Below are positions 1 to 32,000 of a stretch of 32,000 bases of DNA, one piece after another. Numbering within the stretch: position 1 is the stretch's first letter; every line of letters begins with the position of its first letter. The position numbers and the translations under genes are program-made. The notes beneath the pieces were generated by a model. That model was not told the origin of the DNA. It saw only the letters and a list, made by a program, of their open reading frames with translations, and did not search any database. The stretch is taken from contig NZ_LT963433.1 in the NCBI RefSeq assembly GCF_900199515.1, positions 120,001 through 152,000 on the forward strand, written 5' to 3'. This DNA comes from Massilicoli timonensis (GTDB lineage Bacteria; Bacillota_I; Bacilli_A; Erysipelotrichales; Erysipelotrichaceae).

Positions 1-813
1 AATGGGCAAGCTGTCACCGAAGGTTGCCCATACGCCTGCGGCAATATCTGTCCACTGCGTCAGCTCCTCTTCGGTTTCACACAGTTTTGCAAGGTGGTTG
101 ACCGCCTCAACACTTCGGTCTTCCTCTCCCAAAATGGAATAAAAGTCCGTGTAGGCATTGCCTGCCTGTTCCGCCGTAAAGCCTGCGGTAGTAAACGCAG
201 CATCCAGTTTTGCCTGGTCTTCACGGTATTCCCGTGTGGATTCCGCCAAATCAAGAAAACTCTTTGTCAGTCCTGCAAGGGCAGCACCCGCCGCCGCAAC
301 GGAAGCACCAATGGCAACACCAAGACCCTTTACTACAGAACCGACCTTATCCAATTTGGAAGATGCGTCATCCGCATCCTTGGCAGTGCCCTCCATCTCA
401 TCACCGAAATTGTCAGCCTGCCTTGCTGCCTGCTGCATCTCATCTCCGAGTTCATCGATGGCTTTTTCATTCTGCTCCAGTTCACGCTCCATATTGTTAA
501 GGGCGGCTGTCGCATTATTAAGCTGAATCTGCCAGTTCTGTGTCCTGCGGTCATTTTCTCCGAAGAACTCGGAGGCATTGGCAAGAGCAGAACGGAGTGT
601 TTCGATTTTCTGTTTCTGTGCCTCGATTTCCTTATTCAGCACCTTGTTTCTTGCCGTAAGAGCTTCTACGGAACTGTCGTTTTTATCAAACTGCGACTGA
701 ACGACTTTCATTTCCGAGCCGAGAACCTTGAAGGACTGATTGATTTCGGACAGTGCCTTCTTGAATTCTTTCTCGCCCTCAAGACCGATTTTTAAGCCAA
801 AATCATCTGCCAC
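1..813 (-). CDS. Tail tape measure protein, N-terminal 271 codons (continues beyond window start)
   Basis: Absent from the ORF track because it has no stop in the window. My minus-strand translation from GTG at 813-811 (SD GGGAGGTGG upstream) gives VADDFGLKIGLEGEKEFKKALSEINQSF...TQWTDIAAGVWATFGDSLPI and stays open to base 1 (813 nt = 271 codons). It is coiled-coil-like and Ala/Gly-rich, and sits directly after the chaperone pair. Confidence 0.85.
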   Translation of the reverse strand, partial: MADDFGLKIGLEGEKEFKKALSEINQSFKVLGSEMKVVQSQFDKNDSSVEALTARNKVLNKEIEAQKQKIETLRSALANASEFFGENDRRTQNWQIQLNNATAALNNMERELEQNEKAIDELGDEMQQAARQADNFGDEMEGTAKDADDASSKLDKVGSVVKGLGVAIGASVAAAGAALAGLTKSFLDLAESTREYREDQAKLDAAFTTAGFTAEQAGNAYTDFYSILGEEDRSVEAVNHLAKLCETEEELTQWTDIAAGVWATFGDSLPI

Positions 814-831
814 TTCAAACCACCTCCCTCA

Positions 832-1403
832 TCAGATTCCGACAGGAATAATGTCATCAATGAAATATTCCCTTACAGGCTTCGCAAGCCCGTTATACTG
901 TTTGTGGCACTCCCATAAATCCAGGAGCAGACCAAACGGCATCAGCCACACCTCATCCTGGGTCAGATGCAGGTGGGCGATGCCGTAATATAAAAGTCGA
1001 GTAAATAACTCATCGTCACTTACTCGACCACTGCGTTTTTTGAGTCAGCCTCACTGACCACATTTCTTTTGGTGCCCTTATACAAAGCATCGGTAATGGC
1101 GGTCTTGTAATCTGCCAGATCAAGAGGTGTGGTCAGAAGTTCCACCATCTCCTCTGTAAGGACATCCTTCTTGTTTTCCTTGTTCTTCAGATTGTGGACA
1201 AGGATGGACTGATTGGCAAGCAAGGTAATCAGCCACACGATTTCGCCGATAGCCATCTCGAAGTTCTCGGATTTCATCAGCTTATCGCCAAGGTTCTCAA
1301 GACCGCCATAGCGTCCTGCGATTTCCTTGGTTGCCCGGGTAGTGAGAAGCAAAGTATACTCGTCACCGCCAATATTGATATTTGCAGAGCGTTCTTTATC
1401 CAT
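832..1403 (-). CDS. Tail assembly chaperone GT-like fusion made by programmed -1 frameshift at 1041-1035
   Basis: The -1 frame is open from the heptamer to TGA at 834-832 and adds 67 aa (RSGRVSDDELFTRLLYYGIAHLHLTQDEVWLMPFGLLLDLWECHKQYNGLAKPVREYFIDDIIPVGI). This extension has no start codon or SD of its own near its 5' end. Confidence 0.7.
1020..1403 (-). CDS. Tail assembly chaperone (G-like, zero-frame product, 127 aa)
   Basis: ATG at 1403 with SD AAGGAGGA. Lies between the major tail and tape measure genes and has a slippery heptamer near its 3' end. Confidence 0.8.
   Translation of the reverse strand: MDKERSANINIGGDEYTLLLTTRATKEIAGRYGGLENLGDKLMKSENFEMAIGEIVWLITLLANQSILVHNLKNKENKKDVLTEEMVELLTTPLDLADYKTAITDALYKGTKRNVVSEADSKNAVVE
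1035..1041 (-). other. -1 ribosomal frameshift slippery heptamer A_AAA_AAC
   Basis: Minus strand reads TCA AAA AAC in the chaperone zero frame (plus strand GTTTTTT at 1035-1041). This is the X_XXY_YYZ pattern, 6 codons before the zero-frame stop. Confidence 0.7.
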
Positions 1404-1417
1404 GTGTCATATCCTCC

Positions 1418-2014
1418 TTATTCCGCGGCCTCGGTAGCGTAGGAAGGTTCATACACTTCCTGATACCAGTTCGTGATAACATCCGCTGCAACAGCAGAAT
1501 CTCCCTCTGTAACCTCTGCCTTCCAAGGGTGCTTGTTCTGACCGTCCACCTTGTTACGGCGGAGAATCGTACCCTCGATGGTAGGCGTACTGAAAGTGAT
1601 GCTGTCACCCTTGGTGGCAAGGTTTGTGGCAGGGATACCGAACTTCACACGGTAAAGCCAGTAATACTTGTACTTGCCGTTGGATTTCTTGGCACGGAAA
1701 CCCACAGCCACAGGCTCACCGCCGTCCTCACTTGTGGAAACCACAACGCCGTTTGCATCGATGGTAGCGCCTGTAAGGTCAGATGCCGTAGAAGCACCGA
1801 TATCGTCCACACCCAGGGAAAGAGTGCCGGCCTTAAATTCCTTCACGATTTCCGATGCACCGTCATCGGCATAAAGGGTTGCTTCTGCAAGTTCCACCGA
1901 CAAATCGGCGGTCATTGCCTTTGCCAACTGTACCGGAGATGCATAGGTTTCGTTTCCGTTCTCGTCTTCGGTGATTTTGGCATAATACAGTTTGTCAAGA
2001 CCAATAGTAGCCAT
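1418..2014 (-). CDS. Major tail protein (phi13-like family)
   Basis: 198 aa starting MATIGLDKLYYAKITEDENG, which resembles phi13-family major tail proteins. SD GGAGGA. Sits upstream of the chaperone and tape measure genes. Confidence 0.8.
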   Translation of the reverse strand: MATIGLDKLYYAKITEDENGNETYASPVQLAKAMTADLSVELAEATLYADDGASEIVKEFKAGTLSLGVDDIGASTASDLTGATIDANGVVVSTSEDGGEPVAVGFRAKKSNGKYKYYWLYRVKFGIPATNLATKGDSITFSTPTIEGTILRRNKVDGQNKHPWKAEVTEGDSAVAADVITNWYQEVYEPSYATEAAE

Positions 2015-2017
2015 TGA

Positions 2018-2359
2018 TTATTCCTCCATTTCATAATGTTTTGCCACATCCACGTTGTAATGGAAGTAGCCTGTTTCTGTTTCATAACCGATGTATCTTC
2101 GGTCAGTTATGGTAAAATCCGCACCAAGCATGGCACGGACGATTGCGTTTTTCTCTTTGGTATAGCTGCCTTTGGCATACAGGGAAATTCGTGCCTCCTG
2201 GATATCGCATCCGGGAGCGTTATCCGAATGAAGTGCAAAGCTGTCTGCCATCGGCACGATTACGATATATTTCTCCGGCGCATCATCCTTAAAGACACCC
2301 GTTTCAAGCGGGATGCCCAAAGGCTCCAGAGCCGTATTGATATCTGAAAGTACGCTCAC
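2018..2359 (-). CDS. Tail completion / tail terminator-like structural protein (assigned by position)
   Basis: 113 aa. GTG start overlaps the upstream TGA (GTGA), with SD GAGGAGGT 9 nt upstream. Lies between the gp10-like gene and the major tail gene. Confidence 0.55.
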   Translation of the reverse strand: MSVLSDINTALEPLGIPLETGVFKDDAPEKYIVIVPMADSFALHSDNAPGCDIQEARISLYAKGSYTKEKNAIVRAMLGADFTITDRRYIGYETETGYFHYNVDVAKHYEMEE

Positions 2360-2787
2360 AGCTTTCTGACCTCCTCTTCAAATTTATCCTGCATGGCACT
2401 GATACAGGCAGCACGGGATGCTGTTTTTGCGGGTTTCATAAAAGGTTTGGCAGGCTGACCGTGTTTGCCGTATTCGATGATATTGGCGAGTTTTGCGTTG
2501 CTGATGCCATCACGGCGGGGTTCTGCAAAGCCAACCTTGATGTTGTGATTGCCGTTCTTATCCATCTTCACAGAGGACAGACCAAGCGCCGACTCCAGTT
2601 CCCCCGTGGAACGGGACTCATATTTTGTACCGTTTCCGATTACGGAAGAAAGATTGCTCTGTGCCTTGGCAAGAACAATCTCGCCTCCGGCTTCAAGCAT
2701 CTTTTCTGCCACGGGGTCAAAATTAGAGCCGAGCCGTGAAACACGTTGCAAAAACTCCTCTGGCATTTTAATATCCACTTTAGCCAC
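2356..2787 (-). CDS. HK97 gp10-family head-tail joining protein
   Basis: Motifs ...ANIIEYGKHGQPAKPFMKPA are typical of the HK97 gp10 family. I place the start at GTG 2787 (SD AAGGTGG, overlaps the upstream stop) rather than the ORF-track start at 2811. Confidence 0.7.
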   Translation of the reverse strand: MAKVDIKMPEEFLQRVSRLGSNFDPVAEKMLEAGGEIVLAKAQSNLSSVIGNGTKYESRSTGELESALGLSSVKMDKNGNHNIKVGFAEPRRDGISNAKLANIIEYGKHGQPAKPFMKPAKTASRAACISAMQDKFEEEVRKL

Positions 2788-3115
2788 TGGTCGCCACCAC
2801 CTTTTTCGCAAGCACCTCCGTATACATCCCTCTGCCTTTCACATCTTCAACGGATGTGATTTCAAAGCGTCCGTCCTCACATACCAAAATATGGTCTGTG
2901 GTAATGGCAAGACCGGGAATGCATCGGAATCGGAACAGGTCGGTTGCCTCGGAGAACGCAGCGAGGTTTGCCCACCGTTCACTGCCGTGGCGACCTTCTC
3001 TGTACACACGGACAGATGCGAGGATTTCATCCGCCGTAGTGGTGAAACCCTCGCTGTCCTTAATGCGTTTTGTAATGACAATATCAGCAAAGCCGTTCAT
3101 TTTTCCGAAACTCAT
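2780..3115 (-). CDS. Head-tail adaptor / head closure protein (SPP1 gp16-like)
   Basis: 111 aa. ATG is 1 nt after the upstream TGA. The size and its place between the gp6-like and gp10-like genes fit this family. Confidence 0.65.
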   Translation of the reverse strand: MSFGKMNGFADIVITKRIKDSEGFTTTADEILASVRVYREGRHGSERWANLAAFSEATDLFRFRCIPGLAITTDHILVCEDGRFEITSVEDVKGRGMYTEVLAKKVVATSG

Positions 3116-3116
3116 G

Positions 3117-3428
3117 TCACACCTTCCAATCTCGGTCGAGCCTTAATAGAAGATTGACCGTATTCCAGACCTGCTGTCCGGCTTGCACGTTGTCGGCAAA
3201 GAAACCGCCCGTAGAGCCGTCCCTTGATTCATAGAAATGCGATGCCAACATAATCACGGCCTGTTCCGTGGTAGCGGGCATCGCATTTTCCGTATAATAT
3301 CCTGCTTGGATGTGCTGATAGCTTTCCGCATAAGAAACGGCGGCAGTGATGAACCTTTCAATCAGTCCATCATCCACCGAATGCTCCAGTATCAGATTTT
3401 CTTTGACCTTCTTAAGAAGTTCGCTCAT
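3117..3428 (-). CDS. Head-tail connector protein (phage gp6-like)
   Basis: MSELLKKVKENLILEHSVDDGLIERFITAAVSYAESY resembles the gp6-like connector family. ATG at 3428 with SD GGGAGGTGG. Sits directly after the capsid gene. Confidence 0.7.
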   Translation of the reverse strand: MSELLKKVKENLILEHSVDDGLIERFITAAVSYAESYQHIQAGYYTENAMPATTEQAVIMLASHFYESRDGSTGGFFADNVQAGQQVWNTVNLLLRLDRDWKV

Positions 3429-3445
3429 CACTGCCACCTCCCATC

Positions 3446-4648
3446 TTAGGCAGCAGCCATCTTGAGGAGCTTCACGGCTTCGGCAAGAATCAGCTTACCG
3501 TCCACACGCTCCTTCGCAACAAAGCCGACCATACCGTTTCCGGCGAAGAGTTCCTTCAGTTCCGCAAAGGAACGAGTACCACGGTCGCCAATGTTGTAGT
3601 AGTGGAAGTCACCGAATGCCACTGCAGGAAGTCCGGCAGTAATTTCAGGGAAGTAAGGAGAGGTATAGACCTTGTAACCCAGCAAATGACCAGGTTCTCC
3701 CTCCTGGATGGAATCCTGCCAGAGGTAACGGCCGTTTTTGTCAGTCAGCTTACGGATAGCTGCCAAAGTACGGTCATTGCAGAGGAAACAAGCATTCTTA
3801 CGGTAAGGACGCTTAAGGGAGTACACAAGGTCTATGATTTCATCGGAAGTGATTTCTGTTGCAGATGCGGCAGTCACACCGATTTCAGCACCGCCTTCCT
3901 CGGCAAGCAGACCTAAAGGCTGACCAGTGCCGGTACCGTTGAGGAAGGCATCCTCTTCGGCATTTGCCAGAGCCTTGGAGAACTGGCGGATGATGTAATT
4001 CTCAAGACCAAAGGCATTGTCATACAGAAGTTCCTCGGTTACCTTAACGGCAACATGGAGTTTGTGTGCGTCCAGGTTGATCTGGGCGAACTTCGCATCA
4101 CCCCAGGTGAGTTCCTCACCCTCGTCAATCCACGCAGCCGCAGGCTTAGTGGCAGCTATGTTGATTTTACGCTCACCGCTTGTGGTGATGGTGTGCCCCA
4201 GCTTACGGAAGATGTTCTCTTCCTCCAATGCCTCGATAAGGCGGGTGTCATACTCTTCGGGTACGAGATAACCGCCGTCTGCATCCACGCCCTCCTGGAG
4301 AACATTGGAAACATTACGGAAGTTGGTACGGAGAGCCTTAAGCATACCGTCCTTATAGGCATCGGAAGCACGTCCGGTCTTTTCCTTCTTGCCGTCCATA
4401 GGTTTGCCGTTCATAGGCTTTTCAGTGATGGGAGCAGAGGTAGGCTTGGAAAGCTGTGCATCCATAGCGGACATAGCCTCCATACGCTCGATTTCAGCGC
4501 CGTAGTCCTGAACCTTCTTCTCCATCTGTGCATAGGTCTTTGCATCCTCATCGGAAAGCAGACCGTCCTTGTCGCGCTTGGTTTCCACAAAAGCCTTTGC
4601 AGCCTCCCAAGCCTGGTTACGCTTTTCGCGCAGTTCGTTGATAGTCAT
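3446..4648 (-). CDS. Major capsid protein, HK97 family
   Basis: 400 aa with an N-terminal coiled-coil delta-like region (MTINELREKRNQAWEAAKAFVE...). SD GGAGGT. Follows the ClpP-like protease and portal genes. Confidence 0.9.
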   Translation of the reverse strand: MTINELREKRNQAWEAAKAFVETKRDKDGLLSDEDAKTYAQMEKKVQDYGAEIERMEAMSAMDAQLSKPTSAPITEKPMNGKPMDGKKEKTGRASDAYKDGMLKALRTNFRNVSNVLQEGVDADGGYLVPEEYDTRLIEALEEENIFRKLGHTITTSGERKINIAATKPAAAWIDEGEELTWGDAKFAQINLDAHKLHVAVKVTEELLYDNAFGLENYIIRQFSKALANAEEDAFLNGTGTGQPLGLLAEEGGAEIGVTAASATEITSDEIIDLVYSLKRPYRKNACFLCNDRTLAAIRKLTDKNGRYLWQDSIQEGEPGHLLGYKVYTSPYFPEITAGLPAVAFGDFHYYNIGDRGTRSFAELKELFAGNGMVGFVAKERVDGKLILAEAVKLLKMAAA

Positions 4649-4654
4649 AATAAA

Positions 4655-5383
4655 TTACCTCCAATTTTTAATAAGATTTAGCCTGTCCATAAGGTCATCG
4701 GCTTTGGTTTTTCGGGTTTCTTCGGACTTGATTGCACACTTGGCGGCAACCTTATCCATAAGGGAATTGACCACATTTGCCTTGGAATAAAGCATAGACA
4801 CCTGCGGCACTTCCACTTCGTCCGTGGTAGTTCTCTGCATGATTTCATCAGCAAAGCCAAGTTCCACGGCCTTGTTTGCGTCCATCCATGTTTCTGCATC
4901 CATGAGGTGGGACAGCTTTGTACGGGACAATCCTGTCTTAATCTCATAGGCATTGATGATGGAATCCTTGACACTACCGAGCATATCGATGGCTTTCTGC
5001 ATTTCGCCGGAATCACCGAATGCTACCGTCATAGGATTGTGAATCATCATCATGGATACCGGGGACATCAGCACTTTCGTTCCTGCCATCGCAATCACGG
5101 ATGCTGCGGAGGCAGCGATGCCGTCAATCTTGACCGTGACATTGCCCTTGTAATCCATCAGCATATTGTAGATCTGGGCTGCTGCCACGCAGTCACCGCC
5201 GGGTGAGTTAATCCACACGGTAATATCACCGGAGCCTGCCATGAGTTCGTCCTTGAAAAGCTGTGGAGTGACGTCATCGTCAAACCAGCTTTCTTCTGCG
5301 ATTGTTCCGTTCAGAAACAGTGTCCTCGCCTCCGGCATCGTTTCCGTCTGTGCCTGGTTCTTCCACTTCCAGAACTTCTTCAT
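4655..5383 (-). CDS. Prohead maturation protease, ClpP/S14-like
   Basis: INSPGGDCVAAAQIYNML, GIAASAASVIAMAG and MMMIHNP are ClpP-like motifs. Start set at ATG 5383 (perfect SD AAAGGAGGAAAATTCCG-ATG), not the ORF-track start at 5437. Confidence 0.9.
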   Translation of the reverse strand: MKKFWKWKNQAQTETMPEARTLFLNGTIAEESWFDDDVTPQLFKDELMAGSGDITVWINSPGGDCVAAAQIYNMLMDYKGNVTVKIDGIAASAASVIAMAGTKVLMSPVSMMMIHNPMTVAFGDSGEMQKAIDMLGSVKDSIINAYEIKTGLSRTKLSHLMDAETWMDANKAVELGFADEIMQRTTTDEVEVPQVSMLYSKANVVNSLMDKVAAKCAIKSEETRKTKADDLMDRLNLIKNWR

Positions 5384-6644
5384 CGGAATTTTCCTCCTTT
5401 CCGTCATTGTCGGTTGCATTTGCAAAAGCACCCGCATCTTTCAGAGGGAGCATATTGCCGTTGATAAGGTAAAGGTCGCCGCCTTCTTCCGCAGGGATAC
5501 GGTCGAGGTTTTCCAGTTCGCGGATATCGTTTGCCGACATCCAACCGTTCTGACGACCAATGGCGTAGCCGTTCATACGGCTCTGATAATCGCCACGGAG
5601 CAGGCCTTCCACATTGAATTTCACAAAGTAGCATTTCTTTTCATCCTGTGACAGGAGCGTCCTCTGAATGGACTGCTCCCAACGAATGACCCAGGGGTCA
5701 AGGGTGTATTTCACAAACTCAAGGGACTGCTGCTCTATATTAGAAAAGCTCGACTTCTCAAGGTCGCCCACCATATGGGGAGGGACTCTGAAAATTCGAG
5801 CAATTTCATTGATTTGGAACTTCCTTGTTTCAAGGAACTGTGCCTGTTCCGGGGAGATGGAAATCGGTGTATACTTCATTCCTTCTTCCAGAACAGCCAC
5901 CTTATTGGAGTTGGAACTGCCGCCAAAGGCAGCCTGCCAGCTTTCTCTGACCCTCTGCGGATCCTTGATGGTGCTTGGGTGTTCCAACACACCGCCCGGC
6001 GTTGCACCGTTGGCGAAGAACTTGGCACCGTATTCCTCACAGGCAATCGCCATGCCGATGGCGTTCTTTGCCATAGCAATCGGACTGTATCCCACAAGGC
6101 CGTCAAACCCAAGTCCCGGAATATGAAGCACATCGGAAGGCTGCAAGGTTACTGCAAACTCCTTATTTTTGATAGCCTCATCGGGACCACGGTAATAGGT
6201 GTAGTACAGATGTCCGTTTTCATCCCTGTCCACACTCATCTTGTTTGGCATCAGCGGATACAGGGCAACCACCTCATTCTTGCCGTTTCGGATAACCTGG
6301 GCATAGGCATTGCCCCACAGGAGCAGATGGGTCATGAGGGTCTCTCGGAATACGAAAGAACTCATTTCCGGATTCGGCTCATCATGGAGCAATCGGTAAA
6401 GAGGATGGTCGATGGCTTTTTCCTTGCCACCATCATCGTTATATTTATATAAATGCAAAGGCAAGCCTGCCACGGCTTCAGCCAGGATACGGACACAGGA
6501 ATACACCGCCGTCATCTGCATGGCAGAACGCTCTGTCACTGCTTTGCCGGAAGTCGTACCGCCCATATAAAAGGTGTAAGCACTGCCTGCCGTTCTGTTT
6601 TCAGGCTTATCTCTGGACTTAAACATTCCCGTAAAAATACCCAT
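5280..6644 (-). CDS. Portal protein, HK97 family
   Basis: 454 aa, placed between terL and the protease. Family-like sequence with an acidic C-terminal tail. Confidence 0.9.
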   Translation of the reverse strand: MGIFTGMFKSRDKPENRTAGSAYTFYMGGTTSGKAVTERSAMQMTAVYSCVRILAEAVAGLPLHLYKYNDDGGKEKAIDHPLYRLLHDEPNPEMSSFVFRETLMTHLLLWGNAYAQVIRNGKNEVVALYPLMPNKMSVDRDENGHLYYTYYRGPDEAIKNKEFAVTLQPSDVLHIPGLGFDGLVGYSPIAMAKNAIGMAIACEEYGAKFFANGATPGGVLEHPSTIKDPQRVRESWQAAFGGSSNSNKVAVLEEGMKYTPISISPEQAQFLETRKFQINEIARIFRVPPHMVGDLEKSSFSNIEQQSLEFVKYTLDPWVIRWEQSIQRTLLSQDEKKCYFVKFNVEGLLRGDYQSRMNGYAIGRQNGWMSANDIRELENLDRIPAEEGGDLYLINGNMLPLKDAGAFANATDNDGKEENSDEEVLEVEEPGTDGNDAGGEDTVSERNNRRRKLV

Positions 6645-6662
6645 ATCAAATCACGCTCCTTC

Positions 6663-8267
6663 CTAAATAAACAAAATGCCGCGGTCATCGTACACGCTGG
6701 CACTATTGGTGTTGCCACAGCGGATTGCACGGTCGAGCGCCATAATGGTAGCAACAGCACCGTCAATCTTTTCTGTGGATTTGGCTTTGTCAGCCTTGAT
6801 GTTTCCGGCAGGGTCGGTCTTGATGTAGATGTTATCCATCATCCAACGAAGAACGGGATGCCCGCCGTGTGCCAGTTTCTTCTCCATCGCAAGTTTCATT
6901 AGCTCCTTGGTTGGAGGAGACATATCCTTGTACCCTTGACCGAAAGGCACTACTGTAAATCCCATACCCTCAAGGTTCTGCACCATCTGCACAGCACCCC
7001 AACGGTCATATGCGATTTCACGGATGTTGTATTTCTCGCCCAATGACTCGATGAATTTCTCAATGTAACCGTAATGGACTACATTGCCCTCGGTGGTCAT
7101 AAGCAAGTCCTGTCGTTCCCAAATGTCATACGGCACATGGTCACGCCGCACACGCAGGTCGATGTTATCTTCCGGTATCCAGAAGTATGGAAGAATGATG
7201 TATTTATCATCCTCATCTTCCGGTGGGAACACCAACACGAAAGCTGTGATGTCCGTTGTGGAAGAAAGGTCAAGACCACCATAGCAGACACGGCCTTCCA
7301 GTTCAGATTTGTCGGTAGGAAACGCACAGGCATCCCACACCGCCATCGGCATCCAACGGACAGCCTGCTTGACCCATTGATTAAGCCTTAACTGACGAAA
7401 GGCATTCTCTTCTCCGGGGTTTTGCTTTGCCTGTTCACAGGCTTGCTGCACCTTGTCGATGCCAACCGTCACACCCAGGGATGGATTTGCTTTCTTCCAT
7501 ACTTCCGGGTCTGTCCAATCGTCATCGTCCTCTGCACCGTAAATCACAGGGTAGAAGGTAGGGTCAACTTTTCGACCTTCGATGATGTCCTTTGCCTTCT
7601 GGTGGGTTTCATAACAGATGGACTGTGTATCGTTTCCCGCCGTGGTGATCAGGAAATAAAGCGGCTGCATTCTTGCATCGCCGGAACCCTTGGTCATTAC
7701 ATCAAACAGTTTTCTGTTCGGTTGGGTATGCAGCTCATCAAAAATAACGCCGTGGGTATTGAAACCGTGCTTGTTTGCCACATCCGCAGACAGTGCCTTG
7801 TACTTACTTCCTGTAGGATTGTAGGTCATGGTCTTCTGGCTTGCCTGGATGGTCATTTTATTTTTCAGCAGAGGACTTCGCCTTACCATCTCCAAAGCAA
7901 CGTCAAATACGATTCGTGCTTGGTCTTTATCCGCAGCACAGCCGTAAACCTCTGCACCCGGCTCAAAGTCAGCACACAGAAGATACAATGCCACAGCCGC
8001 TGCAAGTTCCGATTTGCCTTGTTTCTTCGGTATCTCGATATAAGCTGTGTTAAACTGTCTGTATCCGTTTGGTTTCAGAACACCGAAAATATCACGGATA
8101 ATCTGCTCCTGCCAGTCAATCAGTTCAAATGGCTTTCCATCCCATGTGCCTTTGGTATGACAGCAGAATTTTTCGATAAAGCATACTGCGTGGTCGGCAG
8201 CATCTTTATCGTAATAGCTGCCCTCCGCCATAAAGCGGGTTGGTTTGTAGTTTTTCAGTTTTCGCAA
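6663..8267 (-). CDS. terL: Terminase large subunit
   Basis: 534 aa with a Walker A-like IPKKQGKSEL. TTG start at 8267 with SD GAGGAGGTGA 6 nt upstream. Lies upstream of the portal gene. Confidence 0.92.
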   Translation of the reverse strand: MRKLKNYKPTRFMAEGSYYDKDAADHAVCFIEKFCCHTKGTWDGKPFELIDWQEQIIRDIFGVLKPNGYRQFNTAYIEIPKKQGKSELAAAVALYLLCADFEPGAEVYGCAADKDQARIVFDVALEMVRRSPLLKNKMTIQASQKTMTYNPTGSKYKALSADVANKHGFNTHGVIFDELHTQPNRKLFDVMTKGSGDARMQPLYFLITTAGNDTQSICYETHQKAKDIIEGRKVDPTFYPVIYGAEDDDDWTDPEVWKKANPSLGVTVGIDKVQQACEQAKQNPGEENAFRQLRLNQWVKQAVRWMPMAVWDACAFPTDKSELEGRVCYGGLDLSSTTDITAFVLVFPPEDEDDKYIILPYFWIPEDNIDLRVRRDHVPYDIWERQDLLMTTEGNVVHYGYIEKFIESLGEKYNIREIAYDRWGAVQMVQNLEGMGFTVVPFGQGYKDMSPPTKELMKLAMEKKLAHGGHPVLRWMMDNIYIKTDPAGNIKADKAKSTEKIDGAVATIMALDRAIRCGNTNSASVYDDRGILFI

Positions 8268-8302
8268 ATGCCGTCACCTCCTCAAAAATGGCATAAAAAA
8301 TA

Positions 8303-8325
8303 GCCGCCACCGTAATCGGTGCGAC
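8303..8325 (-). terminator. Candidate intrinsic terminator in the terL leader
   Basis: Minus strand GUCGCACCG-AUUA-CGGUG(G)CGGC forms 9 bp with one bulge. It is followed by UAUUUUUUAU (plus-strand A-run at 8295-8300), about 30 nt before the terL TTG. Confidence 0.5.
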
Positions 8326-8337
8326 CTTCGTATACGA

Positions 8338-8362
8338 GGAACAGAGCCTCACGGCTCCGTCC
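8338..8362 (-). other. Minus-strand RNA stem-loop, no U-tract
   Basis: GGACGGAGCC-GUGA-GGCUCUGUUC gives 10 bp including two G.U pairs. On the plus strand these become A.C mismatches. Confidence 0.4.
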
Positions 8363-8379
8363 TGCCTTTACAGGATTTT

Positions 8380-8619
8380 TTAATTGTGTTCGTTCAGCAA
8401 AATGCAAAGAGCAAGGTTTGCTTCTTCGGTTATGGGTTCAACATCCCAACCTCTGTCGTAGTTGGCAATAATCCCGCCATCGAGTTTCAGCATCAGCTTG
8501 CTGATTTTTCCGCCGTTGATGCCGAACCGGCTGCCTTCCTCATAAGCCTTAATCCAGTAGTGGACTGCCTTGTAACCGCCGTCCTTTTGCGGAATACCGA
8601 TTGTTCCTTCTTTCCACAT
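8380..8619 (-). CDS. Hypothetical protein (79 aa)
   Basis: ATG with SD GGAGGA. Last gene of the cargo island. No family recognised. Confidence 0.6.
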   Translation of the reverse strand: MWKEGTIGIPQKDGGYKAVHYWIKAYEEGSRFGINGGKISKLMLKLDGGIIANYDRGWDVEPITEEANLALCILLNEHN

Positions 8620-8621
8620 AG

Positions 8622-8801
8622 TCAGTCCTCCATTTTGCCTGTAAGAATGAAGTGGGTGTATTCCTTTCGGTGTTCCTCAAGATACACCACTAATTCGTAA
8701 AAATGCATCTCGTTGGCAATGTATTGTACCATCGGCACATCAAACATATTGGTACGTCCGGTTGCTCGGATGGCGAGAATCTGTTCCTTGATTTTATTCA
8801 T
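8622..8801 (-). CDS. DUF5049-like small protein
   Basis: MNKIKEQILAIRATGRTNMFDVPMVQYIANEMHFYELVVYLEEHRKEY matches my memory of DUF5049 proteins. ATG at 8801 with SD AAGGAGGT, overlapping the upstream stop by 8 nt. Confidence 0.6.
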   Translation of the reverse strand: MNKIKEQILAIRATGRTNMFDVPMVQYIANEMHFYELVVYLEEHRKEYTHFILTGKMED

Positions 8802-9180
8802 CGGTGCAGACCTCCTTGCCCATAAGAAGTTCCGTGTAAATTTTGGTGTAGCGTTCACACTCGCTGCCCTCGGAACCCGCAATGGCTCTAAGGTAGAAAT
8901 CGGCAGCCTCTTTTCTGCTGTCCCAAACTTCCGTCTGACCGTAGCAGGTAATCTTCACAGCATCCAGTTTTCGACAAATATCGACACCATACACCACATT
9001 CAAGCCGGAGCCTGTATCCCAACGAACCATGATGGATGCGGTATCATCTACGCCTCTGACCGTACCCTTTGTTCCAATAGGTGGTGCCTGTACATCTTCC
9101 ATCTGTACCAGTTCCACACGGCATCCTACAGGGTATTCTTTTCTGACACGCTCAACCGCTTCTCTATCCGGAAATCTCAT
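8794..9180 (-). CDS. DUF4314 domain protein
   Basis: YPVGCRVELVQMEDVQAPPIGTKGTVRGVDDTASIMVRWDTGSGLNVVYGVD resembles the DUF4314 signature as I recall it. ATGA overlap with the upstream gene. Confidence 0.6.
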   Translation of the reverse strand: MRFPDREAVERVRKEYPVGCRVELVQMEDVQAPPIGTKGTVRGVDDTASIMVRWDTGSGLNVVYGVDICRKLDAVKITCYGQTEVWDSRKEAADFYLRAIAGSEGSECERYTKIYTELLMGKEVCTDE

Positions 9181-10052
9181 TCTGCCACCTCCTCGACAAG
9201 GCAGTATCCACTGCCAAGTTCTTCTGCAATGTCCGCACCGATGCGTTCAGCCTCCACACTGTTTGTGGCAGTGAAGATTTTGAAGTTATCATCGTCAAGT
9301 TCCACTCGGTAGGTCTTTTCCGTTTTCGGTGCCTTAAAAGCACTGCTGCCGGAAAGGTTGCGGAGCAGGATTTTTCGCTCGGTCTTGTATTCATTTCCGA
9401 TAAAGCCGAGGCGGAGGAGAAAACAGCGGAATGCGTATTTCTCATTGTCCACCGCTTTTTCCGTGGCATTGATGCGTTTCTGATTTTTGCTCATTTCACA
9501 AAGGGCGGCAATGAAGTGGCTGTAAGCCTTGACCTCATCGGCATCCAATCCTTCTTCAAACCAAGGGAAGGAAACCCTGTCCTCGCCGATTTCGATTGGT
9601 GTTGCCGAAATGCCCAGTGCCTTCTTGATAAGACTGCCCTTGGCATCCAGAAGATTTTTAAGGTTACCGACCGCAACCTTATCAAGGGGAATCGCCACCG
9701 TAAGCCCCACCGTTTCGCCCTGTGGCTCGTTTTCGGAAGGGGCAAGGTAATCCGACGGGCAATCTTCCGTCGGCTCTTCTTCGGAAATTACGGCCTCCTG
9801 CTGTTCGCTGTCATAACGGGAGAAGTCACTCTCAAAGCCTGCATCGTAAAGATGCTCCAGAAGTCTTTCAATGACCTCGCTGTCTGCCATATCATCAAAC
9901 AGCAGGTTGCCTTCCTTGTCGATTGTGAAGTAGTCTACTTCGTATGCGCAGGAAGGGACTCCCTTATACCTGCAATCGACCTCAAGCCAGGTGGCTATGG
10001 TCTGTGCCAGTTCCTTGCGTTTTTTACCGGGAACATTGTAATGAATTTTCAT
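9177..10052 (-). CDS. Hypothetical protein (~291 aa) with an acidic central linker
   Basis: ATG at 10052 with SD TAGGAGGT; the ORF-track start at 10058 is a TTG. No catalytic motif recognised. Confidence 0.65.
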   Translation of the reverse strand: MKIHYNVPGKKRKELAQTIATWLEVDCRYKGVPSCAYEVDYFTIDKEGNLLFDDMADSEVIERLLEHLYDAGFESDFSRYDSEQQEAVISEEEPTEDCPSDYLAPSENEPQGETVGLTVAIPLDKVAVGNLKNLLDAKGSLIKKALGISATPIEIGEDRVSFPWFEEGLDADEVKAYSHFIAALCEMSKNQKRINATEKAVDNEKYAFRCFLLRLGFIGNEYKTERKILLRNLSGSSAFKAPKTEKTYRVELDDDNFKIFTATNSVEAERIGADIAEELGSGYCLVEEVAE

Positions 10053-10126
10053 GTGCAAAACCTCCTATCGTTTTGGTAGTACACATATTCGCTCTAAAAC
10101 CGATAAATAGCAAGTCATATGTGCAA

Positions 10127-10147
10127 AATATAAGGGAGAATAGTTGT
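10127..10147 (-). repeat. Copy 3 of the 21-nt motif ACAACTATT(C)TCCCTTATATT
   Basis: Minus strand reads ACAACTATTCTCCCTTATATT, just after the C5-MTase stop and 75 nt before the next ATG. Compare 17570-17590 and 17492-17512. Confidence 0.6.
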
Positions 10148-10151
10148 AGAT

Positions 10152-11969
10152 TTACACCCCTTCATTTTGTGTATAGTACACGATGCCTGTCAGCACATAC
10201 ACCACATTGGGCAGTGCCACGCCGTTGCCCCACATCTTATACTCCGCCGAGTCGGAATGAGGATTCTGCAGCCACTTGAAGATTTGTTTCCGTGTCTTTG
10301 GTTTGCTTGATGTTCCCACAATCTTACGATGTGTTTCAAAGATTTCTGCCCACCGTGTGAGTTCCTCTTCAGAAGGAAGTTTCTCACCAAGGTCAGCGCA
10401 CCACCAATCTGGAAATCCCTGGAGCCTTGCACACTCCGTAGGGGTAAGTCTGCGGACAATGTATTCCAGATCCGAATCTGTGTCATTGACAAGCGGAGGA
10501 TCTTTGTAATCCGTAGCTACTAAAGTGTTGGCAAGTTCCTCTTCCGCAGAAGTAAAGAACGATGCCTTACTGCTTGAGTAGGTGGGAACGGCAACCGCAT
10601 CGGGTCCCGTGGCTTTCAGTGTAGAATTGATGCCCTCATCACTGATTCCCATATTCCTTGCGAAGTTCTGACCGCAGTTATAACTTTCACGGTCGATAGC
10701 GTAAACAACGGCGTGACGGTCTACGGTGTTTAGGGTGTACATGACATCACTTTCCGCATAACCGTTGCCGTGGTGGGAAGGACGGGAGCCGTTGCCTTCC
10801 ACGATGGCAATGCCGCCCTGGTTGCAGGTGGGGTTACCACCGTTCCCATCAAGGGTACGGGAGGTATCTGCTTTATAAAAACCGCTGTTGGGGTTTGCCG
10901 ATTTCATGGCATTGCTGTCCTTGGAGCAGACACCAAAAGCGGTCGGCTCTACCACAAACGGCTGATTGTTTCCGCCTGTGCCGTAAGTAGCCGCCACGGT
11001 CTGTGCAACATCAAGGGGGCCCACATAGCGGGTATCCTGGGAGTGATTTTCATAAACCGTTGCAGGAACGACTCCCGCTCGGAGCGTCGGAGATTTTTCC
11101 TCCTCATAACCGATGCCACGGCTATCAGCAGAATGTTCCGTACAAAATCCCGCAGACTCCATTACGCAAGGCGGATGGTGTGCCTCGGCTCGGAGAGTGC
11201 AGGTAACATCATCGGTGACATCCATACGGTTACCACCCTGGTCATTTAAGACGATGCCTGTCGCAGGAGTGCTTTCTTCAGAAGTTCCGGCAGTTCTTTT
11301 CCACGGGCATCGGCTCGCCTCAAGATTCCCAAACAGGCCTTCTGACTCAAATAATATTTTTCCGGCACACCCACCATTAAAATCTGCGACAAGATAGATA
11401 CGTCTTCTTCTCTGGGGAACTCCCCAATACTGCGCGTCAACGCATCTCCATGCGATACTGAAACCGTCTCCCAACAGTTCTCCTGCTCCTGTCCATTTTC
11501 CTTTTGGAGGACAAGGCACAGCATAGTCGCCTTTGACGGATGCGACTGCTTCGAGGACTGCTTTGAAATCCTCTCCTGCGTTTGAGGAGAAGGCGCCGGG
11601 GACATTTTCCCACACGATGTATCTTGGATACTCACCATTGGTTTTACACCTCATTTCTTTTACGATTCGGATTGCTTCGTAGAACAGGCAGGAGCGTTCT
11701 CCATCAAGACCACTGCGTTTTCCCGCCACACTCATATCCTGGCAGGGAGAACCGAAAGTGATGATATCCACGGGGTCAATCTCCGCACCGCTTATGGTGG
11801 AGATGTCACCGAGGTGTTTCATCTGCGGAATACGCTTGCTTGTTACACGAATAGGAAAAGGCTCAACTTCCGATGCCCACAAAGGGGTAATACCGGAAAT
11901 CAAGCCTCCCAGAGGAAATCCCCCGGAGCCGTCAAAGAGGCTGCCGAGGGTCATAGGTTTTTTATTCAT
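10152..11969 (-). CDS. DNA (cytosine-5)-methyltransferase with a very large variable region
   Basis: Motif I LFDGSGGF, IV GSPCQDMS, VI WENVPG, VIII QRRRRIYLV, then about 300 aa, then TPTECARLQGFP and GNGVALP. ATG at 11969 with SD GAAGGAGGT, overlapping the upstream stop (ATGAATAA). Confidence 0.92.
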   Translation of the reverse strand: MNKKPMTLGSLFDGSGGFPLGGLISGITPLWASEVEPFPIRVTSKRIPQMKHLGDISTISGAEIDPVDIITFGSPCQDMSVAGKRSGLDGERSCLFYEAIRIVKEMRCKTNGEYPRYIVWENVPGAFSSNAGEDFKAVLEAVASVKGDYAVPCPPKGKWTGAGELLGDGFSIAWRCVDAQYWGVPQRRRRIYLVADFNGGCAGKILFESEGLFGNLEASRCPWKRTAGTSEESTPATGIVLNDQGGNRMDVTDDVTCTLRAEAHHPPCVMESAGFCTEHSADSRGIGYEEEKSPTLRAGVVPATVYENHSQDTRYVGPLDVAQTVAATYGTGGNNQPFVVEPTAFGVCSKDSNAMKSANPNSGFYKADTSRTLDGNGGNPTCNQGGIAIVEGNGSRPSHHGNGYAESDVMYTLNTVDRHAVVYAIDRESYNCGQNFARNMGISDEGINSTLKATGPDAVAVPTYSSSKASFFTSAEEELANTLVATDYKDPPLVNDTDSDLEYIVRRLTPTECARLQGFPDWWCADLGEKLPSEEELTRWAEIFETHRKIVGTSSKPKTRKQIFKWLQNPHSDSAEYKMWGNGVALPNVVYVLTGIVYYTQNEGV

Positions 11970-13227
11970 CTGCACCAACCTCCTTCACAAGGTCGGCATA
12001 CGGTATCTGCACACCGTTACGGATAACAAAGACACCGTCTGCATCACCTGTATCTTCCACATATCTGCGGAGGATGACCGATGCGTACTTTTCATCCAGT
12101 TCCATCGTATGGCAGATGCGATTGGTTCTTTCACAAGCCATCAGCGTAGAACCACTGCCACCAAAGGTGTCGACCACGATGGAATTCTCACGGCTTGAGT
12201 TTCCAATCGGGTAGGCAAGCAGGTCAAGTGGCTTGGAAGTCGGATGGTTTTTATTTTTCTTCGGCTTATCGAAGTTCCAGATGGTGGTCTGACTTCTGCC
12301 TGCGTTTTTGCTCCAGTAGTGCTTGCCGTTCTGAAGGAAACCGTAAAGCACGGGTTCGTGCTGCCACTGATAATCACTTCTGCCAAGCACCAGGGAGTTT
12401 TTCACCCAAATGCAGCAGCCGGAAAGATGAAAGCCTGCATCGATAAATGCCTTACGGAAATTCAAGCCTTCCGTATCAGCATGGAACACATAGGCAGCAC
12501 CGCCTTTTTCCAGGTGGGCAGCCATATTCTGAAATGCCGAAAGCAGAAATTCATAAAACTTCTCGCTTGCCATCTTATCGTTTTTGATGGACAGACCATC
12601 GGAACTTTCAAAGGCTACATTATATGGAGGGTCGGTCAGCACAAGGTTGGCTTTCTTACCATCCATAAGTGTTGCAACGTCATCGGGATTTGTGGCATCA
12701 CCGCACATCAGTCTGTGTCTGCCTACCGTCCACACATCACCACGTTCCACAAAGGCAGCCTTTTCCAAGGCATCGCTTAAATCAAAATCGTCCTCTTCCA
12801 CATCAGACTTATCATCTCCTGTAAAGAGGTCTGCGATTTCATCATCGTCAAAGCCTGCCAGGCCGATATCAAAATCCATGCCCTGCAAGGACTCGATTTC
12901 GATTTTTAACATCTCCTCGTCCCATCCTGCATCAAGCACCATACGGTTGTCTGCAAGGATGTAGGCTTTCTTCTGTGCCTCGGTAAGGTAGTCCACAAAA
13001 ACACAAGGCACCTCATCGATGCCTTCTTCCTTGGCAGCCATCACACGGCCGTGTCCGGCAATGATACCGTAATCCTTATCAATAATGACGGGATTGATAA
13101 AGCCGAACTCACGGAGCGAAGAACGGAGTTTCATAATCTGCTCCGGAGAATGGGTGCGGGCATTATTTACATACGGCACTAATTTTGTAATGGAAACGAG
13201 TTCCATCTGCGTTGTTGTTCTTCCCAT
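11962..13227 (-). CDS. ParB-like N-terminal domain fused to an N6-adenine/N4-cytosine DNA methyltransferase (DPPY type)
   Basis: LVPYVNNARTHSPEQIMKLRSSLREFGFINPVII...GHGR is ParB/Srx-like. LVLTDPPYNV followed by VVDTFGGSGST gives beta-class motif order. ATG at 13227 with SD TAAGGAGGG. Confidence 0.9.
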   Translation of the reverse strand: MGRTTTQMELVSITKLVPYVNNARTHSPEQIMKLRSSLREFGFINPVIIDKDYGIIAGHGRVMAAKEEGIDEVPCVFVDYLTEAQKKAYILADNRMVLDAGWDEEMLKIEIESLQGMDFDIGLAGFDDDEIADLFTGDDKSDVEEDDFDLSDALEKAAFVERGDVWTVGRHRLMCGDATNPDDVATLMDGKKANLVLTDPPYNVAFESSDGLSIKNDKMASEKFYEFLLSAFQNMAAHLEKGGAAYVFHADTEGLNFRKAFIDAGFHLSGCCIWVKNSLVLGRSDYQWQHEPVLYGFLQNGKHYWSKNAGRSQTTIWNFDKPKKNKNHPTSKPLDLLAYPIGNSSRENSIVVDTFGGSGSTLMACERTNRICHTMELDEKYASVILRRYVEDTGDADGVFVIRNGVQIPYADLVKEVGADE

Positions 13228-13237
13228 AGCACCCTCC

Positions 13238-14020
13238 TTAATACAGACCCCATTCAGCGAACTTTTCAAAACCGCCGAGGCTGTGAATGTACTGACGGGC
13301 AATGTCTACGATTTCCGCATAAGGCTTACCATCAATGGTGTCATCTCCGATGGCACAGCAAAGCTGCACAGGCTCTTTGATTTTCTGTGCCTTAAGGAAC
13401 GCATAGATATTTACAGACACATCCGCCTTGGATAAGTCCTTACCGTGCAGACCGCCACCTGTAACGGAATCAGCCATATCCGAACCGAGTTTACGGTTGG
13501 TAGCACCTGTATCTACATTGGTGCCGCCAGTCCAATCACCGAGAGGATTTACCTCTGTAAGAGGACACTTGATACGAAGAATGTCGGTCGGAGCATTACT
13601 CTGACAAACAATAAATCTGTTTCCGTCTGCGATGTATTTCCCGTCATACGGATACTCCTCATAAATTTCACGAGCCATTCTGGAAAGGTTCTTCTGCTCG
13701 GGTGTTAAAGGCATACCCTTAAAGATCCCGTTATCTCCGCAACGCACACCGTCCTTCTGATTATCCGACAGGTGCTTATCCTGGGGAACGATAACGATGT
13801 CCGTATCCATCACGCCTGCGATACGATGCACGGCGTTTATAATTTCTGCTCTGTCCAAATCTGCTGTGGTTTCAATAATGGCATGGCACACACCATGGCC
13901 GATTAAAACCTCCACAGCAATCTTCGGATTTTCTTCTTTTGCATAAGCCAGATCCACAATGGCTCCTGCGATTCTGTCTGCCACCTTGTCCGGATGGCTC
14001 GGATTTACTTTTTCAATCAT
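13238..14020 (-). CDS. Compact S-adenosylmethionine synthetase (MetK-like), 260 aa
   Basis: By-eye alignment to E. coli MetK: SHPDKVADRIAGAIVD vs GHPDKIADQISDAVLD; CGDNG vs GAGDQG; VDTGATNRK vs GDCGLTGRK; GGGLHGKDLSKADVS vs GGGAFSGKDPSKVDRS. About one third shorter than bacterial MetK. Confidence 0.8.
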   Translation of the reverse strand: MIEKVNPSHPDKVADRIAGAIVDLAYAKEENPKIAVEVLIGHGVCHAIIETTADLDRAEIINAVHRIAGVMDTDIVIVPQDKHLSDNQKDGVRCGDNGIFKGMPLTPEQKNLSRMAREIYEEYPYDGKYIADGNRFIVCQSNAPTDILRIKCPLTEVNPLGDWTGGTNVDTGATNRKLGSDMADSVTGGGLHGKDLSKADVSVNIYAFLKAQKIKEPVQLCCAIGDDTIDGKPYAEIVDIARQYIHSLGGFEKFAEWGLY

Positions 14021-14022
14021 AG

Positions 14023-14580
14023 TTAAAACCCCTTTCGTTGGTGCAATAGTCGTTCCAGGTCATCATTCGGATTCGTACCAGAGAAGTCCACGGAACAGTT
14101 TTCTTTTACGATTTGCATGATGTTGTCCCACTGCCTTGAGGCTTGGTTCATATAGTTGATGCCGATGTTGATGAACGGGGAGGTGACAGGCTTTCCGGTT
14201 GTGGGATGCTTTGATAGAAATCCCAGCTCGTTTGTCATTTCCTCGCACTGCAGCCAACGGGCAACGCACATGGCATAGCGTTCAATGGTCTGTGGGGAAA
14301 CATAACCCGCACAGCCGATGGAATTGAGCCAGTTCCAGGTATCCTCATAAATCTGCTTTGCTCTCAGTTCCGTACCGTCACGCTGCTTTGCACTGAGCAG
14401 TTCATTTGGTTTCGGCATCTGGATACCCTCCACATCGGGGATATCCAGCATCGTAAGTTTGCGACCGCCGGGGTTGCCGTTCTGAGCCTTTTCTAAATTG
14501 GACTTCGGCTTACGACCTGCACCCGGACGTTTTCCACCACGGCCGCCTGTGTTATTCGATTTTGTTGGCACATTTCTCAC
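14023..14580 (-). CDS. terS: Terminase small subunit, P27 family
   Basis: KPKSNLEKAQNGNPGGRKL...YAMCVARWLQCEEMTNELGFL resembles P27-family terS, and the gene sits downstream of HNH. The GTG start at 14580 is uncertain; the in-frame GTG at 14571 is also possible. Confidence 0.8.
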   Translation of the reverse strand: MRNVPTKSNNTGGRGGKRPGAGRKPKSNLEKAQNGNPGGRKLTMLDIPDVEGIQMPKPNELLSAKQRDGTELRAKQIYEDTWNWLNSIGCAGYVSPQTIERYAMCVARWLQCEEMTNELGFLSKHPTTGKPVTSPFINIGINYMNQASRQWDNIMQIVKENCSVDFSGTNPNDDLERLLHQRKGF

Positions 14581-14695
14581 CGTCTTTCTGTCTGCGGGTC
14601 TTATTACCCTTTTGATTTCGCAATTTTTTCACACGAAACCCCACGCCCGTTGCACGGGATAAAGGTCCCGGAGATTTTGACCGCCTTGGGCAGGG

Positions 14696-15055
14696 TCAGT
14701 GATTATGCCAACGGTCGCCGCTTTCTGCGTGTATCTTTGCATGACACGGCTTGCAGAGAGCAATCAGATTCTCTCTTGCATGAGTTCCACCCTGTGACAA
14801 CGGCAGCTTGTGATGTATCTCTTCCGTTGGTGTAAGTTTTCCTTCGGCTTGACATTTCTCACACAGCGGGTGGGCAGCCGCATAGGAATCCCTTATCCTT
14901 TTCCACGCTCTGCCGTAACGCTTACGCACAGCGGGGTCACGGTCATAGGTTTCATAGCGTTTGTTTTCCTGCTTTTCATGTTTCTCACAGAACCTCCCGT
15001 CCGTTAGGTTGGGACAGCCGGGGAAAGAACAGGGACGCGTTGGTCTTCTTGGCAC
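14696..15055 (-). CDS. HNH endonuclease (packaging-associated)
   Basis: HHKLPLSQGGTHARENLIALCKPCHAKIH. I prefer GTG at 15055 (product begins MPRRPTRPCSFPGCPN; SD GGAGGTG 6 nt upstream) over the ORF-track start at 15064. Confidence 0.9.
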   Translation of the reverse strand: MPRRPTRPCSFPGCPNLTDGRFCEKHEKQENKRYETYDRDPAVRKRYGRAWKRIRDSYAAAHPLCEKCQAEGKLTPTEEIHHKLPLSQGGTHARENLIALCKPCHAKIHAESGDRWHNH

Positions 15056-15075
15056 TCGTTTCACCTCCCTTGGGC

Positions 15076-15110
15076 ATAAGAAAAGCCCTGAAGGATTGCT
15101 CCCTCAAGGC
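15076..15110 (-). terminator. Intrinsic terminator immediately upstream of the HNH/late genes
   Basis: Minus strand GCCUUGAGGG-AGCAAU-CCUUCAGGGC forms 10 bp with two G.U pairs (C.A mismatches on plus). It is followed by UUUUCUUAU. Confidence 0.7.
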
Positions 15111-15133
15111 TTTCATCATTCTGCTTTTCGCTG

Positions 15134-15190
15134 ATTATATCATATCATAATTGCCACTGTGGTATCTTGTTGCAAAGTGTTGCAAAGTGT
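15134..15190 (-). promoter_or_regulatory. Candidate late promoter: tandem 10-mer (CACTTTGCAA x2) plus an extended -10 TGATATAAT
   Basis: Minus strand reads CACTTTGCAACACTTTGCAA-N30-TATAAT, with TG one base upstream of the hexamer (hexamer = plus 15134-15139). The repeats occupy 15169-15190, starting 8 nt after the stop of the ArpU/RinA-like gene. Confidence 0.5.
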
Positions 15191-15197
15191 GCAGGCT

Positions 15198-15623
15198 TTA
15201 TATTTTGATGGGGTTTTCCGGCATCACCACATGGTTAAGGGCACTGTTATGCCAACGGTACACCGTGGTTCTGTCGGCGTGGAGTTCATCCCCAATCTGC
15301 TCCCAGGTAAGGTTATGGATATAACGGTAACGCAGAACCATACGCTCATCGGTATTGGAAACCTCATCAATAACAGTGCGTATCTGCTTTTTCAGTTCCA
15401 CAAGGTTGTCGATTTCTGCGTTTATTTTATCTTCCAGTTCCATAATCTTAAAAACGCTGCGTACAAAAGGTGCATCCGTATTTCTTGAAGTCTGCACACG
15501 CTCCTCCCATGTGGGAGAAGAAATGCTACTCGACATTTCCCTCAATTTCCCAAGTTCCTCAATATCCGAGTTGATTCTTTGGTCAAGTCGGTATGCCTGT
15601 CCTAAATATTCTTTAACTTTCAC
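15198..15623 (-). CDS. Late transcriptional regulator, ArpU/RinA/DUF1492-like (sigma-70 region-4-like HTH)
   Basis: C-terminal ERMVLRYRYIHNLTWEQIGDELHADRTTVYRWHNSAL is region-4-like. Sits directly upstream of HNH-terS, as Firmicutes phage late activators do. GTG start in a GTGA overlap, with SD GGAGGTGG. Confidence 0.7.
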   Translation of the reverse strand: MKVKEYLGQAYRLDQRINSDIEELGKLREMSSSISSPTWEERVQTSRNTDAPFVRSVFKIMELEDKINAEIDNLVELKKQIRTVIDEVSNTDERMVLRYRYIHNLTWEQIGDELHADRTTVYRWHNSALNHVVMPENPIKI

Positions 15624-15844
15624 GATTCTTCCACCTCCGCTTGTAATTTGGAGATTAAATACTCTCCATCCACTGAGGTAAGTTCCCTATACCACGCAGA
15701 GCGGAAGAACCTCTCCACCTCATCTTTCATTATTTTCGCTGACTCATTTCTGGGCCATTTTTTCAGTTTCTTAAGGGCATCCCTGTAGTCTTTTACAGCT
15801 AACAGGACGATGCTGTTTGCAAGATTTTCATAAGGGTCGGTCAA
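15620..15844 (-). CDS. Hypothetical protein (74 aa)
   Basis: TTG start overlaps the SNF2 stop (TTGA), with SD GGAGGTG 7 nt upstream. Confidence 0.6.
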   Translation of the reverse strand: MTDPYENLANSIVLLAVKDYRDALKKLKKWPRNESAKIMKDEVERFFRSAWYRELTSVDGEYLISKLQAEVEES

Positions 15845-17196
15845 TGGGCAGCACCTCCAATTCTGGCTTTCACGGAATCGATAAGAGCCGATTGGATTTT
15901 CTCTTTTTTACGGAGTGCCTTCATCACATCCTCGTCAATGGTGTCCTTTGTAATAATATGATGGATAACAACGGTACTCTGCTGACCCTGTCTCCACAAG
16001 CGGGCGTTGGTCTGCTGATACAGTTCCAGTGACCAGGTCAACCCAAACCATATAATCGTGGAGCCGCCAAACTGGATGTTCAGACCGTGTCCTGCACTGG
16101 CAGGATGGATAACGGCAACAGGGATATTTCCGTTGTTCCAATCCTTGATGTCCTGGCTTGTTTTAATTTCTCTTACAGAAAAACGCTGTTTGATTCTCTG
16201 CAAATCGTGGTTATACCAATATGCCACAAGCACAGGCTTTCCGTTTGCACCTTCAATCAAATCCTCAAGGGCATCCAGTTTACGGTCATGGATGTGAATG
16301 ACCTCTTTTTCTTCGTTATAGACGGCACCGTTTGCCATCTGAAGAAGTTTACCGGAAAGTGCTGCAGCATTTACGGCATCAATCTCCTCATCCTTAAGGT
16401 CAACCACCATATCCTCTTTCAAGGCTTGGTACACCGACCACTCTTTTTCCGAAAGGGAAACAGGCACTTCATTGATGATGCATTCCGGCATTTTCAAGAA
16501 ATCCGCTGATTTCATGGAAATCGTAATATCCGAAATCAGTCTGTAAATGGCATCCTCCGCACCAGGTCTTGGCTTGTAGGAGAAAATCATCTGCTGATTT
16601 CTCTTATCCGGCACAAAGAAGTTGTTTCGGTAGTGGGTGATGTATCTGCCAAGCCTCTGACCCATATCAAGCACTCTAAACTCTGCCCATAAATCCATAA
16701 GACCGTTGCTTGACGGAGTACCCGTAAGTCCCACCATTCTTTTTACCGTAGGTCTTACTTTCAGAAGGCTTTTGAACCTTTTCGCTGAGTGGGATTTGAA
16801 GGAAGACAACTCATCAATCACCACCATATCAAAATCAAAGGGGATACCGCTTTTTGTAATCAGCCAGTCCACATTTTCTCGGTTGATTAAGTACAGGTGT
16901 GCGGGACGCTTTAAGGCTGCAAGCCTTTCAGCCTCCGTTCCAATTGCTACGGAATAGGTAAGACCCTCCAGATGCTCCCACTTTTCAATCTCCGCAGGCC
17001 AGGTATCCCTTGCCACACGAAGGGGAGCAATCACAAGAACCTTCTGCACTTCAAATCGGTTCAGCATCAGTTCGTATATGGCAGTCAGCGTGATGACGCT
17101 CTTACCAAGACCCATCTCAAGTAGAACCGCCGCCACCGGATGTTCCAGTATAAAATTCGTTGCATAAGTCTGATATTCATGGGGATTGTATCGCAT
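15841..17196 (-). CDS. SNF2-family helicase
   Basis: Motif I EMGLGKS, motif II VIDELSSFK, motif VI QQTNARLWRQGQ. ATG at 17196 with SD GGAGGTG. Confidence 0.9.
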   Translation of the reverse strand: MRYNPHEYQTYATNFILEHPVAAVLLEMGLGKSVITLTAIYELMLNRFEVQKVLVIAPLRVARDTWPAEIEKWEHLEGLTYSVAIGTEAERLAALKRPAHLYLINRENVDWLITKSGIPFDFDMVVIDELSSFKSHSAKRFKSLLKVRPTVKRMVGLTGTPSSNGLMDLWAEFRVLDMGQRLGRYITHYRNNFFVPDKRNQQMIFSYKPRPGAEDAIYRLISDITISMKSADFLKMPECIINEVPVSLSEKEWSVYQALKEDMVVDLKDEEIDAVNAAALSGKLLQMANGAVYNEEKEVIHIHDRKLDALEDLIEGANGKPVLVAYWYNHDLQRIKQRFSVREIKTSQDIKDWNNGNIPVAVIHPASAGHGLNIQFGGSTIIWFGLTWSLELYQQTNARLWRQGQQSTVVIHHIITKDTIDEDVMKALRKKEKIQSALIDSVKARIGGAAH

Positions 17197-17458
17197 CAAT
17201 CACACCTCCAATCTGCTCGATACTGTCAACGCAGAAAACCTTAAAACCGAGGCTTTCCAACTGTTTTCTACGTCTTATCTGTAAAGGACGCATCTTTTTA
17301 CCGGGAGCCTTAAGTTCCACAAATGCCATTCTTCCCATTGGCAAAAGCACAAGTCTGTCCGGCACACCATCTAAACCAGGACTTACAAACTTCGGTGCGA
17401 TGCCTCCCATTTTCTTCACTGCGTCCGTGAATTTTTTCTCTATAAACTGTTCTCTCAT
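17177..17458 (-). CDS. VRR-NUC domain nuclease
   Basis: GVPDRLVLLP...AFVELKAPG (D...ExK) in a 93-aa protein next to the SNF2 helicase. SD GAGGTG. Confidence 0.8.
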   Translation of the reverse strand: MREQFIEKKFTDAVKKMGGIAPKFVSPGLDGVPDRLVLLPMGRMAFVELKAPGKKMRPLQIRRRKQLESLGFKVFCVDSIEQIGGVIDAIQSP

Positions 17459-17491
17459 GTCTACACCTCATTTGACACAAGAACACAAAAT

Positions 17492-17512
17492 CACAACCAT
17501 TCCCTATATATT
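17492..17512 (+). repeat. Copy 1 of the 21-nt motif (plus orientation): CACAACCATTCCCTATATATT
   Basis: Part of the left arm (17474-17512) of an imperfect ~40-nt inverted repeat in the primase/VRR-NUC gap. Confidence 0.6.
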
Positions 17513-17569
17513 CCTTACGCGCCTATACACAGGTGTTTTTCACTTATACCCTAAATAAAAGCCATTTTG

Positions 17570-17590
17570 AATATAAGGGAAATAGTTGTG
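17570..17590 (-). repeat. Copy 2 of the 21-nt motif (minus orientation): CACAACTATTTCCCTTATATT
   Basis: Part of the right arm (17570-17611), whose minus strand reads GAACACAAGAATGCGACACAACACAACTATTTCCCTTATATT. It begins right after the primase stop. Confidence 0.6.
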
Positions 17591-17611
17591 TTGTGTCGCA
17601 TTCTTGTGTTC

Positions 17612-19960
17612 TTAACCTCCGAATTTGTAAAGTCGCTGCCTGCCGTAAATCGGCTGACGCTTGATGGAATTGGTTCGCTCCCAACCGCTGATTTGGCTCA
17701 TCAGTGCTGCAATGGCATAGCTGTCCGAAGGTTTCAGTTCCTGCAGATTCTTGCCAAAGCACTCACACCAAATTTCCGGATTACTGACTTCTGTACGAAC
17801 CACCGTGCCTTTATGATCAGGCTGCCCAAACTCACTTCCTTGCAGGAAGTTTCTTCTTTGGTACAAATCCATGCTGTCCCAATCGGTCGGCAGTAAGGCA
17901 TTAAGGTACTCTTCCACCATGCCGACACGCTCGTCTACTTCCATCGCAGACTGCTGCACCTTCTCGGACTCCGCAAGCACATCGCCTTCAAGGAACAATT
18001 TCTCGCCGGACTTCCAGATAGCTTTTGCCTCCGCCCAGAACTGCTGACGGTATTCATCGGTAAAGTTCCAGGTCTTTTTCTGTTTCTTCTGATGTACCTT
18101 GATAATCCAAAAACGGCGGTTACCCGTAATATCACGCAGATATCCACGCTCACCGTTGACCGTAGCAATGATAATGCACTGCCTTGGATGGGATTCCACC
18201 ACTCGACCATAGGAAGGACGGTATTTATCATCGCAGGTAGAAAGGAACGCCTTCACTTTCTCAATGTCGGCTTTCTTCATACCTGCAAGTTCTCCAATTT
18301 CCACCGCCCAAAATCCCTGCAGTTTTTCTGCACCGGACTTATCATCCATATCCGTAAGGGACAAGGTTTCCGAATAATACTCTGAACCCACCAGGTCTTT
18401 TACGATGGTGGACTTACCGATACCTTGCTCCCCGTCAAGCACAGGAACACAGTCAAACTTAATGCCGGGAACATAGATACGGGCAACGGCGGCGGCAAAG
18501 GTTTTTCTTGTAACCGTGCGTACATATTCCGTATCATCCGCCTGCAGATATTTGATAAAGAGGTCTTCCACACGTTTAACACCATCCCACTCAGGCAGAC
18601 TGTCCAAATAGTCACGAACAGGGTGGAAGTGTCGGTCATCGGCAGCCTTGGTAAAGGCAACATCGTGGTTACGGCTGGAAAACGGCAAATAGCGGATGTC
18701 AATGATAGACTTAAGCTGCGCCGTATCCGCATCACGCCAGAATGCATTTCCCGCAGGACGCTCCCAAGGAAGAGGACCCGTAATCTGAATACGGTTTGCC
18801 ATCTCATTGAACGCAAAATTCTGAAAATCGGGGTCATTGTTTAAGATGAGATTGAGGTTATACACGCTGTTTTCAAGCAGGCTTGACCTCGGCTGATAAC
18901 GGAGTTTTTTCTTCCAGTCCTCATCACTGTCAGCAGAAAAATCCACATTTGCCTGTGCCAGTCTTTCATTGGCAGCAAGGAGTTTTACTTCATCCTGCTG
19001 CATGGCAAACTCGCACATAGCATTGAAAGATTTTTTATCATCGGCATCTCCGAACTTATGGATACGGACAATATCGAAGGCATTGCAGAGTTTCAGATAT
19101 GCAGGGTCCTTGGCATGGTGGCTGTAGACAAACTTGTCTTCTTTGATTTCCACACCCGCCATACTACTTGACTGAATGAAATGCCAACGGCTCTCGTTAT
19201 CGGTCGGCTCATATACATCGGAGAGGAAAATCTCCAATGCTTTGGAGATAGGATGATAGACACGGTTGAAAAGACCCACCACACCTTCTTTGGAAAGCGG
19301 GTCCTGTACCTTTTGCTGCGTTACGCTGTTTGCCTTACTCTCCCTGGAGGAAGTAGGCAGTCTTGTGGGGTCAGTCCATTCCGGATGTGCGGAGAGGATT
19401 TCATCGGGGTCAATCCAACCACCGTCCGTTTCCTTGTATGCGAAAACGCCGTTCTGCGGGGTAGACGGCCAATACATCAGCTGATTGGGAAGATAGGAAC
19501 ACTCGTCAAAATAGTCGATACCGAGCATATGTGCCACATAACGAGATACGGCAACAAACTCCTCCGGTGTTACATCACGGGTCAGAGGGCAGACGATTCT
19601 TGCCCTCGGATTTTCTTCCGTGCTGCTATGTGTGGTGTAAAGCACAGAGGTATATGGAAAGGTGGATTCAAACCCTTCCAGAAATTCCTTTGTAATACGG
19701 TCGCCGTCCAGGGAAAGCATAGAGCGTGACTCCACAGTGTCGATTTTTCTGCGGCCGCCCTTAAGGACACCGCCCACAAATCCACCGTGGTCTTTTGCCA
19801 GATCACGCTGTGCCTTATTCATCTTTGCGTATTCTTCCGCCGACTCCGGGGTACGGATAGTGACTTTTAAGCGTTCCTTCAATTCATCAAAGCCGATGGT
19901 TTTATTGACCCAGGTCTTTGCCTGTCGGCTGTTGCCGTATGCAAGTGCTAAACTTCTCAT
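17612..19960 (-). CDS. DNA primase/helicase, VirE (VapE) family
   Basis: 782 aa with Walker A VLDGEQGIGKST and a large N-terminal region. The ATG overlaps the upstream TAA by 1 nt (TAATG). Confidence 0.85.
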   Translation of the reverse strand: MRSLALAYGNSRQAKTWVNKTIGFDELKERLKVTIRTPESAEEYAKMNKAQRDLAKDHGGFVGGVLKGGRRKIDTVESRSMLSLDGDRITKEFLEGFESTFPYTSVLYTTHSSTEENPRARIVCPLTRDVTPEEFVAVSRYVAHMLGIDYFDECSYLPNQLMYWPSTPQNGVFAYKETDGGWIDPDEILSAHPEWTDPTRLPTSSRESKANSVTQQKVQDPLSKEGVVGLFNRVYHPISKALEIFLSDVYEPTDNESRWHFIQSSSMAGVEIKEDKFVYSHHAKDPAYLKLCNAFDIVRIHKFGDADDKKSFNAMCEFAMQQDEVKLLAANERLAQANVDFSADSDEDWKKKLRYQPRSSLLENSVYNLNLILNNDPDFQNFAFNEMANRIQITGPLPWERPAGNAFWRDADTAQLKSIIDIRYLPFSSRNHDVAFTKAADDRHFHPVRDYLDSLPEWDGVKRVEDLFIKYLQADDTEYVRTVTRKTFAAAVARIYVPGIKFDCVPVLDGEQGIGKSTIVKDLVGSEYYSETLSLTDMDDKSGAEKLQGFWAVEIGELAGMKKADIEKVKAFLSTCDDKYRPSYGRVVESHPRQCIIIATVNGERGYLRDITGNRRFWIIKVHQKKQKKTWNFTDEYRQQFWAEAKAIWKSGEKLFLEGDVLAESEKVQQSAMEVDERVGMVEEYLNALLPTDWDSMDLYQRRNFLQGSEFGQPDHKGTVVRTEVSNPEIWCECFGKNLQELKPSDSYAIAALMSQISGWERTNSIKRQPIYGRQRLYKFGG

Positions 19961-20580
19961 TATCTGTCCCTCCTTACCTTCGGTGTCTGCCCATATTCAA
20001 AACGCGCCTGTCTTGCAACTTTACGGGCATAACGGACACGGCTCGTTACGAAGTCGCTATATCTGTACTTGCCGTATTCATGGGTGAGCATCGGAATCAT
20101 CTCATCATCCATGTCCTCACCGAAGTGGGTAAAGAAACAGCGGTCACGTCTATCGTTGTAAGCAAAGAGATACGGCTTGCGGGTATCCGGATGCAATCCG
20201 ATGGTCACTTCGTTTTCATAACTGCCAGCACCGCCATCGTCCGTTTCCTGGCAGAAGATATACAGGTCATCGTCCATCGGGTCACCGAAACAGATAATGC
20301 CTGCCCAACTGTCATGGTTCTGACCGTCACTGATTTTTGCAATTGCAGCATCACCTTCGGCAGTTCCACGGATGCCTTTTCTCTTTACTTCAAAGAAACA
20401 ATGGAAGTCAGGGAGATAAAAGTCCGGCAGATAATGTGTGCCGTCACTTAAAACAATGCCTTCCGGCTCATACTCCCACTGGATACCAAGGGTATCAAAG
20501 AACACCGCCCAACGAGCCTCCAGGCGGGAACGGAACAAATATCCTTTATACTCTGTCTGTACTGCTTTGAATTCACTCAT
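19960..20580 (-). CDS. PD-(D/E)xK-like nuclease domain protein with an unknown C-terminal half
   Basis: RSRLEARWAVFFDTLGIQWEYEP...YLPDFYLPDFHCFFEVKRKG contains D-x(n)-E-V-K. ATG at 20580 with SD GAGGAGGTG, overlapping the upstream stop by 8 nt (ATGAGTGA). Confidence 0.65.
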   Translation of the reverse strand: MSEFKAVQTEYKGYLFRSRLEARWAVFFDTLGIQWEYEPEGIVLSDGTHYLPDFYLPDFHCFFEVKRKGIRGTAEGDAAIAKISDGQNHDSWAGIICFGDPMDDDLYIFCQETDDGGAGSYENEVTIGLHPDTRKPYLFAYNDRRDRCFFTHFGEDMDDEMIPMLTHEYGKYRYSDFVTSRVRYARKVARQARFEYGQTPKVRRDR

Positions 20581-20938
20581 TACCGGACACCTCCTCACAG
20601 CTTTCGTTGAACCAACGGATGGTCAACTTTCTCTTCTTTGCGATACCGATTTCGTGTGCCATACCATCGGACACTCTGCTGCCGAACACCCAAAGTTCCG
20701 AGCAATTGCCAAGAAGAACATAATTGAAATGCATGGCATCCTTACGCTCCGCAGGGTTCTCATCACACATAAACTGCGGGTAAAGCAGGTGGGGAGTCAT
20801 AGGAATCGCTCCCTGTTCATAGGCAAAACGGCTATACTTTTTTGCCTGCTCAGTGTTATACTGCGTATCCCCGGAATAGGGACTACAGATATACACCATC
20901 GGTTTGTACGGTTCTTTTCTGTTTCTGAATTCGTCCAT
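20573..20938 (-). CDS. DUF4406-like (nucleoside 2-deoxyribosyltransferase-like fold) protein
   Basis: VYICSPYSGDTQYNTEQAKKYSRFAYEQGAIPMTPHLLYPQF...CSELWVFGSRVSDGMAHEIGIAKK matches my memory of DUF4406 proteins. SD AAGGAGGA. Confidence 0.6.
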   Translation of the reverse strand: MDEFRNRKEPYKPMVYICSPYSGDTQYNTEQAKKYSRFAYEQGAIPMTPHLLYPQFMCDENPAERKDAMHFNYVLLGNCSELWVFGSRVSDGMAHEIGIAKKRKLTIRWFNESCEEVSGNE

Positions 20939-20968
20939 ATCGAATCCTCCTTCTTAAAATGAAATAGA

Positions 20969-20991
20969 CAGAAGGACAAATCATCCTTCTG
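20969..20991 (-). terminator. Candidate terminator after the DNA polymerase gene
   Basis: Perfect 8-bp stem CAGAAGGA-UGAUUUG-UCCUUCUG followed by UCUAUUUCAUUUU on the minus strand. Confidence 0.5.
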
Positions 20992-20994
20992 CCT

Positions 20995-21026
20995 ATAAGC
21001 GAAAAATCCGATGGAATCGAACCCCC
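20995..21026 (-). repeat. Degenerate copy of the tRNA T-arm-like element
   Basis: Shares ATAAGCGAAAAAT (20995-21007) and GGAATCGAACCCCC (21013-21026), at identical spacing, with 25616-25647. The hairpin partner is not conserved here. Confidence 0.6.
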
Positions 21027-21031
21027 AAATT

Positions 21032-23020
21032 TTAATCTTTTTTATAAAAATCGCATTCGTATCCGTCTGCACGAAGGAGCAAACCTTTCGCCCAAGGCGG
21101 AGTCCTGCCCATCTGCTCACAAACGGCATCCAGGGAAACCCTACGGTCACATTCAATGATAATTTCATCGTGGACATGGGCAACGATGTCGCAGTGGCTG
21201 AGTGTTTGAATGGCGAACATCAGAATATCCCTGGCAATGGCCTGCACGGCATTCTCCGTAAACTTGGGACCGTAGCTTTCCAAACGCTCCCACTTCTTTG
21301 TAGCACCCACACCTTCATAGGTGACCGCCTCGCCGCCGAACTGGTTCTCTCCCATGCGTGGTTTTACATAGGCAAGCTGTCTGCCGGACGGAAGGGTCAG
21401 AAACAGGAATCCACTTTGATAGTGGAACTTCAAGCCATGCGTTTCCACGGCAGTCTTCTGTTTCACGCAGGTCTTTACGGCACGGTCAATATCCCACCAA
21501 AGCCTGGTTATCATAGGGTTGGCATTTCTCCACGCAGACACAAGCGGTTGCAGTTCTTCTTCCGCAATGCCCATATCCAAGGCACCCATTGCTTTCAAGG
21601 CACCGACCGAGCCACCATAACCCAGGGCGAGTTCTGCGATTTTACCTTTTTGACGGAGATGTCCGTTCACGCCGTGCTTTTCTACCGGAACGCCAAACAT
21701 CTGCGATGCACTGCTGCAATAAATGTCTTTGCCTTCCTCGAATACCTTAATTCTCCACTGTTCGCCTGCAAGCCAAGCCAACACCCTCGCCTCAATTGCA
21801 GAAAAGTCTGCTACGATAAATTTTCTGTCCTTCTGTGGCACAAAGGCAGTACGGATAAGCTGTGACAGGGTATCGGGGATATCTTCATATAAAAGTTCCA
21901 AGGCATCGTAATTTCCGCTACGCACAAGACCACGAGCCTCTGCCAGATCTTCCATGTGGTTCTGTGGTAGGTTCTGTAATTGAATCAACCTTCCTGCAAA
22001 TCGTCCGGTACGATTGGCTCCGTAAAACTGAAACATACCCCTTGCACGGTTATCTCTGCACACAGCGTTCTCCATAGCCGTGTATTTTTTAACACTGCTC
22101 TTGGCAAGCTGCTGACGAAGGGACAGTACATCGGTAATATCCTGTGGTGCCGTTTTGATTGCCGCCGCCACTTCTTTTTTACCGAGGCTCTCCATCTCCA
22201 TACCGTTATCCGATAGCCACATCTTCATCTGCTGCACGGAATTAGGATTGTCGAGATTTGTCATATCCTGCATTCTGGCAGTCAGATGTTCACGGCTCTT
22301 ACTGTCGATTTCGATTGCCTCTTTTACAAGCACCATATCCACACCGATACCACGGTCATTGATTTCTTCACTCACATGGTATTCATCCCAAATCTTATCC
22401 GATACCGGAAAGCGTGACAGCTTTGCCTGGATACCCATTTCGGTTTCCACATCACGGAGGTTGTATGCCTTAAACTGCTGCCACTTTTCCATATCATGCT
22501 CCGGCAGATTTCTTGTGCGACCACCGTTTACCTTGGTCGGTGCACAGGGAACGCAGAAATATTTGATTAAGGATTTACCCTCGGTCAGCTTCTGTTTCTC
22601 CAAACCAAGAACAGCACCCACACCCTCAAGAGAAAGCGGCAGACCTAAAGTTGCCGCCCAAATCATAGTACAGTGCCAACTTGCCGGATTTAAGAAACGG
22701 GCGCACTCCTGCGACAAAGGGTGGTTATCATAGAACGGGTCAAGGCTTACACCCATATCCGATAAATATCGGGACAGGCAGACTCTTTCAAAAGTTGCGT
22801 TATACGCCGTTTTTATAATGGAATCATCGGTCAGTGCATCAATAACTTCTGCAGGTATACTCTCCCCACAGGCAAGGTCAACCACCTGCACAGCACCGCC
22901 GTCCACGGCATAACCGAACAGTAATATTTCAAAATCCTCGCTCTCTGCATATTTGTACACACCGCATTTTTGCAGATTGACCGAGGAGAAGGTTTCAATA
23001 TCTATACTTAATACTTTCAT
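21032..23020 (-). CDS. Family A DNA polymerase with 3'-5' exonuclease domain
   Basis: Exo I LSIDIETFS, motif A ADFSAIEARVLAWL, motif B RQKGKIAELALGYGG, motif C VHDEIIIE. Confidence 0.93.
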   Translation of the reverse strand: MKVLSIDIETFSSVNLQKCGVYKYAESEDFEILLFGYAVDGGAVQVVDLACGESIPAEVIDALTDDSIIKTAYNATFERVCLSRYLSDMGVSLDPFYDNHPLSQECARFLNPASWHCTMIWAATLGLPLSLEGVGAVLGLEKQKLTEGKSLIKYFCVPCAPTKVNGGRTRNLPEHDMEKWQQFKAYNLRDVETEMGIQAKLSRFPVSDKIWDEYHVSEEINDRGIGVDMVLVKEAIEIDSKSREHLTARMQDMTNLDNPNSVQQMKMWLSDNGMEMESLGKKEVAAAIKTAPQDITDVLSLRQQLAKSSVKKYTAMENAVCRDNRARGMFQFYGANRTGRFAGRLIQLQNLPQNHMEDLAEARGLVRSGNYDALELLYEDIPDTLSQLIRTAFVPQKDRKFIVADFSAIEARVLAWLAGEQWRIKVFEEGKDIYCSSASQMFGVPVEKHGVNGHLRQKGKIAELALGYGGSVGALKAMGALDMGIAEEELQPLVSAWRNANPMITRLWWDIDRAVKTCVKQKTAVETHGLKFHYQSGFLFLTLPSGRQLAYVKPRMGENQFGGEAVTYEGVGATKKWERLESYGPKFTENAVQAIARDILMFAIQTLSHCDIVAHVHDEIIIECDRRVSLDAVCEQMGRTPPWAKGLLLRADGYECDFYKKD

Positions 23021-23043
23021 AGCACATTCCTTTCTATGACAAA

Positions 23044-23070
23044 GGCGGCAGAAGAATATCCTCCGCCGCC
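23044..23070 (-). other. Strong minus-strand stem-loop (possible weak terminator or attenuator)
   Basis: GGCGGCGGAGGA-UAU-UCUUCUGCCGCC forms 12 bp with two G.U pairs (C.A on plus). Followed only by UUUG. Lies between the 63-aa gene and the polymerase gene. Confidence 0.45.
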
Positions 23071-23078
23071 CGTCATGT

Positions 23079-23270
23079 TTACTCGGTCACATCTTCATTC
23101 TGTGCAGCCTTTTTCTGCTTACGCTTTTCACGGAAGGCTTTGACCTTCTTGACAATAAAGCTGATGATTTCACATACCGTCCACACGATGCCGTTGATGG
23201 CAAGACCGTAGATCAGGCAGAAAAGCACAATCACATCGACCTGTTTCATAAATTCGTATAATTCGTTCAT
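23079..23270 (-). CDS. Small membrane protein (63 aa, one predicted TM helix, basic tail)
   Basis: VIVLFCLIYGLAINGIVWTVCEIISFIV is hydrophobic and is followed by KKVKAFREKRKQKK. ATG with SD GAGGTAA. Confidence 0.6.
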   Translation of the reverse strand: MNELYEFMKQVDVIVLFCLIYGLAINGIVWTVCEIISFIVKKVKAFREKRKQKKAAQNEDVTE

Positions 23271-23305
23271 ATCGTTTTACCTCGTATTTCGCAGTTTTCG
23301 TTTAT

Positions 23306-23335
23306 GGCAGACGGTGGTATTTCACACCGCCTGCC
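23306..23335 (-). other. Minus-strand stem-loop after the SSB gene
   Basis: GGCAGGCGGUG-UGAAAUAC-CACCGUCUGCC forms 11 bp with one G.U pair (A.C mismatch on plus). No U-tract. Confidence 0.4.
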
Positions 23336-23345
23336 AGGGTTATCC

Positions 23346-23894
23346 TTATGCCAAGAAATCGTCATCCTCAACAGTGGAGAAATCATCGGTTGCGGAAGTA
23401 CGGCCACCGAGATACTCACCATCACGGATTTTCTGAATGTTGCCAAGACCGCAGGCAACACCACGATTACCGTTACTGTTAAATGCGTAGAAGTTCAAAG
23501 ACACTCTCGCATAACAGCCGGAGTAAACCTCATCACGGTCGAGGATAGGCTTAACCGCCTTGTCCACAATCTGAGGAGCCGTAGTGCTGTTTGCGTTCAC
23601 GAAATAATGACCCTTGTAGGCATCATCATCTCTTTCAACATCGCCGTCACGAAGAGGCAGTTTGATTGCACCCTTGTTAGGCTTTTTGCCGCCGAACTTG
23701 GCGATGCCTTCCTCAATCGCAGCATCCACTGCAGCGTTGATAGCGTTGATGGTTTCGGTATCGTCCTTCGGAATCAACACGGATACGGAATACTTTTCAG
23801 CACCACCATTGATGCTGACAGGCTCCCAACCGTGGAAGTAAGAAAGACGAGTGTTCTTGCCAGTGATAACCTTAGTTCTGTTTACGTTTGCCAT
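23346..23894 (-). CDS. DUF2815 / T7 gp2.5-like single-stranded DNA-binding protein
   Basis: 182 aa with an acidic C-terminal tail ...TVEDDDFLA. Adjacent to the DUF2800 and DNA polymerase genes, a typical module. Confidence 0.75.
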   Translation of the reverse strand: MANVNRTKVITGKNTRLSYFHGWEPVSINGGAEKYSVSVLIPKDDTETINAINAAVDAAIEEGIAKFGGKKPNKGAIKLPLRDGDVERDDDAYKGHYFVNANSTTAPQIVDKAVKPILDRDEVYSGCYARVSLNFYAFNSNGNRGVACGLGNIQKIRDGEYLGGRTSATDDFSTVEDDDFLA

Positions 23895-23898
23895 AATT

Positions 23899-25029
23899 TT
23901 AATCCTCCATAATAAATTCGTTTTTTGCGTCTGATACGTTCATTGCCTGCCTCTTATCCGAAAGGGGAACGAGGGTAGGCTTTCCGGGTGGTTTGATAAC
24001 GAGGCCGCCCAGGATTTCCTCGAATTGCTTTTTGCCCATCAGCTTCTGCATTTCTGTCAGAGTGATAAGGCTCTGACGGTAAATGTCTGTGTACCCGTGT
24101 TCCTTGGCTGCTGCCGCCACCGCATCCTCATCGGAAAACTTACGGTTAGAACGACCTTCGACAACCTTGAACCCGCTCCACGACTTGCCGTGGTTTAGTG
24201 CCGCTTCCAAGGCATAGGCACTGATTTCGTTTGCCCACTTGGTGATGTCCGGCAGCATCGGAAGAATTTCTTCAATCTCCTCATCCGTAAGCAAAGGCGG
24301 AAGTTTGAATTCTTCCTCTGCGATACGGAGTTTTTCTGCTGCCCTCGCACGGCACTTGACCGCCGCACGGCAAAATTGGCACCATTCTCCCGGACAATAT
24401 TCGCCTTCGCCCTTGGCAGCCATCTGAGCCTTGGGTTTCAGTTCGTTTTCCGCCCAGGCTTTCAGTTCTTCCACAGACACCGTCCATGTCTGAACATTCT
24501 CCCTGCGAGGTTGGAAAATCGAAAGTGAAACTTCCTTAATGTCATACAGGCTTTCATAGGCACTGAGTGCTGCGATGCCGTAACACTTCAGCTGCGAATT
24601 TTCCTCTGCGTCAACGAGTACACCAAGTCCGTATTTCATATCGATAATGTGGAGACTGTTATCCGAGACGATGAGGCAATCCGCCGTTCCGTATGCGCCC
24701 GGAACATAATCGGAGAGGTCAACCTTCTGCTCAATCAGCACCAAAGGATCGGGGCAGTTCTGCTTTGCTTTTTCAAGCTGTTCTAAGACAAACTCCACAT
24801 AAGCATCGCTATGTTCTTCCATCTCATCCGTATTAAACGGGGATACCGGACGCTTACTGCGCCTGCGGAGTGCCTTCTTCAACTTGTGTTCGCATAAAGC
24901 GTGAGCCGCAGTACCTTCCTCGGCAGCGTTGCTGCTCTTGTTTTCAAACTCCGTTTCCAAGACCGCACTCGGTGTGCATTGTAACCACCTGTGGGAACTG
25001 GAAGGGGAAAGTAGTGCGTGATTACCCAT
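23899..25029 (-). CDS. DUF2800 Cas4/RecB-like PD-(D/E)xK exonuclease
   Basis: LSPSSSHRWLQCTPS..., GTADCLIV...IIDMKYG and a C-terminal Cys cluster CPGEWCQFCRAAVKC. ATG at 25029 with SD GGAGGTG, overlapping the upstream stop. Confidence 0.8.
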   Translation of the reverse strand: MGNHALLSPSSSHRWLQCTPSAVLETEFENKSSNAAEEGTAAHALCEHKLKKALRRRSKRPVSPFNTDEMEEHSDAYVEFVLEQLEKAKQNCPDPLVLIEQKVDLSDYVPGAYGTADCLIVSDNSLHIIDMKYGLGVLVDAEENSQLKCYGIAALSAYESLYDIKEVSLSIFQPRRENVQTWTVSVEELKAWAENELKPKAQMAAKGEGEYCPGEWCQFCRAAVKCRARAAEKLRIAEEEFKLPPLLTDEEIEEILPMLPDITKWANEISAYALEAALNHGKSWSGFKVVEGRSNRKFSDEDAVAAAAKEHGYTDIYRQSLITLTEMQKLMGKKQFEEILGGLVIKPPGKPTLVPLSDKRQAMNVSDAKNEFIMED

Positions 25030-25372
25030 TGCCAAGCACCTCCGCATCCTTAATAAGGTCTGCATAGTGCTTCGGGTCCACATCCGACAGCTTGCTGCCG
25101 CCGTACTTGGTAATCAAACCCTTTACCTCGGCTGTCATACCGTTCTGCGTCTTAACCGCAAGCACAGCACGGACATCTGCCAAAGTAGGCACCTTTTCTG
25201 CTATCTGCTTTGTGGGTTGTCCTGTTTCGACAGGCTTCGACACTTCCTTGGCATCAACGAAGATTTCCTGGCTGTCAGCAAATGCGTAAGCCACAGCTTC
25301 CAGTCCGTCTGCCAGTGAGTGCATCAGCTTCACCACATCGAGGAGCAGATTAAATTTGTTAGCGTTTGTCAT
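25022..25372 (-). CDS. Hypothetical protein (116 aa)
   Basis: ATG with SD AAGGAGG. No family recognised. Confidence 0.6.
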   Translation of the reverse strand: MTNANKFNLLLDVVKLMHSLADGLEAVAYAFADSQEIFVDAKEVSKPVETGQPTKQIAEKVPTLADVRAVLAVKTQNGMTAEVKGLITKYGGSKLSDVDPKHYADLIKDAEVLGNG

Positions 25373-25571
25373 GGTTCTCGCCTCCTTTCAGTTCGTGAAT
25401 CTCGACGGTCTGCACCGAATCACCTGGAGAGAGAACCAGAACGTTGACCTGCTGACCGAAGAGAAAATCAAGTATTCTCTTGCGAATCTGCATCGTTCCG
25501 CTTCGGACTACCGGAGAAGGTGTGCCGCCGGGTTTTGCAATGTTGATACATACCTTGTGTTTAATTCCCAT
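25359..25571 (-). CDS. Hypothetical small protein (70 aa)
   Basis: ATG with SD AAGGAG 9 nt upstream. Overlaps the next gene by 14 nt. Confidence 0.5.
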   Translation of the reverse strand: MGIKHKVCINIAKPGGTPSPVVRSGTMQIRKRILDFLFGQQVNVLVLSPGDSVQTVEIHELKGGENHDKR

Positions 25572-25627
25572 TGCACTTGGCTCCTTTCCGAGGAGTTTTT
25601 CTCACCCCTCTGTCCATAAGCGAAAAA

Positions 25628-25650
25628 TGAGGGGGAATCGAACCCCCTCA
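25628..25650 (-). terminator. Intrinsic terminator whose hairpin mimics a tRNA T-arm
   Basis: Minus strand U-GAGGGGG-UUCGAUU-CCCCCUC-A followed by UUUUUCGCUU, 12 nt after the stop of the sigma-like gene. Confidence 0.75.
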
Positions 25651-25662
25651 AATCAACTTTTT

Positions 25663-26151
25663 TCAAATTTTCTTTTTCAGCGTTGCATAAATCTTAGTGA
25701 GCCTGTTGCGGATAGCCGCCTCAGAAACGCCTTCTTCTGCTGCAATATCCACATTGGTCATGTTGCGATAGAACTTCTTAACCACGGTATCCTTCTGCTT
25801 GTCCGTCAGTTCCGAAAGAGCCACCTTCAACTTTTCAATCTGAAGAGAACGCTCTTCGTTTGCGATAGAGTTCAGAATCTGCTGCAAAGGATTGTAAGTA
25901 TCATCCTCAAGATACGGGTTGCGGTCATCCGCATCGTCGCCGTCCCCATCGTGGTAGCCTTCATAATGAACTGGACAGTGATATGCCTCTCTACGGTCGG
26001 CATCCAGTTCATCATCGTCCATACCATGAAGCTGTGAGATGATGGTTGCATTTTCTCCGTTTTCGCCGGGAGTGATGGTATAGCTTGTACCATCGTTGAA
26101 GTAATAAATGTAATTTGTACGGTTGTCTTCCGCTGTTTTGAACTTTCTCAT
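25663..26151 (-). CDS. Protein with a sigma-70 region-4-like HTH only, plus an acidic N-terminal region (first phage gene)
   Basis: C-terminal LSELTDKQKDTVVKKFYRNMTNVDIAAEEGVSEAAIRNRLTKIYATLKK is region-4-like. I see no region-2-like segment. The N-terminal half is Asp-rich (HDGDGDDADD). Confidence 0.7.
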   Translation of the reverse strand: MRKFKTAEDNRTNYIYYFNDGTSYTITPGENGENATIISQLHGMDDDELDADRREAYHCPVHYEGYHDGDGDDADDRNPYLEDDTYNPLQQILNSIANEERSLQIEKLKVALSELTDKQKDTVVKKFYRNMTNVDIAAEEGVSEAAIRNRLTKIYATLKKKI

Positions 26152-26156
26152 TTAAA

Positions 26157-26199
26157 GTCCCTGCCTTTCTTTTACGCCCGATTGGGTGGCGGCAGGGAC
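26157..26199 (-). promoter_or_regulatory. Hairpin sequestering the SD of the sigma-like gene
   Basis: GUCCCUGCC-(25 nt)-GGCAGGGAC. The 3' arm carries the only SD-like purines (AGGCAGGGA) and ends 5 nt before the ATG at 26151. Confidence 0.5.
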
Positions 26200-26200
26200 A

Positions 26201-26235
26201 CAAAAAGAGCCGATGTGATGGTACACACCGACTCT
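26201..26235 (-). terminator. Intrinsic terminator inside the early leader
   Basis: AGAGUCGGUGUG-UACCAU-CACAUCGGCUCU forms 12 bp with two G.U pairs (C.A on plus), followed by UUUUG. Confidence 0.65.
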
Positions 26236-26397
26236 GATACCGAAAATGGGTATGACAAAGTACGGTGGGTACATCTGCGGTCAGTCCACGGCTATACCGT
26301 GAAATTGACTCTTGATGTATCCCGCCGCCTTAAGGTCGACCACTTCGGGCATTGGAATATTTTTTCTGACAATCTCCTTGTGTTGATTGTCATAGAC

Positions 26398-26443
26398 ATT
26401 ATAATTCTTTAAAATTTTTCATGACCAACTCGGTGAGTTGGTC
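26398..26443 (-). promoter_or_regulatory. Candidate early promoter (TATAAT) with an overlapping perfect 21-bp palindromic operator
   Basis: Minus-strand TATAAT = plus 26398-26403. Palindrome GACCAACTC-GGT-GAGTTGGTC at 26423-26443. A weak -35-like TTGGTC/TGGTCA lies inside its proximal arm, 18-19 nt from the -10. Confidence 0.5.
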
Positions 26444-26484
26444 GAGGAATGCCCATAATATCGGTGTTTTCTGTTTTTGGGCAT

Positions 26485-26509
26485 AAAAAAAGGACCCCTT
26501 TCGGGGTCC
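26485..26509 (-). terminator. Rho-independent terminator of the hsdR operon
   Basis: Minus strand GGACCCC-GAAA-GGGGUCC followed by UUUUUUU, 28 nt after the stop of the 530-aa gene. Confidence 0.88.
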
Positions 26510-26511
26510 AA

Positions 26512-26532
26512 AACCAACTCAGTGAGTTATCA
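26512..26532. repeat. Degenerate second copy of the operator-like palindrome
   Basis: AACCAACTCAGTGAGTTATCA matches 16 of 21 positions of the 26423-26443 palindrome, offset by 89 bp. Confidence 0.5.
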
Positions 26533-26536
26533 AAAT

Positions 26537-28129
26537 TTATTCATTATCTTTTATTGTACTTCCTAATTCATCAACGCCTGCTCTTTTACAGATGCTATTG
26601 AAATCCTGTACGGAAATACCAGGCATATTCTCCATAATGCGAATATAGGTTTTATCTGGGTCATGGTAATAGTCCAGCTTATTCTTTGACTTTTCAAAAA
26701 TCTTTTCTGTAATACGAAGACTTAATTTCATACCAACACATATAGCCATAAGGACATCCGTACCCATATTGTTGTATTTATCGTTTTTTATCTTTCCGTG
26801 ATAATTTTTATGCAGTCCTGTTCTATCATTGAACACTTCCGGGTAATTCCATTTTCTGTTTTCCATCAAATACCACAGACATTGGCATAGCGTACTCGTC
26901 GGGTCGCCCAATCTTTTCATCAGTTCTATTTCTTCAGCTTCATCATAAACAGAAATATAATCATGAAACGCATCGTAAGCCTCGTCGGGTTCGTATGCAA
27001 AATTAGCCTGATATTTCGGATGAAATGTTAATATTCGTTGGTCTATCCCTTCCACACGATGCAGAACGGAAAAACCAATCAAGTCTTTCGATACATTTCG
27101 GTATTCAGTGTACTTATACTCTCGGATATTAATAGCACATTGAGCCAGCTTTTTCTTTGCTTTTGCTGTTAAATGGAGTTCGCCTTCTTTTAATAGAACA
27201 TACTGCTTCTCAGCAAGGACAAAATAGCCATCTGCATATACGAAACGGCCTCCATCTACCCACTCTCTTAATGATGAGTCTGCGGATAGAAGTTGATAGG
27301 CTTCAAGCGGCGTTAATGCCACCAGTTCCTTGCTTCCTGTTATTTCCGCAAATACTGCATCAAAATCATCAAAAATTCGGAGTTTATCAAGCAAACCAAC
27401 CTCAATCAAACGGTACTTGACCGAAACACGAGATACAATAAAAAATGTACTCAAATCCTCAATAAGGATATCGCAGGATGGAAATATATCGTTTTGTGGG
27501 TCGTTATAACTGGCTATTAACTCCAGTGCCTTCTGTTTGAACATTTCAAAAGGCATCAACACTCTTGGAGCCAATCTATGTGCCTGCCACTCCAACCACT
27601 TTACCTCATTTTCTTTTGTCTTTTTTCCTTCTGGAGGCTCAAAGAATGTTTCAGACTGTCGGCACATAATTGGATACAGTTTTTCTGATGCGGCAGCATT
27701 TTTCAATGCCAAAATTTCAAAATACATCTTATCCTTTTCCCAATGTAGTGCCTCGTGTATAAGAGTATTTCGTTTTGCGCCCTCACCGTAAACCGCCTCA
27801 GAGGCAGGGTCAATCAATATTGTCCCCGCAGGAAAGTGAACGGGCTGAGATGTGCCATTATCGGCATCATATACATCAACCTCTCCATCTAAAAGCAAGC
27901 AACATCCAAATATATCGAGATTTCTCGAAAGTGAAACTTCTTTGACTGTAAGTTGTGCTTCTGCGAGAATCTTCTCAACGGGAAGTGGCATCGGAGACAG
28001 AAGAGCCTCTTTGCAATGCTTAGTCAGATATTTAGTTGCATAATCATCCAGGCGATTCTTGCCAAGAATCAAGGCTCCTGTTTTTTTATTGATATCATAG
28101 ATATCGCTCGATGTCAGCTTCTTCGTCAT
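26537..28129 (-). CDS. ImmA/IrrE-like HExxH metallopeptidase domain protein with an unknown middle region and an XRE-like C-terminal HTH (~530 aa)
   Basis: TLIHEALHWEKD plus EWQAHRLAPRVLMPFEMF fits the ImmA/IrrE pattern HExxH...E..AN.FA..LLMP. C-terminal FNDRTGLHKNYHGKIKNDKYNNMGTDVLMAICVGMKLSL fits an XRE helix-turn-helix pattern. ATG at 28129 with SD AAAGGAGAA; the ORF-track start at 28162 is a TTG. Confidence 0.7.
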   Translation of the reverse strand: MTKKLTSSDIYDINKKTGALILGKNRLDDYATKYLTKHCKEALLSPMPLPVEKILAEAQLTVKEVSLSRNLDIFGCCLLLDGEVDVYDADNGTSQPVHFPAGTILIDPASEAVYGEGAKRNTLIHEALHWEKDKMYFEILALKNAAASEKLYPIMCRQSETFFEPPEGKKTKENEVKWLEWQAHRLAPRVLMPFEMFKQKALELIASYNDPQNDIFPSCDILIEDLSTFFIVSRVSVKYRLIEVGLLDKLRIFDDFDAVFAEITGSKELVALTPLEAYQLLSADSSLREWVDGGRFVYADGYFVLAEKQYVLLKEGELHLTAKAKKKLAQCAINIREYKYTEYRNVSKDLIGFSVLHRVEGIDQRILTFHPKYQANFAYEPDEAYDAFHDYISVYDEAEEIELMKRLGDPTSTLCQCLWYLMENRKWNYPEVFNDRTGLHKNYHGKIKNDKYNNMGTDVLMAICVGMKLSLRITEKIFEKSKNKLDYYHDPDKTYIRIMENMPGISVQDFNSICKRAGVDELGSTIKDNE

Positions 28130-28859
28130 CAATATCGGATTCTCCTTTTTCCATGTAATCAAGAGGCATAGTAGCTAACAATTTCTTTGCTTCACGCCAT
28201 GTCGGATAATACTGCTCTACTAAAGCATGGAACCTATGTGTGTGGTTTTTCTCTAACAAATGCACTAATTCGTGAACAACCACATATTCAAGACACTCCA
28301 CAGGTTTCTTTGCAAGCTGCAAATTAATCCAAATCCTGCGCTTGTCAATATTACACGTGCCCCAGCGAGTTCTCATATTCTTGATACGAACTTCACTCGC
28401 ATAGACTTCCATTTTCTTTTCGCAACTTGCTACAACGGTATCCAGGACACGGCTCAATTCCTGTCTATACCACTCAATAAATAATTTCTCTTTTGCATCC
28501 GTTGATGTACCTTCTGGCACAGTCATTACTATTTTGGTTGGCGTTTTTACAATTTTCTGTTGCTTGCCCTCATAGATGACCTGCAAACGGTATGGTTTAC
28601 CCCACAAGTAATGGGACTCACCGGACACATATTCTCTTTTGCTCTGACGCTCCTGCGCCAACATTCTGTCACGAACCTTAGTAATCTCCGGCAATTTCTT
28701 CAGGACAAATAATTTTATATCTTCATCCTTCAGTTCCAGAGGAGAACTAACAGTCACATTGCCTTCTGGCGGGTTGACTCTGATATACAGATTTTTTAGA
28801 TTGCTCTTTCTGATAATTTCAACAGTCAACCCACCGATTTCCATTTCTTCTTTACGCAT
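28095..28859 (-). CDS. YgjP-like (DUF45, M48-type) metallopeptidase
   Basis: VVHELVHLLEKNHTHRF is the YgjP-type HExxHxxxxNH signature. The ATG at 28859 overlaps the hsdR stop (ATGCGTAA). The ORF-track N-terminal extension to 28961 lies inside hsdR and is rejected. Confidence 0.8.
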   Translation of the reverse strand: MRKEEMEIGGLTVEIIRKSNLKNLYIRVNPPEGNVTVSSPLELKDEDIKLFVLKKLPEITKVRDRMLAQERQSKREYVSGESHYLWGKPYRLQVIYEGKQQKIVKTPTKIVMTVPEGTSTDAKEKLFIEWYRQELSRVLDTVVASCEKKMEVYASEVRIKNMRTRWGTCNIDKRRIWINLQLAKKPVECLEYVVVHELVHLLEKNHTHRFHALVEQYYPTWREAKKLLATMPLDYMEKGESDIDDEEADIERYL

Positions 28860-31800
28860 CGTATTCTTCCTGCCTTTGTGCAATATCGAAGACATTATTG
28901 GTTTCTTCGGTCGCCTTGTCTTCGCTATAGCTATGAAGCAATAATTTTTTATAAATAGCAAGTCTTATACGCTGCTGTTTTTGAAAGTTTCTCTTCCATT
29001 CCGGTTGAATCGATACTCGGATTGCTCCATCAACATCAATCGTCAATTCAACATTCTGCTCAAAATAGTCATACAACGCACGTCTTGCGGCGCTATCCTT
29101 AATCTCATCAGGATAGCTACCACTGGTTTCTGGATGGAGAATGGCTTCCGCCAATTCAACAACCTGTCTGAGATATTCTTCATAACTCATAGCTTCAATT
29201 TTTCGCTGCATGATGATTTTCTTCAGCATCTCAGACAACTTTCCATAGTACACACTATTGGAACTCATCTTCTTAACAATTTCATGCTGTATGTTGTTGT
29301 CGATTGTCTCAGCTTTTGCCTCGTTGTCACCAGGCAGGTCTTTAACCAGATCCGCTGGAGTTGTCGTTTTCCCTTGTAAGAGAAGTTCAACAAGAGACAT
29401 ATTTCCAAGTTCGCTCACCACTTTTGTGTCTTCGGCACGGATGTAGGTGTCCAAAATATAGCGCATATCAGCCTCATATGGCTTGAGGTCAATATAATCG
29501 CAGCTTGCCAACTTAATCATTTCTTTGATTTTGTTATAGCCGGATATTTCACCACGCAGGTGATTTACATCCTCTTCGGTATAACCATAATCAGCAACCA
29601 ATCTGTCGCAGCAGTTGGCAAAGGAACGAGAAAGAGCCGCCGTCAATGCATACAGTGTGTCTCTTCTTGCAGTTTTCTCATCACTTTCGCTGTCATCACC
29701 GCAGAAATATTCAATGTAGTCGGTATCTGCCTGTGGCATAGGAACATTCTCAATCAACGCCTCAAGGGAAGTGAGTGTTCCTTCCAACTCAGATTTTGCT
29801 TCATCGTAGCGATTTTTAATGAGCCCCTCGACATCTTCTTTATCGTAGCCATCGAAGGCCTCGGTTGTGTAATCTGCAACCGCCAGCTGCACATTACGGA
29901 ATAAGTCCATATAATCCACGATATATCCATAATCCTTGTCCTCGCCATCCGGTCTGTTAACACGGCAGATAGCCTGGAACAAGTCATGGTCACGCATGGA
30001 TTTATCAATATAAAGATAGGTTGCGCTCGGAGCGTCAAAGCCAGTCAGCAGTTTATCAACCACAATTAGCAGTTTCATCTGCGCCGGCTCGTGTTTGAAG
30101 CGTTCCTTGGCCTCCTTTTCAAACTCAGCGAGTTTCTTTCCGCCGAGCATACGCTCATAGATTGCTTTTTTATACTCGTCTTCGCTTGCCTGATTAGGGT
30201 CGGTCGTTGCCGTTCTGACACTCTGTGTGGTAGGTTCATAAGAAGTAACAACAGCACACTTGGTAAATCCCATGCTCATGAAGATTTCCCAATAGCGGCA
30301 AGCCTCATAAATACTGTTTGCCACAAGCATAGCTGTGCCACGGTCTTCCTTAAGTCTCGGCTTAAGGCTCATATCAAAAACGATATCGGATGCAATTTTC
30401 TCCAGACGCTGCTTGGAACTATACAGTTTATTGATAGAAGTCCAACTCTGCTTTAATTGGAGTTTTGCACGTTCAGTCAATCCATGTGTTTTGTTTTCAA
30501 ACCACAAATCGACTTTATCCTGGCTGGACAAATCCTGATCTACATCCCTCGCTTCATAACGAAGGTCAAGAACCACGCCGTCCTCTACGCCTTCATCGAA
30601 TTTATAAGTATGGATGTATGTACCGAATGTTTCCAGGCTCGTCTGCTTGTCCGTTTTCAAAAGAGGAGTACCCGTAAAACCAATCAGAACGGCGTTAGGC
30701 ATCAGCGCTTTTACAGCCTCATGCAATTTGCCGGAATTGGTACGGTGACACTCATCGATGAATGCCACGATATTGCCCTTTGCACAGAAATCCTTCGGCA
30801 GGTCCTTCAGCAATTCTTTTCTGTACTGGTCGATATCAGACTGATTTCCTGCGTTATGTCCATATTTGTGAATCAACGAACACACAATAGCATCCTCATT
30901 CTTATCCAAAATGGAACGCAGGTCAGCACAGCTTTTTGCTCTGCGAACCTTTTCGTCTACATCAATGAAAAGGCTTTCAATTTGGTCATCCAGTTCATCA
31001 CGGTCCGTAATAATAACAACACGGCTGTCTGTGACATTTTCAATAATCCACTTGGTAAGCCAAACCATAATCAGCGATTTACCGGAACCTTGGGTGTTCC
31101 AGATGATACCGCCTTCTTTATCTTGGATTCGCTTACGGGCAGCAATATTAGCAAAATACTGATTGTGTCTTGTTACCTTCTTGATGCCTGCATCATATAT
31201 CACAAAATCGTGGATAAGAGACAAGAAGCGTTCCTTATGGCAAATGGAAATTACGCCATCTCTCAAACGGTTAACTTCTTTGACCTGTAACAATTTCACA
31301 GCAGCAGATAAATCGTCGGTTGCTTTTTTGTCCTCTTTCCATTTCAGATAATACTTTTCAGGCGTATCGGTTGTACCATAGAAAAGACCTTCTGCTTCAT
31401 TGCCCGCAAACAGAAACTGTGCCGTACTGAAGAAATTCAGAATGTTTTCACGCTTCTGATTCTGCAACATCTGACGGATGCCTTTTCCGGCACTGACATA
31501 AGAACTCTTCAATTCAAATACGCCGAGTGCGATACCGTTAATATACAGTACAACATCGGGACGTTTTCTCGTCACCTTATCAAAACGCAGAACAGACACT
31601 TCTTCCGCAACATAGAAATCGTTGCTGTCGGTATCGTCCCAATTTATATAGTGTACTGTCTGGCGACGTCCATGCTCATCCTTCGCTCCCTGTCGTCCGT
31701 AACGGAGCAGGGAATATACACCTCGGTTAATTTGATAAAGCGTATCGACCTGGTTATTTACCTTGCTCAAGAGTTCACTGATAGCAGTTTTGATCTGGTC

Positions 31801-31962
31801 ATCACTGTACCCACGCTTTTTCAGATTAGCTTTCAGCAAATCTTCCTTAACGGGTGTGTTATCGATATCTTCAAGGTTTCCAAGATAAGTATAACCAAGG
31901 TCATCAACCAACCAATGCAGGACTCTTTTTTGTAATTTTTTCTCCGCATCTACAGTTGCCAT
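28852..31962 (-). CDS. hsdR: Type I restriction enzyme, R subunit
   Basis: N-terminal PD-(D/E)xK RPDVVLYINGIALGVFELK, Walker A NTQGSGKS, DEAH-like FIDECHR, 1036 aa. SD AAGGAGG before the ATG at 31962. Confidence 0.93.
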   Translation of the reverse strand: MATVDAEKKLQKRVLHWLVDDLGYTYLGNLEDIDNTPVKEDLLKANLKKRGYSDDQIKTAISELLSKVNNQVDTLYQINRGVYSLLRYGRQGAKDEHGRRQTVHYINWDDTDSNDFYVAEEVSVLRFDKVTRKRPDVVLYINGIALGVFELKSSYVSAGKGIRQMLQNQKRENILNFFSTAQFLFAGNEAEGLFYGTTDTPEKYYLKWKEDKKATDDLSAAVKLLQVKEVNRLRDGVISICHKERFLSLIHDFVIYDAGIKKVTRHNQYFANIAARKRIQDKEGGIIWNTQGSGKSLIMVWLTKWIIENVTDSRVVIITDRDELDDQIESLFIDVDEKVRRAKSCADLRSILDKNEDAIVCSLIHKYGHNAGNQSDIDQYRKELLKDLPKDFCAKGNIVAFIDECHRTNSGKLHEAVKALMPNAVLIGFTGTPLLKTDKQTSLETFGTYIHTYKFDEGVEDGVVLDLRYEARDVDQDLSSQDKVDLWFENKTHGLTERAKLQLKQSWTSINKLYSSKQRLEKIASDIVFDMSLKPRLKEDRGTAMLVANSIYEACRYWEIFMSMGFTKCAVVTSYEPTTQSVRTATTDPNQASEDEYKKAIYERMLGGKKLAEFEKEAKERFKHEPAQMKLLIVVDKLLTGFDAPSATYLYIDKSMRDHDLFQAICRVNRPDGEDKDYGYIVDYMDLFRNVQLAVADYTTEAFDGYDKEDVEGLIKNRYDEAKSELEGTLTSLEALIENVPMPQADTDYIEYFCGDDSESDEKTARRDTLYALTAALSRSFANCCDRLVADYGYTEEDVNHLRGEISGYNKIKEMIKLASCDYIDLKPYEADMRYILDTYIRAEDTKVVSELGNMSLVELLLQGKTTTPADLVKDLPGDNEAKAETIDNNIQHEIVKKMSSNSVYYGKLSEMLKKIIMQRKIEAMSYEEYLRQVVELAEAILHPETSGSYPDEIKDSAARRALYDYFEQNVELTIDVDGAIRVSIQPEWKRNFQKQQRIRLAIYKKLLLHSYSEDKATEETNNVFDIAQRQEEYDA

Positions 31963-32000
31963 CTTGCGCCTCCTTACGTAGTTAAACGGACGCGACCTGT

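Follow-up and report, generated by a model that had tools for sequence, protein, structure and literature searches.

Genes around mini-MAT in the predicted packaging operon

The stretch of Massilicoli timonensis DNA analyzed here, 32,000 nucleotides in length (hereafter, the window), appears to belong to a siphophage or prophage of the Candidatus Heliusvirales. All nine marker functions listed for this group (PMC11283538) are present in the window: MCP (3446-4648), protease (4655-5437), portal (5280-6644), TerL (6663-8267), SNF2 helicase (15841-17199), VRR-NUC (17177-17458), DNA_pol_A (21032-23020), an Enc34 ssDNA-binding protein (23346-23894) and a DUF2800/PDDEXK protein (23899-25083). The authors of the Heliusvirales survey delimit the clade by a TerL HMM bit score above 700 (PMC11283538). 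The TerL encoded in the window is 80-84.5% identical to its counterparts in the NatCom Heliusvirales genomes, among them the reference NatCom_991, which strongly suggests that this phage is a member of the group. A gene for the R subunit of a type I restriction system adjoins the prophage.

The gene that is the focus of this analysis (13238..14020, minus strand) is a 260-aa ORF with an ATG start codon that encodes a putative MetK-like SAM synthetase, denoted mini-MAT below. The minus-strand genes are arranged in the order primase, VRR-NUC, SNF2 helicase, small ORF, sigma-like DUF1492 regulator, HNH and terS, followed by mini-MAT, ParB-MTase, C5-MTase, amidoligase-like ORF, small ORF, terL, portal, protease and capsid. 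The two terminase subunit genes bound an accessory cassette, with the small subunit (terS; 14023..14580, minus strand; phrog_83, E=1e-29) on the upstream side and the large subunit (terL; 6663..8267, minus strand; phrog_9, E=4e-194) on the downstream side. The ATG of mini-MAT is located 2 nt past the terS stop codon and is served by an AAAGGGG Shine-Dalgarno sequence. The two methyltransferases that the original prediction placed directly downstream of this gene are readily identified by Pfam and NCBIfam as a protein combining ParB_N and N6_N4_Mtase domains and a C-5 cytosine methylase, respectively. The first of these (11962..13227, minus strand; 421 aa) matches PF02195 and PF01555 in Pfam, phrog_498, and adenine-methyltransferase-like models of NCBIfam. 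It starts with the ATG at 13227, preceded by a GGAGGG Shine-Dalgarno sequence, and is separated from the mini-MAT stop codon by a 10-nt gap; the overlap of the two genes in the raw ORF list is ruled out by this start. The second methyltransferase (10152..11978, minus strand; PF00145, E=5.4e-40; TIGR00675 dcm) has a maximal ORF of 608 aa and probably starts with the ATG at 11969, overlapping the end of the ParB-MTase gene. The presence of the C5-MTase in the cassette varies: many related loci have it, and others lack it. The remaining two genes of the cassette, the amidoligase-like ORF (9177-10058, minus strand) and a small ORF (8794-9180, minus strand), are variable accessory genes that co-vary as a pair across related loci; they match phrog_2443 and phrog_2431, and neither has a match in Pfam or NCBIfam.

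A scan for promoters and terminators near mini-MAT yielded counts within the shuffled expectation and is uninformative, and no riboswitch, other Rfam RNA element or tRNA was found near the gene. Given the 2-nt junction with terS, the promoter and terminator signals not above chance, and no Rfam element, mini-MAT appears to be part of the packaging operon, the late timing of which we infer from gene position.

Homology, predicted fold and catalytic residues of mini-MAT

Mini-MAT matches the N-terminal domain of SAM synthetases in Pfam (S-AdoMet_synt_N, PF00438; E=5.6e-10, 40.1 bits against a gathering score of 33.1). The match to the C-terminal domain (PF02773) is below the threshold (13.9 against 25 bits), and there is no match to the central domain (PF02772). 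The score of mini-MAT with the NCBIfam metK equivalog model TIGR01034 (42.9 bits) falls short of the cutoff (309.4 bits), so that, by the standard of this model, the protein classifies as a remote homolog of MetK rather than an equivalog. The PHROGs family phrog_1569, labeled 'unknown function', covers residues 1-259 of mini-MAT (E=3.6e-66). A phmmer search against PDB retrieved only MATs, at 1e-10 and in two stretches, and hhalign comparison of the mini-MAT family profile with E. coli MetK yielded a probability of 97.9% (E=3e-13) for the alignment of residues 2-229 with 8-308; the identity to bacterial MetK is about 23%. Taken by itself, this sequence evidence of MetK likeness is modest. Nevertheless, mini-MAT is a true, even if very divergent, homolog of MetK/MAT, and the homology is well above chance.

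The model of the mini-MAT monomer obtained with AF2 from a 128-sequence alignment, for which more diverse relatives were gathered by two profile searches, has a pLDDT of 93.2 and pTM of 0.92. An AF2 model built from a shallow set of 54 sequences that share at least 76% identity was discarded; it had a pLDDT of 66, disordered catalytic loops and a Foldseek TM of about 0.4. In a Foldseek search with the former model, the best 50 PDB matches are all MATs, with E-values down to 5.7e-18; the query-normalized TM is 0.63-0.77, and the alignments cover the entire MAT chain. There was no significant match in the BFVD viral structure library, and among the significant sequence and structure matches of mini-MAT, there are SAM synthetases only and no SAM lyases. 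Because these best matches are all MATs aligned along the whole chain, mini-MAT is predicted to adopt the complete three-repeat MAT fold in a shrunken form, rather than that of a MetK that has lost any one domain. The active sites of MATs are located at the dimer interface, and the MetK residues that both subunits contribute are all conserved in mini-MAT, which is consistent with a homodimer with composite active sites.

The 260-aa mini-MAT is 68% of the length of E. coli MetK (384 aa; the reference sequence was checked to be identical to PDB 7ll3_A), in agreement with the original estimate of about two thirds. The structure prediction and alignment with MetK that had been suggested for delineating the missing segments indicate, together with predicted secondary structure, that the approximately 124 residues by which mini-MAT is shorter are scattered over at least 10 peripheral sites. 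The two largest losses are about 45 residues at the C-terminus and about 22 around the fourth helix. Smaller ones include the 6 N-terminal residues, about 11-14 residues past the second helix, about 11 and about 8 flanking the third helix, about 9 within the fifth helix and about 4 in the region of the gating loop, as well as a beta-hairpin tip and a few residues of the catalytic loops. With so many residues missing, the stability, oligomerization or kinetics of mini-MAT could differ from those of MetK. Relatives of 346-415 aa do not qualify as intermediates on the path to canonical MetK: the Pfam central domain is missing from these proteins, too, and they seem to be variants with insertions.

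The four substrate- and metal-binding motifs named in the original prediction were all found, and each aligns with the corresponding motif of MetK. These are HPDKVAD (residues 9-15; 13976..13996, minus strand), in which the H, D and K are kept in all 330 relatives; GDNG (residues 95-98; 13727..13738, minus strand), in which D96, likewise kept in 330 of 330, corresponds to Asp118 in the GAGDQG motif of E. coli; DTGATNRK (residues 170-177; 13490..13513, minus strand), in which D170, R176 and K177, along with W163 just upstream, are kept in 329-330 of the 330 relatives; and the phosphate and metal loop GGGLHGKDLSKAD (residues 188-200; 13421..13459, minus strand), with K194, K198 and D200 conserved in all 330. 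The gating loop, with its MetK Q...NQ signature (Q80...N87-Q88 in mini-MAT), is retained as well and is followed by GDNG.

As the catalytic and ligand-binding set, we took 16 positions of MetK (E. coli numbering) that we consider established for the family. In the alignments, His14, Asp16 (a Mg2+ ligand) and Lys17 correspond to H9, D11 and K12 of mini-MAT; Glu42 (K+ site) to E37; Glu55 and Gln98 (methionine) to E50 and Q80; Asp118 to D96; Phe230 (adenine stacking) to W163, a replacement of Phe by Trp; Asp238 to D170; Arg244 and Lys245 to R176 and K177; and Lys265, Lys269 and Asp271 to K194, K198 and D200. The equivalence of Asp163 and Lys165 with D126 and K128 is an indirect one, given that sequence aligners place gaps differently in this low-confidence segment; it is suggested by structural logic, by the invariance of the DGK motif and by its equivalent location at the hairpin base. 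Thus, catalytic residues are not missing, a finding on which the original prediction had been made to depend: 16 of the 16 have counterparts, including the inferred D126 and K128. Each of these positions is conserved in 328-330 of the 330 relatives, and dN/dS for mini-MAT is about 0.1 (Nei-Gojobori), which is indicative of purifying selection. Three rare relatives, P0187, P0210 and P0213, lack 7-9 of the 16 residues; being singletons on contigs shorter than 2 kb for which no close relatives were found in IMG/VR, they tell little about the family.

This pattern bears on the possibility, raised in the original prediction, that mini-MAT is a decoy or inhibitor of host MetK, that is, a non-catalytic poison subunit that forms hetero-oligomers with the host enzyme and inhibits or re-regulates it. 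With active sites formed at the dimer interface, a homolog could conceivably pair with subunits of the host enzyme, and the three degenerate relatives could be cited as examples of such subunits, although their singleton status and short contigs make them poor witnesses. A poison subunit is not expected to keep 16 catalytic and ligand-binding residues nearly invariant across hundreds of relatives, and a pure binder has no reason to preserve them in the window protein. Furthermore, mini-MAT is only about 23% identical to the bacterial MetK with which it would have to pair, and a block of SAM synthesis would starve the adjoining methyltransferases. The decoy role thus appears highly improbable.

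A change of chemistry, whereby the protein would make a SAM analog for a non-methyl DNA modification, possibly jointly with the amidoligase-like neighbor, is equally hard to credit. Substrate specificity is not revealed by the sequence, E. coli MetK accepts other NTPs (PDB 7lo2, 7ll3, 7lnn), and an amidoligase-like gene is indeed present in the cassette. However, the residues equivalent to Glu55, Gln98 and Asp238, which bind methionine in MetK, are invariant, and so is the AIG motif (I224-G225 in mini-MAT), which we take to match Ile302 of E. coli; the adenine-stacking position is invariably aromatic; and the amidoligase pair is missing from many loci that retain mini-MAT.

Linkage to SAM-dependent enzymes and relationship to known phage MetK proteins

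Related loci were drawn from IMG/VR (two samples) and from the species representatives of GTDB (one sample), and linkage was counted in the 206 loci with at least 1300 bp downstream of mini-MAT. A SAM-using enzyme, in most cases a methyltransferase, is encoded directly beside mini-MAT in 194 of the 206: the ParB-N6/N4 methyltransferase in 185, a radical SAM/SPASM enzyme in 5, a C5 methyltransferase in 3, and a DUF1848 protein in 1. Nine more loci encode a SAM-dependent enzyme elsewhere in the locus, and in 3 no SAM user was detected. Relatives of mini-MAT with as little as 44-45% identity are also located beside ParB_N and a DNA methyltransferase, and the smallest accessory cassettes consist of mini-MAT and the ParB-MTase alone (loci L024, L031 and L035). 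The raw synteny counts overstate the number of independent events because the 206 loci, coming from one phage order, are phylogenetically connected. Nevertheless, the neighbors that are not methyltransferases are usually radical-SAM enzymes, and the main thing that these two classes of enzymes have in common is the SAM cofactor, which argues that the linkage goes beyond inherited synteny.

A search of the relatives for Rosetta-stone proteins, in which mini-MAT would be fused with a methyltransferase, found none. The two candidates, P0123 and P0185, turned out to be an intein-like insertion and a chimeric gene call, respectively; the insertion in P0123 falls exactly inside the loop equivalent to GGGLHGKDLSKAD.

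The mini-MAT family is large, with at least 8000 clusters at 90% identity and 1320 clusters at 50% identity (E<=1e-3). More than 511 species-representative genomes, almost all of them from Bacillota, encode a member of the family, and among the matches listed, the nearest one in a genome comes from a Candidatus Fimenecus MAG (98% identity). In deposited phage genomes, the homologs are mostly labeled 'hypothetical protein'. The gene class itself is not new, contrary to what the original prediction implied. S-adenosylmethionine synthetase (K00789) was reported in 58.9%, and a C5-methyltransferase in 67%, of 1032 Heliusvirales genomes (PMC11283538). The NatCom Heliusvirales genomes hold mini-MAT homologs with 69-77% identity, so mini-MAT very probably represents the class that was counted as K00789 in that survey. 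The survey provides a KEGG annotation tally alone, whereas the size, catalytic completeness and linkage of this class come from the present analysis.

The comparison with known MetK proteins points to an old, separate lineage. E. coli MetK (PDB 7LOO, 7LL3, 1FUG) shares with mini-MAT the three-repeat fold (Foldseek E=5.7e-18, TM 0.74) and the residues for catalysis and for the binding of metal, phosphate, methionine and adenine, with the single Phe230 to Trp change; mini-MAT differs in its size (260 against 384 aa), the identity of only about 23%, its location in a phage, in a predicted late operon, and the lack of a riboswitch. Three-domain phage MetK proteins are represented by orf29 of Phi1207.3 (353 aa) and the protein of Streptococcus phage Javan20 (345 aa). 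These show 50% identity to E. coli MetK and exceed the thresholds of all three Pfam domains, and their modules (helicase ... SAM synthetase ... ParB-adenine methyltransferase, C5 methyltransferase, terminase) are syntenic with that of mini-MAT. Mini-MAT falls outside this three-domain class and, being only 24% identical to Javan20 MetK, appears to be a separate, deeply diverged old lineage and not a recent truncation of a three-domain phage MetK. That two such different MAT lineages occupy the same slot argues that SAM synthesis is what selection keeps in this position of the cassette. For the SAM synthetase of Phi1207.3, the role of supplying the methyl donor to the phage methylase was proposed in 2014 (PMC4260502), and the same role is proposed here for mini-MAT.

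A truncated MetK has also been described in the Streptococcus agalactiae prophage 12/111phiA (2021); it is 135 aa shorter than E. coli MetK, and its catalytic region is said to be intact (PMC8223999). By this description, it resembles mini-MAT, and the gene adjoins one for an endonuclease. The two proteins differ in the role ascribed to them: the S. agalactiae prophage MetK was assigned host phenotypes (aggregation, biofilm), whereas mini-MAT is read here as serving phage DNA methylation. The S. agalactiae precedent suggests another explanation of mini-MAT, namely lysogenic conversion, in which the prophage gene is a moron that raises the SAM level of the lysogen and alters AI-2, polyamines, the cell surface and biofilm, and has no part in the methylation of phage DNA. 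In S. agalactiae, deletion of the truncated metK led to less aggregation, shorter chains, and diminished glycocalyx and biofilm, and plasmid-borne metK partly restored these traits; in most of the complemented strains, however, the phenotype was not restored, there were secondary mutations, and the study included no enzymology (PMC8223999). The mostly temperate lifestyle of Heliusvirales and the listing of SAM synthetase among their auxiliary metabolic genes (PMC11283538) fit lysogenic conversion as well. What makes it distinctly unlikely is the genomic context. Mini-MAT is embedded in the packaging operon between terS and terL, with junctions of 2 nt and 10 nt and promoter signals not above chance, and its constant neighbors are phage DNA methyltransferases.

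In a limited literature search, which does not firmly establish absence, no published enzymology was found for the 260-aa class. Both the gene family and the supply idea are already known, and mini-MAT is a further member. What is added here is that the 260-aa form is predicted to be a complete, streamlined MAT fold, that its catalytic set is intact and under constraint, that it represents an old lineage separate from that of the three-domain phage MetK proteins, and that the SAM users encoded next to it belong to more than one enzyme class.

Proposed function of mini-MAT

MetK uses Mg2+ and K+ in converting ATP and L-methionine to SAM and in splitting the resulting PPPi to PPi and Pi. We consider it probable that mini-MAT is an active, riboswitch-free SAM synthetase that supplies the SAM-dependent enzymes of the phage. 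Expressed within the late packaging operon, in close translational coupling between terS and the ParB-N6/N4 methyltransferase, it would similarly turn ATP and L-methionine into SAM, adding to the infected cell SAM-making capacity that is outside the regulatory control of host metK. This SAM would feed the adenine or N4-cytosine methyltransferase and the C5-cytosine methyltransferase of the phage, so that many new phage genomes could be fully methylated ahead of packaging and would be shielded from restriction in the next host. Such a scheme supposes that mini-MAT is enzymatically active, that it assembles into a dimer, that it is made late, and that SAM would limit phage methylation. The hosts have their own metK already, and SAM limitation in the infected cell is an assumption of the supply model. 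Local SAM supply for self-methylation was among the proposals of the original prediction, and it gains in silico support from the predicted fold, the catalytic set, purifying selection and the linkage to SAM users.

The opposite strategy is known from phage T3, the SAM lyase of which degrades SAM and polymerizes MetK (PMC8406200; PDB 8bb1). Both phage proteins manipulate, or in the case of mini-MAT would manipulate, the SAM pool of the host in connection with restriction-modification, but the folds are unrelated, and T3 keeps its DNA unmethylated and disables SAM-dependent restriction. The T3 enzyme shows that SAM and MetK are contested targets (PMC8406200), which brings up counter-defense, also among the proposals of the original prediction, as another explanation: the phage MAT would maintain SAM when host MetK is shut down or SAM is destroyed, be it by a host response or by the SAM lyase of a competing phage. 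A protein as divergent as mini-MAT probably lacks the surfaces to which such inhibitors bind, and the type I restriction R subunit gene beside the prophage is compatible with a role in defense conflicts. Against this explanation, no SAM-depleting defense was identified within the window, and extra SAM would also help the SAM-dependent type I/III and BREX restriction systems. Counter-defense, which we regard as improbable, overlaps with the supply of SAM to phage methyltransferases and does not replace it.

Host metK in Bacillota is typically under SAM-riboswitch control. An extended version of the supply model, tentative and rather unlikely in its full form, is that mini-MAT is a minimal catalytic core of MAT, dedicated to making SAM and not subject to host regulation. 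Control by the SAM riboswitch, and perhaps also product feedback, would not apply to it; it might be physically coupled to the ParB-MTase, so that SAM would be made where replicated DNA is methylated before packaging; and the same module would be reused for radical-SAM enzymes in other phages.

Characterized MATs are typically about 380-400 aa or longer. If active, the 260-aa form would be much smaller and would show which parts of an ancient, universally conserved enzyme are dispensable; it could then be of use in studies of enzyme evolution and in the engineering of compact producers of SAM or SAM analogs. These findings do not overturn the current understanding but rather supply a mechanism for a gene that is already cataloged. 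A large proportion of the phages in an order that is present in most human guts encode mini-MAT, as do more than 500 species-representative genomes of Bacillota. Because the gene is so widespread, the combination of phage SAM supply with self-methylation could be a common means of restriction evasion in the gut, a mirror image of the destruction of SAM by T3.

Accessory genes and putative regulators around the mini-MAT gene

The cytosine C5 methyltransferase (10152-11978, minus strand) of the accessory cassette, the terS-terL interval that also carries the mini-MAT (the compact MetK-like SAM synthetase), is unusually long, at 608 aa. Its N-terminal catalytic half comprises residues 1-198 and the C-terminal motifs occupy residues ~505-606, with ~300 residues in between; the C-terminal half matches phrog_38038, a family labeled in PHROG as having unknown function. 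This protein may be a multispecific-type enzyme with additional target-recognition modules. The same cassette includes an amidoligase-like ORF and a 128-aa ORF (8794-10058, minus strand; phrog_2443 and phrog_2431, respectively), the former without a Pfam or NCBIfam match. These two ORFs co-travel across related phages as a variable pair of the cassette, and the Terrisporobacter phage TPDSL_ph1 encodes an amidoligase and a gamma-glutamyl cyclotransferase in a position resembling that of this pair.

In five loci of mini-MAT relatives on GTDB genome contigs (L116, L121, L149, L159, and L165), the ParB-methyltransferase is replaced by a radical SAM/SPASM enzyme of ~455-468 aa that directly follows the mini-MAT and for which there is no NCBIfam equivalog. 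Other neighbors are a DUF1848 protein together with a ParB_N protein (L126) and a DUF362/4Fe-4S protein (L134).

Two small sigma-70 region-4-like proteins are encoded on the minus strand of the window, at 15198-15623 and at 25663-26151. The former also matches DUF1492, and its gene is located immediately upstream of the HNH-terS-mini-MAT block; this position, along with the DUF1492 match, suggests that the protein is a phage late-gene regulator of the mini-MAT-containing operon.

The probable prophage flank

Beside the phage genes, the minus strand encodes a YgjP-like metallopeptidase (28095-28961) and HsdR (28852-31962), the complete R subunit of a type I restriction system. From ~26 kb onward in the window, the GC content is 0.40-0.44, clearly below that of the phage part (0.46-0.51). 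The region 28095-31962 is probably a host flank or a defence island adjoining the prophage. Neither an integrase nor an attachment site was identified in the window.

Insertions and degeneration in the mini-MAT family

The mini-MAT homolog P0123 (582 aa), which comes from the search of representatives and lies outside the window, contains an insertion of ~330 aa that splits the phosphate loop exactly within the motif, between GGGL and GKDLSKAD. The insertion begins with CLSGDS, includes LTPYHEML and ends with FITGN, followed by a cysteine; its start, LTPYHEML and its end are hallmarks of inteins. The Pfam matches of P0123 at E <= 0.001 include no intein domain. An intein at this position would be consistent with a functionally critical loop.

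Five full-length but rare family members appear to have lost several counterparts of the 16 catalytic and ligand residues of Escherichia coli MetK: P0187, P0210, and P0213 lack 7-9 of these, and P0134 and P0225 lack 3-4. Each of the first three comes from one contig shorter than 2 kb, and no close relatives of P0187 and P0213 were found in the IMG/VR scans. All five could be inactive paralogs or decaying copies.

Six further members of the same divergent family (P0200, P0217, P0223, P0237, P0238, and P0243) contain insertions and reach 346-415 aa, with 48-56% identity to the window mini-MAT over the aligned stretches; the Pfam central MAT domain is not recognizable in any of these. Thus, members of the mini-MAT family differ considerably in size about a shared catalytic core.

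Follow-up and report, generated by a model that had tools for sequence, protein, structure and literature searches.

Organization of the Locus

The window, i.e., the whole 32,000-nucleotide stretch of Massilicoli timonensis DNA that was analyzed (NZ_LT963433.1:120001-152000), carries hsdR, a YgjP-like gene (ygjP), a 530-aa gene referred to here as ImmAL, and a terminator, all of which lie on the minus strand. The features considered below are as follows:

28852..31962, minus strand: hsdR, type I restriction subunit, 1036 aa (Pfam, TIGR00348 and PADLOC matches)
28095..28859, minus strand: YgjP-like/DUF45 zinc peptidase gene, 254 aa (PF01863, E 1.5e-60)
26537..28129, minus strand: ImmA/IrrE-like gene ImmAL, 530 aa (phrog_4031, E 2e-63; Foldseek match to IrrE)
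27743..27757, minus strand: HEALH zinc-binding motif of ImmAL (H125, E126 and H129 invariant in 100 family members)
26690..26902, minus strand: C-terminal XRE-type helix-turn-helix (HTH) of ImmAL, approximately residues 410-480 (HTH_26, profile and Foldseek matches)
26514..26530, no strand assigned: PAL1, 17-bp palindrome CCAACTCAGTGAGTTAT, 6 nt past the ImmAL stop codon, conserved in position
26485..26509, minus strand: intrinsic terminator closing the operon, hairpin GGACCCCGAAAGGGGTCC followed by T7
26425..26441, no strand assigned: PAL2, 17-bp palindrome CCAACTCGGTGAGTTGG, 89 nt from PAL1, abutting or overlapping the -35 element of the next promoter
26398..26427, minus strand: promoter-like site (TGGTCA, 18 nt, TATAAT) for the sigma-like gene, 10/12 matches
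25663..26151, minus strand: sigma-70 region-4-like gene, first of the phage early/replication module and outside the operon (Sigma70_r4_2, Sigma70_r4 and PHROG sigma-factor matches)

The ATG of hsdR is preceded by the ribosome-binding site AAGGAGG, and its TAA stop codon (28852-28854) is located inside ATGCGTAA, with the ATG of ygjP at 28857-28859, giving an overlap of 8 nt. The ygjP gene ends at 28095 and the ATG of ImmAL, which encodes a start Met common to its homologues, is at 28129, giving a second overlap of 35 nt. Both overlaps had been noted in an earlier, sequence-only reading of this DNA, and the coordinates agree. In relatives, the hsdR/ygjP overlap is mostly 8 nt, and the ygjP/ImmAL junction varies, from genes 3 nt apart to genes overlapping by 35 nt.

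Two contigs with 100% identity to window positions 25001-32000 (L001 and L004) extend the locus upstream, where an HTH_17 gene, hsdM (894 aa) and hsdS directly precede hsdR, with 9 nt between the hsdS stop codon and the hsdR ATG. The HsdM is of a long form, with a C-terminal extension of ~440 aa. The locus is therefore a six-gene operon in the order HTH_17, hsdM (long), hsdS, hsdR, ygjP, ImmAL, and hsdM and hsdS lie beyond position 31962, as the sequence-only reading had proposed. The junctions suggest a single transcript for the six genes, with translational coupling. The three-gene unit described in that reading is a conserved arrangement, yet it is not self-contained but forms the 3' half of a prophage cargo operon with six genes. 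That reading could not map the unit to a described system, and our literature search found no paper describing it. Taken as a whole, the earlier interpretation is partly supported.

HsdR and Its YgjP Partner

HsdR is a type I restriction enzyme subunit, as indicated by its domains (Pfam HSDR_N, 2.9e-31; SWI2_SNF2, 1e-64; T1R_D3(-like), 1.9e-34) and by the presence of the hsdM and hsdS partner genes. It also passes the curated model TIGR00348 (488 bits, cut-off 284.55) and matches the PADLOC model REase_I (E=0). YgjP matches PF01863 over nearly its whole length (205.2 bits, threshold 26; residues 23-229 on profile positions 2-205 of 207), with weaker matches to SprT-like, WLM and matrixin families and profile matches to the minigluzincins projannalysin and selecase. 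The residues H196, E197, H200 and H206 of its HELVH...H zinc site are invariant in 12 diverse members, including fusions. By these profile matches, YgjP belongs to the SprT/WLM-like zincins and is a predicted peptidase.

Relatives of YgjP on viral contigs lie directly after hsdR in 30 of 32 cases; the sequence-only reading had likewise noted YgjP-like genes as recurrent neighbors of hsdR. Five of these 30 loci are devoid of an ImmA-like gene, and a YgjP-like peptidase, annotated as 'M48-family', also follows hsdR in the RRDM island of EPEC (PMC12255303). Judged by gene neighborhood, YgjP is a partner of HsdR with a history different from that of ImmAL. A literature search for papers assigning a function to hsdR-linked YgjP found none.

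ImmAL Is a Shortened Member of a Phage Protein Family

ImmAL matches phrog_4031, a phage family of unknown function, with an E of 2.1e-63 (215.8 bits; residues 22-521 on profile positions 138-625 of 626). Full-length members consist of an N-terminal XRE HTH, an M78 peptidase domain, a beta-rich domain and a C-terminal XRE HTH, and it is the first ~137 profile positions, comprising the N-terminal HTH region, that ImmAL lacks. Consistently, members of the 630-aa class align to ImmAL residues 21-527 starting at their own residue ~140. ImmAL is shown by these alignments to be an N-terminally shortened phrog_4031 member.

The structure check suggested in the sequence-only reading returned an IrrE-like fold: the ImmAL model (pLDDT 84.6) has IrrE (3DTI/3DTE) as its top Foldseek matches (E 2e-3, probability 1.0, 219 columns). 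In 100 members of the family, among them YgjP fusions and the 630-aa class, H125, E126, H129, W130, E180, Q182 and A183 are invariant, the distal ligand E180 being located within LEWQAHRLAPRVLMP. The score of ImmAL against Pfam Peptidase_M78 (PF06114) is 17.7 bits, below the threshold of 22, and relatives exceed it (P0144, 28.7; P0132, 28.6; a Streptococcus suis phage protein, 32.5). Sequence and model together indicate an HExxH motif with a distal Glu in an ExxAN-like helix on an IrrE-like fold. Both genes downstream of hsdR encode proteins of the HExxH type, as the sequence-only reading had put it, and their catalytic residues are invariant.

For the C-terminal HTH, the match to HTH_26 (E 2e-4) is slightly under threshold, and the S. 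suis phage homologue has HTH_3 above threshold. The family profile matches C.BclI (3e-5), HipB and SinR, and Foldseek relates the C-terminal domain to SinR, P22 C2 and C.Esp1396I. ImmAL was considered as a controller (C) protein of the R-M system and rejected, as it has 530 aa versus ~80, is encoded last and has palindromes 3' only; the resemblance to C.BclI and C.Esp1396I is one of HTH fold alone. A separate XRE repressor gene was looked for in the cassette and is absent: the cassette opens with an HTH_17 or Phd-like gene, and its sole XRE HTH is the one in cis, at the C-terminus of ImmAL. The protein has the appearance of a protease that senses damage and carries a DNA-binding domain on the same chain.

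C156 of ImmAL is at least 90% conserved; it falls between H129 and E180, on what is predicted to be a beta-strand, and in CapP, Cys113 sits between H100 and E129. By analogy, C156 parallels Cys113 and is a candidate cysteine switch. This would suit a role of ImmAL as a CapH-CapP-type regulator that turns expression of the R-M operon up or down upon DNA damage or infection, as in CBASS and DISARM. The architecture of ImmAL is similar to that of CapH-CapP fusions reported beside DISARM, one 624-aa relative is divergent from a DISARM-like SNF2 + DUF1156 operon, in 16 viral loci the 630-aa form is accompanied by a small, divergently oriented HTH_26 gene that heads the cargo operon, and L127 and L131 have divergent hsdM/hsdS. 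However, the ImmAL of the window is last in its operon and on the same strand instead of upstream and divergent, conserved palindromes were found at the 3' end only and none upstream of the operon, and a GAF domain was not recognised in ImmAL. Moreover, the PADLOC capP/capH models give no match to ImmAL at E <= 0.1, and they do match the RmrA protein of a related locus. Such regulation of the cargo is hence considered quite improbable.

Linkage to Type I Restriction–Modification

Close ImmAL homologues (40-98% identity) were surveyed in 64 species genomes and 20 viral contigs. The ygjP gene is directly upstream of ImmAL in all of them (64/64 species-level loci and 20/20 viral contigs), and hsdMSR lies upstream wherever the upstream DNA is complete, except in one locus (L033) that has kept ygjP and ImmAL with no R-M upstream. 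Among distant relatives on viral contigs, ~50 of 60 are not beside any type I R-M. The sequence-only reading had expected homologues of the 530-aa protein to be enriched beside type I R-M loci; since linkage is total for close homologues and ~15% for distant ones, the answer is split. Because the 530-aa class is one clade, its linkage may reflect inheritance rather than repeated selection.

YgjP::ImmAL fusion proteins, in which both are part of a single polypeptide, form clusters of 239, 19 and 6 members and are found on 8 viral contigs, always directly after hsdR. In these loci the cassette has the reverse orientation with respect to the early genes, with ImmAL still at the 3' end. Short forms without the N-terminal HTH are found immediately after hsdR in three different clades, namely the 530-aa class, L103 and L159.

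These patterns are what would be expected if YgjP and ImmAL were a dedicated two-peptidase accessory module of the long-HsdM type I R-M subfamily, which could degrade HsdR stalled or engaged on host DNA and thereby alleviate restriction, as ClpXP does with EcoKI, or could respond to anti-restriction proteins attacking the complex. The constant position of the close homologues behind ygjP and, with the one exception, hsdMSR, the tight or overlapping junctions, the fusions as established lineages, the 3'-terminal ImmAL of the inverted cassettes, the recurrent short forms and the placement of YgjP among the SprT/WLM-like zincins all point in this direction. Yet the wider ImmAL family is mostly away from R-M and beside quite different cargo, the single-clade 530-aa class may owe its linkage to descent, YgjP follows hsdR without ImmAL in five loci and in the EPEC island, and L033 retains the pair without R-M. 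In addition, fusions arise easily between overlapping neighbor genes, and none of the PADLOC models includes YgjP or ImmAL. We regard a dedicated module as rather unlikely. The total linkage of ImmAL with YgjP and R-M, the stable fusions and the independent short forms nevertheless suit a restriction-tied role at least as well, and proteolytic control of restriction, the proposal of the sequence-only reading, is possible but no longer the best-supported reading.

A Cargo Slot in Heliusvirales-Type Prophages

The operon has host rumA on one side and, on the other, the early genes of a Phi-m46.1/Heliusvirales-like prophage. On the window-identical contigs the order is rumA, DUF4268, HTH_17, hsdM, hsdS, hsdR, ygjP and ImmAL, followed by a sigma-like gene, DUF2800, an ssDNA-binding protein, DNA polymerase A and a VapE primase. 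In ~30 species loci rumA is 1-2 genes upstream, the first downstream ORF is of the sigma-r4 type in at least 27 of 50 related loci, and a complete Heliusvirales phage genome (PV036457.1) contains the entire cassette, which is spread over many Bacillota and also occurs in Actinomycetota and other phyla. The region is the 3' half of a restriction–modification cargo operon of a widespread gut-bacterial prophage family.

In IMG/VR, ImmAL has 443 relatives, and 293 protein clusters match at E < 1e-30. Downstream of the 630-aa form (~60 viral loci) there is nearly always the sigma-like gene, DUF2800 and the ssDNA-binding protein, and the upstream cargo varies between LlaJI R-M, RosmerTA, PDC-M30/M41 and type I R-M. 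The cargo of related prophages includes radical-SAM candidate systems. In Anaeroselena agilis a radical-SAM operon occupies the cargo slot and R-M is absent there, and in rum-integrating phages of S. suis the 628-aa form is located at the left end. Full-length phrog_4031 members are thus shown to lie always between a variable defence-cargo slot and a sigma-like early gene, and by this neighborhood ImmAL is part of the backbone of these phages and occurs with whichever cargo they carry.

The occurrence of RosmerTA in the same slot of related phages, where an HTH + M78 protein (RmrA) is the regulatory partner, raises the question of whether ImmAL, with or without YgjP, could be a toxin-antitoxin or abortive-infection effector that acts as a second line once R-M is inhibited. 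Embedding of PrrC-type genes within hsd loci is a known precedent. However, neither a toxin-like partner nor a nuclease domain was found, the DUF5986 gene (RmrT toxin) is absent from the cassette, the PADLOC RmrA models match a neighboring 403-aa protein of other loci and not ImmAL, and ImmAL is retained irrespective of the cargo, making an effector role very improbable.

Terminator, Palindromes and Early Promoter

A consensus terminator scan alone gives no excess of sites over shuffled sequence (5 versus 4.6), but the hairpin at 26485-26509 recurs at the same position in dozens of loci, where changes in one stem arm are compensated in the other (GAACCCC/GGGGTTC, GAGTCCC/GGGGCTC, GGGCCCC/GGGGCCC), in agreement with the lone strong terminator that the sequence-only reading saw closing the operon. 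The terminator is flanked by PAL1 and PAL2, a pair whose position is kept in 58 loci (43 distinct sequences), with a spacing of 87-89 nt in 37 of the 43. The arms are at least 90% conserved, the central 3 nt vary, and the two palindromes co-vary, both being AACTT..AAGTT in L037 and L041/42/45. The -10 box of the early promoter, ~22 nt past PAL2, is conserved across loci.

The palindromes accompany the cassette with either an HTH_17 or a Phd-like first gene and with any type of downstream gene, and among the proteins encoded nearby, ImmAL is therefore the only HTH-bearing one that is constant; the PAL binder could instead be a phage protein encoded elsewhere. PAL-like sites were seen neither after the 630-aa genes of L069 and L073 nor between the divergent early genes and the operon of fusion-type loci.

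A Putative Protease Gate on the Early Promoter

The reading we favor, at about even chances, is that R-M and YgjP are defence cargo sharing a transcript with an HTH gatekeeper that is also a CapP/ImmA-like sensor protease, so that ImmAL would not be a regulator of HsdR. The operon would be a lysogenic-conversion operon of a temperate Phi-m46.1/Ca. Heliusvirales-type phage next to rumA, whose six genes would form a single transcript in the lysogen; R-M would shield the lysogen, and YgjP would be the SprT/WLM-like peptidase that usually accompanies HsdR. Through its C-terminal HTH, ImmAL may bind PAL1 and PAL2 as a dimer of dimers and, together with the terminator, keep the early promoter shut, with the peptidase domain held inactive, possibly via a CapP-like cysteine switch at C156. 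Upon activation by ssDNA or DNA damage, as in ImmA, IrrE and CapP, ImmAL would cleave itself, probably at the disordered linker around residues 375-395, or a partner, which would free the HTH and open the early promoter.

Several observations speak against a gate. Besides the missing PAL-like sites in L069, L073 and the fusion-type loci and the linkage of ImmAL with YgjP and R-M, the 530-aa class is devoid of the N-terminal HTH of its relatives, and ImmA-type proteases normally target a separate XRE repressor, of which the cassette encodes none.

YgjP and ImmAL might also act as a dual-metalloprotease module, dedicated to a distinct type I R-M subfamily borne by phages, that senses ssDNA or breaks arising from cutting or from anti-restriction attack and responds by proteolysis of HsdR and/or the ImmAL HTH, which we consider unlikely. 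With HsdR as target, this would be a built-in restriction alleviation, and with the HTH of ImmAL itself as target, the PAL-gated promoter would open; restriction activity would then be wired to the prophage early genes in an 'abandon ship or reinforce' switch.

Should these readings hold, phrog_4031, a large phage family, would gain a concrete, testable role. Its members border a defence-cargo hotspot of Heliusvirales-type prophages, which are among the most widespread human-gut phage lineages. The cassette is fixed (long HsdM, HsdS, HsdR, YgjP, ImmAL and a terminator flanked by putative operators) and is a good model for the long-noticed, unexplained pairing of HsdR and YgjP. If the protease gate is responsive to DNA damage, the prophage would couple defence-gene expression to the lysis-lysogeny decision.

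Comparison With Known Systems

ImmA/ImmR of ICEBs1, IrrE/DdrO of Deinococcus and CapP/CapH of CBASS and DISARM comprise M78 metallopeptidases that cleave an XRE repressor upon ssDNA or DNA damage. ImmAL shares with them the HExxH motif and distal Glu, the predicted IrrE-like fold, an associated XRE-type HTH and a location on a mobile element, bordering genes that it possibly derepresses. A conserved Cys on a predicted inserted strand is a candidate counterpart of the CapP cysteine switch, and a sigma-70-like gene adjoins ImmAL, as in 24 CapH/CapP systems. In contrast, the proteins of the ImmAL family exceed them by far in size (530-640 aa), have an additional beta-rich domain in the middle and carry the HTH C-terminally on the same chain, and the ImmAL gene closes a defence operon instead of being a divergent regulator upstream. 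Within phrog_4031, the 628-aa QGJ85663.1 of Streptococcus phage phi-SsuFJSM5_rum occupies the same place, at the left end of phages integrating at rumA and ahead of their early genes, whereas the ImmAL of the window has no promoter of its own and is overlapped by ygjP.

Prophage defence genes of the lambda cI-rexAB type probably offer a parallel in combining cargo and a putative immunity or gate regulator on one lysogenic transcript by an early promoter, but the window operon has the cargo first and the regulator last, and the regulator bears its own protease domain. In the RptR-hsdM-hsdS-darTG-hsdR-M48 island of EPEC, too, hsdR is directly followed within its operon by a YgjP/DUF45-type HExxH gene, and the 5' end carries a small regulator gene (PMC12255303); the island differs from the window cassette, which is phage-borne, has the long HsdM (~440-aa C-terminal extension) and the extra ImmA-like gene, and starts with an HTH_17 or Phd-like gene, not RptR. 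Like PrrC/RloC and DarTG in type I R-M loci, the cassette has extra non-R-M genes in or attached to the hsd operon, but it is devoid of anticodon-nuclease, ABC-ATPase and ADP-ribosyltransferase domains, and what is added to it is two zinc peptidases.

Organization of the Operon and Its Prophage Setting

The 3' part of the operon comprises three overlapping genes and a terminator:

28852-31962, minus strand: hsdR, 1036 aa, with HSDR_N, SWI2_SNF2 and T1R_D3 domains
ATG 28857-28859, end 28095, minus strand: ygjP, encoding a 254-aa YgjP-like protein (PF01863, E 1.5e-60)
ATG 28129, minus strand: ORF of ImmAL, the 530-aa ImmA/IrrE-like product of the last gene, overlapping ygjP by 35 nt
26485-26509, minus strand: terminator, a GC-rich hairpin with a tail of seven T

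HsdR scores 488 bits against TIGR00348 (cut-off 284.55). The hsdR stop codon sits inside ATGCGTAA, hence hsdR and ygjP overlap by 8 nt, and the start methionine of ImmAL is the same Met as in its homologues. Both overlaps and the terminator 3' of the third gene had been proposed in the sequence-only reading and hold, as does the placement of hsdM and hsdS beyond the window edge. Two metagenome contigs, L001 and L004, match window 25001-32000 at 100% identity. Upstream of hsdR they have genes for an HTH_17 protein of 64 aa, an HsdM of 894 aa and HsdS, with 9 nt between the hsdS stop and the hsdR start, and therefore the unit consists of six genes, not of the three described previously. An Rfam search of window 24000-32000 (E <= 1) returned no known RNA element.

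The HsdM of the cassette has ~895 aa across all loci, and 889-892 aa in loci of a fusion type described below. Its C-terminal ~440 residues (L001 3632-4960, residues ~452-894), encoded just beyond the window edge, had no sequence match in Pfam, NCBIfam or the PDB, and this extension, which the fusion-type loci also have, is specific to this R-M subfamily. The gene 5' of hsdM in the related loci L005-L068 occurs in two unrelated forms, namely an HTH_17/excisionase-like gene (~15 loci; also the form in the window's contig) and a Phd/YefM-like gene of 70-74 aa (~21 loci), for which the Pfam and NCBIfam matches fall just below threshold.

The cassette is part of a prophage. Window 1-26151 is encoded entirely on the minus strand and holds the early/replication part, followed by large ORFs; the early genes, of which the replication genes were named from identical contigs, run from a sigma-like gene through a DUF2800 nuclease, an ssDNA-binding protein, DNA polymerase A and a VapE primase to an SNF2 helicase. 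The whole cassette is also contained in PV036457.1, the complete genome of a Ca. Heliusvirales phage from human feces. G+C is ~0.49 across the phage part and falls to 0.40-0.44 across the cassette, as one expects of acquired cargo. A rumA-type RNA methyltransferase gene lies one to two genes upstream in ~30 species loci. In at least 27 of 50 the first downstream gene is sigma-70 region-4-like, and beyond it lies one of two modules for phage replication.

The Two Metallopeptidase-Like Proteins

The HExxH metallopeptidase-like character ascribed to both products is confirmed by invariant residues. In YgjP, the HELVH...H site is invariant, and judged by its sequence the protein is a member of the SprT/WLM/minigluzincin-like zincins. 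PADLOC has no model covering YgjP, NCBIfam matches neither YgjP nor ImmAL, and no functional study of YgjP/DUF45/COG1451/M48 with restriction was found in the literature. The HsdR-YgjP pairing itself has already been noticed; one example is the EPEC RRDM island (PMC12255303), whose gene goes by the name M48.

ImmAL gives only sub-threshold Pfam matches, to Peptidase_M78 (17.7 bits against 22) and to HTH_26, while a relative from an S. suis phage clears the Pfam thresholds for M78 as well as HTH_3. H125, E126, H129, E180, Q182 and A183 of ImmAL are invariant among 100 relatives. A structure model built from 100 sequences (pLDDT 84.6) superseded a 16-sequence model (pLDDT 72.7), with which Foldseek had returned only noise; the best PDB match of the newer model is IrrE (probability 1.0), which bears out the ImmA/IrrE-like fold. 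A sequence search of the PDB with a narrow ImmAL-family profile had no matches. The last ~70 residues have matches among XRE-type HTH domains (SinR, P22 C2, C.BclI, HipB). C156, which is at least 90% conserved, falls between the HExxH helix and E180, in a stretch predicted to form a strand; CapP has a zinc-capping "cysteine switch", Cys113, and the model offers C156, as a lead only, as the equivalent position and thus a candidate cysteine switch. ImmAL matches the phage protein family phrog_4031 (E 2e-63) starting only at profile position 138, hence it is an N-terminally shortened member of that family. The sole PADLOC match of ImmAL, to MkoB (E 0.021), was judged meaningless, and known defense models were set aside.

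Linkage Across Loci

With one genome scanned per species, 64 loci encoding a close ImmAL homologue (40-98% identity) were obtained, mostly from Bacillota, but also from Eggerthellaceae, Corynebacterium, Synergistaceae, a Thermoguttaceae MAG and others. ygjP lies directly 5' of the ImmAL homologue in all 64, and wherever the contig is long enough the order hsdM (~895 aa)-hsdS-hsdR-ygjP-ImmAL is constant with near-identical spacing, except in L018, which has an assembly gap, and L033 (Alkalibacterium indicireducens). The latter (9184-11587) has ygjP and ImmAL, the palindrome-bearing putative gate described below and phage genes downstream, with unrelated minus-strand genes in place of hsdMSR, and is the only locus seen to keep the pair without R-M genes. 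The same cassette is present in 20 IMG/VR contigs. Enrichment of homologues of the 530-aa protein next to type I R-M, on which the earlier reading depended, is total for the close homologues but amounts to only about 15% in the wider family, in which type I R-M accompanies roughly nine of ~60 viral loci.

In other loci, the gene directly after hsdR encodes YgjP fused to an ImmAL-type protein, in a single polypeptide of 851-857 aa (established clusters of 239, 19 and 6 member sequences; eight viral contigs). Such fusion-type loci lack a second ImmAL, and their early genes are oriented divergently to the HTH_17-hsd-fusion operon. A DUF4268 domain recurs around the cassette, as a stand-alone gene lying between rumA and HTH_17 (L001 837-1820), fused to GmrSD downstream of a YgjP::ImmAL fusion (L075 11578-14584) and fused to YgjP-ImmAL itself (L077 4969-7800; P0340, 943 aa).

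The linkage with YgjP and R-M, reported here as total, and the fusions would suit a dedicated R-M accessory, with YgjP and ImmAL acting in restriction alleviation or in the sensing of anti-restriction. However, L033 has the pair without hsdMSR, and YgjP is also found without ImmAL: 30 of 32 YgjP relatives from viral contigs lie behind hsdR, 17 with a separate ImmAL, eight with a fused one and five with none. We consider an accessory role rather unlikely, a judgment to which the family distribution described below contributes; the link of ImmAL to restriction is probably positional. That ImmAL would instead act as a toxin-antitoxin or abortive-infection effector is highly improbable, as no toxin partner is present.

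The ImmAL Family and a Slot for Defense Cargo

A profile search with the ImmAL family recovered 1755 protein clusters (293 at E < 1e-30). Most have ~620-640 aa, with ~135 extra N-terminal residues that in several members form an XRE HTH. A further 443 relatives are present in IMG/VR. Downstream of this long form (~60 viral loci) there is almost always a sigma-like gene, a small conserved gene, DUF2800 and an ssDNA-binding protein, while upstream there are variable recognizable defense systems, including type I R-M, LlaJI-type R-M, RosmerTA and PDC-M30/M41, the last being radical-SAM candidate systems headed by a divergent small HTH_26 gene. As the downstream side is constant and the upstream side variable, ImmAL-type genes are a backbone feature at the border where a cargo slot meets the early genes. 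This slot, upstream of the 630-aa form (L100-L159, IMG/VR), is a defense-cargo hotspot. In Anaeroselena agilis, rumA and the long ImmAL are separated by a radical-SAM operon that fills the slot, and in S. suis "rum" phages a 628-aa form lies at the left end, beside a divergent small XRE gene. No discussion of an ImmAL-type gene was found in the literature on Phi-m46.1/rum phages and Heliusvirales.

Six loci (L113, L115, L126, L128, L132 and L135, ~8745-9563) have a 264-280-aa HTH_26 protein between a LlaJI cassette and a full-length ImmAL; it also matches the ImmAL HMM built here and could represent a regulatory domain that has been split off or duplicated. Another fusion of the family with a DNA-modification enzyme, P0371 (L076 2690-5797, 1035 aa), combines an N6 DNA methylase domain with an ImmAL-family homologous region in a phage-like setting (ANT and ParB_N neighbors).

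In a rough neighbor-joining tree, the 530-aa class forms a single clade and the YgjP fusions another. Short forms from other clades, in L103 (3030-4667, 545 aa) and L159 (9977-11470, 497 aa), both without the N-terminal HTH, lie 51 and 34 nt behind hsdR, with YgjP absent. Because the short forms behind hsdR fall in separate tree positions, the sequences suggest that the N-terminal HTH was lost each time an ImmAL-type gene came directly behind hsdR. These repeated short forms are in favor of the R-M accessory, whereas the single-clade origin of the 530-aa class and the distribution of the family as a phage backbone gene argue against it. Divergent arrangements and a DISARM-like neighbor in relatives of ImmAL would be compatible with a CapH/CapP-like regulator of cargo expression, but no operator lies upstream of the operon and the capP model is not matched, so that we regard such a role as improbable.

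A Putative Palindrome-Terminator-Palindrome-Promoter Gate

The operon terminator is flanked by a pair of palindromes (CCAACTCnnnGAGTTGG), the second of which adjoins a promoter-like site:

26514-26530: PAL1, 17-bp palindrome CCAACTCAGTGAGTTAT, 6 nt past the ImmAL stop codon
26425-26441: PAL2, 17-bp palindrome CCAACTCGGTGAGTTGG, 89 nt from PAL1, abutting the -35 element
26427-26398: promoter-like site, TGGTCA, 18 nt, TATAAT, serving the sigma-like gene

The 32-kb window contains six strand-wise matches to the motif, where 0.44 would be expected by chance, and these correspond to three distinct sites. The third, a copy of the core (AACTCGCTGAGTT, 30122-30134) inside the hsdR coding sequence that is found in L001-L004 too, may be a chance occurrence or an internal binding site.

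The pair is kept in 58 loci, corresponding to 43 distinct sequences, of which 37 show a PAL1-PAL2 spacing of 87-89 nt. Conservation is at least 90% in the arms and low in the spacer, and the three bases at the center vary freely; a -10 box is conserved ~22 nt past PAL2, and the terminator stem shows compensatory changes across loci. In divergent loci, PAL1 and PAL2 both switch to AACTT..AAGTT. From their sequences, the two sites look like the signature of an operator pair for a dimeric HTH protein.

The palindromes go with the cassette whether its first gene is of the HTH_17 or the Phd-like form, and whether the downstream gene is sigma-like or another. Because they persist despite these changing neighbors, ImmAL is the only constant HTH-bearing protein encoded nearby, and we infer that it may bind them. 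A role as HsdS recognition site was ruled out, since hsdS varies between loci while the palindromes are constant, and autoregulation through a site upstream of the operon was discarded, since no copies are present there. No similar sites were found after 630-aa genes (L069, L073) or in fusion-type loci.

Proposed Mechanism

We give an even chance to what we regard as the likeliest reading, that ImmAL is a damage-activated protease gate on the early promoter, encoded within a lysogenic R-M transcript. From the observed anatomy, conservation and homologies we infer that the six genes would be co-transcribed as one lysogenic transcript, whose R-M system would defend the lysogen, with YgjP as the usual partner of HsdR. 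ImmAL bound at PAL1 and PAL2 would act jointly with the terminator to hold the early promoter closed. Its M78 domain, normally auto-inhibited, would be switched on by single-stranded DNA or DNA damage, like those of ImmA, IrrE and CapP, upon which the activated protein would cut itself, at a predicted site in the linker near residues 375-395, or a partner, and the gate would open.

Comparison With Known Systems

No paper describing the cassette or the gate was found. The arrangement is real and widespread and lends itself to testing, and its components are mostly familiar ones. Protease-repressor switches of the ImmA/IrrE/CapP type, activated by DNA damage or single-stranded DNA, are well described, and ImmAL, known here from its sequence and a predicted model, resembles them on paper in how it would work. 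It differs from them in that its Pfam score is below threshold, in that it gives no capP match, in that no separate repressor gene lies beside it, in its position relative to the operon, and in having an extra domain and a C-terminal HTH.

Follow-up and report, generated by a model that had tools for sequence, protein, structure and literature searches.

An M78-type peptidase fused to an XRE-type helix-turn-helix closes a phage-borne restriction operon and is a probable regulator of the adjacent promoter for the prophage lytic genes

The window analysed here, a 32,000-nt stretch of Massilicoli timonensis DNA, carries on its minus strand a gene for a 530-residue protein that starts with an ATG at 28129 and stops with a TAA at 26537-26539. 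These are exactly the limits given in an earlier note on this DNA, which had not named the strand. The gene is the 3'-terminal, overlapping member of a phage-borne Type I restriction operon with the order (HTH_17)-hsdM-hsdS-hsdR-ygjP-peptidase/HTH gene, in which hsdM and hsdS lie past the window end. This restriction-operon context does not figure in the earlier note. The three genes of the operon within the window are:

28852-31962, minus strand: hsdR, Type I restriction subunit of 1036 aa (open reading frame, with HSDR_N, ResIII, SWI2_SNF2 and T1R_D3 domains at the same place in related loci)
28095-28859, minus strand: YgjP-like (M48/SprT-like) metallopeptidase gene, ygjP (Pfam PF01863, E 2e-60)
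26537-28129, minus strand: 530-aa protein with an M78-type peptidase, an unmatched middle domain and an XRE-type HTH (open reading frame, Pfam, PHROG, homologue alignment, AF2 model and Foldseek)

The ygjP gene, with a start for its 254-aa product deduced from locus L001, shares 8 nt with the 3' end of hsdR and 35 nt with the 5' end of the peptidase-HTH gene. It lies directly upstream of the peptidase-HTH gene in all 68 loci of the clade, and the whole order from hsdM to the peptidase-HTH gene is kept in 66 of the 67 related loci with sequence there, from Lachnospiraceae, Oscillospiraceae, Bacillaceae, Megasphaera, Erysipelothrix, Gemella, Acholeplasma and Eggerthellaceae; hsdR tblastn identity is 67-99% in 66 loci. 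A separate small XRE gene adjoining the peptidase-HTH gene was found neither in the window nor in the close loci. In locus L001 the HTH_17 gene borders directly on host genes, and the left arm of that prophage thus contains no other XRE repressor.

The host element is a Heliusvirales-type temperate phage, as judged from the terminase, portal, capsid, VapE primase, family-A polymerase and DUF2800 genes in the window. The peptidase-HTH protein belongs to PHROG 4031 (E 2e-63), which is annotated as of unknown function, and its family comprises about 1,085 clusters at 50% identity. Just 48 of 50,697 phage records carry the family, and it is therefore no universal Heliusvirales gene.

The protein consists of an N-terminal ImmA/IrrE (M78) zinc peptidase, a middle domain, a flexible linker, a C-terminal XRE-type HTH and a short helical tail:

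27395-27997, minus strand: ImmA/IrrE-like zinc-peptidase domain, roughly residues 45-245 (invariant columns, translations, Foldseek, and PF06114 in homologues)
27020-27382, minus strand: middle alpha/beta domain, roughly residues 250-370 (secondary structure of the AF2 model)
26897-27019, minus strand: linker, residues 371-411, poorly conserved and low-confidence (pLDDT, variable alignment columns)
26690-26896, minus strand: XRE-type five-helix HTH, residues 412-480 (HTH_26, PDB profile matches, domain model with Foldseek)
26540-26689, minus strand: C-terminal two-helix extension, residues 481-530 (helices at 91-100 and 106-115 of the domain model, both of high pLDDT)

In the peptidase domain the zinc-site residues of the HExxH...E motif are intact. 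HEALH forms residues 125-129 (window 27743-27757) and EWQAHRLAPRVLMP residues 180-193 (window 27551-27592), and His125, Glu126, His129, Glu180, Arg189, Leu191, Met192 and Pro193 are invariant in 27 homologues, down to 22% identity. The Pfam profile Peptidase_M78 (PF06114) scores 17.7 bits on the protein itself, under its cut-off of 22, and 32.5 and 27.0 bits, above the cut-off, on homologues; precomputed PF06114 matches exist for several close relatives. When the AF2 model of the whole protein (pLDDT 82.9) was searched with Foldseek, the top match was IrrE (3DTI; probability 1.00, E 5e-3) and the second-best was PrpR (6CYY), and in this model the N-terminal part has an IrrE-like fold. NCBIfam profiles gave no match to the protein, and a PDB-sequence profile search gave none to the peptidase part.

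That same profile search returned only weak HTH matches (CapH N-terminal domain, C.BclI and HipB), the best being the CapH N-terminal domain (7T5U, E 0.06). Over residues 418-464 the Pfam profile HTH_26 scores 21.7 bits, just under its cut-off of 22; it reaches 22.5 bits on a 66%-identical homologue, while HTH_3 scores 28.0 bits on the Streptococcus suis homologue (cut-off 23). A separate model of residues 402-530 (pLDDT 89.3) has helices at 13-23, 29-36, 41-47, 56-65 and 70-79 in its own numbering, and its Foldseek matches are mostly XRE-family HTH proteins (SinR, DdrO, C.BclI, C.AhdI, CapH and P22 C2), with target TM-scores of 0.6-0.77 and an rmsd of about 2 Å over 62-69 residues at weak E-values of 0.25-2.8. 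SinR, C.AhdI and DdrO superpose on it with an rmsd of 1.8-2.3 Å, and the C-terminal domain as modelled is a five-helix lambda-repressor-like fold. Conserved motifs, profile matches in homologues and the AF2 and Foldseek results thus bear out the proposal of the earlier note that peptidase and HTH share one polypeptide. It had assigned the last ~90 residues to the HTH; the HTH stands, whereas its extent has to be redrawn to residues 412-480, followed by a helical tail of 50 residues that is possibly a dimerisation element.

Between peptidase and HTH lie about 170 residues with no known match, plus the flexible linker. The middle domain is not covered by any Pfam, PDB-sequence profile or Foldseek match. 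In the linker, AF2 ten-residue block means of pLDDT fall to 54-69 around residues 371-400, and to below 50 at 380-384; we regard residues 371-411 as a candidate cleavage region.

Downstream of the stop codon the following features lead into the next transcription unit:

26512-26532, no strand: proximal palindrome P1, core AACTCAGTGAGTT, between the stop codon of the peptidase-HTH gene and the terminator (sequence; position conserved across loci)
26485-26509, minus strand: intrinsic terminator of the hsd-ygjP-peptidase/HTH operon, GGACCCCGAAAGGGGTCC followed by T7 (kept in an alignment of 35 loci)
26423-26443, no strand: distal palindrome P2, GACCAACTC-NNN-GAGTTGGTC, over the −35 of the next promoter (sequence; conserved across loci)
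26398-26427, minus strand: sigma-70-type promoter-like site, TGGTCA-18-TATAAT (10/12 consensus matches)
26152-26391, minus strand: conserved structured leader with an internal terminator-like hairpin at 26206-26235 (sequence and structure; conserved across loci)
25663-26151, minus strand: sigma70-region-4-like early gene of 162 aa (Pfam Sigma70_r4_2 and Sigma70_r4; NCBIfam and PHROG sigma-factor matches)

P1 and P2 flank the terminator of the operon. P2 had been described as a perfect 21-bp palindrome; it is in fact GACCAACTC-GGT-GAGTTGGTC, with 9-bp arms around a non-symmetric 3-nt centre. Its distance from the end of the gene, put at ~95 bp, measures 94 bp, and its overlap with a putative early promoter holds, as it covers the −35 of the minus-strand promoter-like site. 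This −35, TGGTCA, is itself poor (4/6). The second site, at 26512-26532, is likewise real. Within the window the motif AACTCNGTGAGTT occurs five times with at most one mismatch, against 0.11 expected. No Rfam family matched the leader or the palindrome region, and a search upstream of hsdM for the palindrome motif, as a possible autoregulatory site, found none.

Comparison across the clade gives backing to the link between gene and palindromes that the earlier note had drawn. Of 57 non-identical loci, 52 keep both AACT-N5-AGTT sites 3' of the stop codon, with a spacing of 87-89 bp in 43 of them, against a background of 0.28 per 400 nt. The palindrome arms are constant while the centres vary, with 19 and 24 different central 5-mers at the two sites, and in most loci the spacing between P2 and the −10 box is fixed. 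Iterated HMM searches detected the σ-like gene 3' of the peptidase-HTH gene in 43 of the 68 clade loci and also following the streptococcal homologues; it is presumed to be the gene that is regulated. The putative recognition helix, LHKNYHGKIKN, is almost constant across the clade loci. Two loci (L070 and L086) have an altered helix, LHTNYCGNIRN, and the same two have no AACT-N5-AGTT site; these apart, covariation of helix and operator arms within the clade was uninformative, both being too constant. As the clade loci represent a single phage lineage and not 50 independent observations, the co-inheritance of gene, sites and σ-like gene is partly shared descent. The palindromes were also considered as the Type I recognition site, and this was rejected on the grounds that HsdS identity ranges from 28% to 88% and yet the arms are constant. 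They could instead be bound by the σ-like protein or by the product of the HTH_17 gene that heads the operon.

Distant homologues of about 620 aa and 22-29% identity lie at the junction of cargo and replication module, preceded by LlaJI-like, McrBC-like, Type IIG or Type III-like restriction genes, by resistance genes or by host DNA. Because they keep this position while the restriction neighbours differ or are absent, the gene looks like a regulator that belongs to the phage backbone and borders a cargo hot-spot, and the upstream restriction genes are best read as cargo at that hot-spot rather than as functional partners. In the streptococcal clade, the most abundant branch (one member's sequence is indexed in more than 7000 collection blocks), the homologue has no adjoining restriction genes. 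Streptococcal loci were searched for the two-site layout, which is absent there; what they have is a terminator plus a single palindrome of another sequence close to the next putative promoter. In S. suis the recognition helix differs, and an 8-6-8 palindrome, GTACCATT-N6-AATGGTAC, lies just upstream of TATACT, a possible −10 box, before the σ-like gene; the palindrome-promoter layout there is at most suggestive. In distant clades (L003 and L084) a small XRE gene lies upstream in divergent orientation, at the place classically taken by cI. In some loci (L076/L010 and L029) the peptidase-HTH gene, P1/P2 and the initial 100-140 nt of leader are kept and joined to holin genes, with lysin and recombinase genes also in the joined part in L076/L010, and L075 has a holin-like match downstream; such junctions are expected from internal deletions of a prophage of this kind. 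Our first reading, that the protein is a restriction-cassette gene unrelated to the phage promoter, came from the fixed hsdR-ygjP linkage and a downstream region that appeared variable in tblastn. It was demoted because the iterated HMM found the σ-like gene, too divergent for tblastn to detect, in most loci, and because distant clades have the same junction without Type I genes.

As read from the sequence, the protein probably controls the neighbouring promoter that starts the prophage lytic genes. Specifically, we give a probability of about 0.5 to the reading that it is a regulator which shuts the promoter of the σ-like gene in the lysogen and is relieved by its own peptidase upon induction. 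The hsd-ygjP-peptidase/HTH operon would be on in the lysogen, and a dimer of the HTH would occupy the two palindromes, which can be drawn as 7-3-7 sites with half-sites one helical turn apart, holding the promoter of the σ-like gene, and hence the lytic cascade, off. An induction signal, for example DNA damage or ssDNA by analogy with ImmA, IrrE and CapP, would then lead the peptidase domain to cut the protein in cis or in trans, likely in the linker between middle domain and HTH, releasing repression. The more far-reaching form of this proposal, in which the single chain is master repressor and its own inducing protease, a self-cleaving lysogeny switch of a widespread lineage of gut and streptococcal prophages, welded by its operon to the phage's restriction system, is put forward tentatively and with some doubt. 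If it is true, host defence and lysogeny maintenance would come from one operon and be lost together at induction.

The same promoter region can be read the other way, with the protein as an inducer or activator and not a repressor: either the HTH anchors the protease in the promoter region, where a separate repressor is cleaved in the manner of an ImmA-like anti-repressor, or a dimer at about −42 acts as a class II activator of the weak-−35 promoter after a signal. The centre of P2, near −42 from the start site as inferred from the promoter scan, is compatible with class II activation and with repression alike, and the 4/6 match of the −35, the conserved catalytic residues and the distant-clade homologue as first gene toward the replication module, with a small XRE gene divergently upstream (L003, L084), speak for the inducer or activator reading. 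Within the clade, however, no separate small XRE gene is adjacent, the placing of two operators on either side of a terminator, one of them covering the −35, is typical of repressors, and an operon shared with cargo that is expected to be on in lysogeny would be odd for a constitutive activator; we consider this unlikely.

A role with the restriction genes appears quite improbable. Here the protein would be a restriction accessory with the YgjP-like peptidase, through HsdR proteolysis (restriction alleviation in an unmodified host), operon regulation or anti-restriction sensing, with the palindromes and the phage promoter as mere neighbours. It would account for the order hsdR-ygjP-peptidase/HTH gene, which 66 of 67 loci keep along with the overlapping codons, and for more distant homologues that adjoin other restriction systems too; M48/YgjP genes 3' of hsdR are a known, unexplained association (PMC12255303), and the anti-restriction protein ArdC has an IrrE-like metalloprotease domain (PMC7213743). 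Against it, the most abundant branch, the streptococcal clade, is free of adjoining restriction genes, the neighbouring systems are of five unrelated types in two orientations, which a cargo hot-spot fits better, and no palindrome copy was found upstream of hsdM. PADLOC models, including Rosmer RmrA, gave no significant match to the protein, only a weak one to MkoB (E 0.021), which counts against the accessory role and equally against a stand-alone Xre-COG2856 toxin-antitoxin or abortive-infection module acting as a prophage defence gene. COG2856 proteases fused to an Xre HTH are predicted to be toxin-antitoxin-like and are abundant in phages (PMC3632139), and the gene adjoins defence cargo, but a partner toxin or antitoxin gene is absent and both position and operator-promoter-σ arrangement are conserved with the phage backbone, so that we rate such a module as very improbable.

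A specific candidate regulator, two candidate operators, a promoter and a presumed first regulated gene make the proposed switch directly testable. The Heliusvirales paper (PMC11283538) never mentions a repressor, ImmA or an integrase. Such a switch would show how a one-chain equivalent of ImmR/ImmA works. The repeated occurrence of restriction and resistance cargo just upstream of the gene is the mark of a cargo hot-spot, and expression of that cargo may be tied to lysogeny.

Among known systems, ImmR/ImmA of ICEBs1 and phi105-type phages resembles the protein in that the control region of a mobile element encodes an XRE HTH together with a COG2856/M78 protease, conserved in HExxH...E. The ImmR/ImmA pair consists of separate proteins beside an integrase, whereas here protease precedes HTH in one chain, with ~170 extra residues and a linker, at the 3' end of a restriction operon. 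DdrO/IrrE supplies the best match to the N-terminal part (IrrE, 3DTI) and, with the DNA-binding domain of DdrO, one of the best structural matches to the C-terminal part, but IrrE cleaves a separate repressor and the present protein carries both domains. The separate small XRE repressor next door that marks the two-gene modules (ImmR/ImmA, DdrO/IrrE, CapH/CapP) has no counterpart at this locus. IrrE itself reportedly has an HTH-like motif and a GAF-like domain. A counterpart of the GAF-like domain was confirmed in PrpR (PMC6765138); Foldseek found no match to such a domain in our protein. PrpR/RamB of Mycobacterium (6CYY) also joins an HTH and an IrrE-like domain in one polypeptide, but it has an N-terminal HTH, lacks the HExxH residues and is a binder of CoA and of a 4Fe-4S cluster (PMC6765138), whereas here the HTH is C-terminal, HExxH is intact and no match to a GAF-like ligand domain was found.

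CapH/CapP of CBASS and DISARM likewise combine an HTH and an M78 protease adjoining defence operons, fusions of the two exist, and the CapH N-terminal domain (7T5U) weakly matches our HTH by sequence profile and by fold; some of these systems also encode a σ70-family factor (bioRxiv 10.1101/2022.04.27.489752). The capH/capP genes precede the operon under their control and are transcribed away from it (bioRxiv 10.1101/2022.04.27.489752), whereas the peptidase-HTH gene is the last, co-directional gene, the motif is absent from the promoter side of the defence operon upstream of hsdM, and the putative operators, unlike those of CapH/CapP, face the next transcription unit. Restriction-modification C proteins (C.BclI, C.AhdI, C.Esp1396I) share the small XRE fold of the C-terminal domain and sit beside restriction genes; they are protease-free, ~80 aa long and encoded upstream of the restriction gene, and for our protein no operator was found at the hsd promoter. 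The operon does have the form of a Type I operon with an M48/YgjP gene, with co-directional overlapping genes after hsdR.

The earlier note had held that protease and HTH are separate proteins in known systems, a premise that the literature does not support. Fusion of an Xre HTH to a COG2856 protease has been described as frequent (PMC3632139, Makarova et al.), CapH-CapP fusions have been reported (Lau et al., bioRxiv 10.1101/2022.04.27.489752) and PrpR is an HTH plus IrrE-like protein (PMC6765138), so the fusion as such is already described and is not new here. The predicted toxin-antitoxin-like Xre-COG2856 modules (PMC3632139) are a generic description of the same two domains, "often fused" and abundant in phages; the PHROG 4031 family differs from them in its own extra domains and in its fixed place in the phage genome.

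A single minus-strand open reading frame, from ATG 28129 to TAA 26537-26539, fills the interval 26537-28129 exactly and encodes, as the earlier note had read it, one polypeptide; its length is 530 residues. All long ORFs of the window lie on this strand, and the genes around the target identify a temperate siphovirus-type prophage: among them are genes for capsid, ClpP-like protease, portal, large terminase and HNH, for a pair of DNA methylases, an SNF2 helicase and VRR-NUC, for a VapE primase and a family-A DNA polymerase, and for an Enc34-type ssDNA-binding protein and DUF2800. The nearest annotated phage record, classed as Ca. Heliusvirales, shares 66% protein identity with the target; genomic loci of Neglectibacter sp. 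X58 and a Ca. Fimenecus MAG share 98%. A cluster at 10152-14020 (minus strand) encodes a 608-aa C5-cytosine methylase, a fusion of ParB_N with an N6/N4 methylase, and a 260-aa protein with the N-terminal domain only of S-adenosylmethionine synthetase. Methyltransferases and methionine-related auxiliary genes have been reported in Heliusvirales phages (PMC11283538).

The target is the closing gene of a Type I restriction operon, and is followed by two palindromes (P1 and P2), a terminator and a promoter.

Features around the target, in minus-strand order
31962→28852, minus strand: hsdR, upstream of ygjP on the same strand as the target
Directly upstream of the target, minus strand: ygjP, a YgjP-like M48/SprT-type metallopeptidase gene (PF01863, E 2e-60)
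28129→26537, minus strand: target gene
26512-26532: P1, between stop codon and terminator, AACTCACTGAGTT
After P1, minus strand: intrinsic terminator, GGACCCCGAAAGGGGTCC then T7
26423-26443: P2, ~40 nt past the terminator, minus-strand reading GACCAACTC-ACC-GAGTTGGTC
Promoter: −10 TATAAT; best −35 TGGTCA, 18-nt spacer, within the proximal arm of P2
26152-26391, minus strand: leader
25663-26151, minus strand: σ-like gene

The ygjP gene overlaps both of its neighbours: its start shares 8 nt with the hsdR stop, and its stop shares 35 nt with the target start. Among 80 loci from species-representative genomes, compared by tblastn with the window's proteins, ygjP lies immediately 5' of the target throughout the 530-aa clade (68 loci, 47-98% identity), and hsdM-hsdS-hsdR precede it at constant spacing in 66 of the 67 with sequence there. 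The hosts span Lachnospiraceae, Oscillospiraceae, Bacillaceae, Megasphaera, Erysipelothrix, Gemella, Acholeplasma and Eggerthellaceae. An association of M48 genes with a position after hsdR has already been noted (PMC12255303). The operon head is often a 66-aa HTH_17 gene, directly preceded in one locus (L001) by host genes. HsdM of this locus (L001 2279-4963, outside the window) has ~895 aa, with Pfam domains limited to the first ~450 residues and a C-terminal extension of ~440 aa without any. The Alkalibacterium indicireducens locus alone has ygjP, target and P1/P2 with no hsdM, hsdS or hsdR detected by tblastn in 9 kb upstream.

The peptidase motifs of the target are HEALH (residues 125-129) and EWQAHRLAPRVLMP (180-193), and no substitution is seen at H125, E126, H129, W130, E180, W181, R189, L191, M192 or P193 among 27 aligned homologues with identities down to 22%. 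An alignment-based AlphaFold2 model of the whole protein (mean pLDDT 82.9, pTM 0.75) matched IrrE (3DTI, probability 1.00, E 5e-3) and M. tuberculosis PrpR (6CYY) best in the PDB. In Pfam profile searches the target itself falls just below threshold for both Peptidase_M78 (17.7 bits, cut-off 22) and HTH_26 (residues 418-464, 21.7 bits, cut-off 22), whereas aligned homologues pass the former (S. suis 32.5 bits, Ruminococcus phage 27.0 bits) and homologues pass HTH_26 or HTH_3. Searched against solved structures, the C-terminal region of the family profile found only XRE proteins, including the CapH N-terminal domain, C.BclI, HipB and HigA (E 0.06-0.8), and one unrelated match (2FIC). Residues 402-530, modelled separately (pLDDT 89.3), form a five-helix bundle with two more helices; Foldseek listed mainly XRE-family HTH proteins for it, aligning SinR, C.AhdI, DdrO and NHTF at 1.8-2.3 Å over 62-68 residues. 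The individual E-values for the HTH are weak, and its assignment is made because several lines of evidence agree. The fusion of protease and HTH proposed earlier is borne out, as is the HTH fold looked for by modelling. Residues 250-370 form an alpha/beta domain that matched no known family or structure, and residues 371-411 are read as a linker because they are poorly conserved and modelled with low confidence. No solved or annotated family covering the whole length was found; PHROG 4031, of unknown function, matches the target at E 2e-63.

P2 had been described as a perfect 21-bp palindrome overlapping a putative promoter; it is in fact 9+3+9, and the overlap stands, since the best −35 falls in its proximal arm. 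The order P1, terminator, P2, promoter recurs through the 530-aa clade. Of 57 non-identical loci, 52 have AACT-N5-AGTT at both positions with no more than one mismatch, and in 43 of these 52 the two are 87-89 bp apart; in the rest of these loci the motif matches at a background rate of 0.28 per 400 nt. The arms are kept while the centres vary (19 and 24 distinct central 5-mers), and the distance from P2 to the −10 box is maintained. The spacing of the half-sites is one helical turn, in keeping with a dimeric HTH. Over the same loci the putative recognition helix, LHKNYHGKIKN, is almost invariant; the altered form LHTNYCGNIRN occurs in two Eggerthellaceae MAG loci (L070, L086), which are the two without AACT-N5-AGTT sites. 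No inverted repeat of any sort, terminator or leader was found downstream of the homologue in these two loci, which carry a complete hsdMSR-ygjP-homologue operon.

Past the P2 promoter, a leader of ~240 nt precedes the σ-like gene, whose 162-aa product has σ70 region 4 only. Only a few loci gave a tblastn match to this gene; with an iterated HMM it was located 350-400 nt past the target in 43 of the clade's 68 loci, and a σ-like gene was also located past the homologue in the streptococcal clade and in a Ruminococcus phage. The leader is a conserved structured RNA in an alignment of 21 loci, for which RNAalifold predicted 29 pairs, 19 with compensatory changes. A long-range helix of AAGGCGGCGGGAUAC with GUGUCCCUGCCGCC surrounds a terminator-like hairpin (26206-26235), and a competing local helix may form, as may a hairpin near the start codon. 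The leader resembles an attenuator, riboswitch or antitermination element; a search of Rfam matched no family. A second small σ70-region-4 protein (DUF1492 and Sigma70_r4; 15198-15623, minus strand) is encoded just before the HNH/terminase genes. As a possible activator of late genes, it would point to a σ-like cascade of two steps.

Bacillus sp. ISL-45 (L076/L010) and a further locus (L029) retain the restriction operon, the target, both palindromes and the opening 100-140 nt of the leader, which is joined straight to holin, with lysin and serine-recombinase genes too in ISL-45. These junctions fit internal deletions of a prophage that runs from the restriction operon and target through the σ-like gene to the replication, packaging, lysis and recombinase genes. 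Together with L075, which has a holin-like match downstream, they are probably prophage remnants keeping the restriction system and regulator.

The wider family comprises 1,085 clusters at 50% identity (E ≤ 1e-3), most members having 620-640 aa with an additional N-terminal domain of ~135 aa. These distant homologues likewise lie where variable cargo meets the replication module. Upstream are methyltransferase and LlaJI-like restriction genes followed by a 272-aa HTH_26 protein (L006); methyltransferase, McrB-like and McrC genes (L007); a small XRE gene with divergent Type IIG or Type III-like genes behind it (L084, L087); either a divergently oriented XRE gene or optrA/cat resistance genes (S. 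suis phages); or host DNA (S. agalactiae). The optrA/cat genes are accompanied by IS1216. From these gene contents the site appears to be a cargo hot-spot. The target could possibly be a restriction accessory in the 530-aa clade, but the restriction systems beside the family are of five unrelated kinds, lie in two orientations and are sometimes absent, which argues against a dedicated accessory and for a hot-spot beside a backbone regulator. In one S. suis phage (L003 2766-2787), the stretch separating the 628-aa homologue from the σ-like gene holds a perfect 8-6-8 palindrome, GTACCATT-N6-AATGGTAC, directly 5' of a TATACT box (possible −10); it may be an equivalent operator for a different recognition helix.

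The comparisons establish the domains with an intact catalytic site, the target's membership of the operon and the operon's termination, a conserved pair of palindromes of which one covers the −35 of a promoter that is itself conserved, and the presence of the σ-like gene downstream. On the switch that we propose, the HTH would bind P1 and P2 and repress the P2 promoter in the lysogen, repression being favoured because the target shares an operon with restriction cargo. A damage-type signal would lead the peptidase to inactivate the target protein, by analogy with ImmA/ImmR, IrrE/DdrO and CapP/CapH. Activation of the promoter is possible instead, as P2 would be centred near −42, and the target might possibly cleave a separate repressor. 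As a switch, the target is a directly testable candidate for control of lysogeny in a widespread prophage lineage, and its main value lies there.

The earlier premise that protease and HTH are separate proteins in known systems is not supported, fusions having been described already. Xre HTH domains fused to COG2856 proteases are described as frequent (PMC3632139), and CapH-CapP fusions accompany some CBASS and DISARM systems, some capH/capP systems also having a σ70-family factor (bioRxiv 10.1101/2022.04.27.489752). Particular to the target are its reversed domain order, extra middle domain and retained catalytic site, and its place at the 3' end of a cargo operon, before a unit of candidate operator, terminator, second candidate operator and promoter. 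PrpR is likewise an HTH and IrrE-like transcription factor (PMC6765138), but it has lost the HExxH residues, whereas the target keeps its catalytic site.
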